Origin: Ruditapes philippinarum
Lineage: Eukaryota
DNA: 64,000 nucleotides
Assembly (NCBI RefSeq): GCF_026571515.1
Contig: NW_026855476.1
Span: forward strand, 372,001-436,000
Reading direction: 5' to 3'
Shown: in pieces, positions 1-64,000 of the stretch
Layout of the letters: each line of letters opens with the position of its first letter
Numbering within the stretch: position 1 is the stretch's first letter
Notes under the pieces: model-generated
Seen by the model: the letters and a program-made list of their open reading frames with translations, nothing else
The model's database searches: none
Told to the model about the DNA's origin: nothing
Program-made: the position numbers and the translations under genes

Positions 1-1383
1 CACACGTATGTACCCACAGTGCTATATGGCATATCCCGCTGGCGGTTACAGCATCTACTCTTGTAACAAGATTAGTACAGAACGGCAGTCATTATACATG
101 TATATTTTGAAATTTTCACTAAAATAATTAAATGGTCTTGTCAAGATTTATAGCCCAATTTAGTCATTTTTTCCAAAGCAGCTTTTATAACAATTTCAAA
201 AAGACTTACTTAATCCTCTTAAAGATTCTTCAATATTTTCACCATTTTCGTATATCCACGTGCCACCGAAAATCTTAATAAATTCCTCCATGTTTCAAGA
301 CAAATCTCATTACCGGTTAGTTTAAACGATCTGGTATGTCAATGTTATAGACAGTGTTATAGAAAATCATGGTGTATATCGATCGCATCACGAGCAATAT
401 ACGGTAACAAAACATGAATACCCAGATAACATGAACATGCAAGTTGAAAAATAAAGATCTCGATTACAGCGAACTTTACTCGGACGAATACTGAGACAAA
501 TTGCAGATATTTTAAACTACAGACCGCCAAAAAGTGAATTAAGAAAAAGAATTTAACATGATAGCATTTATGGGCTTCATGGGGTAATTTATTTTAGTTT
601 CTTTACTCTATCATTGTGTCATATAAAGTATACCCGAGATGGTAAATCAGAGTATGAAGTAAACTATTTATCTATTTCTAGTAAAACTGACACTAACTGG
701 TATTTACAGAAGAGTTCATTTATGTATTAATACTTTACACGATACATTTTAAAAAATTCACCAGTTCACAAATCTAAATTTGACAAAATATAAGATATGA
801 TAGATAATTCCCCCCCCCCCGGGCTACTGGCATTGTGTTTCTCTTAATTTATTTATACCCGATTACAATCATGGTTAAACTATTGAATAATACAAACACT
901 GTTTGATGCGTTTTCTTACACATTAGTTTGTCTATAGATATTTTTTTTCAAGATTCAAAATATTTATTTTTAGATGTAGACATGGCGTTTCTTGCTACAC
1001 AACACATAATATACAATGATACAATATAACTTGTCAACATGGCCCAATTTTGTAGACAGTTATATTTGCATGAAATATGATACATATAGTCATAACAAAT
1101 CTAAATCACTGCCAAAATCAGTAATATATTTAATGAATTATTGAATCATAATACGGATAATTTGTATATTTATTTAATTTAAAAATGTACATACAGTAAT
1201 GAGCTTATTCAGATATCATATTAACAATACACTGACGTATTTCAAATGCTTCATATATATATTTACATAATATTTGTCTCTCTTGACATATCAATTTAAG
1301 GTCTGTCTGGAACATTTAACCTTCCTTGTTGTCATGGATACACTTCACAATTATAATATTATTATCCTATAATAAAGATATGG

Positions 1384-4300
1384 TTATGCTCTTCTGTAAA
1401 TTCTCCTGCCGATGATACTATGGTCACTAAGAGGAGAATTATCCTGAAAAATAAAATATGTCATAATGAATCACTATCTTATAAGAATAATCAATACAAT
1501 AAATTAATATTTAACAAGAATAACCATTACAATAAATCAATATCTAACAAGAATAATCGTTAAAATAAATCTGTATCTAACAATAATAATCAAAACAAAA
1601 ACTCGATTAATATATCTACAAGTATAATCGTTAAAATAAATAAATTTCTTACAAGAATAGTCGTTACAATAAATCAGTATCTTACAAGAATAATCTCTAC
1701 AATAAATCAGTATTTATTGTACTGATTATTCTTGTAAGATACTGATTTATTGTACTGATTATTCTTGTAAGATACTGATTTATTGTAAAGATTATTCTTG
1801 TAAGATACTGATTTATTGTAAAGATTATTCTTGTAAGATACTGATTTATTGTAAAGATTATTCTTGTAAGATAGCTATTCATTGTACTGATTATTTTTAT
1901 AAGATACTTAAGAATAATCTTAATAATTAATCAGTATCTTACAAGAATAATCAGTAGCTTACAAGAATAATCTTTACAAGAAATCATTTTCTTACAAGAA
2001 TAATTAGTACAATAAACCAGTATCTTACAAAAAAATCAGTACAATAAATCATTAACTGTAAAGAAGTATACACACATATATATATACGTGATCTGTACAT
2101 GTGTATATAAATTACCGATATAAGTTCATCGCCTTTCCTGTACATGACAACTAATGTATCAATCTTCATGAGGCCTGTAAGTTGTGATCTACTCTCAAAG
2201 ATCAATTTTCCATCTTCAAATCTACAATTTACCTGAAAACACAACTGTTTCATAATGCTAAAGGAAACAAAAATAAAAAAGGACACCATGAATTTAAAAC
2301 GTCTAAGCTATACATACAATGCATGATGTTTGATATGCTTAATACAGGCACACACTGGGGTTAAATACACCTAAACAGGCAAGCACTGGAGTTTAAAAAT
2401 GCCTAACAGCAACAAAGTAGCAAGTATATTGAGCATTGTTCGTTTAAAGGGTTCAGTTATTGTATGCACTCCTACACCTCAAATACCTTACTAAATGAGA
2501 GCAAATGGATTTTGTTTGGAAATGGTTTGTTATCATTGAATTAACAAATTACTATAAATAATGTATCAAAATGAAACCAAACAGAAGATTTTAAGCCCAA
2601 TGCATCGTGTCATGATATAGCTATCCTATTCATCTTTCGTGCAAAGTGCTTTAGCACCAAAAGCAAATGATTTAATCATCATTTTGAGGTAATGACTCGG
2701 CAAATAAGTCAAATTACACTCCATTCATAATCCCTTACGTATTTGCATTTTTCCCAACCTTACCCAGTTAAGCGGAAGACAAAGTGAAGGTACCACATAC
2801 CCGATTTTACTGTACCTTGTTATGGTATAATGGCGGCTCATTCGTATCTTTAGATTCAAATCCTTTCCCAAGCTCATATATGACATCGTGTATTACTCCT
2901 TTTCCCATATTTGTAGAGTGATGTATCTTATCTCCTTTTCGTTCTATTTTGATCTCAGGCTTCATTGTCGCGAAAAACTCCATTTCTTCTTTTGGCATTT
3001 CTTTACAGAAAATGAAACAGACGGAATTAATGCTAAATATACTGGTAAAATTTCTCAAGGAACTTTCGATGCGTTTATGTGAAATCAATTTATAGAAAAG
3101 AAGGGAGATAACAACTTGAGATCAAGAGAATACTTTGTAGAATAGTATGGTGACTGACTTTGAACGCTTTTGTGCGTCGTGTTGTCGCAAGAGACAGCAC
3201 AACAAGGCGCGAAACGGCACGATGTCGGACTTTCGTCTTGTCGTCCCGTCGCCAACGATGCACACTAAACGGCGCGTTGTCGCTCGGCTCAAATCGAAGA
3301 ATTGGCTTATAAGCTAAGCGACAGGGCGACATCGCGCCACACGACAACGCGCCGTTTGGCATGCTTCGCTAGAGACAGGACGACAAGACGAAAGTGTGAC
3401 AACGCGCCGTTTGGCACGTTTCGCTATCGACAAGACGACAAGACGAAACGGCGGTAATGATAACAGTTATGTGTTGTCGCTAACGACAATGCAACGCACA
3501 CAGTGTACCAAATTATCTACCATAGAATAGAGATACTCCGGAACTCGGCAGATATGTTGTTTTTCATTTCCCCCCTATCAAATCCCGCGGTACAAACACA
3601 TTTTTTACAGTAACAACTACAGCAAAATACATTGATTATAATAGATAGATAGATACTTTTATTTCCTCCAAAGATGAAGAGCATAACAGTATTTACAGAT
3701 TTGTTAGTATTTCGTACCCCGGATCCCAAATTGTAGTCTTGGATAACACCTATTTGTGACAGATGGTAAAAACCAACTTTGATAACGAGTTCATCCTTAT
3801 AACTGTTACACGACACTTAATTACAGTTTGCGTCAGTAACAACTGCTTTATGTCATGTTCTACAACGTATTTTTTTTAAAGATATTCCATTATCACGTTT
3901 AACAAAAGTTTTAATACATATTTGTAATGTGTAAATTACTTCTTTTGTTCCATTAACAATATTTTACTTCTTTTAAATTTTCATGAAAATGAGCATGAAT
4001 CTTTAAAGGAAACAATCCATCACAACTTGATTGACAGAACATACAATGTATATGCAGCAATACAAAAATAATACATCCAAGTCGATATGACATTGTACTA
4101 TAGCAGTTAATGCAATTGTTTTATGTTTGGGTTTATAGCACGACACAGTAAAAGCCGGAAGACGGACAAAACCCCACCAGTTAAAACCCCACCACTCAAA
4201 GCCATATGGCGACTTTGCTTCACTTCGATGCATTATTGTAACAAGCGAATTAATAAAGTAACTCTTAATTGATAAAACGGAAGTCTATGATTTGTACTTC

Positions 4301-4479
4301 TGACAAACGAAAAGATGTAATTTGAAGCTCCGCAGAAAATTTTATACACTTATTTTTGAGCAGAAAATACTTATCATTAAAATATGCATACACTTACTCA
4401 TCGCTTCCATAGTTTCTCGCAAATTTTCGTCCCTGTCACATACCCATGACCCACTAAATAACTTCTCGAATTCATCCAT
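1384..4479 (-). CDS. Fatty acid-binding protein-like (iLBP/calycin) paralogue A, 4 exons, 147 aa
   Basis: Exons 4479-4398, 3000-2816, 2232-2116, 1443-1384, all GT-AG, intron phases 1,0,0 (classic FABP layout). Protein MDEFEKLFSGSWVCDRDENLRETMEAMKMPKEE...GRRIYRRA* with N-terminal GxW...EN motif and C-terminal RxY. Confidence 0.85.
1480..2060. repeat. 33-bp minisatellite with an inverted central block (intron 3 of FABP-like A)
   Basis: Unit ~TTACAAGAATAATCAGTACAATAAATCAGTATC; forward ~1480-1712, reverse-complement ~1712-1908, forward ~1910-2060. Explains the spurious repetitive ORF 1697..1882. Confidence 0.9.
3146..3524. mobile_element. Non-autonomous DNA transposon, IS3EU-like
   Basis: Termini TATGG...CCATA, imperfect TIRs, 6-bp direct repeat GAATAG on both sides (3140-3145, 3525-3530), internal TGTCGC/GCGACA repeats. 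TAYGG ends with a 6-bp TSD match IS3EU. Confidence 0.7.
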
Positions 4480-4838
4480 TGTTTGATTTTAAGTTTTATA
4501 CTATAACCACACTGTTCCCAGTCGACCACACGCAAGACTATATGGTGTATCGGTCAAGAAATGAATAAACTAAATGAAAACATTAATCTAAATGCACTGT
4601 TAAAATGCATAAGTTTGACATTTTGAACACTTCAAAAAATAATCTATATCGGATCACGCATAATTCTTATCGATTTAAGAACGTTCTATATTCACCGTGA
4701 CTGGTATTTTTTGTTCTTCTGGGGGATTATTAGATTATGAGAATTGGTTATTACTTAAAAAAATCAACTTGTATTAGCCCCTGAAATTATGAGTATATGT
4801 ATGAAAATGTTGTTTGCCCACGATTCACATCTGATTTG

Positions 4839-5045
4839 TATGGTGGCTGATTTGGAACACTTTTGTGCGTCGTGTTGTCGCTAGCGACAGCTAGACAAAG
4901 CGCCAAACGGCGCGTTGTCGCACTGCCGTCTTATCGTCCCGTCGTTAACGAAGCTCACCAAACGGAGCGTTGTCGTACAGCGTGTTGTCGCGATGTCACA
5001 TTGTATATATATATACGCGCAAAGTGTACCAAATCAGCCACAATA
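4839..5045. mobile_element. Second, shorter copy of the same IS3EU-like MITE family, upstream of FABP-like A
   Basis: TIR TATGGTGGCTGATTTGGAACACTTT / AAAGTGTACCAAATCAGCCACAATA; shares TTGTGCGTCGTGTTGTCGC with the 3146 copy; TSD degenerate; followed by a (GT)n tract to ~5113. Confidence 0.65.
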
Positions 5046-6803
5046 ATGTGTGTGTATGTGTGCTTTTGCGTGCGTGGGTGCGTGTGTGCGTGCGCGTGTG
5101 TGTGTGTGTGTGTCTCACGCGAAAAAACTGATAGTTCTTTTTTTTAAGTTCTAGCGACTGACACTAAGTATACAGAAATAACACGAATCGAGACTACTAC
5201 TACTTGTTATTTAACGTACATTATCTTAATCACCATTATACGGGACTTCGGGTTTTTCAAATAAGTCGGCAAGACTTTTTAGTTATTTTGTTGAAGAAGC
5301 GGAGGGTCAAACTCGCGAAGTTAAATAGTGTTAGCACTGGGTACTGTGTGCTCCTTTTATTTACCCTGCACACTTCACGTTGTGCAGCAGTGTGAATAAA
5401 TTAGGCTACGCTGGATAAGACAATAAGCCTACAAGATTGTCCCTTACCTGGGCTATGAATAAGACTTTAAGTCAGTGTTCCGCAGTTTTCTATTCTAAAA
5501 ATTAATACGACACCATGACATGTATCACAAAATGCATGTCCAAATGTAGCCACAGACAGACATGTTCATATAAGGCGTCTTTTTTCAGCCCATATTTTGA
5601 ACTGTGAACCACACTTATGCATGTATTACGCCACAGGAAAATGACATTCTATAGGCCAAAAAAACAAAACAAAAAAAAACGGCAAATATACCCCTCTATA
5701 CTATAAATAAAAAAGTGTATTTATATATAATGTCAATCTCCTGTGATTACGCAAATGCTTCCTATAGTCGGCAAGAGCGAGTTATCTGTCTGGTCTCTAT
5801 CTTTTCAATCATACAAAATATTTTCTTCATTGCATTTTATATGACTTTATGTCCATGCAAGGGTATATAGTAAGTTCATTGGTGAAAGTCAAAATTAGTT
5901 TACATTTTGCCATAACTCCTTTCAATTTATAATTTAACGTCGCTAGAACGATAAATAACTCACGTGACGCAAGGAAATTTCTGCAAATACCCCTCGAATA
6001 CATGTAACGTTCAATTTGTAAAAAGAGTGGGGCAGTCCTTTTATATTTTATGTTGCTTCATAATTTATCCTAAACATTTTTCAATATCAATTGTTGTTCA
6101 ATAATGATTTTAACAGTCAGTCTTTTGAAATATTATTCAGTAAATTAAGCTCAACTTGACAATGACCAATGATAAAATGAGCATATAAATGCCACTTTAA
6201 CGCAAGTAATTACATGTGAAACTTATTGTGACCACACATAAATGCACAGTGTTCCTTTTTTCATGAGCCTGGAGAATGCAAATCCTAAAATACGTCTTAC
6301 ATAACATTGAAAAACAACAATACGTTTATAGTTCAAACATTTTATTGCATTTGAATAATCAGAAGAAATATAAATACATTAGTAATTAATGAATTACGCT
6401 AATAGATATTCTAGAGATATACATTACAATAAATTGGTTATATTTCTTATTCTAAAAGTTAAGTTGCGATATTTCATTAAAACAGTATTAGATCATTTTA
6501 ATGTATAGATATAATTGTCTCATTTGGATTACGGCAACTCGACGAAATATAGATCAATTGATATGGATGATTTACCTTATGATAAAGCAGTTGTTAACAA
6601 CACCAGCAATTAAGGATATATAAATAATTTAAGATAATTATCATAAATTCAAATGTTGGTATTATAATTTGGAGAGAACACATTCTTCTATTATCACAAA
6701 TTAACGTACTCATCTCAGTTAAAATTAATAGATTCATAGATTAACAAAATAATATAACTGCTGAATTCTGCCTTAAAATCCTGAGAATTTCGATAATTTT
6801 TCT

Positions 6804-9800
6804 TCATGCTTTTTTGTAGAATCTTTTACCGACAATGCTGCGGTCATCCATCGGGCTTGTTTCCTGAAATATTTACATATTGGAATCTAATCAAACTCAT
6901 ATCTGTGGTGTATTGAATGTTAGGCATTTTTTTTTGTCAATAATATTTTATAGAATCCAGTACTTGTAACAGGCATAGAGCAGGCCAAGATATGAAGCTC
7001 GATTATGCAAAAGAGAAACAAACAAAAAACTTCTTACAACTGATATTAATCACTTTCAAGTTCGCTTCCTGCAACAACCAGTACTGATGTCAAACGAGAA
7101 TCTTGGTCATGCCTCAAGTCGGACTCGAACCCACGAACCTTACATCGAGAGGCAGTCACCTTAACCATAAGGACGCCGCTACCGTTTAAGTTTTATTTTA
7201 GCTCTAATCGGGAAATAATGGACTCAACTTCTTTTAATAAAGTTTAAGATTTCTTCGGTCCGTCATATGAGTTTAGAAAATAAGAAGGATTGCTATATTT
7301 TTACGGCCTCTACATTGCATACATTTTGTAAATGGAAGCATTTTCTTCCAAAGTAAAAATGTTGTTGCTAGGTAAATTCTGTCACTTACAATTAATTTAT
7401 GTTCCTGCATGACAAACATTTTTAACAATTACTGAACGAGGTTTCAGTACACACTTATTTCCACTTATTTCCATATCTTACCCATTTTGATTGAGTTGAC
7501 ATGGTGACCAGAGCAGGAATGTGTTCATTTCCGATGCATTTAATAAAAGTGGGATAGAATGTACTAAATATTTTATGTTCCTCTTTGCATGTACTTGATA
7601 GCTTTATAACACAATCAACTTTACCGAAACAAGTTCACCATCCTTAATGTATATAACAGTGACGTTGTCGAACTTCCTAGGACCAGTGAGCTGAGATCTG
7701 CTCTCGTATGTAAGTTTTCCGTCTTTAAAGGTGCATAGAACCTGTAAAACATAATTTATTTTATTTATTTATTTATTTATTCTTATAACTGACCATTTAA
7801 CGAAATTACATTTTGAAATTAGATTCAATGTGCCTTTATATTAATTACTTCTGTAATGTTTTTACTTCTTTAATGTAATGTAATGTGTTCTGTATGTGGG
7901 TTTGCATCATGGACCTTCACTGGTGGCAAATCAAAAGGCTAAACACTTTGGGTTCCATCAGGTTAATGGTCTAATTCTCAGAGTTAAGCATGGCTTTGAC
8001 TGGAGGCAAGTTTATTTGAGTGTACAATAAAGCTACCATTTGAGAATTGTGACATACTGGATTGTCAATTTGAAATATGAAGAAAATAATGGCTGTTTAG
8101 AAGTTATTAGGTCTTGCAAATCAAACCTTATTATGGTACAAGGGATTCTCTGGTGATTTCTTATCTTTTGCTTCAAACTCCTTGTCTAGCTCATAAGTGA
8201 CGTCATCAACTACGCCTTTCATCAGTTCCGTAGAGTGGACAACCTTGTTTCCTTCAACCTTTATTGTCATCGTCGGTTTCGTGGACGTTATAAAATCTAT
8301 GTCTTCTTTTGCCATTTCTGTAAAAGGAATTTAAAAAATGATAGTCCACCGTTTAAAAGCCTATTATGCCTCAGGAATGCTTCTTTTTTTCATTTCTCAA
8401 AATCTTTTTTTGTTTAATTTGGTACCTTTATAGTATCCAAAAGGTTACTCATTGGCCAATTACCTGAACCATTCAGCTGTTGCTTTTAGGCCATGAATAC
8501 AGTAATAGTGAATCAGTATTTTGTATGGAAGTCAAAATACTACTTTGTTTACATTTTGCTACCTTCACGACAAATTTATTCACATTTATCGCTACTTTCT
8601 TTAGGGAATATAATATCTAACATTATCTTAAACCATTATTTAATTATTATCAAATTCTTATCTGCCCTTTTTTAAAAAGAGAAAATGTATGTATTTCCAT
8701 GACATAATGTGCCTTTAACAAAAAACGCCGTAAAAGAGAGATTATAGAGAGCATATGGTTTGTTCAGAATCTAGCTTATGACATGAAAATTTGCATTCTG
8801 AGAAAATGATTGCTGTTTATAAAATGTCACACACACACACACACGCACGCACGCACCAACGAATTCACCAACGCATGCACGCACACACATTAGTTTTCCA
8901 ACGGGGACCTAGGAAACTTGCTCTGCAATCATATATTGATACCAGCATTAAGTCAGCTTTTAAAAGATGCACAAATAATCATTTTAGGTCCATAACACGG
9001 CGTATTAAATGTTGTAAGGCAGCTTAAAAATAACCCATACCATATTGCGATGTACAGATTAGTCACGGGACAGCACGGTGTCTAGTTGTAACATGCGACG
9101 CCCTCAATGCTTTGATATAAATGCATGTTCGATTTTAAACAAAACGTATGTAAATATTGAGATAAATGAAAACATACAGATTATGATGTATGCTAATGTG
9201 AGGTAAAAATACGTGTCTGTACGAAAAATGATTTACAAGTTGAAAGTTCAATGAAAAGTGTAAAAATTACATTGCAAATTGTTCATCCCTTTGTCATAGT
9301 CTGTGTGACAGCAATATGAATAGATTCTAAATATTTGCACAAATAATTGTTGAACAAATATGTTCTAAGTTTTAGAGTATCATACGAGTGCCTGTCTTTA
9401 TCTTAATGTTTGCTTTTTTCGTCTAGACAGAGTAAATACTTGTTTAACTACCTTGATTAGTTTTTTCAACATGTATATTTTTTTCTATACAGTTAAAACT
9501 TGAATAAGCCAGACGGTATTTACTTTTGTTTTTGGTCTTAGAAAATACGGTTCCCGCCGCACATACAAAATTGAAAATATGTTTTCCCACCATAATAACA
9601 AAAGTGGGAATACGGTTTATCTCCACAATTACAAATGTGGGAAAACAGATTCCTATCATACTTATAAAAGTTGGATAACAGTTTCACGGTTGGGTCGTAT
9701 TTTTAAACAGGGTTTAATGTATTAATGGCCAGTGAAGGTTCATATTTGAGAATTTTGCTTTATAAAGTATACCATTCAAAGAATGATGCACAGAACTAAA

Positions 9801-10533
9801 ACTAAATTTTGCGGAGTATAGTCTGAAAAAGCGCGGAATGAGGTTAATTTTCCATCTTTTACAAACAGCCATAGTGATAGTTTCGGGGATCAATATAAAC
9901 ATATGAACATTATAACTATTAATATACAATACTTCAAGAAAAGAAGGATTTCAACAGTAAAAGCATCGTCTTCCATAAGATATCATCAGTTCATCACAAA
10001 GGTGCCAGTCGCAATGATTTGACCTAAAATATGTTTAATCTCGTTATTTATGAAATGTAATATCAAATCATTAAAAGAAAATAAAACAAGAAAAAAATCA
10101 GTTTTTTGTTTGCTTTATTGTTATATAGAAGATAAAAAAACAACAGTTTTTTTATATTATGTTGCATTAAACATATTTAGGTCAAATCAATGCCACAAGC
10201 ACCTTTGGTACAACAGTGTTTTATTCATTAACTCATAATTCGTACGCATTACACGCACGCATAACGAAAAAAGAACAAGCTAGAATGCAAGAACGCAAAT
10301 GGAAAACAAAGAAAAATGGTATGGTTAGAAATAATGTACTGTATTCTTTTCAGACAGGGAAAAATACAGCGTTTTGAAAAAAAAATCAAAATAGACGTTA
10401 TTTCGGATAAGACAGTGATCTACTATATAAAATAGAAAAAAATAAACTTACTGCTAGCTTCCATTGATTCTCTGAAATTTTCGTCCCGGGCATGGTTCCA
10501 GGTACCGCAAAACGAGTTTTTCAGTTCCTCCAT
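6804..10533 (-). CDS. Fatty acid-binding protein-like (iLBP/calycin) paralogue B, 4 exons, 149 aa
   Basis: Exons 10533-10452, 8317-8127, 7741-7625, 6863-6804, GT-AG, same phases and near-identical exon sizes (82/191/117/60) as paralogue A. MEELKNSFCGTWNHARDENFRESMEASKMAKED...GKRFYKKA*. About 53% identical to A by manual alignment. Confidence 0.85.
7050..7185 (-). mobile_element. tRNA-derived SINE (partial)
   Basis: Minus-strand A-box-like (TGGTTAAGG) and B-box-like (GGGTTCGAGTCC) head; body AACCAGTACTG shared with the 16460-16590 copy. Confidence 0.6.
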
Positions 10534-11544
10534 ATTGAAACAAGTCTGGACTATTGTAGATGACACTCGCGGACGACTGTGTTGAACTAAATGATCGACT
10601 GGGCACGTGTTACTTTCTACACTTAATAATAAATGTATATAGATAAGATTATTGATTTAAGTGTGCCAATAATAGAAAAATTTTGCATGTTATATTTGAC
10701 GTGTACAAATAACTAAATATTGATAAAGATATTAGGCCAAAAATGCTAAAATTTCACAAAAGTTTTATGTCCAACCATTTTTCGGATTTTAACTCAATAA
10801 AATGAAATGGTTTTGTTGAAGATAACCTGATTTAATGAAGTATTTATAACTTTAATACGACAAAAATGCGAAAGGTCGGGTATTTGTTTTTTTTAAGTTA
10901 TACAATGAAATCGACAAAATGGAAAATTTAAACAAAGACCAACACAGAAATTGTTGCAGCAGACTATGTTTGGTTTTGATGGTCAGTGATTTAATACCAA
11001 GCTTACGCAAAACTCAACATTTAAACATAAAAATGGTGCAATTTTTTTAATAGGACATCCGCAGATATAAATGTTCCTACAAAATATTGTTGAAAGTATC
11101 ATTTTTCCTCATTAATCTTACATTGTTGATGACGTAGAATATTATATATACACTGACCCAACGTTATTACTAGCCTGGTTTATGTCATAGGCAGGTTGCA
11201 ATATGAACCAATATAAGAAAATATCCATTCATTCGTTCGTACGCCTGTTCGTTCATGTTTCCTGGAGTAACTCCGTCTTAAAGAAGCTTCAGTTTGTATA
11301 TTGGTTGTCAAAGCGGGTTCAGATACAAATGAAATGCAATCTTTCTCAGAACATGTTTCTGTTCAAGTGTGTAAACAACTGGTCTAACGTCTTTATTATA
11401 GGTATGGTGAGGAACTATCTTAAGCAAAATTAACCATTGTACAACTTGCATCCGTCCGCATCACCTCTCCCCCAAAGCAGATATTCAAATATTTCTAATT
11501 TCTCAATTATTTCTTTATACATGTATTATTAAAATGGGTCAAAG

Positions 11545-13206
11545 ACAGAAAAGGCCGGGTTGCATATGTATACAAAATATCATGAGGCTGTGATGTTACT
11601 TAAATTTTCTACCACTGTCTTGACCATTGATGTTGAAAATTTAACTTAGTTGGTAAACCGAAAAAGAATGAGCATCAGACCTGAAATGGAATCCCACAAT
11701 ATGGGACCACATGTCAATGCTGTGAACCACATATCAAGAGGCTGTGGTAAGTAGTTGCTGACAAAAACTGTTATGAAAATTTCTACTATCTATTGATCAT
11801 TAATTATGTCAAAATTTAACTAAGTCGGCAAACAGGAAGTGGATGAGCAACAGACCTGAAATAAAATCCCACTGTATGGGACCACGTGATAGTGCTGTAA
11901 ATCAAAAGGCTGTGATAAGTAGTTGCCAAGAAAACTGTTACGAAAATTTCCTACCATTGACCATAAATGTAGAAAATTTAACTAAGTTGGCAAACAGGAA
12001 GTGGATGAGTGAAAGACCTGAAATCGAATCCCACAGTATGAGACCATGTGTTGATGCTGTATGCCAAATATCAAGAGGCTGTGATAAGTAGCTGCTGAGA
12101 AAACTGTTACGTAAATTTCCTACCATTGAGCATTAATGTAGAAAATTTAACTAGGTCGGCAAACAGGAGTAGATTAGCAACAGACCCGACATCAAATCAA
12201 ACAGTATGGGACCATGTGTTGATGCTGTATACCAAATATCAAAAGGCTGTGATTAGTAGTTGCTGAGAAAACTGTTACGAAAATTTCCTACTATTGACCA
12301 TTAATGTTGAAAATTTAACTAGGTCGGCAAACAGGAGTAGATTAGCAACAGACCTGACATCTAATCAAACAGTATGGGACCATGTGTTGATGCTGTATAC
12401 CAAATAACAAAAGGCTGTGATAAGTAGTTGCTGAGAAAACTGTTACGAAAATTTCCTACTATGGACCATTAATGCTGAAAATTTAACTAGGTCGGCAAAC
12501 AGGAAGTAGATGAGTGACAGACCTGAAATCGAATCCCACACTATGGTACCATGTGTTGATGCTGTATACCAAATATCAAAAGGCTGTGATAAGTAGTTGC
12601 TGAGAAAACTGTTACGCAAATTTCCTACTTTTGACCATTAATGCTGAAAATTTAACTAGGTCGGCAAACAGGAAGTTGATAAGCGACAGACCTGAAATCG
12701 AATCCCACAGTATGGGACCATGAGTTGATGCTGTTTACCAAATATCAAAAGGCTGTGATAAGTAGTTGCTGAGAAAACTGTTACGAAAATTTCCTACTAT
12801 GGACCATTAATGATCAAAATTTAACTAGGTCGGCAAACAGGAAGTTGATAAGCGACAGACCTGAAATTGAATCCCACAGTATGGGACCATGTGTTGATGC
12901 TGTATACCAAATATCAAAAGGCTGTGATAAGTAGTTGCTGAGAAAACTGTTACGAAAATTTCCTACTATTGACCATTAATGCTGAAAATTTTACTAGGTC
13001 GGCAAACAGGAAGTAGATGAGCGACAGACCTGAAATCGAATCCCACAGCATGGGACCATGTGTTGATGCTGTATACCAAATATCAAAAGGCTGTGATAAG
13101 TAGTTGCTGAGAAAACTGTTACGAAAGTTTTTTCAGCCGCCCGCCCGCCCGCCGCCCAACATTCACCATACTATAACCCGGGTTTGCACCAGTGCAACCC
13201 GGCCAA
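11545..13206 (+). mobile_element. Helentron-associated (HINE/pearl-type) element carrying a ~169-bp satellite array (~9 copies)
   Basis: 5' subterminal GGCCGGGTTGCA (11553) is the reverse complement of TGCAACCCGGCC in the 3' palindrome (13178-13204); (CCCG)n microsatellite at ~13136-13157; anchor AAAATTTAACTAGGTCGGCAAACAGG recurs every ~167-170 bp. Confidence 0.85.
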
Positions 13207-13275
13207 AAATGATTTAATCATATGCATTTGAAATTGTCTGCCTTTTATATAACAATCCCCGACAAAGAACAATCT

Positions 13276-13450
13276 ACAATCAAACATGGGTAAAGACCAC
13301 CTCTGGATAATGGTCACATTGTCAATAAAGGCCAATTTTCGCTAACCCTTTATTTAAAAGACCAGGGTAACTTACAAAAAAGACCACTTGTCTGTAACGG
13401 CCGTGTTCAGTATCTCCCTTAGATGACCTTTGTTCACCGGTTTTACTATA
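13276..13450. mobile_element. Degenerate Tc1/mariner-pogo-type MITE
   Basis: Repeated AAAGACCAC subterminal motifs; ends resemble TACAGTCAAAC...GGTTTTACTATA. Diverged. Confidence 0.4.
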
Positions 13451-16020
13451 AAGTTAATTTTTTTAGAAGCAAAAACTGGAAATTATTTCTTGTCTTAGGA
13501 AATAAAAGTACTATAATTTACTGTTATAATATATTTATTTATCTTTAATCGTTGAAAGTTCTACAATATAAAAATTTTTGTGTAGTGATATTCTGCAAGC
13601 AGACATTTACAATAAAATATTAGCACTTGTAAGTTGTATGTACAGATCTAAAACAAAGTGTACAATCAAAGTGGCAAGAACTATTCTACAGTGCTTTCAA
13701 ATATTTAGAATCTACAATGCCCGAATTATTGTATTCAGGTGTTTTTGTTATTTTATCAACAGAAATCATATCAAACAGAAATTATATAAAATAAATAAGT
13801 TTTGATATGATTTCTGTATTTGACAGCTGATGAAAATAAACATAAATTTACTTTCTTTTCACTCTGTTTAAATAGTGGTGAAAAAAAAAATACGGTGAAT
13901 TCAAAAGAAATGTTACACTACTCTTAGGTCTCAAATATGAAACTCTTAAGTTAAAACATTAACTTTCTAACATAATTCTTAAGTAAAATAAACTTTCTTT
14001 TATAATACTTTAACAAGTTAAAAAATTAACTTTCTTTCATAATTTTTTTTCAAACTAAATGCTCATACATTCTGACAATTTTCAAAGTTCAAAAGAATTT
14101 AAATTTTAAAACTCAAATAATAATACTAAAACAACTTAATCAAGTGATAATTTTCCTTCAACAATTTTTACAATATATTGTACATTTCTTTAAATGGATA
14201 GATGATCTTACATTATAATAACTGTAACATAGCTTATAGAAAGATAACAAATTCACTATTATAATCTTATTTACCAATTTCTATCTCCTAAATGTAATCA
14301 AACAGGATTTCAATTGCTTTTTCAATATGGTAAAAAAGAGAAAATAAGAATCCCTAAAGAAAGCCCCATCAATAAAAGAACCATCACATATTTGGAGGAT
14401 ACATGTAGTATGCTGTAAATGTCAACAGCAGCATTTTGATTTGTATCTGTTGCATACAAGATATTAATTAAATACAAGACAGAATGGTATGATATAGACA
14501 GTGTTAGTTTTATTAGGTAAGATTAATTAGTATTTTACTGACCTGCAGTTATTCAACAATATTCTGTTTATAACTGCCAAACTACTTGACTTAATCATTG
14601 AAACAGTGGTGAATGATGATGGATGGCACATGGCCAAAATCAACCAAATCCTCAAAGAAAATCACAAAAGCGACTCTCTGTGCATGCTTCAAATTGTCCT
14701 CTTGTACCAGCAGTACCTTCACACTTTTCTGTGCTCCTCTGACTAGCTTAACAAAATAGTCCTAAGACCATTACCACTCAGCGTAATTCATACCTATTTT
14801 ATTCTTACATTTACATAACTCCATCTATTACATGACAAATTCTCCAATCAAACTAACCAAGTGATTTATTCCAGCAGTCTTCTTCTCTTGTTCAAAATTA
14901 TTATGCTTTTATCAATTTCTTGTAACAATACATCTGTATATATTGTTATAGTTATGTTATATATATATTACAGTACAAACCATAAGTTGATATTAATTGT
15001 AATACGTTTATGTACATTTACAAAAACCTGTTTATTATAGGTTTGAAAGGATAAGTAAGAACAATGGTGGTTAAAGCATAAACGTAAAACTTATAACAAT
15101 GAAAGAATGAAATCATTTTGAATATACTCCTTATAAATTTTTTACCCTAGTTGCTGAGTAAATAATTCCATCTCAATGTTGTTGTTTTTTTTTTGTAAAA
15201 AAATAAATATATGAAACAAATCTTATTCTAAATTTGGTTCAGTTACAATTTAATATGCACTAAAATTATTACTGGTTGGCACCGAAATCTTAAAATAAAG
15301 GTTGGAAATTAAACATAGTGTCAGTTATAAAATATAGATAATCTGCAATATGTAAGCAGTAAGTGATAATGTACATAAACAAGAAATGCCATGATTAATA
15401 CAAATCATATCTGCAGTATTCTTCAACAAATTTGAAAGAACAGCTTTATTTACACATATACACTGCCTGGGACTAAACAACTAAAAGCAAAAAAGGAAAA
15501 AAAAAGAAAGAAAGGAGAAAAAAAAAACTTTTTCTTTTATGCCAGGTAACAAATAGAAAGGAAACTAAAATTTAAACATATTCCTCCTTGTACTAATAAT
15601 AAGCATTTTTGGTAAATCACTTAGATTTGTCTTAACCTGTTACCTTTACCTAGGTCAAATCCAATGTATTTTATTTTAAAAGAACTGAAAAATACTTTTA
15701 AATACAAATATGAAAATTCTAGATATTGCAAAATGTTCTCTACTGTGAACTAGAACCTGTTTTTTTTAAAGTATATTCAATATACATCAGAAAAACAACC
15801 TGCTATTAAAAAGAACCAAGCAAAAAAAAAAAATATGTTTCAATTCACCCCCCACTCCAGCGCTCCCCGTATCCCTCAATCTCGGTAAAATGTAATCCAA
15901 AAATCAAACAAAAAAGGTAAAAACAATGTTCTCAATATTCAGTGTTATTCAAAAAAGATCTAAGTCCAAAAATAATTTACGAGGGATTAAAAAAAACATC
16001 TAACACTACTGTTTGTGAAT

Positions 16021-19000
16021 TTATTTTGTCACTTGATGCATGGCATGTGCCAGATAGTCCACATTGTTGGAGGAAAGACCAGCCACTGATATTCTACCAT
16101 CCTTTGTTAGATATATAGAGAATTCTTTAGTTAACCTCTCAACCTGGAAAAAATATATAAATAAATTAACCATGAAGTTATAAATTCATTTCTGTCCAAG
16201 GCAAAAATAATGCAACATCAATAAAAAGTTGTATTTAATCAACATGATAACAGATTGTGTTCATTTTTTACATCCACTGAATAGAATTTGCTTGAATAAA
16301 TAATATATATGAATATTTTTTTTATATTATTATTTTGTTGGGTTTAACGTCTCATCAACACAGATTACGTCATATGGCAACTTTGCAGTTTTACTGGTTT
16401 AAACATATCTATTAAAGCTCAATTGTGAAACAAATTCTTGCAATTTTTATCAATCACTTTTGAGTCCGCTTCCCCGAACCAACCAGTACTGGTGTCATAT
16501 GAAGAAACATGGTTGTGACTCGATTAGGGATTGAACCCATGATCCACAGGTTGAGAGAAAGACACCTTAACTACTAGGCCACTGCTCCCCTGAAATAGCT
16601 TTACTGGTGGAGGAAGACATGAACATTATTTCAGGCATGAACAGGCACCCCGATTAGAATTATCAACGCTCTATAAGCCAGCTGGATAGCTCCTCATATA
16701 AAAGAATCCAAAGTCCCTGTCAAGATTAATTTTTTATTACTTTTAACAATGTTTGGTATAAATTTAAAACAGACGATCATGACAACCCTTTTATCCCTCA
16801 TCAGAATTCGACATGGCAGAGAATAACTTTGATCAAATGCAAATGCCAAAATTTAATAATTAAGCAATAAAACATAATTTCAGATTTAAAGAACTTGACC
16901 TCAGTGACCACAAATGATATGTTTGGGTAAAGGTCCAATCACTTTGACCTAAAAACCTAGGTTTTGCATGTTCCACATTTTAATGCAACAATATACCAAA
17001 ATTTATTTATGAATGACACCTCTATTTGCAAGGACAATAACATAAAATTAATTTTACCTGGTCAGGTTTAAGTCCAGTAAAACAGAACATTCCGATCTGG
17101 TCTGTTATATGCTGCCAGTCATGACTGGATCCTTCACGTGTCAAACCATCCCTTAGTTGTGACCTCATTGTAATTATACGATCAGCCATTCCTTTCACCT
17201 CCCCCAACCTGTAAAATACAATTCTTCCAGTTTTCATATTCAATAAATTGACTTAACTTCTTAATTAAAACTATTTGAAATTGGCTATCTAAATTCTCAA
17301 TGGTAGGATACTACGTCATCGTGCACTAGCAAAATGCTCCCATTCAGACTGTTTTTTTTGTCGACTTGAAGATATTTTTTTCTTTTTCTAAGAAATCATA
17401 GGAATATAAACAAGATTGCATTTGTGAAAAATGCTATGCCACCGCATTAATACAACACTAAAAGTCGTGTAGTATTTGTTAACAAAAGAGCACATGTCAA
17501 TGTTTGTTTGTTTGTTTGTTTAATTTTACGCCTTTTTCCAACAGTATTTCAGTCATATAGGCGGGTAGTTTCCTAACCATCGTTCCTGGAGAGTTACACC
17601 AGTACTAGACTACCTTCCTCCGCGCTAAACTACCAAAGCATCTCCCGGGGATCGAACCCACGCCAGAGAGGTACCTGAATTAGAAGTCATCGACTCTAAC
17701 CCCTCGACCACGGAGGCGGTGTATCAATGTTTGTGGTTAAATCTATTGTTATTCAATTAAAAGGTCAGAGTAGGGATCTATCAATGCAGTTGAGTCCAGT
17801 GAATTTGGTGGTGAAGGTCATATTTCACATGGCCTAAATTACATGACTGTACATCAAAAGACAACACAGTAAGACACTTTGTCAAAATCTAGGTCAGCTG
17901 GTATTAAAATTCAATTTACATCTTAATCTGTGCACATAGTTCAAATTTCATAGCTGTACATCAAAGGACAAGAAAGAAAGTCACATCATCAAAATCTAAG
18001 TCACCTGATATCAAGTTCAATTTTACAACTAAAACTGTGAACATGGTCAAAATTTCATGGCTGTACATCAAAGGACAAGAAAGTAGGTCACTGTCCCCTT
18101 TGGCAGGGCAAAATTTTGACCCAAGGGTTTAATTCAAACAATCTTGATATAAGTCCACCAAACAACATTTTATGTCAAATATCTAAGCTGTAGCTTTCTC
18201 CTATTTAGAAAACATTTGTTTTAGTTTCTGTTTTTACTATGTGTACATAATGAAAATCAATGCCCCCCCCCCCCCCCCCCCCAGACAGGGCCAATTTTGA
18301 CACCACAGGCAAAATTTGAACAACTTTGGTAGAGGACCTATAGAGGATATCATACAGCAAATATGAAAGCTCTAAGCCTTGTACTTTCAGACAAGAGGTT
18401 CTTTTAACTTTTTACTATATGTACATACTGAAAATCAAGGAAAACCCCCGCACCCCCCTGGTGTGACCAATTTTGACCCCAGGGCTATAATTTAAACAAT
18501 CTCCATGAGGGTTCACTACGCAATGTCTCACGCCAAATATCTGACACAAATAAATAAAGATTCATACCATTCCTGTCTGAGAGCTTTATCATTCAGCACC
18601 TTTGATACAATATGAGCACCATGGATTGGTGGATTTGAATACATCGGTCTAATTAAGATCTTGATCTGTGACATAACTCTAGCTTGCTCATCTTTGTCCG
18701 AACACACAATAGTAAATGCTCCAGCTCTCTCACCTATATAACAATAACATAACATCACTCAACAGAACAGATTGAAGCATGCAGATTATCTATGATTGTC
18801 ATAGTAACAACCAGTTGAATTTAGTTTAAACATAACTGAATTGTGATAGTAACTTCAAGCCGATTTAAATTTCATTTTGATATACAACTCGTATAGAGTC
18901 TTGGTAATAATTTACTTGCCCAAAGTCCGGAACAAGTTAAATTACCAACATGCAAGTTAAAATTATAACCGGTCTCTGCTAATTTTAATAAAACATGAAA

Positions 19001-22000
19001 TAAATCTATAATTTTTATAAATTGCACATGTTTATCCAAACATGTACATGTCACAAGTGAGTTCAATAGTTTACATGCAATTTTTCCTGGCAGTAAGTAG
19101 CTCTGCTGCGTCACAGCCACTGTGTTATTGACACATAATGGTGTGCACAGTTAAAATCGGCAACGTCTTTGATGTTCTTTGAGTGACACTGACAAAGATT
19201 TAAGGTCGGCAAATTAATGCAGATGAACCAAATACCTGTTTGTGAAATGCGACAAAATCATACAGAAAGGTGTAACAAAATATAGTGCACTTACCATATA
19301 AACCCATATTTTTAGCAAATGATTGAGCAAGACATAGTTTATGGCCATCTTTGATAAATAATCGTAAAGCATAAGCATCTTTGTTAATATCTCCGCTAGC
19401 GAATCCCTGGTAGGCCATATCAAAGTATGGGTACAGATTCCTCTTCTTGATTACCTGACTCATTTCTTGCCACTGTTCAGGCTGTTGAAAGATAAACATT
19501 TGTAAAATGATTATGTACGTACGGTGATTTGTAAATTACATTCACAAGAGCACAGTGCCATTTAAGTGCAGTAACAGATTAACTCATCCTGAATTATGTA
19601 AGGAGTTAACTGATTACTGCACTAAGGTGACGGCATGATCTTCAAATGCCGAAATTTTAGTTCAATAAAAATTGGGGAAAAGTTCAAACTTTTAAAATAA
19701 TCACTTATAAATATTTAGCTATTACTTTAGTAAACCTGAATAGCATAACTATCATCTAAGTCAAATCTGCCTGATATTTGCTAGAGACACAGCAAAGAAC
19801 CAGGTCAACTTGGGAAAATCTTCTCAATTTTTGGGGATTTTCCATTCTAATTTGTAAATTTCAAAACATTTTGTCAATAATCATTCATTTTTGTATATAC
19901 AAAGTATTGTAACATGAATATGTAATGGACATAGGTACATCAGTCTAAATGAATTAAGGAAATAGCATTTTGGATAGGGGGGTATCATTATATATTCCCT
20001 GAAGAGGCTGCTCAACTATTTTTTTGATAACTGAAATCCATTGTACTATTTATGGACTGTTCTAGATTCAAAACAGGGCAAGTTGATTATGGGACTTAAT
20101 TTCACATGTTTGATTTTTCAGTGTAGTACCTCTTATATACAAGGTATATAATGCATTCATTACCTTGGTTGGTTCATTACTTTTTAACTGACAAGCTTAC
20201 CTTTGGATCTACTCCAGTTGGATTGTGTGCACATGCATGTAACAAAATAACTGAGCCCTCTGGAATTTTCTGAAATAATGATCATTTTTTAATATTCATG
20301 GTGTAACTCAGTCTATAAAGTCAGATTAAGTACTCTACACTGAATTTGAAAATTCTTCTAATTTTTTTTGTACTTTTTCTTAACTTTCAACATTTAAAAT
20401 CTCCTTAAGTTTGTATCCATTTTTTATGAGATATGCTTAATGTGTACAATCTTAGAAAGATATTTTAAAACATTGTCATAAATTAACAATTTATATGGTT
20501 ACATGGATGTAGTATCAAAATAAATTTACTCTCATCCTATAATATCTTATTTAAACTTCCAATATAGTGGTAAACAATTAAAACCTTGCAATAAATTGCA
20601 AACAAAATATTGTTCACCAAGAACTAACGATAACACTTTTTTTAAAACACAATTCTTGAAATTATTTTAAACAGGAACTTGCAAATAACAATATTTTCCA
20701 CCAACAACTTTCAATAACAGTTTTTCTGAAATGTAATTCAATAAATTTTGTCTGAACTATAATATCAAATGTATCATTTTCTGTCAAAAGTGCATCCTAT
20801 GTATTCTATTTTCAAATCTTTCTTTTATTTTTTTAACACAACTGTGAAAACTAAAATAAAGCAAAAGAATATGTAAACTATGCTGTACATACGCTAATGT
20901 CCTCCAATGCACCTTTAAAGTCAAATCCACAAGTTTTGGGATCATAGTATCTATAAGTGCTAATGTTCATTCCAGAATCCCTAAAAACAACAAGATTTAT
21001 CATCTACATAAATTAGGGTAAAGTGTGATCCCTCGGAAATACTAATCACAACAAAATTACATGAAAGATGCAGACTCAGTTTGATTAAGTCTATACATGA
21101 GGGATAATGATAAGGTGCAACATCCACCTAGCACTGGCTTGAGTGGAACTCAATTTTCAACTCTTAAAAGTGTTGGAATAAAAAACTTCTGCAATCATAT
21201 CATAAAGCTAAAGATATTTGTTAAATGAAGATAAGAGATGTAAAAACAAAACTTTAACTAAGTGTTATGCTGGCGGCCCAAGCGAAGTAATATCACAAGT
21301 TACTTAAATGGTAGAAAATGAACCACACATCTACACTTACTTGAATATTGGATTATGGTTTCCCCAGGTTGGTGAGGGGAAATAAATTTGTTTGCTAGAG
21401 TAAAATCTAGATAGAAATGCTGCACCAATTCTCAGTGACCCTGTACCTGACACACCTTGGGTGGTGGCATTCTGTTTTTTTATAAAAAGAGGGAGAAAAT
21501 TACACTAGCTACAAACAAAATTATTGGTAGATTATTTCTTTAGTATTTCAATCATCATTTGGTTGAGTATTAACTTTTTCAAGTTATACATGTACATCAC
21601 ATGACTGTTAAGAAATAATTTTAGAAAGGAAATTTTAAGAATTTGCAGTTCACTATTTTTTTAATATTTATAAGAAATAGTTTGAAAATATCAAAACAGT
21701 ACTATATACTTTTTACATATATAGAAATATTAAGCAATTTAAAAAAAAGCATGAAAGTTCCCCGATGATCAAATATCCTTTTTAACATTTTTCATTAAAT
21801 ACTTGTAAGTATCAAAGTGCATGAAAGTGCTTTTCTTACCAAACCATCTTTAACAACTGGGCTGTCATCTCCAAATGCAAGGGCAGCAGATCCATTTGTA
21901 AATGCAGGAAACCCAGATATAGGGGCATACTCATGGTCTAGTCCCTCATCTAACATCTGTTTCTCAGCCTAAATAAGTATACAAATAGTAAATATATCAT

Positions 22001-25000
22001 CAGTTTGTAATGTATAATGTATAGACAAGAAATCAAAGGTCTTATTTTCCATCTTACATCATATGGTTAAAATTCAGGCAAAGTCAAGGCTACTGTAGAA
22101 CTTACTCCTTGCTTCTTTTGCCAAACCATATCAGATATCTGTACTAGCTACTTCAATATCTACAAAGCAATGAACTTAATGAAAGTTGAAAAATATAACA
22201 TTATTAACTCTTAGCGGTGACACTGATAATGATTTTTGTATCGGTAATTATTTATCGGCGATACTGAGATATATTGATTGTCAGGCAATATTTTAGCTTT
22301 CAAGTCTTTTTTAATGTTTCCAAAGGACACCGACTATGCAGTTATATTTAAACACATGCGTATTGAAATCTTGTGACAAAACAAAGAAAGACAAATAAAC
22401 TATGAACACTGAACATTTAATGACTAGTAACTATAAAGTTTAAAGCCTTGCTTTTTAAAATCTGGGGGGGGGGGGGGGGGTGTGTCTTGACACCAACTCA
22501 TTAGATGTGCGAGATTACAACGAAATTCGGCAGCATTCGTTAGAGACACAGGGAGGTAATCTTGGCGTTGATTTCCATTTTCGTTTAAGAAAAAAAAATG
22601 TTTGAAATGTTTGTGCATTCGATACCCCATATTTAAAATATGGAATCAATATCAAATCAGATTGCAAATATCGTTGATACTCCAATATCAACTGAATTGA
22701 TTACACCCCTAATAAATGAGGATATTTTGCAGCGTAAAATTCTAAATACTTATTTATCGTATGAGTGGTTGAAAAATATTTCATGCAGATCATTTATATT
22801 TATATAGGAATTGAATATTAAGATTTCAAAAAGCTGTGCATTTTCATAATGCTTTTTTATGCTATTAAAATAATGTACTTAAACAAGACAAATGCATTTA
22901 AAAAGTTTTGTAGTTATTTAAAAAATTATCCAGCATGTTATTACTTTTCTTATGTGCTAAAAGTTTTCACTGTCAAATGATAAGATATTAATGCTGAAAA
23001 AATGAAAATACAAATACTTTCTAAACCATCCAAACTAAATAATTATGATGTTAACAGAAACATGTAGGAAACAGTAAATTAACAAATCACCTTTAATAGT
23101 TCCAGTCTAGCCTGTGTATCAAGACAATATACATGTATATCTGGTTTATTGAACCTGATTTTATATTTACTGTTGTTGTTTTTTGTTGTTGTTTTTTCAG
23201 TTATGTTATATTTGAGTATTAGATATAATTAAAGTATCTCAGCAAACAAGACTTCAAGATTACATGTACCACAGAGCTTCTGAAAGTTCTAGGAATGGGC
23301 ACTAGTAACTGCCAATGAAATTTCCAATCATCATAGACATTTATATAAACATTGTACATCATTCTGCAATGCTTATCTTAACCCCCAGCAGCTGGCAAAA
23401 TCAAAACCAGAACCTACTGCAAAATGTATGACTACATGAGCTACTTTTGCCAAAACATGATAAATAAAATTTAAAATATTCAGTGGTATCTGATATTAAA
23501 TTTTACGAATGCTTCATCTCATGAAATTCTTTGAAAATCTGACATGCAATTTTCTCCTAAAATTTAATTTAGCTAAGTTTTAACTCCCACTTATGCACAA
23601 AATACTGTGTTATTTTTCCACCAATTTAAGACTAAGATGTCTAAGAGTAAGGCCACTTCCTCTACCTGTGAAAAAAAGGCCTCAAAAATGATTAATATTT
23701 CATATAACAGCTCATCATCATCAAATACTAGAGCAGCTATAGAGATACCTTTTTCACACATTCCAGTATGAATGGTTTCCCATCATCACCTCTGTATGCA
23801 CCAACTCCCAGGTTGATCTTCTTTGGATTGGTATCCTTCTTGAAAGCCTCGGTGACACCAAGAATGGCATCTGGTGGCCCCATAGGTACATTGGCCCATG
23901 CTGAACTGAAAGCAAAAACACATACCAAAAACATGTAAATACTGTGATTACAAACTGCATTAAGGTAGCCTTATAAAAATATAATTCTGCAATGTATAAA
24001 AGAGACAAGCCATCTTGCATATTAGTTAGTTTCATCCCAACATATTATTATTATAATCCATTATGCAACCAATCAAATTAAAGGTTCTGTATAATTATCT
24101 AAAGGTTATTTGTTTCATGTATTTTATTCCATTTCCAATATTTTGACATAATCCTTTTGTCCAATTACACAGAAGATATTATTCTCCACAATGGATTCTC
24201 AATGGACAAAAGGATAATTTGTGGCGCGATAGCTCAGTTGGTTAGACCACTGGCTGTCACTCCTGAGGTCCCGGGTCCGATCCTGGGTAACACCCGTGGG
24301 ATTTTTCAGAGACACTTTCAGTGTTTCCCAGCTAACTAGAGGTGTACTGGTAAGAAATCCAGGTAATCCTCGCATGTATCAGTGCTATACACTGGGCATG
24401 TAAAAGAACCAAGGGGTCTATTCAATAAGTAGTGGGGCGGGAAATTGAGAAAATAGTGCAAATGGTGATACAAGCATGAAACTTTCAGGAAATCATCTTT
24501 AGACCACGTAGATTTCAAAAGTGAAGTGGGCCCAAAAATATCTCTGCTCATTCAAGATGGCCGCCATTTTCAAAATGGCCGCCATATAAATTTGACGTAC
24601 ATAAATAGCTCATTCGGTCAAAATTTTTGTAACGACCTGAAACTTACACCATAACATGTTTAAAGTGTCTCCTTTACAAAAATTAAATCTTCCAAAATTC
24701 CGCTTCATACGTCTTGTCAATCCAAGATGGCGTCCAATATGGCCGCCAATTTTATGCAAACTTGTTATATAATTTCTACAGTATAATTGACATTACGCCG
24801 CCTGTCAATCAAGCTGGCAGGGGTCTTACAGATAAGCTAATAGGCGATCGTTTTCAGTTTCATGCTAAGATGTCTGAGAAGTCCGCCATTTTCCTTAGAC
24901 AAGCTATGTGTATAAGACAATGGTGCAGCAGTATTTATATTGAAATTTTGATTTAAAGCTATTAAAACGGTATATCTAAGTTACAAAATATCCTGACATA

Positions 25001-28000
25001 TTGACAGAGGGAGTTAGTTAGTTCATTTTACAAAAAACAAAAAATCAGTAACTTTCTATATATGAAGGTAATAAGTTATATAGCAGGTACGAAAGTTAAA
25101 ACTGGCTATACCGCATTAAACAAGAAAAAAGTTTTAACAAATACTATATTCCTTCCTTCATTACAATTATGTCTTTTCATAATCACATAATATTATAAGG
25201 TCTCAGGATATCCAGATGATATGACATTTTTTGTTCGTTTATAACATAGTGGCAATAAAATGCTGCAGTAGAAAAAAAGTACTTGCAAATAAAATGAAAA
25301 AATATGCAATAAATATTTCAGGTGAAATTATCCTACCAAATTATTTCTATTAAAGCTCAATGAATTAATATACAATTATTGACTGGTGAGCCATTGAATA
25401 TGATGTGATATTCACCGGCAGATGACATATTGACCGAGGCGATAGCCGAGGTCAATATGACTTTCTGCCGGTGAATATCACATCATATTCAATGGTTCAC
25501 TAGTCAATAATTGTTTTATTATATGAATAGGCTAAGAAATTCAAAAAATCACAAAGTGCAACCTTATAATTATACATGTACAAAGTTTGCCTCTTTGAAG
25601 CGCGGGAAGAAAGACGCACGTGTTAGGCGTGCAACGACTACGCGAACGCTGCGCATACAAAAATAATTCAAGTTTATACTCATCATTGCGGTGTAACCCT
25701 TAAGTATAATAGTAAAGTATTGATATTTTAATCGAGAAATATGCCATAAAGAAAAAAGAGCAATAATTATTTTTTAATTAACAGGCGTAATTAACAGTCT
25801 CCGGTGTATGATCATTGAATATGAGTCTCAATCTATTTTTAGACTGGGAAAATCCAATTCAGCCAGTGAATATGATACTACACCCAGTAAATATGATTTT
25901 ATAAAAAGTTCTGTTGACTACTGTTTGGACCAATGAGATTGCAGCTATATTTAGATCATATAATAAGATTAATTATTTAAATACATCTGCTTCAATAACA
26001 TCATATCTGATCACGGTTTTAATTTAAAGTTGAGGTATGGTATATGTGAAATTTATTTTGAAGTGAATAATATTGCGTTTTATCACGAAAATATCTAATG
26101 TACAAATAAACATATAACAAAGTTACGCATGGGCAATTTTCTCATTTAATTTTGACAATTTATGCGCAAATGCATTATATATAAGTGATTTCGCACATAA
26201 AACCCCAAAAACATTTGTAAATCTTACTGTTTCATTGATATAATTTTACTATTATATGTTCCACTACATCAATTTTCACTATCTTTGAATTTGTAAACTA
26301 AAATGATATTTTGTCAGTAACATAACATCTTCCTTGATGTCAGCTAGAAATATAACAAGATCTTTGCCAAACGTTTTATTCATCATTAATGCGTGAATAC
26401 TTTTTTAAATACCAAAATACATTGAACTATTCAATAAAAGCATTAAAATTTTATATATTCCAAATGATATAAGGTAAATTCATTAGTCACTTAAGTGGCA
26501 TGACAGTTTCAACAGAAATTATCAAATCATATGTAAATCATAATGAAAGTAAAGTTTTGTAAGATATCTAATTTGGTTTTCTTAATCTATATGCAAAATC
26601 AAAAAAAGTTACTCTATTTCTTATTTGTCATTCAATTAAAAATAGGGGTTTGTAAGAAAACATGTAAGAAAACCTTAAAACTGTAGGTTTTATAGTTTGT
26701 CAAAGTGGGTGGGGTCAATTCATCCGATAATTATAAAAGAAAAACATGGTCATAATTCTTTATAAACGTAGGTAATTGGGTGTATCAATTTTGTCATAAC
26801 ATATATGATTTGTGAAATATTTGTATTCGGCTGCTTTAAAAGAAACAGCCTAATATCAAGTTTCTCAGAGAGGACTTAAATAACTATTAATATTCCTATA
26901 TGAGTCCATATAAACTTAGTCACCCCTGGTGCATTATAAATTTTGACCATCTTGTCCATGATTTATCAAATATTTGTAGAGTATTACAAGATTATGATGA
27001 TACATAATTAATGTCTATAATCCGGGTACTGTAGATTTAGAGAATACAGATTTATTACATAAGTCTGTGTAAAATAAGTGATACCCATTTCAAAGCCATT
27101 TTAACTGCAGGAGCATCATACAATTTTATGCATTTAGTTTAACACTAGAAGTTTTTATTGTGTTTTCCTATACAAGTCTATAAACCCGGGTGGCTCTATG
27201 AGCAAGATTCATTTAATTTGTTAAAGACACAAGATGATTGTTCATGCTTAGTATCTATGTTCTATGCTTTGTGCATTTTGCTTTTTGAGAAGACTTTTTA
27301 AACATTTTTACTATGTAAAATCTATGTACACTAAGTGACGCAAAGAGCGCTTTATGTAACTTTTAAAGAGGTCTTTTTGCCGCGTTGGGCTTTCTTTAGG
27401 GATTCTTATTTCACTCTATTTTCTGCTAGACAATGTAACATACCGGTATGTTGAATATCTAAGTTCTATGCATTGTAGATCTGCAAAAGAGGACTTACAT
27501 GTGATTTCCTATATAAGTATTTCAAAACTAAGCGCCCCTTCTGGCAGGCCTTTTAATCATGCTCCTGCAGTCTAAAATGGCTTTCCCTGGTATGTTACTG
27601 ATGTTTGCATAGACTTAAAACTGTCTTAAAAATCTTCTCTGTTCCTTAAGTTTACAGAACAGAAAAATTATCATGAAACATTACTTTGTGATACCTCTAT
27701 AAAAATTATAAATTATTGGCATAGGACCAAATCTCTAAGTTTAAATGGACTCATATAGGAACAAGCATTTGATAGTATTGCGGGCAATACAGTAGTCCCC
27801 TACCGGTCCCTCAAAAAGTTCTTTAATTGTCATACACTCCTGTGTATTGCCATTTATAATGAATTTGAGGATGAAGTCTGTATTTGAAAATATCAACCAC
27901 AAAACATAATAAAATAAGTTTGTCTATATCACAGTAATGTGTTAAGTTTCCATGCTTAGTAAGGAAATTATGTTTATACAACCTTGTCATATTATTACGA

Positions 28001-31000
28001 TGTGGGATTTTAAAGTAAATCCTATAAGGAATGAAGATGTTGAAGTGAAAATACCAGTTTCTCGAAAAAAATCTAAGTTCAAGGGGGACATAATTCTGGA
28101 AATAGTCTTGCTAGAGTATTTAACCTTCTCAAAAATGTCGAGTGATAATAAGAAACATATATATGAAGTTTGAAGTAGATACATTAGGAAATAAAGAAGT
28201 TATTTAAAAAAGACAACATTTTTTCCCCTAAAAAATCTAAGTTCAAGGGAGGTAATACTGATATTTTTTGTGCTAGAGTTATAAACCTTGTCACATATGA
28301 CGTGGTTGATGACCAGAAACTTATATTTAAAGTTTGAAGTAAACACCTTAAGAAATAAAGAACATATAGTGAAAAAGCTGAAAAATTTAAATCAGAAATC
28401 TTGAAATTCAGGCTATTTGTTGCCATAGCAACCAGAATTTTCAACATAGGAAGAAAAGAAAAAGATGTGCATAATCTCCAGACTGCCATCTACCCATATT
28501 TCAAGTTTCATAAAAATATTTTCAGTACTTTTTGAGTTATCACTGGATCCAGTTTATGTGTTAAATTTGCCATATTTTCAGACTATTTGTTGCCATAGCA
28601 ACCAGAATTTTCAACATAGGAAGAAAAAAAAAAGACGTGCATAATCTCCATACTGCCATCTATCCATATATCAAGTTTCATAAAAATATTTTCAGTACTT
28701 TTTGCGTTATCGCGGGATCCAGTTTTGTGGACGGACGGACTGACAGACAGACGGACAGACAGACAGACGGACGGAGGGTAAACCTAAAGTCCCCTCCGGT
28801 TAAACCGGTAGGGGACTAATAAAACAATATGAGTATTTGTGTGAAACAGTTCTGAGTACCTAGATATTGGGCATGTTTCCTGTAAAGCAACCTTTACAAA
28901 TACGTGTAGTTCATAAATCATAACTGTATGTGGTGAAAAAAAATTGATACTTCTAACATGATCTTATCTTACTTCTGTATTAAAGAGTTATGGCAATTTT
29001 CCTGCAGTGGATCTTAGGCGAGTGGTCTAGGATTGTTTAATGGGAAACATGAAACTTGAATAATCTTTGACAGACAGTTAATTTATATTTTAAATCATCA
29101 ACAACTATATGTGGGTCAAGCGATACTATTGATATACATATTAAACTACACATAGATCATATGATGTATCAGTCGCCTTAATTTTACTTTGTATCTTTTG
29201 AAAATACCATGTCTAGATATGTTATTCTATAAACAGTGCTGATTCAATTATACTTAATTACAATGATATGAAAGTAGATATAACTTTGAATCGTACTGTA
29301 ACAAGCCTTCAGCAGTCTTCACGAAAAACTTTTAAAAGCACAGGACATTCGGGCCAGTAAAATTTCAAATCTTACTGGACCTGTTGATTTTTAGCCGGAC
29401 CAAATACATAGATAGGTAATAAATTGATGGGTAAACGAAAACACTTTATCATGCTTCCCTTGATAATTTTGAAAGAAGCATAATACTTCTTGTATTCTGG
29501 GCCATATGTTGACAGCTTTGAAATATTTAAAGGACCAAATGTTTAGACAAAATTGACTAGAATTGAACATGGACAAAGCACTTTGCTTCAAACAAATCAC
29601 TTTAATACAAAATATTTACTTAACTCAATAATCACAAAATCATAGCTAAATAATAAACAATGGTTTAATTTCTTAAGTGTACGGTGCGGTACGGAAAATA
29701 TCCAAGAAAAAAATGGCGGCCTCCATTACTCAATACAATTCAGACATCTTTCGCTGTGTTATGAACATTTAGGACAGAATTGATGGATTTCATTTGCAAA
29801 AAAGGCAAAAAGATCAATCTTTTAGAGAACCCTACTTCATTATTTTGATGAATTTTTCTTATAATATTTTTTCATGGCAAAAAACTGCTGGCCCGTCGGA
29901 CCACCAGCCTTGCAATAATCACCAGACCGATGCTTAATTTAGTGGCCTCGGGCCTCGGACTGGCGTTTATTTCGAAGACTGCTTCAGTAAGACTATGATA
30001 TATCATGCAAAATTCATTTTTTCATTGTGTTGGCTTTAAAGCGATTTTTATCTTTTTCGTAATATATGTTGTGAAGGAATTAATTTTATTCGTAAATAAG
30101 ACAATATTTAACGCATGTTTTGTTGATGTATATTCAGTCTACTATCGTTACAATTAACTGATAATATTAAGAATATTGAAACAAGTTATATCTTGCAAAC
30201 AAATTTTATAATTGACTGTTTACACATGAATGTATGTGAATTTACTGATATTTTAACACACCCTCTAGGCCTGAATGAAGACAAAAATTTCTTAAGAACC
30301 ATAACCTTTTAACAGTGAATATTTTCCTAAAAATTCGTAGAAAGTTTAACAAAAATAAAAAAATGAAATTAACTTACAAACTTTGTTGTTTTTGTTTTTC
30401 AATTATCAAATAAATTTACCCAACCCACTTTGACAAAATATATAACCTACAGATTTTATGCTTACAATAAACACATAATATTAATTAAATATCATATACA
30501 CTAAAAGAAACTAAGTAACTTTTTGAGTTTTATACAACGACCTATTAGAAAACCATGTTAGAGAAATATGCAAATATTAGCACTTTTTCTTTAATATTTT
30601 TAAAGATATTTTTTGGATAAATAACTTAAAAAGTTTGACTTACATTCTGGTTTACATAATAATATGATTATTCTTGATATGTTTAAACACTTTTTATCGA
30701 AATTTGTATAATTTGTGATACAAATTATATGACAAAAGAGATATATTAATTTTTGCATAAAATCGGCAGCCATATTCGACGCCATCTTGAATTCTGAAGA
30801 AGTATGAACGCGGAATTTGTTCAAGATTTGAATTTTTGTAAAGGAGAACCTTTATACATGCTTAAGTGTAAGTATTAGGTCTGTACAAAAAAATCACTGA
30901 ATGCGCTATTATGAACGTCAAATTTATAGGCGGCCATTTTGAAAATGGCGGCCATCTTGGATGAGCAGAGATATTTTTGGGCCCACTTCACTTTTGGAAT

Positions 31001-34000
31001 GTCTATAGTCTAAAGATGATTTCCTGAAAGTTTCATGCTTGTATCACAATTTGCACTATTTTGACAGGAGAGACCTTATTTCCCGCTCCACTAAAGAGCT
31101 ATGGACTGGTTCCTGGATTCCCTTGTATCTCATAGCTTTCTCTGAGGTGACTAATCTTAAGTCATGTCTACGTCCCCGCGAGGGGTTTGACATTAATGGA
31201 AGATAGATAGATAGAATTTGAAAACATTGGAAATGGAATAAAATACATGGTGATTTTGACGGTAGGCGTGCGGATTTTTTCCAGCGAACATTTTATCTTG
31301 TACATTATTAAAGATGTTAAAATATTAAACTTAATCAAAACAGCTTATATTAAGTTTTTTTTATATGTATGATAAGTACATGTGCTGGGATTGACAAATA
31401 TACATTTTGTTTGGAATTTAAATGTGTTTTGAGCTCCACGTCCCAAGTGTCTGTGCTTTTTAGTGCAATTTTTTATATGATGCTGCTTTTCCAAGAAGAG
31501 ACAATATAATATTTATACAACCTGACCTAAACCTTCAATTTACAAATGGATTGAGTTTAATCTTAAAATACTCTAGGCCCTATAATGTTAACATTTTTTA
31601 AGATTTTACTTATATTTTCCGCGACCTTTTAACAGGCTGGTGAAAATGCCCGATCGGGCTTAGACATAAAAATATCATATTTCAAGAAATATAATTAATA
31701 CGCAAAGGCCCCGCGAGAGCTGTAGCGCTCTTAGATAACATGTATGACGCGTATCAATTCAAATGAAATCTAATTAAAACTAACTGAAAAATTCAAAAAA
31801 ATATATATCCCATACCTAATGAACTGTGAAAAAATCCTTAGTTAAATGGGCGCCGCCATTTTGAAATCATTTTGAGCTAAATATAGATATCAGAGCGCTT
31901 TTAATGAGCGTCTACATTATTCAGACTATTGCTAGCAGACGCATGATAAGTAACACTTCCGGTGAAAGAATGATGTACAGAATCAGATAATAAACCTGCA
32001 TTTCATTGATAAGAATTAAAGTAACGATTATAAATATAAAAAATTACTTTAACCTATCCTTTTTGATAAATACATTGTAAGCACATTAAAAATAACGTTA
32101 CAACAACAACTGTGATTAGAGAATAACAAAAATGGCGGACGGGATTTTCCAAACGCCGACGCATGCGCAGTGGTCCCCCTTTACGTTCTGATGATAGGTT
32201 GAACACCACCAATTTATTCGTTTTGTTTATGGTACAAAATACCTGCAAAAAAGATCTGGTTTACATGTACACTTAACATGTTATGCTAAAATCATAATAC
32301 ATAGGAGCTTTCCGTGCCATAGGTAGCACCTAATTTCATATTATATTTCTTTCTCACTTGTTTTGTTTATTAAGCATTGATATATGATACAAATCAAAAT
32401 AAAAATATTTTGGTTATCTTTTATTTCCTTAGAATTATTTCCCTTTTTCCCATTTTCTAGAATCAAAATATTTAAAGTTTACAAAAATTATATTGTAATG
32501 TAAAATTCTAAATAGAAATGTGACCAACAACTTCATTCTGCTCTAGATTATTGGGCAAATACCTTTTTCTACAGTGCACTCCGGATACAACGAGATTGTC
32601 AGGACTCTGCGTTGTTCCTCAAGAATAATTTTAGAACTCAACACCGCTAAGCCATTTTTTCTACTTTCGGTTCTGTGCACCTTCGTTTTGAAGAGTAAAA
32701 TTATAAAGGCAGGTAACTCTTGTAATTTTATTCTGCTCTATTTATAGCATGTATATCTACGAATACATGTTAATAAAAGGGGGGGGGGGGGGGGGGGGGA
32801 CAAAAAGCCGTCAAAACAGGTCTTTATAAGGGAAAAGGTTAAAAAAAAAAATTCCATACATGTAAAATTTAGCAAGTATCACATAAAAAATGTTGTTATT
32901 TTAGATTGTCTTTGTTATGTCTTCACTTTATCTTGCAATACTTGTTCTATATTCGCAAGATTTGAGAATGTATCTGATTTAATGTCAGACTCGCACTCAC
33001 AGAACCTACGTCATGTTTTTAGTGCATCCATTGTGTTTAAAACACTGACAACTGAATTGTCACACAAGTCCATTGTTTCATCGTCATCCTCATAGTCATC
33101 TGGGAGAAGTTACACTTAATTTCCTAGACAATGTCATCGTCAGTTATTGTCCGGTCACAGTAACATCACTGTCTACATTCATGTATTCATCGACAAGAGG
33201 TATCTGGGTAATTTTCTTGGAAAAGTAACCGAAGTTGGTTCAATGGGATATCTCCCTCTGGATCATCGGCAAACATATTCCCGACGGACTGATTATGATG
33301 TTCAAACCCAGTCTTTTTAAAACAGTTTACAATACATTTTTCTGAAACCATTTGCCATGCTGCAAGGGTTCATTGACTGTCATTTTCAAAAGAGAACAAT
33401 GCCGAATCTACCAGTAATTTTCTATAATAAACTTTAAATGCTTTAATGATACCCTGGTCACAAGGCTGTAGGTGTGAGGTTGTGTTAGATGGCAAAAACA
33501 TTAGCTTAATGTTTGTCAGTCTGTTTATATCCGGATGTGCTGGACATTTATCAACAAAGAGCGAAATGTGCCTGTTTGCTAAACGCATCTGCCTGTCAAT
33601 TCTCCGTACCCAACTTTCAAACAAATACTTGTCATCCACGCTCATACTTGACTGGAAGGCTTTTAACAGTCTTTAAACATCACAGATTTTTGAATTTGCT
33701 GATTAAAAAAGGTTTTAATTTGTCAGTTCCAGACATGTTTGTGGCAAGCATTACTGTAATTCTTTCTTTTGATATTTTCCCGCCACTACATGATTCACCT
33801 TTGAAATGCAATGATTTATCAGGTTACAATTTGTAAAATAAGCCAGTTTCATCTGCATTAAAAATGTTACAAGGTTCATATTGTTCGATGATTCTAGGCA
33901 ATTTCTCTCTCAATGACTGTACAATATTGTCATCAACAGCATTACTTTCCCCACAAACATTTTTATACACAATCCCTCTACGCTCCTTGAAACGCTCTAT

Positions 34001-36420
34001 AAATTCATTTGATGCTTTAAAATCAGAAAGTCCCAATTTTACGGCTTAAGATTCAGCCTTATAAGCTAAAACTGGTCCTGTGATAGGTACCCCTGTGCTA
34101 CGGGCTGACGAAAACCACTTAAAAAGAGCTTCTTCAATGTTTGTGTATTCACAAGAACGGAATCGCTTCCAACTAGACTGAAACAAATTTTTCTCAAAAT
34201 TAGATTTGATGACTCTTTGTTTTTTAGAGTGCTGGATGCTAGTCCATGTTTTCTCGCAAGCTCAGCTTTAGAACAAAGTCCTTTTTCAACCTTTTCGATT
34301 TTTATTATCAACATCCATTTTAAACTTCCATGTGATGAATGTCTTTAAAATGCAGTGTATTTTATAAGAGTAATGAAATAGCCTTTAAATTTGTTTTAAT
34401 CACTCAAAACCATATCGTGATAACATTTCATCACCTATAGGACAATTTAGCCAGTAGCGCAAAAGTAACCATCGATAACTCTCTAATTGATCCCTCCCAT
34501 TAATTGCCTACCATTTTTTGGTAAGACTGCAGTGTTGCATCTAGGCCGCGCGATTGCGCGATTTGCGCATTTTTTATGCAGATCGCGCATTTTAATGAAG
34601 TCAACGCGCGCCAAGTCGCGCATCTGACGATTTTTTAACTTAATTCAGTTTATCTTCATCGTATCTTGAAAGCTTCAGCCATGTTTGTTTTCACTCGTGG
34701 TAATGACTAAAATACGTACTAAATCGCGTGTAGCAGCCGACTGGGTCATCTCGCGCGTGTTTTGTAGTATTCGTCAATATTTTATTTTTTCTACTTCCGT
34801 TTTTGAGCGGACGATAGCTGTCAAAAATGCCTGAACGTAAAATAAATGAATTCTTTTCGATAAGTCATAGTGTAAGGTAAATGTATGTCCCCCACATTTT
34901 TTTCAAATCCCCCACATTTTTCAGTTGAGTGGGGGACAATCCCCCATAATTTTGAAATTCTAGATGCAACACTGGACTGCAGGCGACGCGCTTTACGCAA
35001 GTCCTCATTATAACTTGTGAAAAATATGCATTGTGCGGCGGATATATGTACGTTGTAACCAATATCTCGCTAAAACCGATCTCGTTATTAACGATATAAA
35101 ATGAATGGGAAATAGAAGGAAAAAGGCCGGAACAAAGTAGAATGTACGTTATAAGCGGTACCTCATTAAAACCGATCTTGTTATAAGTGGAGTAGACTGT
35201 ATATATTTTGATTAAATATTCTGTTTCTGCCATTTATATTTTGACAATTCTTTGACACTGAACATTATACTTTGAAGTATTCTCTGAAAACCAAATGAAA
35301 TATTATGTATGCTGACTAGTGATGTTCCGATTGTCGCAAGTTGCCGATAATCAGTTACTGTTATGTAAAGCGACAATAATCGATTCACATATATTTGTTC
35401 CGCGACGTCGTCGAAAATGTTTAAAGTATCAAAGGGAATTAATTCTGACGTTAATTTTCTTTTAGGAACACCTCGCCGATCGCAAAAAATTATCTCAGAG
35501 ACTATTTGGAGTTGAATAGGATCAATACGTGATGTAAACAATAGATATATAATGTGATGTGAATGTTATTATTTGACATCCATTGGAAAATTAAATCTAC
35601 ATGTATTTCTTAAAATTATAACTAACTATATAGGATTAAAACTGTAAAATGTTTCTTCCCTATTTCTTTTTAACGCGACTTTAATCGAAAAGTTATCGAT
35701 TATGTCCCATCCGATTGAACCGATGATCGATTGGGACAAATTTCATCCGATTTCCATCACTAATGCTGACAGGTGTTGGCGCAATGAATAAGAGTATAAA
35801 GAAGTTATTTAACCCATTTTGTTTTACACTTTGCATATGTAATTTACTCTTTAAGGTCTTCAAAAATTATGTGTTATAAAAACATGAAAAAAGGGAAATA
35901 AATCTCACAAAAGTGACAGTAGCCAAATATTTTTCTTTCTGTTTATGTCAAATATTATTCTCAATAAACAAACAAAGTTTAAAAGAAATATCTTTATTTC
36001 TTTTCTAGAAAATTGTATGATTTTTTATGACATAAGCCCGATGGGGCATTTTCACCAGCCTGCTTAAATTATTAGTTACTAAGAAATCAATCGATTATGC
36101 CAATACAAGTTGTTAGCAACTCCTAACGTCGTTAAATAGCTGTATTTAAATAATTGTCAATGTCAACTCAATACCGTGACCTCCTTCATGTAACACATGC
36201 ATGCATGGTCACAGTTTTTGACATAAATAAAATTTGCAGCAGGTCATCATCTGATCATAATAAATTACGTTGTTATTATGTAGCACAGTAAGCTTATATT
36301 CAAATGAATAGTAATGTATTAAATAATGAAGATATACCTTGCCCTTGCAGAAATCGCAGGACATAAGTTCTTTTGCAAGAGACTTCCGAAAACTGAACGT
36401 GAAGATCTGAGCGCTGCCAT
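16021..36420 (-). CDS. GOT2: Aspartate aminotransferase, mitochondrial precursor, 10 exons, 427 aa
   Basis: Exons 36420-36338, 23905-23749, 21968-21840, 21471-21341, 20980-20893, 20269-20201, 19481-19295, 18733-18568, 17208-17058, 16143-16021; all GT-AG, total 1284 nt in frame. Transit peptide [28 protein letters not shown] then [16 protein letters not shown]; motifs [38 protein letters not shown] lysine [29 protein letters not shown]. Confidence 0.97.
16333..16720 (-). mobile_element. SINE nested inside another SINE (GOT2 intron 9)
   Basis: Host SINE (GTTTAACGTC...CATATGGCAACTTT, then GGTGGAGGAAGAC) is split by a second tRNA-headed SINE at ~16400-16592; duplicated AG(T/C)TTTACTGGT flanks the insert. 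Confidence 0.65.
17410..18545. repeat. Degenerate HINE/satellite fragments (GOT2 intron 8)
   Basis: AACAAG start at ~17410; repeated GCTGTACATCAAAGGACAAG units (17845-18085); about three ~180-bp units with AATTTTGAC(C)C...AAACAA(T)CTT (18100-18545). Confidence 0.55.
17502..17720 (-). mobile_element. tRNA-derived SINE, full length, (CAAA)n tail
   Basis: Head with GGGTTAGAG A-box and GGGTTCGATCCC B-box on the minus strand; tail (AAAC)n; TSD ~TCAATGTTTG; nearly identical to 47093-47306. Confidence 0.85.
25370..25966 (+). mobile_element. Crypton-like non-autonomous element with ~140-bp terminal hairpin
   Basis: Near-perfect hairpin 25372-25514 with loop CGAGGCGATAGCCGAG, followed by TTATTATATGA, whose inverse TCATATAATAA closes the element at 25956-25966. 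Crypton assignment is from architecture only. Confidence 0.6.
27760..28820 (+). mobile_element. HINE/pearl-type element with internal tandem repeats
   Basis: AACAAG start, hairpin GTATTGC-GG-GCAATAC, subterminal AGTCCCCTACCGGT; two ~170-bp repeats (28408-28725); (GACG/GACA)n microsatellite; 3' palindrome AGTCCCCTCCGGTTAAACCGGTAGGGGACT. Confidence 0.85.
29313..29981. mobile_element. hAT-like MITE with 6-bp TSD
   Basis: Termini CAGTCTTC / GAAGACTG; CTTCAG at 29307-29312 and 29982-29987; subterminal GGGCCAGT/ACTGG(A/C)CC repeats. Confidence 0.7.
32900..34316 (-). pseudogene. Frameshifted Tigger/pogo (CENP-B-like, DDE_1) transposase
   Basis: Fragments in different frames: [19 protein letters not shown] (34066-34314); [17 protein letters not shown]...CGES...[12 protein letters not shown] (33824-34036); LFVDKCPAH...[26 protein letters not shown] (33370-33645). 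3' boundary approximate. Confidence 0.9.
34530..34974. mobile_element. hAT-like MITE nested in the Tigger, 5-bp TSD
   Basis: Perfect 15-bp TIR CAGTGTTGCATCTAG / CTAGATGCAACACTG; GACTG on both flanks; asymmetric subterminal repeats (GCGCGATT left, CCCCCACATTT right). Confidence 0.8.
35317..35762. mobile_element. hAT MITE with 8-bp TSD
   Basis: TIR TAGTGATG / CATCACTA; perfect TSD ATGCTGAC (35309-35316, 35763-35770); many CGAT/ATCG subterminal motifs. Confidence 0.85.
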
Positions 36421-37044
36421 AATTCAAGGTCGCTGAAGAGCAAGTAAAGGGAGAGAAATACGAATGTCCTCAACGAATACACTAAAACCTGTACATTACG
36501 TCTTTCCGCGCCGCTAAAAATTATTTGGGTCAGACTAATAAATCGATGTCATTGCTCCGCGCCCACAGGCGCGGAGCTTTTTGTGTTTACTATTTTTTTT
36601 GTCCATGGGCCCGGATTTGAGCAATAAATCCTTTCGATTAACAGCTAAAAGTAAATCTGCATTCAAGAACTCCTTTCGATTTCTATATTGGTTTCCCCGT
36701 CGGTGATTCGCAGCATCTCATATTAATGAATGAGAACCGGAAAGCAGTTCTGCTGTCTATAAATAGCCATATTTGTATTTCCCTTTTTAAGTAGTACATG
36801 AAATTATAATTTGTTACATTTTGAAATACATTTACCCACAGCATATCAAGTATACTATTAATGATTGAATTTGTCAATATAAAGAAGATTTCAGGCAAAA
36901 GATTTTAACAATTTTGCTTTTGATAATTATTTTTAATTTATATTTATGAAATTAAATGTTTAATAATAACATGTTGATATATTGGTTGTTTTGAAATAAT
37001 TAAACTTTAGTATATAATGTTACATTTCTTTTGCGTCAATCTCG

Positions 37045-37290
37045 ACATTGTGGGTTCGATTCCCGGGCTGGCCAACTAAAATTACTAATCAGTCTTTCGG
37101 ATGAGACTATAAATCGAGGTCCCGTGTATGGGTGCTTAAACACTTGGCACGTTAAAGAACCAGGAGAAGCTTCTGGAATTGGGGCATCTTTCTGTATCTG
37201 TAATTGCACTATCCTCCAAAAAAATAAAATGACTAATACTCTTCTGGAGGACTCGCCCATATGGGCAACCGGTGGCGAGTATAAATAAAC
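37045..37290 (+). mobile_element. Deu/Nin-domain SINE (5'-truncated)
   Basis: B-box GGGTTCGATTCCC, then TCGGATGAGACTATAAATCGAGGTCCCGTGT and GGCACGTTAAAGAACC, motifs characteristic of the DeuSINE/Nin central domain; ends ATAAATAAA. Confidence 0.75.
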
Positions 37291-37537
37291 GCAAATACAC
37301 ACACACGCGTCACTTTAAGGGCATGACTGGTGACATGTCCGGGGTCCGTACCCGACAGCGAAAGCTGCTTTTTGTGCCCGGAAGGTCGGATGGACCCTCA
37401 TTAAGCATTAACATACATACATGCGTCATTGGAACAGTATGCCACTTTGTGAAAAAGAAAAAAGTTAGTGGTATGACTGGTGATATGCTCGGGGGGTCTG
37501 CATGTTGTACCCTTACGAGCGGATGGACCTTCAATAA

Positions 37538-38001
37538 GGTGTTTCTGCTTTCTCAGCCATGTTTGTTTAAACAAAGTCTGTCCAAAGTGAAAGTAGGCCA
37601 AAATACATATAACAACAAAGCTCACATTGTTATATGATGAGCCATTTGCAAGTACACTTCCAATTCTATGTTTTAAAGACTATTTTAAACAAAAATAAAA
37701 ATGATAACAATAAGAAATTTACCTTGAATGGGCTACACTTCTGAAGACCAAAAACATTCTGTTGCAAAGTTTTATGCACATTTCATGAATGGCAAAGTCC
37801 AGTTTAAAGTCTATTTTAGTGCAAACAAATGCTATTTTTGCAGAAAATACAAAAATCGTCCTTAAAATATAAACCTGGAAGTGTACTTTCAAATGGTTCA
37901 TTATTTTACAATAAGAGCTTTGTTGTTATATGAATTTTGGCCTACTTTCACTTTGGACAGACTTTAGTGAAAACAAACATGGCTGTCAAAGCGGAATCAC
38001 C
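37538..38001. mobile_element. Kolobok-like MITE with ~95-bp TIRs
   Basis: GGTG...CACC termini flanked by ATAA/TTAA; arms AAAGTCTGTCCAAAGTGAAAGTAGGCCAAAAT / ATTTTGGCCTACTTTCACTTTGGACAGACTTT. Confidence 0.75.
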
Positions 38002-40494
38002 TTAAGCATAGGCTATAGATAGATATCATGACAACAACAGAAACTTTGATCTGCAGTTTGAACATGAAGTGTAATGTTTTTTATGAATGGTTGTAAAGCA
38101 ATTCAACAAAAAAAATATATATTGATCTCCCTAAAAATTAATTAACAATAGTTTTTTTTATATATTACCAATGCCAAATAGCTTTCATATCTTTGTCTCG
38201 CACGAATATGATATTAGTGAATTTCCTCATACCTACCTAAAATGCAGGTAACAGTCTTCTATTATATTGATAAATACTATATCACCATGTAACGCGTGTA
38301 TAACAAACAAAAAAATCCTGAATTTGGTCTTTTTGAAATTCATCCCATTTTTTCATTCCAGAGTGTGTTCTACTTTCAGTATTGAAAGAAACCATTTTTT
38401 TTAATTTGACATGAAAAATATGCATGTAATATTACTATATTATAATATTAGTCCCTTTTGTTACTATTTGTATATTTGTTAAAATTATAACAGACTTTGA
38501 TATTTCTATCATCTTCTGTTACTGACTACAGTAGACTAGTGACACAAACAGAACACAGTACAGTCATGTCACATAACATTTACAAGTCTTGTTTGTATTC
38601 AATGGAATTACTTTCCTTACCAGGTAGGCATCAGTGAAAGCATTTTTATATTAAAAATTTCCCCCTCTTTTTAATTATGGACAGTGCATAAGATAAGTAT
38701 AATTATGCAAAAAATGGTTTACAAAACATTCGGAAAAAATCTACAATAGTACCTAATCTGAATATAACATGACCTGTGCGTAGGAATAATTTGGTAAGGT
38801 ATCTGTAATGAGCACATTTTTTTGCGCGGAGCTTCTCAATTGCTGCATTGCAGCAACATTTGTACTTGTTATAGATATAATTAACAAAAGATAGTGATGA
38901 TTTGATTTTCAAACCGTATTGAAAGTAATAAATAAATGTCTGAAACCATTGCAATGAACATTGGCCTTAAAATATTGAGATTTTGAGTCAATCTCAGAAT
39001 GAATTAAGAATCAATTTGAAGACGAAATAAGAATGTAATATTTAACGACTGTAACTTATTAATTGGAGTCGGCCTAGTGAATTTTCGTATTCTTTGTTCT
39101 ATAGTAAATCAGTCACATTCGAGGTTTAATTCCCAATTCCACTGTTCTTGATGAATTATATACTGTCTTCAACTTTAAACATCAACACTATCTAAGTCAA
39201 ATGAGGCCCAAAATATAACATGTTAGCCATCTACTTTTTTCAGAAATCTTCATTCTGTTGTAACACTGTTTAAATTCACCACTTTGAAAACTCTTGACTG
39301 CTGGTGGGTTGTACATTTTTAATCCTTGCGCCAACAAATGAGTTCCTGGAGAACACACAAAAAACAACTTTTAAAGTCATCCTATAACACAAAAAAACTA
39401 CACACACATGCAATAAATACACTTTAATTAAGACCAATCAAACTAGAGAGAACTTAAACTAGGCTACTTTCTAATTCCGTACCGGGGTGAGACCTATTAA
39501 GACCATACATCAAAGCATTAGAGACAACACATATAATGTTAACAAGGCCTTCAATAAACATCAACATAACAATGGACATATTATAAGCAATCTTAATAAT
39601 GATAATGTACAGTACCCTTGCCGCCAAGTGAGAGTGTAATTCGGACAACGGCCTTAAGGATTACTAAAAACTACATTTCTCAACTATTTAATGGTATTCA
39701 TTAAACATGGGACGTTTTACAGGACTCTTTTTTTTGTAGTCACCAAAAACAAATCACCGAATTTCTTTAGGTTATAAATAAGCATAAAGTCTTTGTTTAG
39801 AAAATTTAAGATAAATGAAGCCATCGTCATATTTGTCAAGGTAAGCACAAGTGAACATTTAAATAACATAATAACATTTACATACCACCACCCCCCCCCC
39901 CAAAAAAAAAAAATCATCAACAAAAAATAAATAAATAAAAACAATTTCAACCAAAGAGAAGAGCAAAAAAAATCAACAACAACAAAAACAACAAAATACC
40001 AACAAACAAACGAAAACAGCAGCAACAACAACAGCACAACAATAGAATTCTGTAGGTACTTGAAGGCTAGTTCTGGATAAGCCACTTAGTATCAATTTTG
40101 TTATTCATGCGGTATTAAATACAATATACATGAGGTAAAATATTCCATTCTCTTCACTTTATTTCAATATGTATTGATGAGGTGTCTGATAAAGCTATTA
40201 TTACGTGTGCTTTTTATCAACAGAAATCAATGTAATGACATGATAAATAATGAGCATTTAACGTTACAAGCATTTATTGCCTCTCTACTAATACTTGACG
40301 TATATGAGACGATATTTTTTTGGTATTCTACAATTTCACAGCTGTGTGTTATAATTAAGTGTTATGTTTTTCCAGAAATTACTTAAATACGATTCCCAAT
40401 GTATTCGTATTTGATAGTCTTCTGGGGAAAAGATTTTTTTGTTTAATCTTAAAATACATGTATATCCATGTTTTCATACGTGTGTAATATAATA

Positions 40495-40905
40495 TAATAT
40501 AAGAATCTTTCACCGGCTGCCGGTACAGACCAGAATATCTAGCTCGAGGGTAACTGTTTACGGCGATAACGAGGCTCTGCCGAGTTTCCGTTAGACAGTT
40601 ACCCGAGAGCTAGATATTCCTGTCTGTACCGATAGCCGGTGTTTGATTCTTTTTCTTGCATATTACAAATTATGATATTACGAAAAGAAAATATTTTCAT
40701 TTAGCACATTTTTCTTATAGTAGCATTTACAACTTCATTCATAAGGGCACATTGACGTTCTCCTAAGAACGCAATTCATTCATAAAAGTCGCCTGGGAAT
40801 GACGTCATCAAAACAGGCGACTTGCTTTACATGGGGTGTAAGGCAAGTTTTTCTAGCACCGGTGTAAACAGTAGATCTATAATCCTATCTGATATGCAAG
40901 ACAAA
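40495..40905 (+). mobile_element. Crypton-like non-autonomous element with ~150-bp terminal hairpin, upstream of the C1q gene
   Basis: Hairpin 40501-40652 with loop CGAGGCTCTGCCGAG, then TCTTGCATAT, closed by its inverse ATATGCAAGA at ~40892-40901. Same architecture as 25370-25966 but unrelated arm sequence. Confidence 0.6.
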
Positions 40906-41140
40906 ATACGCAGACCACGCATCTTAGCTACGCCTTCGCCGGTGCATAGAACAAGCGCAAACGGATCTTGTTACAAACAGTCTATATTTATAAGTGACTT
41001 TTAAAGCCGACTTACTAAACCTAGTACAATTCATTTGAAATACTGTAGTCCTAATGGACAAAAAGTAATTACAAACACGAAAAGTGGTTATAGATTAAAA
41101 ATTCTTACTTTTTTCACTGTGTATTCATTAAAAAATTAAA

Positions 41141-44100
41141 ATGGTGAAGTTTAGCATCATAGTATGGATTTCTGTCGTAGCATTTCTAAATAACGGAAAT
41201 GTAAAACCAGTGGAAAGTGAGGATTCTAATGCAAAAGCCGATGAAAAATACGAAAACGTGCTTCAAGAACTGAAAGCTATCAAACGTGAAGTTGAAAACT
41301 ATAGAAAGACTTCAACCCGACTTTTACAAGAAAACAAAATTATGAAAAATGAACTTGATAAACTTCACGTAAACGATCAGATTCAAGCGAAAATGATTGC
41401 AAACAAGAGGCTTAAGCGATCAAAAAGAGGTAAGTGTTCTTTCTGTTCATTTTTTTAAACAAAATGTCTTAATGGATCAGAAATTCCAAAAATGGTTTAC
41501 AAAATATAGCGCACCAACTTACACGAGAAAATAAATCTTGCTTATCTTATTTGTGGCATACTTACCGATACGCATGGGCGTATAAGAAGAACAGAATTTC
41601 AAAACAATAAAATTTCAAAATAAAATGTAAAATCGAGAATTTGAGAGTAGATCGATCAACAGTTGCGTATGTGCAAATTGATTTTGTCAGTATGCTTATA
41701 GGATGTTACCTAATTCGAATACATGTTACTTATTTTGATAATGTGTATACACAATCAATCAAAGGTTATGAGAGAAAGGAGTTAGCACATTGCTGATTCT
41801 TGCATATTAACGCGAAGCCATTTTAAGAAACATTCGTTCATCTTATATTCAATAATAGTTTGCTCCCTATGAATCAAATGTTTGCAACGAACCATTTTCC
41901 ATATCGATTGTCACAAACCGGACTCAACTTTTGTTGTTATCAACATTTTTCTATTTAAAAAAAAGAGTATGCTTACAAAATATATCACTATAGAAAGTTA
42001 ATTCTATATTGTCTTATTTTGTTGAGTATAGAAATAAATTGCATATTTCTGCAAACAATGCCATTTATTATACGCAGTCTCATCTAAAAACATAAGGAGA
42101 ACAATGTATATTCTTATAATTAATAGCCATATAAGAAACGTCATGTATTTTTATATTAACATGCTTTTATGTGCGTTAGACATTTAACTATGTAATGGGA
42201 TAACTTAAATATTAAAAAAGTTGAGTTGAGACAAAAAATATGTTAAAGACAATAATCATTATTCTGTAACATTGATATAATACGCACTTAAAATATTTTT
42301 AAGGGATCTAAATGATCGTGTGGTACTAAATTTCAGTTGTGTGAATGCTAGCATACTAAAACTTTTAAGCTGTTGTGCTTGTGTTATCTTCATACAAATC
42401 ATTTTAAAGCGATAATTTCCTTGATTATATCTCAAGTTAAGTTATGATGCAACAAAAGAAAAAACAAACAAAGAAAAAATGTTAACAAAGGAAATAAAAC
42501 CCATCTTGATTACAATAGAAACACCTGGCTATGTTCTAGTTTTCCTACAGTAAATACATGTTGAACTATTTAAAACAGTGTAAACGTTCGACTTCATGCA
42601 ATATCTTACATTAAACACTTGCATGAGTTTATTTTTATGACAATAATATAAGCATTTATATAAACATAATAATAATTTTAAACAACATAATAATTTAATT
42701 ACAAATAAATGATATCGCTTAGATATCTCCTAAATCCCTAGTTACATCGACCCTTCGGACCAAAGACATGACCTCGGCGTATACTCATAACGGCGTATAA
42801 CAAGCTGAGGTACTCGGCCTTAAAAGATATATTTTTTCATAATAATTAAAATATGTTGTAATAAAAACATTAACATATAAAAAGTGAAGTCAGAAAATTC
42901 AGAAATACGTTCGTGACAGTAACGCATCAAAGACGCTGATTACACAAGTTACATTTAATGTTGAGAGAATTAATTTCATAACAAATACAAATTCAATTTA
43001 ATGTTAAATGTTAGAAATGAAAAATTATATCATGACACGCGTAACTAGAATGTTAGAAATTTTACATTATCTAAAATAGAGGCTGGTTTGGTTTTGAGAA
43101 TCTACATTACCCGTTTGTTCAAAATCAAGTTATTAGAATTGATTTTTCCTTAAACAGTAATGTAGAGGCGGTATTGAAAATGCCATGGTTCGCGAAAATA
43201 AAACATTAGGTTACAGAAATACGGTGACTTAGCATAAAAGTTGTCTGATGATCAAGTATTTTTCAAACTATTATTTATACCTAAGATTTTTATTCTATAA
43301 ATGTATTACATACATTTTAAATCAATAAATTCAATTATTTTTCGGGTCGTACAGATAAATAATTTTTATTTATGCGTGCCATTATTGTATATGTTATTCA
43401 AGGTATTTTACATTAACTAAACCAAAACTTCAAATGTACTTGATCGGTCACAAGCACAAAAATCATCATGTCAAGTTTTTCAACTTTTCATTGCACTTTC
43501 AACAAATTTATAGCCCTTTTTGACTAAGAAAATGATCTTAGATTTAAACTTGAACAGAATCTTGAAACTTTAGATATCTAGGCAGGGTCACAAGGAGGAT
43601 AATCAGGTCAAGGTATTTTAACAAAGTTATGCACCTTACTAATTACTTTAATTCACATGTGAAAGCAAATACTTAAAACGTTTACGAATAATTACATGCA
43701 AACTCAAAATCCAAAGTTCTTTAACTCTTCACCACATGTTGACAAAGGTTTTCCCTCTTTTAGTTAAAAAGTGTTCTGAAATTTAATTTGCATTTAATTC
43801 AATACTTTAGTGTCTCATGAACCAGAACAGATATTTACTTATAATTCTAAGCAAGCTTATCCGAACTTTTTTGTTGCTTTTTAATAAATGTGTCCCCTTT
43901 TTACTTTGAAAATATTCTGACATTTATAATTATTTTAATACGAGACCCAAACAGGTCAATTTCACTTAATTATTTTTGCTGTTTCAATCTTTTTTGGGAT
44001 GAAATAAAATCGATATGATGACCTGACCTGTGTAATGTTGTCATTCTTTTTACCAAAGACAATTTCTTTTTATATGTTTTCTTTTGTTTTTTCCTGAAAA

Positions 44101-45648
44101 ATTTATTCCCCTCTCCACATATCCAATTTAGCTTCTATCGTAGATGTTGGGTGCAGGATTGAATTCGGTGATAGCTCTAGCTGTGTTTGTCTCCTTATGT
44201 AATTAAATCTTTAAACGCAGTGATGTTTACCAGATACCACACACTTATCATGTCTAAAAAGAAAGCCTTATTGGCTCGATTTATTATCGATTATGAATAC
44301 AGTTAAAGGTGCCACTAAAGTGTAATACATTGATAGGACATATCATTATTATACATCCTAGACACAAGTGAATTCACCTCCCACTTTTTGTGTCATCCTG
44401 GATAATATGCGTACATGTTCTGGTACATCTTTCATTTTATTAATATCTTGTATCTTATTTGATAAACGTATTTATCTTTTATAAAAAGTCTTTCAAAATG
44501 ATTATTATTTTATGGTGATTTAGTTTGTCTTCTTATCACTAAGGTTTTATCTTAATTAGTTTTTTATTATTCTTTTTATTTGTTGTTGTTTCACCCATGG
44601 CAATAATCATGTGATATTGTTACTCGTTTTGTACCATGTAATGTTTATATAATGAAATAAATCATTATTATAAGTACATTATATAAATATGTGCTTCTTT
44701 CGAGCCTGAATATATTAATAAAATTTATTCTGATAGCATGACATTTGATGCTTAACCTTGATGCTTTGATTACTAAATTAAAATGCATCAACACCTGAAT
44801 TTGATGCACATGCTATTTATTTTGAAAATATCAAGGCTTTGTTTCTGATACATCCTTGTTCCCCGATTTTGCTTTACACTTAATACCCCGTTCCGTTATG
44901 AAACAAGTTCCCCAGTTCGTTCACTGTTTATAGTTTATTAAAACAGTACACACTTGATCCTCGATTTGCTCTTAAACTAAATCCCTCGTATCGTTGTTTC
45001 GTAGTATTCGGCCGATTGTTTCAAAAAGGCCTCATTGTTGATAATCAAGATAAGATGTTAGATACCCATTGTATTGGAAAAAATGAACTATTGTGTTTCC
45101 AGATCTTGATGTTAACTTTTGGAATGTTTTGGTAAATATAAAAAGACAGTGCAAAAGGAAAAAATAAATATTTAAATATATTTCTTGTTTTAGATGAATC
45201 AACCTGCGCTTTTGGTCAAAATCAATCTCCGGTTGCATTCACTGCCTATTTGGACCATCACAAGACCAATCTTGGTGTCGACCAGGCGATTGTCTACAAC
45301 AAAGTTCTTCTGAATAAGGGCGCGGCGTATAATGTATACAACGGTATGTTTACAGCTCCAAAATCTGGTATTTACATATTTTCATGGTCTAGTGCTGCTA
45401 GACAAACCGGGGCAATATTTGATATTTGGATAAACCTAGTTGTCAACGCATCAACACAGACAACAGCTGTTGCTGAAAGCCGACTAAGGGGCCATGATCA
45501 TCAAGGTAGCAGTACTGTCATCATTCATGTTAACAAGGGTGACGTTGTATGGACAAAACGACTATCCAGCGGCGGTGCGGAGATTCATTCCGAGCCTGAA
45601 AGACGGGTTAGCAGTTTTACAGGGGCTTTGCTCTTTGCAGAAGATTAA
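41141..45648 (+). CDS. Secreted C1q domain-containing protein (signal peptide, coiled coil, globular C1q), 2 exons, 247 aa
   Basis: Exon 1 41141-41429 (MVKFSIIVWISVVAFL signal peptide; heptads YENVLQELKAIKREVENY...; ends KRLKRSKR), phase-1 GT-AG intron, exon 2 45194-45648 with gC1q motifs PVAFTAYL, IVYNKVLLNKGAAYN, GMFTAPKSGIYIFSW, KGDVVW, SSFTGALL. AATAAA at ~45805. Confidence 0.92.
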
Positions 45649-47092
45649 CTAAGAAATTGGTAAACGTACGATTACCATCCTACTGTTGTTTGCATAACCA
45701 TATGCACATTGAGTTATTTTTTTTATTAGCTTTCAATGGAGACAAGAACGATCTTTCTAATGGACAGACATTTTTGGTTTCTCTGTAAAAATATTTGTCA
45801 GTCAAATAAAACAACAATAATTATCAATAGATCGATAAATTTATTCAAGCATGTATAATATTTTACGGAAAATATAAGTACAAAAACAACAGTTATTTTC
45901 AATGCAGCAGTTAAATTATTTGGTATTTTATAAAACATACTTATAAGAATAACATACATATGTACAAATTTGTTACAACTAATGGTATAGTGGTTCTAAT
46001 ATCTACACATAAAAGGGAAGTATAGTGCGCTGTAGGAGCACTGACGTCGACAAAAACAATTTGTTAAACAAACATATTTCAACATATACAACCTTTTAAT
46101 TCATTCTTAACAGTTGTCAATCAAAATAGGCAAACAAATATCATGCATTATTTCGTCCCCAATTTCTTTTGCAAGAGGTAGTCTGGGACTTGCAGTAAGC
46201 TCATTTTATTATAAGTCGAACTTTTGTAATTCATACATTCACTGTGTTTTAAGTTATACATTCTTTTATCAAACGTTCATGGAAGCGTAACATCGTTCTA
46301 TACGGGCTTGCCAATTATCGCACATCTGGACTTTTGTCTTAATACTAAGCCTAGCATTTTAACTTATTTAAACCTGTAATATCAGATGATATAATTAAAT
46401 TCACATGTTGGGACTAGGTATTCCGAACTGTATCTGTATCATACCATATCATATCTACATATTATCAAGAACTACGAATCTTTAATGACTATCTATTGAA
46501 TTGAACACAATCGAACTTAAATCATTTATTATAGTTGTAATATTGATTGGGCATAGCATTTTTTTCTTTCATTTAAAATAAACTTTTAGAAAGTTTTAGA
46601 ATTTAAATGTAATGGTATAGTTTTTGCCTAGTACAAAAATATGTTGTTCATTTTCAAAATATTATCTTGAATGACATGAAATGTGCGTGATGTTTACGCA
46701 TTTACATTTATACATTACACATTGTACATCGTTTTCCATTCACACAAAACTTATTGTCCTTCAAACGTGTTTTATGTGCGTACAATATACCTCAAAATGT
46801 CATGAAAGAAATGTCGCCAACATCTTGAAAGTTTAGGATACAATCCTGTTAAACATGGAAGAGATGTTTTTGTCTTACAACATGACCGAGATGTTCTTGT
46901 CTTAAAAAAGAACAAACTGCATAAAGATGAATAATTAAAAATCCGATGGCTTGGTCATGTTGATGAAATGACCTTGAACATTTATAATAATATACAGTAT
47001 GGTATTATGTGCACACATATTGATGCAATCTTTATAGTGATGTCTTTAAAAAAATCTGAGCATGTTAAGCATTTCCACACTTCAGAAAACAA

Positions 47093-47306
47093 GTTTGTTT
47101 CTTTGTTTCATTTTACGCCTTTTCCCCAACAGTATTTCAGTAATATAGGCGGGTAGTTTCCTAACCATCGTTCCTGGAGAGTTACACCAGTACTAGTCAA
47201 CCTTCCTCCGCGCTAAACTACCAAAGCATCTCCCGGGGATCGAACCCACGCCAGAGAGGTAACTGGATTAGAAGTCATCGACTCTAACCCTAACCACGGA
47301 GGCAGT
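47093..47306 (-). mobile_element. tRNA-derived SINE, same family as 17502-17720
   Basis: Near-identical body; TSD AGAAAA(C/T)AAG on both sides; probably lies in the 3' UTR of the ITPR-like gene. Confidence 0.85.
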
Positions 47307-48080
47307 CTAGAAAATAAGATTTAAAAGCCAAATTATATTCAGAATAAACGTTAAGTATGTGAATGGTTGTTAGTCCCTTGCCTATGTTTAATGATATATA
47401 ATGACCTGTACATATTGGGCTAGTTTCTTGCAGCGTAGAGCAATGACACAAGAAACTTATTGATATTAAGTAATATAACAAAAAAGACAAAATGCAATGC
47501 CAATTGCTAATATTGCAAGTCGTATATAGGAACGCGGTTAAAATATTTTTATTAAAAATTACAACAACAATCATTGTGGTCGGTTTGTATAAATATTTCC
47601 AGTGCGTATACTGTAGCTGGAAGACTATTCGATAAAACAAATAAAAACTTAACAACATTAACTATATGCAACAACAAATCAATTCACATCTCATATATAT
47701 TACAACGATTCGCGATTACATTGTAGAAGTATTTTCACCATTACTTTGGTTCATAACTGTCACAACATAAAACTTTAGCCACCATTTCAAATGGTTCTAT
47801 GTTAATTTACTTAAAACTTTGTAGAACGACTAGTAAAACCATGTAAAGGCTTGTCTTCGATTAATTGTAGAAAGTATTTTGCAGGAAACACACATGTAAC
47901 CAGACCGTTTAAACATGTCAAATCATTTGTTATGGTAGCCCAAGGACATGTAGTTCTGTTCTCTAATTGCAACCGGACTCGAACTGGTGAATGAAATAAA
48001 AGTAAATTTGAATCCACTGCTTTTATAATCTAATTTTTGCACGTACAACATTGAGCGATTAATCTGAATGATTTTTGAAA

Positions 48081-51000
48081 CTATAAATGAGTAGTTTCTT
48101 CATCGCTGTCATGATGCGGCACCAGGTGGCGTTCTTCGGTCTCTTCCGGTGGTGGAGGCGGAAGCTCATCTTCTTCGTCTGCTGCAGCACGTGGAATCGG
48201 AACAGCAACCACAGCTTCTTCCGGTATAGAGTCTATTCTATCCCGCGATGTCTCTCGCGATTTTAAAAGATCATAAGATTCAACAGGACCTGTACTTCCG
48301 GCTGAATCTGTATCGGATTCTTCGTCAGATTCCGAGATTATATGAGATTTTGAAGAGGCACGTGATGCCCTTGAAGATTTATCGTCCGGTAAGCCTTCTA
48401 GAATTTGTAACAATGATAAAGAACCCCTCTTTTCCTTATAATATTCAGAATCGTCAGAAACAGACATCATATTACCAGTTTCTGGTTGACGTGCGTTAAA
48501 CACACCGTCATTACTAGAATTAGATGGTGGCACTAATGGTTCTCGGTCACCCAGTTCGTTTTCATCAGCGCTATGGTGGATTCCAAATATAAATCGTCTG
48601 TGCTTTTCCTGCCAACGCTTTTGTTTCAATTTTTCAACTTTGCGTTTCTTTTCTGCTTCCTGGAAAATGCGCATTAAAAGGGTGAATATTTAATCAGGTA
48701 AGTTTAACATAAACAAGAAATCAGATGTTTAGAAAGACTGGTTCCTCAATATAACTCATAGAAATGTCCAGACTACCAATAATATATATATATTGAAAGT
48801 ACTAACACATTTTTCCCTTATATATTTAAAACAATAAGGATTTATTCCTTCATTCATTATACTTAAGAAACCGCATGCATATCTTTAAAATATCGAAATC
48901 AAATTTTAACTTACATCTTCACGTTGCTTCTGTGCAATTGAAGTCACCTGATGTAAAAGGTCATCTATTTTTGACTCAGTAGAATCAATGTCAATTGACG
49001 ACAAACAAAGGGCACGATTCATCGGAAAGAAGTCATAGTTTTCTTGCTCAAGCTAAAAATAATAAGAGATAATAATAAATATTAGCAAACTTCGACATAT
49101 AAAACTCGTTTCCTTAATATGACAACAACTGCGTGTTTTATATTACTATCAAAAAATCAAATTATGCAGCGTTTGATAACTCTATCGACCCATAACTCAA
49201 TATTCTAGCTCACCTATCTAGATGAGTTCAACGGAAAGAAAAATGTTTAATTTAAATATATTGACCAACTTAAATTTATCATTAAAACTTTATGGCACAA
49301 GCCTCTATTACCTGGCCGATTTAATTGTTTAGATACTGAAATCCCCAAAAAACTCAACTTAGAGTTCCCAATTCAAATCAGGTAAAGTCCATGAAATAAA
49401 GTCAGCCAGAAGAGGGTCAAAAACTGAATAGATCGGATAGACTACTCACCAGTTTGCTAACAAAGAGCTCTATTGCAGTATAATCGCTGGTTTTCATGTC
49501 ATTGAGGTGTATAAAGAAGAAGACATAAGACCACATGTTGTGCTCATTTCTCACATGGAAGTCAAATCCCTACAAGGAAATAAAAACATGGCACATAAAA
49601 CATGGCACATAAAAGCGTTTTTACATGAAATGGAGTTATGCTATGTCCAATGTATTCTATAATATTCTTTAAAAATGTACAGAGAAACCTATATGCCAAG
49701 TGTAAGAAATCTCGAACGAAACATTGAACAAATGATTTAATCTCATAATGTTAGAACGTTTCTTAAAGCATTGTCGTCACTATGTGCAAGTAATTATATG
49801 AACATTAATATTGCAATTAAATTACCTTTCCGTGATGTTCAAAGTCATAGCTGTTTCTGCTACAAATAAAGCACGTGTCTTTCATATCTGACTCAGCTCG
49901 CCACTAGAATAGAAAATAAAAATATTCAACATTATTATAGTTTGTATCCTTTTAAAACAACAACAACAAAACAAAGTCGTTTCTACATTTCAAATAAGAC
50001 CTTTACTTATGTCTGATTAAAACTACACTTCAATTTAAGACAGGAAAGCATTATGTGAAGAATGTAAAACAGACTTAAAAGACTTTGCCAATAAGTTTGT
50101 ATTTAAGTGTGCTCCATACGCCAGGGGCACATCACGATCAGTGTCTACAATATTTAAAGTTAGAATATAGTGCGTACACTTAAACCCTAAACCTGTTGTA
50201 ACTGAAAGGAATACGTCTTCGTCATTATTATAGAGCTAGTCCAGTCTGTAAATTCATACAGAGTTACCAGGCTCTTTACTTGTAACTCAATATTTGTATT
50301 TTGGTTATGAAGTCACCCTAGTTACAAATTCAAAGCAGGCTAATTAATTACAAAAATTCGACAGGTCCAGACTTTAGCTGCGATACACTGCCCAACATTT
50401 CAAAAGTAAGATTCGGATTAGACAAAATTACCTTCAAGTCTCTGAGTTCGGAGAAGGTATCTACTATAATACCAAAGATGATGTTCAAGCCAATGGTAGT
50501 GATGAATATGAAGAAAGACACATGATATAACACTATAGGCCAGAATGTTGCAAATGTTCGCTCCGATTCTCCTTGTTTCACTTGCTGTAATGTAAAACAA
50601 CAATAGATTACTGAATGACATTTATCTGTAAATCTAATACAATACTCGACACTTTCATGTATTGAATAGAACATGAATTTACTAACCTCTAAACATTACT
50701 TGTTAAAAATGAACCTGATAATTAAGAAATATTTTATATTGTATATTAGCATTTACTAATGCAGAAGAAAAATAAACAAGTTGATTTGAAGCTTAACAAA
50801 TTGAATAATTTGTGCCTTATTTATATCTTTGAAACATTGCCTCTATCAACGAAATGTTTCTGCAATTTATTGTTCATATTCATTTGGAAATCAAAGTAAA
50901 TCAATATAGTAAATTTACCGATACGAGACACACACAAGCGTCACAAAAATACAAAACAGGTATATAATGACTATTAAAAGTATATATGAGCCGCGTCACG

Positions 51001-54000
51001 ACAAAACCAACGTAATGCATCCGCGCAGTCTGATCAGGATCCATGCTGTTCGCTTACCAACTCTAAAACAAGTAAAGAAACTGATAGCGAACAGCATGGA
51101 TCCTGATCAGACTGCGCGGATGCGCAGGCTGTTCTGCATCCATGCTGGTCGCAAACGCATTACGTTGGTTTTGTCGTGACGCGGCTCATATATATATATT
51201 TCTTGCTCTAAACTCTTACCTCAAACATGTCACCAATGAGACCATATCTAATGACTGTTACCGTACACTGCCAAAGTGTTGAACAATACAGATAATCACC
51301 CGGTGCAAAGTAGGCTCGTAGCAAGGAGAACCCAACGAGAGAGTATATATAAATAACGATGAAGCCTAGAATAGCTACCCATAGCAGTGACACACCTGAC
51401 GACAAAAAAGATATATAATTTTAGATTTGAATAGTAAGGTTACAAAAAATACAAAAATGGTTAATTTGTTAACTGGCTTAATAGTAGTATTTTTTCTACA
51501 ATATACATACATTTAAAAATATATTTTCTGTAAAGGTGTCACGTCGAAACAATAATTAATATCGGGGAATTACACTCGAAAAGTAAAATATTAATCAAAA
51601 GAGAAAAAATATCATTAATTATTAATTTCTAAATATATCACATACAAGTTTTTAAACACTAGTAAGCAAAGAACCTAACGGCAATACAGATATACTATAA
51701 CGTTCTGATAAGACTGTAAATACAAATCATTTATATTATAAAACCAAATGTATTACCATTTTGTGTGACTGCCTTTATGACACCGCTTAGCAGTTGATTA
51801 TTATTTACAATGTTAAGGAGATGGAATGCAAAGAAATAGCCATGAAATTGTGTCCCTGCAGCAGACATGGCAAGAAGAAGCTGAAAAGAAAAATGAATTA
51901 AAATGTCAGTTACGGAAAATTAACGGATGGTATAAAGCATTAAGTAACATAACGCAGGCACTTAACATACGTACCATTTTATACGGATTGACACGGAAAT
52001 TCAAAGTAATTCATTATGTATTCGATTTTCACTATTCCTTGCAATTAAACTTTCATCACCAATCAATAAAATGGATTGCCATATTTTACAATAATGGAAA
52101 CTGTCTAAAGACTAATTTTTCGTGAGTAAATTTCTTAAAGTATCTTAAAGAAGTTTAATGTGGCGCTATTCGATTCGTGTTTCATTAGAGCACAAACAAG
52201 TGTCATTACAAATCTAGGTAATGTTAAAAAGTCATAACAAAGATAATGCATATATATACATGTATATATTTACAATATAGTAAAATGTTGTGAAACTAAA
52301 GAATTTGACATCAAGTTTAGATGGCTTGTCCTCGGAGCTCCTTTTCCCAACCGTTTCTCCCTTGTCTTTGTTCTTATTACAGCACTGACTACAACAGGAA
52401 AAATGATAATAAAATGATGGATCAAAACTACTTTTACAATAAATTTCTAAAACTAAACTCATATTTTGTTTGCCAGCTTAGTCAATAATAAAAAACTAAG
52501 ATATAAACAGAAAATACGTTTGAAAGTAATTTATTTATTTAAGGTCACACTGTTTTAGCAATTTGTACAAATCACTTCCCCGTTTGCCTCATGGAACTAA
52601 CCATGACTGATTTCATTTAAGGAAATATGATTGAGACGAAGTTGGACTCGAACTCCAATACACATGAGAGGGAGGCAAATTAACTATTACGAAGCTCAAT
52701 TTGTTCTTTTAAGTAACTTTGATGAGTACGTCAAATGCACCGGACTTATAAATTCAGTGTATGGCGCTATTATCTATAAGTCACATGTATGATAAGTAAC
52801 TAAGTTAAGAAACTGCATTTGAATTATTACATAAAATATGTAATGTCAATTTAAGATTACGAGCATAATGTTATTTAAGACTACAAAATAAACAAAATGT
52901 GAAAATGAAATGATGACAATCCACATGAAATTGTCCCTAGATCTTTGTATTAACTTGATTTGCACAATCATATCTGTTTAGACATCAAATAAGCTTCCCT
53001 GATCAGGACGAGTGCAATTATTTTGCCTTAAAGAAGTACATTTTGTTTGTTTGTTTGTTTGTTTGTTACAAAATTTCTTACCGGAAAGGGTCAGCCAATT
53101 CTGAACACGTGGGAAATCGTGGATGATTGGATAAAAAGTAACTGATGATTACAAACAACGAGAAAAGATTGTGTACACCACTTAGAATATACATGGTTAT
53201 AGTATATTCATGTTCTGGTATGCGTCCGATTGAAGGCTGTGGACTGAAACAGAAAGAGTTTTTAGATTATCTAAAGCTTTAACTTCTATTAGAAATAATC
53301 TAATTGATTTACAAACAACAAAATATTTACTTTTCAACATGTTTGTTTCCCTCATGTTTCAACTTCTCATTATGTCTTTTTTATTTATCATATCGTCTCT
53401 TTACAGATGCTCAATAAAGCGAAACATGCTTTGATAAACAGAGTTGGTTTATGAATAGTTTTACCATTTCTCTAATAGTGGCATATATATCACATTATCT
53501 TGCATTTTATAACATTAAAAAAACAAAAACGAAGCCTTGAATTTAAAAGAAACAAAGCTTGAATTTTCATGCTTAAATCTTTGGATGGAAAATGCAATTC
53601 TCACACAACTAAGAAACACATAACTCACTCTTTCAACAATGCAAAGTTAAACGTATCGTTTGTTGTATTTCCAGCATTCTGTATACGCTCATAATCCTCG
53701 AGACTTGCCTTAGCATTCCATGTAAGCAACATAAGTATATTTATTGCAAAACTGAGAAACGTCACCAGATGATTCCATAGAAGCCTGCAAAAACACACAT
53801 TCTATTAAAATTATATAGGTAATGCCACAAATTGGACCTGAAATGTCTTATGTTAATCGTCTGTTATTATTTGTGCGTCAGATCTATAATAATATCAAGT
53901 TTATAAAAAATATAACAACGTCTTCAGTTGCATTTGAACTAAATATATGTAACATATTTCATTTAGTTGAAACAAGCTTCTTTGTTGTTGGGATTTATTA

Positions 54001-57000
54001 TAAGAGTTATTGTTAAGAACCCCACAAAACGGTTCAACGTATAATGATAAATGTAATCTGAAGTGATAGCCATGTACATACCAGCCCTTGGTAAACATGA
54101 TTGCAATAGGGTTAAACAGTATCTTTCTCTGGTATGAGATATCTTGCATAATATCCCGGGTCCAGTCCATTAGATCTCGTATCTTGTTGCTAGGAGACGT
54201 TCTGTCAACATTCCACTTCAATTTCTCCTTCACCTCTTCTCTTATAAGTATCTGTTCAGAAATTACCACAACATTAAACTTTTTAAACTTTTTAAAAGAA
54301 AATACGTTGGAACATAAAAATCTTCTAAAAGGAGTATCAATAAACTCATTTGATCAAAGCAACATTTGTAAGAAAATATATAAAAATATGAGGACAGTAT
54401 GTACAACCACATGAGATGAACTCATCTAGAAACTGTAGGTGTATGAGCAAATAAAATTGACAAGAAAAGTCACGTGTTCTTGAAAAAACTGTCTTTACAA
54501 TGCATATTTTTAATCGTTTTTTTTTTCATTTAGAAGGAATCATAATGACTGTTTGTAACACCTTGTTTTTGATCCTGAAGTTTATTTTCTGTAGCACATC
54601 GTCTTTCACAATCTCGACTGACGTACTGTTTTTCTTATAATAATCATAAGCTTTCGTCTGTTCTGGTGTTATCGACAAACCTATACAAAAAATATTAATA
54701 TTATAAATGTATTTGCAGTTGCGTTAAATAATTCAAATTTTCTGGTTAACGTTAAGAAAAATAACATGACATGGAATGTTTAATAACAAATGAAATAGAC
54801 ACTGCTATCACTTAACATATAATTAACTTAATTGCTAAACTTGTTGATAATGAGAAATCAAAGGAGAATTCATATGTAATTTGTAAATAAATGTAAAAAC
54901 TAACGTGTAAACATTTTGGTGGGTTCTTTTTTTCTTTCTTTCTTTATTTCCTTTTCCATATTTGTTGATAGATCTATCATTAAAATATATAGTTAACAAT
55001 TTCTTAAAAAAAGAGAAAGTTAAAATGTATAACGTGTTAAAGTAAATAGGATAAACATAGTTTACTTACGTTCCACCAACTGTGGATCTATGTCATGCAT
55101 GCGTGCAAGAATCAAGTAGAATTTGAAACCTACAGCCGTGAGGTTCTCCTTTAGAACATTCTTTTGTGGTCCTTTCTGGAATATTATATTTAGTATTTCT
55201 AATTATACGTGTATCAGTAATTTGAATGCAGTACATTTTGCCACAAGATCAAATTTATGTTAATATCCTGTTACTTTTGTCAAAGACCAAGTCAAACTGA
55301 TGTTCTTGATAGACAAAATAAGTTGTCGCATTTCTTTCACTTTGAGTAACTGATAATTCTCGGACTACGCTTAATCCAGTTTTATTTTCAGACATTTGAA
55401 ATATAATATCTAATCATATATTAACATGTTTGTTTCTACTACAGTACTACTGACTCAATTTTTATCTACTGACTGGTTATACGGAATTCTTTAAGTAAAC
55501 ACATTAATCTATACACTTACAACAACTCCTTTCATCAAACTACCACCGAGTGAAGCGATTGATTTCGCCGACTGCATATAGCCAGCTTCTGACTTAACGA
55601 TGTCCTCAAGTTTTGGCTTCTCCGATTGATGCATCTCATAACATTGTGCCATACAGCGATACAGAGCTTCCTTATCTAACGTGTCTTTTACCTCCTAAGC
55701 ATTTTGAAATTATACATGTTATGAGTGCGACTACAATATATTTATAGATGACTTCGTGATAATTAACTCAAACTTGTGGTGTTTAATTCTTTAAATACTG
55801 CTTAAAACATTTACAAATGTTTCATTTTACATTATCTCTCACAATCAGACTCAAGTCAGTATGTGACTTTCGTGTACTCATTTCTGCTTTCATATTTTTC
55901 AAGAGATCACAAGGTTCCAGAAATTTTATAAGATTTCATTAAACTTAAATTATTGATTGGTATGTGCTTTTGATAATTATAATTACCTTTTTTCGTAATA
56001 ATAGAAAATGAACTGCATTCCAATAAATAAATAAAATGAATCTATATAATCATTACCCTTTAGCAAATCATCTTTAAACTGTATTAAACAAATTTGCTAA
56101 ATTACCTTAGCAACTTGTGAGGCTGAAGGCCCGTTTTCTTCGATCAATGACAATATCAGTGATGAAATAGACTCTCTCAAATCAAGTACCTGTAAAAAGA
56201 TGTGGTGTAATTCTAAAGTTGTATTGCTTAATTTTCTTCACTTACAAACGTTTACAACTTGTGCCTATGCATGAAGGGTCACTTTAGGTCTTCCTCCTTA
56301 AGGAAAGCTGTAAAAGTCGCCATATGACCCCCAAGTGTTGGTATGACATAATCTCTACCCCCTAAAGAACCACAACACTTCATCACAACAAACGATGATA
56401 ACATCACTCTATATTTGCCAATGTTGCAACGGCATGAAAAGAAAATCAGAAAACATGAACTACTTTTATGAATACTTAGTACCTCTATTGCAAAACAAGT
56501 TCAAGCTTTACAAAAGAAAATATATGTAAATGCGAGTAAGAAATGGCTGACAAATCAGAAAGTTAGATTATGATGGTTAGGATACCTTCTCAGGAGAGCA
56601 GTCTGCAATCTCACCAGCCCTGAGAATAAAATTTATGTAGTCGATGGCTTTCTTGTTATAAATCACTTCTCTGTTCTCTTGATTGCCCTGCATAGACGAA
56701 TACATTTCTTATCATCTGTACAATATTCTATGCAATTTATCATTACATTGTATCTAATTTACTATTTTACCGAGCTGAAATATATGCTGCATTACATACT
56801 CATTTGGCTCGGTGATTGTTTATTGCTTTATTAATTATATTAATAATTAATGTCCAAGAGTTACTAAAGTTAAATCTCTAATTTCCAATAGTTTTATTTG
56901 TACAAATTTAATAAAAGTGATTCAACAAACATTTCAAAGGCAATTCGGGACAAAACTCCACGTTTCATTTAATAAACCATTGCTACACATTCAATGTATC

Positions 57001-60000
57001 TTTTAAAGTCAACTCTTACCGAGCAAAATTCGTTGAGTGTACTAAATAGTTGAATGACAAGATCGACTGTCCTTTTGTTGATACTGGAGTAAACAACATT
57101 CAAAAACTGTGCAGTCTCGCCAATGATGTTCAGTGATTTGACATTGTCAGGCTGTTCCCGAAGATAGTTCTTTAAAACAGAAAGCAGTGTATATGAATGA
57201 ACATACACATTTGATAAACATATATAAAACGATTAGATAAACCACTTATTTGTTGCACATTGTTCAAAGATGTTTTCATAAGTGCAAGTTATTATAATAA
57301 TGTCTAGGTTCTTTATTTATACAAAGGTTTAATAATTTCCAAATAAGGATTTAAATATCAGACTGAGTAATATCAAATTTTCTTGAACTTTGTTTTGTCA
57401 ATTACCTTAATAATAAAGTAAGTCTAGGCATATAGTATAGGCAGTCAAATTCGTTTTAATGTTATAAAAAACATATGGTGGGACAAAAAGAGAATGTGAA
57501 TTTTCAGATATGAGTAAAACACAATACATTAATAAATGAATTCATATCACGTTTTTTGAAAATGTTAAACACCAGGATTTCAACAAACCTGTAGACCAAC
57601 ATGCTGACCATCACATATCCTGGCAAGAACTTTTAGTACCAGTTCAATACAACCATCATCCTTATATTCCAACATATCTGCTACACTCTCGTCCATATCA
57701 GTAAACATCTGCTCAGCACTATCCTCCTCCTCCTCCTTAATAAAATATTATCAGCCATTATCATTCTGATTTATTGAATATAAATAGTTTATCAATTCTT
57801 AAATTTGTCCTACACGTTTATAGTTAATATTGTGAAAGAAGAAAACTTTTTCATTACAAAATAAAAACCAATACTTTATTAAGTACAACATATATAAAGC
57901 TATATTTATATTTGCAACAAAACCTTTACGTATATATTATCATTTTAGTGAAAATACCTCATCATGATAACGCACATTGTATATAAGTGTGTAAAACAGA
58001 TTATAGTTGTAGACTAGTTAATACGGTTATAGAATATTTCTTATTTAGTTTTAAGTAAATAATTACATCAATAAGAATGTCCATCATTTCTATTCCGCCG
58101 GTGTCAGGTTTATACTCCACATTTATCTTTTCAATCATTTTGTCTGGTGTTGCCGGTTGGAGCAAATTCTCATTGCTACGGTCACTTATATAGTCCTTCG
58201 ATAGACCATTAGTCATAGGCGGTGGCTTTGCTTTTTTCTTTTCTGAATTCTTTCTTTTCTTCGACTTCCTTCGTTGTTTCTCTGTTAATGGTTCTCTAGC
58301 TCTACTCAAAGCCCTCTGCAAGTTTAGAAAGATCAGAAGTAGGTGGGTCACATCCTAATTTTTCTGATAACCTTTTTAAATTTCATCTGATTAGTTTGCT
58401 AAAACACTTATCTTTTTACTTTCTTTTTAAACAAAATATGAAAGTGGTCAAAATAAATTAATTACGTACTTTGTGTGTTTTATAAAATTATTGTCAATCA
58501 AGGCATCTATTAGGAACTCTGAGAGAAGTGAATAGCTTGCTTAATTAAAACAACATTTCATAAGACATTAACAAGAGCACCGCTAGGCGGAGCATTACAT
58601 GCCCGAAAGTGGTTTTTTTGTGTAAGGATGAAGCATTTGTAAGACATTACATAAATTAAATAAAGTATTACCTCCTTCAAATAGCAATCCTCCTATAAAG
58701 TTTGAATATTGTGGGCCAAATGGAACTTAAGTTATGCTCTGGAAACTGTTTACAGTTTTGAGGTAATAGTGACCTTGACCTTTGACCTTGTGACCCCAAA
58801 ATCAATAGGGGTATTCTACCCAATATGGACAATCATCCAATGAAGTTTGAATATTGTGGGCCAAATAGACCTTAAGTTATGCTCCGGAAACTGTTTTCAG
58901 TTTTAAGTAATAGTGACCTTGCCCTTTGACCTTGTGACCCCAAAATCAATAGGGGTCTTTTAGCCAATATGGACAATCATCCTATGAAGTTTGAATATTG
59001 TGGGCTAAATGGAACTTGAGTTATGTTCCAGAAACTGTTTTCAGTTTTGAGGTAATAGTGACCATGACCTTTAACCTTGTGACACCAAAATCAATAGGGG
59101 TCTTCTACTCAATATGGACAATCATCCTATGAAGTTTGAATATTGTGGGCCAAATGGAACTTAAGTTATGCTCAGGAAACTGTTTTCAGTTTTAAAGTAA
59201 TAATGACCTTAACCTTTGACTTTGTGACCCCAAAATCAATAGGGGTCTTCTACCCAATATGAACAATCATCCTATGAAGTTTGAACACTGTGGGCCAAAT
59301 GGAACTTAAGTTATGCTGTGGGAACTGTTTTCAGTTTTGAGGTAATAGTGACCTTGACCTTTGACTTTGTGACCCCAAAATCAAAAGGGGTCTTCTACCC
59401 AATATGAACAATCATCCAATGAAGTTTGAACACTGTGGGCCAAACGGAACTTAAGTTATGCTCCGGAAACTGTTTTCAGTTTTAAGGTGATAGTGACCTT
59501 GACCTTTGACCTTGTGACTCCAAAATCAATAGGGGTCTTCTACCCAATATGAACAATCATCCTATGAAGTTTGAAAATTGTGGGCCAAACGGAACTTAAG
59601 TAATGCTCCGGAAACCAAATTGCTAACGGACGGACGGACGTTCCAACATTTTGGGTCTAGGGGCTATTTTCTTTGTTATTTTCTTTGTTTTCTTAAGGGC
59701 TACTAGCCCATAAACCCTTTAATCACGGAATGAACCTATTGTTCTCTTTTGTTCTTTTTACTGTTACATAGCCCCTAAACCCAAAATGTTTGCTCGGACG
59801 GACAGACGGACGGACGGACGTTCCAACATTTTGGCTTTAGGGGCTATTTTCTTTGTTATTTTCTTTGTTTTCTTAAGGGCTACTAGCCCCTAAACCCTTT
59901 GATCACGGAATGAACCTATTGTTCTCTTTTGTTCTATTTACTGTTATATAGCCCCTAAACCCAAAATGCTCGGACAGACAGACGGACGGACGCAAGGGGG

Positions 60001-61426
60001 TATAACATAATATGCCCGAAATTCTTTCGGGCATATAAAAAAGACAATATTTGGTGTGCTGCATACAAAGATGTGATATCTGAATATTACGATTGTGTAA
60101 AATGAATTGTTCAAGACAGACAGAAAGTTGTGACACATGCAGTTGCGAAAGATCGCCTAAGATCAGAGGAAAGGATGAAGTTTTTCAAGATTTTGATTAA
60201 TATAATACGTATAAGTACTCTTTGTGTGGTTGTGGATGTAATTATGCATAGTGAAAGTTTTAGTAGTAAATATTAGTGTAATTCATTGGACATTTTTGTT
60301 TGTACAATATTATTACTTGTTTGATCACATGTTTAAATATACTATTACTACAATGTCACTTCAGAAGAATATTTATGAAATTATTATCCAACAGCAAAAA
60401 CAGTGTGGTTATATGTTAAAAATACTCATTCGTTTTTCATGAAATACATTTTTACATGTTTACCTTGTTAAGCCGATTACCCTGCATGAAACAAAATATC
60501 TTTATTCTATCAATAATTGTGAAAATTCATTCTTTATTTATAAAAAATAAGCCAACAATATACAAATATAAAATAAATAGTATTGACACAAGACAAATAG
60601 TGACAGGCAGAACGTATTAAGTGACAACAGTGACAATAAAAACAGACAAGTTACACAGATATACAGAAGTGAAAAATTATGGATATTTTGAATTTGTTAT
60701 GTGAACGTTATAATTGCATGGTAGCAATAATCATTTTGTTGTGGAATCAAAAATTATATAGATGTTCTTCTTGAAAGGCGACATCGGAAACCACAACGTC
60801 AGAAAGATTGAGGCAACATCTCAAGAAAAAGCTTTAAAGAGAGTCGAGCGTGTTATAAAAAGAGTTTGAAGTTTATTAGTGTGATTTGATACCTTCTTCT
60901 TTTTGGTTCTTTTAATCTTGAGGATGCATTTCTATGTCAAATATAATTTAGTGTATATAGATTAAACATTACACTCACACATGAAAAAAGAATGTATAAA
61001 CATTGGAAAACAAATGAGACATTTAAGAAAATTTTCAATGAAGTTTCTGATGATTTTAGAAAAGATTGTTGCTGATGTGATTTTGTAAATCATGTAAAAT
61101 GGCCATTATTTTCCCAAAAAAATCTTCTCTAGAAAATCAAAAATCATTAGAATGTTCAAGTATGTAATATTCTAAACAACCATTTCCACGTTAACACGTA
61201 CATTTTACTAATTCAATAAAAAATTATTCATATACATACATATATAAAAAGGTTTAAATGAATAGCATCTTTACCATGCCATGCATCTTTTCTTTCTTTA
61301 ATCTTAAATTCATAGTGTTGTATTTTCTGTAAGGCTTTCCGGCCGAGCGTCAAGGACGTTTGAAAACTACCGAAGTTGGCCATAAACTCTCCGCGTCTTG
61401 TTTCATGTTGAGCAAGCAGAGCTCTC
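48081..61426 (-). CDS. Divergent inositol 1,4,5-trisphosphate receptor-like Ca2+ channel (RIH-associated and ion-transport domains); 5' part lies beyond the window
   Basis: In-frame GT-AG exons: 58315-58067, 57735-57589, 57169-57020, 56687-56586, 56189-56106, 55694-55521, 55175-55070, 54680-54562, 54251-54082, 53784-53629, 53243-53082, 52388-52274, 51880-51757, 51395-51220, 50584-50432, 49903-49826, 49569-49450, 49052-48915, 48659-48081; probable upstream exons 61426-61275, 60931-60893, 60481-60464. Motifs ICDGQHVGLQNYLREQ, EFCSGNQENR, SVEIVKDDVLQKINF, LNIIFGIIVDTFSELR, TCFIC, HVRNEHNMWSY, DYTAIE, FFPMNRAL. Confidence 0.9.
50988..51187. mobile_element. Palindromic MITE, Sola2-like
   Basis: Perfect 31-bp TIR GAGCCGCGTCACGACAAAACCAACGTAATGC, inner IR GCATCCGCGCAGTCTGATCAGGATCCATGCTGTTCGCT, flanked by ATAT; ends ~33 bp from the donor of the pore exon. 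Confidence 0.8.
56275..56350 (+). mobile_element. SINE 3' fragment
   Basis: GGTCTTCCTCC...AAAGCTGTAAAAGTCGCCATATGACC; same family as the host SINE at 16333-16720. Confidence 0.5.
58570..60040 (+). mobile_element. HINE/pearl-type element with a ~145-bp satellite (~6.5 copies) and a second ~181-bp duplicated unit
   Basis: AACAAG start, hairpin, subterminal ATGCCCGAAA; anchor GAAGTTTGAATATTGTGGGCCAAA every ~145 bp (58700-59610); (GGAC)n tracts; 3' palindrome TATGCCCGAAA-TTC-TTTCGGGCATA. Confidence 0.88.
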
Positions 61427-61765
61427 CTAAAATTACAAAGCGTTTGTTAACTTAGTTCGAAATGTCTCAAAATTATGAACGAAAGAACTTTTTAAAAATA
61501 TTGGTCTAAGATTGCCTATATATATAGATATGACATTTTACTGGGAACAACTAAATCATTCCAAACCAAGACAAAATTATCTTAAATGTTACTGATGACA
61601 TTTTGTCAGGTAACTCATTTATCAGAATATTTGTCAAATAAAAACTATCATTGAGACTGTTCCATTTAACATATGTACCTAGAAAATTAAAATCTCTAAA
61701 CAGGAAAAATAGTTTAAAACTTTTTAACCATGATACCAGATGCAAAGATAAAATAAAAATAAACT

Positions 61766-63757
61766 AACAAATTATTGTCGTCAAATATGCCGTCTACGGC
61801 CTGAAACAAACCTAACTAATCTGTAAAATATTTTTAAACTCAAATACATTTGGAAAAAGAAAAAATCCATGATTTTAAATTAGGGTAAAAATAAAATATG
61901 TTAAAAAAATAAAAAACCGGAAACTTTCCCGGACAAAATCAAAACTTTTTAAACAAAAGTAAAAAAAAAATACACTCCCTTTAAATAAAAACAATTTTAA
62001 AACAAAAGCCATGTCAAAAAGGGCCATACCCCGGAATTTTGTTTGCTCTTTGGGAAAGAATGTTATGTGGGTAGAGCAGAAAAATTTCCATTTTAAAAAG
62101 GTCTTTGGAAAATAAAAAGTGAGGGCCCTATAGTGATTACAAAATTTAAAACCCTAGGGTAAATACTGAGGGCTGAAAAAAAAAAAGGGCAAAAACTGAA
62201 AAATAATGCGGGTAGGTTATCTTTTTTTTGGTGGGGCGCATCCCCCCTTTCAGTAAAATCTACCCCTATAAAAGTTTAAGTTGAAAACCTTAAATTTACT
62301 TTTTGAGAAAAAATTGGGAATTGAAAAATTATGTTTAAAAAATTTAACAAACGGGGCAATAACCTCAAAAATTTATAAAAGGTTAGAGTTATCATTTTTA
62401 TGGCAGTGCACACCCTCCTGAGTTAGATCTATGCACCTAGTTGAAGTTTAAATAATGATATTCTCAAAGGCCTTTTGAGTTATTGCTCTGGACAAAAAAT
62501 TAATTTTTTTGAAAAAATAAAAAAAAGGGCAATAACTTAATTTAATTATGCAGGGTAGAGTTATCGCTCTTCGTGCACTGCAACCACTCTTCCTTAATGA
62601 GATCCATCCACCTATGAAAGTTTCCAAGTTGATACCTCAAATACTTTTTGAGATAAGCTACGGACAAAATAGTAATGAAAAAGAACAAAGGGCAATAACT
62701 AAAAAATTGTACAGGAAAGAGTTATCAATTTCTTTTGTACAAATCATTCTCCTCAATAAAATCTATCCACCTATGACCATTTCAATGTTGACATCTCAAA
62801 CACTTTTGAGTTTATGCTCCACTCGGGTGAAAATTTTATGTATGCAAAAATAACAAAGGGCAATAACTCAAAAATTTAATAAAAAGGTAGAGTTATTCAA
62901 TTTCCTTTGTGCAGTGCACACCTCCTGAGTGAGATCGTATGCAGCTATGAAGTTTCATTTTGATATTCAAAGGCTTTTGAGTTATGCATGGAAAAAATTA
63001 ATTTTGAAAAATAACAAAGGGCAATAATAAAAAAATAATGCAGGGTAAGTTAAATCATTCTTTAAGCTATGCAACTCCTTTTCAATGGAGATCCATCCAC
63101 CTTTGAAGTTTTCAAGTTGAATAACCCTAAAATCTTTTTGAGATATAAGCTCTGGACAAAATACGGCATGAAAAAGAACAAAGGGCAAAATAACTAAAAA
63201 TTGTATAGGGAAGAGTTATCATTCTTGCGCACAACATTCCTCCTTTCAATAAAGATCTATCCACCTATGACATTTCATGTTGATATCTCAAACACCTTTT
63301 TGAGTTATGCTCCACTCAGGTGAAAATTAAGTATGAAAAATTAACAAAGGGCAATAACTCAAAAAATTATGAAAGGTAGAGTTATCATTCTTGTGCACTG
63401 CACACCTTTCCTGAGTAATGGATTTATGCACCTATGAAGTTTCATGTTGATATCTCTCATAGGCTTTTGGAGTTTTATGCTCTGGAAAAAATCAATTATG
63501 AATAATAACAAAAAAGGGCAATAACTAAAAAAAAAAATCATGCAAGGTAGAGTTATCAAAATTCTTTGCACTGCACTCCTCCTCAATGGGGTTTCTATCC
63601 CTAGAATTTCAAGTTTGATAACTGAAATACTTTTAGAGATATGCCCCGGACAAAAATGTGGGAGGGAAGGGAGGAAAGGAAGGAGGGAAAGGGTTTCGGA
63701 CGGAGGGAGGGCGGAGACTTTTTCTATTTTCCCCGCCGTTTTTCGGGGGGGGATAAA
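61766..63757 (+). mobile_element. HINE-type element with a ~165-bp AAAGGGCAATAACT satellite, error-rich sequence
   Basis: Repeated AAAGGGCAATAACT...GGTAGAGTTATC...CCTATGAAGTTT units, purine microsatellite at 63660-63712, terminal palindrome CCCCGCCG-TTTTT-CGGGGGGG. Confidence 0.7.
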
Positions 63758-64000
63758 AAAACCACTTTACAAAAAAATAATTTTTATTAATGCTAATCCC
63801 AAAATTACCTTTCAACTTTAAAAACTTTCAAAAAAAATTTAAAATGAAAAAATTTTAAATTTCTTGATATAGGCAATTATAATTTTTTTAAAAATTTTCA
63901 AAAATGAAAATTTTAAATTGTCGTCCAGGATTTAAGGGTAAAAGAAAAAAAATCAACCCAAGGACAAAAAAGCCCAGAACAAATCTATAAAAAAAATAAA

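Follow-up and report, generated by a model that had tools for sequence, protein, structure and literature searches.

A filter without the glycine run in a clam gene of the IP3-receptor family and the likely steps of its origin

Introduction

The filter GLRxGGG(V/I)GD is a hallmark of the A-type IP3 receptors (IP3R-A), and it is absent from a gene of the same family in the stretch of Ruditapes philippinarum DNA analysed here (64,000 nucleotides of contig NW_026855476.1, positions 372,001 to 436,000; the whole stretch is called the window below). The question raised by this locus is whether the missing glycines reflect a faulty assembly, a decaying copy or a channel of a different kind, and what such a pore might do. 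A preliminary description, made from the letters of the window, had proposed a divergent subfamily with altered permeation, or a non-conducting subunit. We compared the gene with its homologues, placed it in trees, traced the likely history of its filter and modelled its pore.

Results

The gene and its transcript

The window holds the part of the channel gene corresponding to about residues 1773-2866 of its closest relative, a Mercenaria mercenaria protein named ITPR1-like (P0027), which shows 71-98% identity to the window exons and is 93% identical to the Dreissena query of the transmembrane-region search described below. The features of the gene are as follows, all on the minus strand.

55068..61446 (-): ARM3/RIH-associated region in eight exons, matching P0027 from about residue 1773 to 2166 and taking in the Ca2+-sensor positions (CDGQH, EF); bounds approximate
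52271..54678 (-): juxtamembrane region and TM1-TM3 in five exons; approximate tblastn bounds
51757..51880 (-): exon for TM4 and the S4-S5 linker; homology, spliced contig
51220..51395 (-): exon for TM5, short luminal loop, pore helix and filter; AG/GT ends, spliced contig
51229..51243 (-): G-L-I-G-D, of which GL closes the pore helix and IGD is the predicted filter loop; sequence, predicted secondary structure of the orthologue P0011, conservation
50432..50584 (-): exon encoding the loop after the filter and TM6/S6, whose gate FGIIVDTF has Val immediately ahead of Asp; sequence, spliced contig
49826..49903 (-): exon of the linker domain that supplies the CxxC half of the zinc site
49450..49569 (-): exon of the linker domain that supplies both zinc histidines (H...EH) and a Ser at the Ca2+-sensor Thr position
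48915..49052 (-): exon starting the C-terminal helix; homology, spliced contig
48081..48659 (-): last coding exon, with coiled helix, acidic disordered tail and stop codon

The translation of the pore exon (51395-51220) ends ...CTVTVIRYGLIGDMFE and its filter is RYGLIGDMFE, with no GGG(V/I)GD. Both this translation and a spliced contig from public run X1 bear out the absence of the canonical motif that the preliminary description had noticed. That contig, 3,263 nt long, aligns on the channel exons with the introns missing; the run is classed "RNA?", which is the tool's guess, and the spliced contig itself implies a transcript. Of the sequencing runs listed as containing the sequence, none is recorded as RNA. 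Contig positions 2337/2338 correspond to window positions 51220/50584 and join the two exons directly with no extra letters, and no letter differs in the pore and S6 exons. Since nothing is inserted at this junction, the glycine run is truly absent and RxGGG is not restored; an assembly error or a hidden micro-exon is thereby ruled out. The S6 gate and the C2H2 zinc site are intact, and the four exons that follow the S6 exon stay in frame to the stop at 48081, as had been described. Differences between the window and public runs in the channel exons are synonymous in nine of the ten cases displayed, the tenth being Glu to Asp in the tail, a tally that covers these ten and leaves 103 further differences outside it. 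The raw-read depth of runs X21 and X23 on the channel exons is about 0-6, and their displayed joints come mostly from an intronic repeat (318 more joints lie outside the display).

A MITE-like high-copy inverted-repeat element at 50981..51194 is intronic, 26 nt beyond the pore exon, and lies outside the protein. It is about 210 nt long, has terminal inverted repeats of 45 nt and, inside these, a perfect inverted repeat of 38 nt, and shows very high depth in both DNA and RNA runs.

The contig that contains the window ends 3.6 kb past it, and residues 31-1767 are found in order on another contig (G000:C13047, about 470-508 kb, plus strand), mostly at 76-100% identity. We infer that the channel gene is split over these two contigs; the contig ends flanking the break are error-rich and far from the pore. 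Pfam finds Ins145_P3_rec, MIR, RIH, RIH_assoc and Ion_trans in that order on P0027, and matching exons are present in the clam genome. The window gene encodes a full-length IP3-receptor-family protein of about 2,860 aa.

Conservation of the filter among animals

Homologues were collected by a pore-exon search (24 proteins among 39 candidates), a transmembrane-region search (169 long proteins, of which the best 120 were listed) and a HMMER search of 1.84 billion representatives, which gave at least 150 more matches. The retained set comprises 266 pore regions, with GLIGD in 62 of them and a close variant in 71; both counts take in isoforms and the window gene. The motif is therefore conserved in orthologues, a point on which the preliminary description had wanted a check. 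Named carriers of GLIGD or a variant are bivalves, gastropods, a chiton, annelids, nemerteans, the flatworm Macrostomum and Lingula (GLIGA); the 120 matches listed, the best of the 169 from the transmembrane-region search, include no vertebrate, fly or nematode names.

The five filter residues are the most highly conserved of the scored segments within the GLIGD clade (38 dereplicated rows), with a mean of 0.95, followed by the linker (0.91), S6 (0.89), the pore helix (0.79), TM5 (0.77) and the loops (0.45-0.57). The gate and vestibule motif FGIIVDTFSELR is present in 36 of these 38 rows, and the zinc site is intact in all 28 clade rows scored for it (28/28). The filters of the wider clade lacking GGG vary and include GLIDG, GFVDS, GLSDG and GLENG. 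Judged from the sequences collected, loss of the glycine run is common to a much wider animal clade than the GLIGD lineage. Relatives without GGG were also seen in the amphioxus Branchiostoma belcheri (P0160) and the orthonectid Intoshia linei (P0191).

Placement within the IP3R-B subfamily

Four short and five mispredicted or partial pore regions were dropped before trees were built. A FastTree tree used 215 rows, thinned from the 266 at 88% identity, and two IQ-TREE trees used 64 hand-picked rows and 47 hand-picked rows (181 columns), the latter with the pore and loop columns removed; the clam IP3R-A row was entered without its luminal-loop exons. The GLIGD clade was recovered in the FastTree tree and was supported at 100/99 with 64 rows and at 100/98 with 47 rows and the pore columns dropped. 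In the 64-row tree it sits inside an animal group lacking GGG (92/88) that contains some sponge genes, Trichoplax, an acoel, hemichordates and a sister spiralian paralogue, and a wider 100/99 clade adds Capsaspora CAOG_04510, Salpingoeca and sponge receptors keeping GLLSGGGLGE. Both the large clade and IP3R-A persist at 100/99 when the pore columns are removed. The window gene does not fall in one clade with the vertebrate ITPR genes and the clam canonical IP3R, and a union of the GLIGD clade with IP3R-A was rejected (p-AU 4.1e-5, pore columns dropped, the groups having been named after the first tree was inspected). A tree with ITPR and RyR thus agrees with the divergent subfamily proposed earlier, but that subfamily already has a name, IP3R-B.

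The name is used in the excerpted texts of PMC7992859 and PMC9113742. According to the excerpts of the former, the bilaterian ancestor had IP3RA, IP3RB and RyR, IP3RB was lost in vertebrates and is absent in fly and worm, and IP3R-B is understudied, its physiology being mostly undetermined (PMC7992859). The Lottia genes 163525 and 236387, which are our homologues P0055 and P0096, occur in the IP3R tree file of the same leech paper. The Capsaspora IP3R-A accession is XP_004347577 in the excerpted text of PMC9522344, and CAOG_04510 (XP_004347257) is taken by elimination to be CO.IP3R-B; a glycine loss that it may share by descent with the animals received support of only 82/87 and 87/92 in the 47-row tree. 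We consider it very probable that the window gene is a member of the published IP3R-B subfamily. Alzayady 2015 reportedly placed IP3R-B as sister to RyR. That relationship was not recovered here, the position of RyR, represented by one partial row with a long branch in short alignments, being unresolved in the 64-row tree and nearer IP3R-A in the 47-row tree. While the subfamily is already published, a description of the GLIGD filter or of its stepwise history was not found among the results listed in the literature searched, which did not take in the primary IP3R-B paper (Alzayady 2015); the figures or supplements of that paper may already show a divergent type-B pore.

What changed in the filter

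The preliminary description counted five residues (RxGGG) as absent from the filter. The glycine run is indeed gone, but the five-residue gap is just one of several ways to align it. The S6 gate Gly follows the pore-helix Gly by 45 aa in 30 of the 37 clade rows and all 6 of the IP3R-A rows that were anchored (also in 12 of 30 sponge/choanoflagellate-group rows; 44 in RyR), and because this spacing is the same in the clade and in IP3R-A there is no net loss of length. Four residues after the pore-helix Gly stands an Asp in 36 of 37 GLIGD-clade rows. The same offset holds Gly in 17 of 25 rows of the sister paralogue, 6 of 8 of the hemichordate/acoel/placozoan group, 29 of 30 of the sponge/choanoflagellate group and 6 of 6 IP3R-A rows.

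Register scores, computed without a gap penalty, depend on the partner. Compared with IP3R-A, the five-residue gap is best (15.2 vs 2.7) because IGD resembles VGD. No filter gap is needed against the hemichordate/acoel/placozoan group (3.6-4.4 vs -12.5 for the five-residue gap), and when that group is itself set against GGG-bearing type B, a two-residue gap is best (9.1 vs -4.5). GLIGD against GGG-bearing type B puts the two-residue gap narrowly ahead (9.0 vs 7.6 for five), and MAFFT likewise opens a two-residue gap. Read this way, a deletion of two residues together with a Gly-to-Asp change is more likely than a deletion of five. The likeliest history is one in which two of the filter's three glycines would have disappeared in an ancestor and the one left would then have become Asp in the spiralian lineage; the register is mixed, and any of the three glycines may be the survivor.

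The luminal loop between TM5 and the pore is short, as described, but it is not an oddity of the clam gene. The linker and the pore Cys are 44 apart in 34 of 36 clade rows, 15 of the 16 GGG-bearing type-B rows that could be measured give the same figure, and a short loop also occurs in most type-B and protist receptors. We therefore rejected it as a peculiarity of this gene; on these comparisons the short loop appears ancestral and the long ITPR2 loop (about 55 aa) a specialised state.

Ligand and regulatory sites

Compared with IP3R3, the IP3 contacts R266, K507, R510, R568 and K569 are kept, R503 is Lys, T268 is Arg, Y567 is Ser, and R270 is aligned only across a 4-residue insertion. This pattern, with the basic contacts kept and the Thr and Tyr replaced, runs through most of type B, Capsaspora included, as do two clusters of basic residues, RQKLxRN and SRKN. 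Which ligand opens the channel is uncertain, with most basic contacts kept and two polar ones changed. Capsaspora IP3R-B is said, in Alzayady 2015, to have released no Ca2+. That IP3R-B could not bind IP3 is a second-hand statement in the excerpted text of PMC9113742, which cites the same study. The list of contact residues draws in part on the excerpted text of PMC8301844.

The Ca2+-sensor triad of IP3Rs is Glu/Glu/Thr in the excerpted text of PMC9522344, and by our own mapping of the positions it is Asp/Glu/Ser in the clam gene; the first Glu is Asp in 28 of 28 GLIGD-clade rows. Leech ip3rb2 is enriched in touch neurons according to the excerpts of PMC7992859, and its Helobdella match carries an LFNAN signature, read by eye from the supplement. 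LFNAN or LYNAN occurs in 23 of 30 GLIGD-clade rows, in 0 of 23 sister rows and in 0 of 8 hemichordate/acoel/placozoan rows. From this signature, leech ip3rb2 probably belongs to the GLIGD clade.

Structure models

An AlphaFold2 model of the Patella orthologue P0011 (31-row alignment) had a mean pLDDT of 66.5, with 88-89 around the filter, and showed a pore helix at 78-90, a loop I91-G92-D93, a helix at 94-98 and S6 from 107. Its top Foldseek matches were IP3R and RyR (E about 1e-9 for the latter). VIA-align gave Z values of 8.9 for CatSper, 8.7 for PKD2, 8.6 for TRPML and 7.9 for IP3R3, which are tied and too low to be meaningful for helical bundles; the PKD2 and TRPML alignments had rmsd 5.1 and 5.8 over 138 and 136 residues. 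No TRPP or TRPML sequence match appeared at E up to 10.

Modelled as a tetramer, residues 5-236 scored 0.56, whereas the highest-scoring of three controls had 0.00; runs agreed in at least 79% of contacts, with pLDDT of at least 59. Of solved pairs, 21 of 30 reach the mark used, and of single chains none of 23 does (17 of 29 and 0 of 30 for eukaryotes), counts that apply to four copies only roughly; the pass may stem from the predictor's memory of solved IP3R and RyR tetramers. In the model the pore helices pack on the neighbouring S6 and Val137-Val137 contacts form at the gate; the confident contacts do not include the Gly or the Asp of the filter.

Relatives in the clam genome

The clam has about six non-canonical type-B genes beside one IP3R-A, with the filter GLRNGGGIGD (G000:C13804), and one RyR, with GVRAGGGIGD (G000:C13971). 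A loose DNA pattern for GGG(V/I)GD was uninformative (174 matches vs 127 in the control), and a tighter one gave 2 vs 0. Further non-canonical genes are two with GLIGDLF on G000:C9372, one on G000:C15778 and one on G000:C12673, and G000:C5347 carries a fourth GLIGD-type N-terminus. The pore exon at G000:C12673:51108-51296 (+) reads GLAGE, with in-frame stops in its TM5 part as read, and is either a pseudogene or affected by sequencing error. Both GLIGD-type paralogues of G000:C9372, at about 183-184 kb and 282 kb, match RIH_assoc twice in tandem, which may reflect an alternative exon close to the Ca2+-sensor region.

The sister IP3R-B paralogue on G000:C15778 has three tandem 179-nt TM5-pore exons (120456-120278, 119276-119098 and 117697-117519, minus strand) with AG/GT ends and the filters GFVEG, GLVDS and GLVEG, lying between one TM4 and one S6 exon. 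Splicing in two of these exons at once would disrupt the reading frame, which makes their mutually exclusive use probable. The TM1 exon of this paralogue likewise seems to be duplicated, with copies near 129428 and 128862.

Other features of the window

An aspartate aminotransferase-like multi-exon gene (Pfam Aminotran_1_2), which we take to be GOT2, lies at about 17000-23950 (-). A C1q-domain gene at 45142-45645 (+), with a possible signal-peptide exon near 41132-41455, stands tail to tail with the channel gene. There are also a broken DDE_1 transposase at about 33190-34345 (-), with stops between its pieces, and similar short exons at 2810-3121, 8124-8330 and 10426-10656 (-), which by eye have a fatty-acid-binding-protein-type look, with no Pfam match for two of them.

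Discussion

Our results favour, with a probability of roughly 55%, the reading that the window gene encodes a homotetrameric intracellular cation channel with altered permeation through a short, Asp-lined filter, its conduction, selectivity and location being deduced from homology and models. On the models, the pore helix would end at GL and I-G-D would form the filter loop, followed by a short helix, while four subunits would pack with each pore helix against the neighbour's S6 and a normal S6 gate would be retained. A filter ringed by four Asp side chains would be narrower and more charged than a glycine filter. Such a ring would be expected to lower conductance relative to IP3R-A or RyR and to alter, probably raise, selectivity for divalent ions.

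An alternative that we regard as unlikely, though it merits serious weighing, is a non-conducting IP3R-B that serves as a scaffold, a ligand sensor or a subunit damping canonical IP3R tetramers, its pore being kept for folding or assembly. The reported failure of IP3R-B to bind IP3 would suit it, as would the wide differences among filters through the clade lacking GGG, the retention of a canonical IP3R and RyR in the clam genome, and the loss of a glycine motif that is described as the IP3R/RyR filter in excerpts of PMC3194816, PMC5715910 and PMC8301844. However, the filter is conserved within the GLIGD clade above TM5, the pore helix and S6, the gate, the Asp of the vestibule and the zinc site are all preserved, and a paralogue with three alternative pore exons of different filters suggests that pore properties matter. 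The IP3R1 mutant D2550A, according to the excerpted text of PMC9168715, keeps about 50% of its activity, which also counts against this alternative. More doubtful still is a conducting channel with another role, gated not by IP3 but by a different inositol phosphate, a lipid or coupling to a membrane sensor, or else passing chiefly monovalent counter-ions, in specialised cells of which touch neurons are an example. The enrichment of leech ip3rb2 in such neurons, the LFNAN signature of its Helobdella match and the Ser and Arg at the Tyr and Thr IP3 contacts point that way, but the retention of RQKLxRN and SRKN in most type B fits a phosphorylated inositol ligand, and the added Asp would argue against a purely monovalent pore. 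The chance of an artefact or a decaying copy is negligible, given the identical X1 contig over the pore and S6 exons, a motif shared by dozens of species and the predominance of synonymous differences among those displayed; here too the preliminary description, which had seen no decay, was right.

The preferred reading, an Asp-lined conducting tetramer, can be extended into a bolder proposal, which we put forward tentatively and think may well prove wrong. An animal lineage with the IP3R fold would have exchanged the wide glycine filter, thought universal in the family, for a TRP-like ring of Asp, giving a narrower and more Ca2+-selective release channel that answers a non-IP3 signal in specialised cells, for example touch neurons, while the sister paralogue would choose among filters through mutually exclusive pore exons.

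On these comparisons the pore appears to be what most sharply separates the animal members of IP3R-B from IP3R-A and RyR, and within it one residue, the filter Asp, is singled out. Databases label all of the clam's type-B genes "ITPR1/2/3-like", and studies of pharmacology and expression in molluscs and annelids may therefore mix different channels. The natural series from GGG through a single Gly to Asp offers ready-made filter swaps for examining conductance and Ca2+ selectivity in release channels.

Among known systems, canonical IP3R-A (ITPR1-3 and the clam gene on C13804) shares with the window gene the domain order, the S6 gate region, the C2H2 zinc site, the 45-aa length from pore to gate and, as aligned here, the second Ca2+-sensor Glu and most basic IP3 contacts. 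The clam gene differs from it in having no glycine run, a short luminal loop, Asp at the first Ca2+-sensor position, Ser for Tyr and Arg for Thr at IP3 contacts, and Val before the gate Asp. RyRs are about 5,000 aa long, with SPRY and RyR repeats. The clam gene resembles RyR (clam C13971) in channel fold, short luminal loop and zinc site, whereas at its shorter length it has no GVRAGGGIGD, and the Pfam scan of P0027 found no SPRY or RyR repeat. With the IP3R-B members of Capsaspora, leech (ip3rb1/2), limpet, polychaete and acorn worm it shares its tree position and a range over spiralians and hemichordates; sponge and choanoflagellate type-B receptors keep GLxSGGGLG(E/D), whereas the clam lineage reads GLIGDMFE, Asp standing in place of the Gly seen in its relatives. 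The filters of PKD2 (TRPP) and TRPML are LGD and NGDD, and the predicted layout of the clam channel, a pore helix, a short x-G-D filter and a second short helix, resembles theirs, a likeness that is one of resemblance only.
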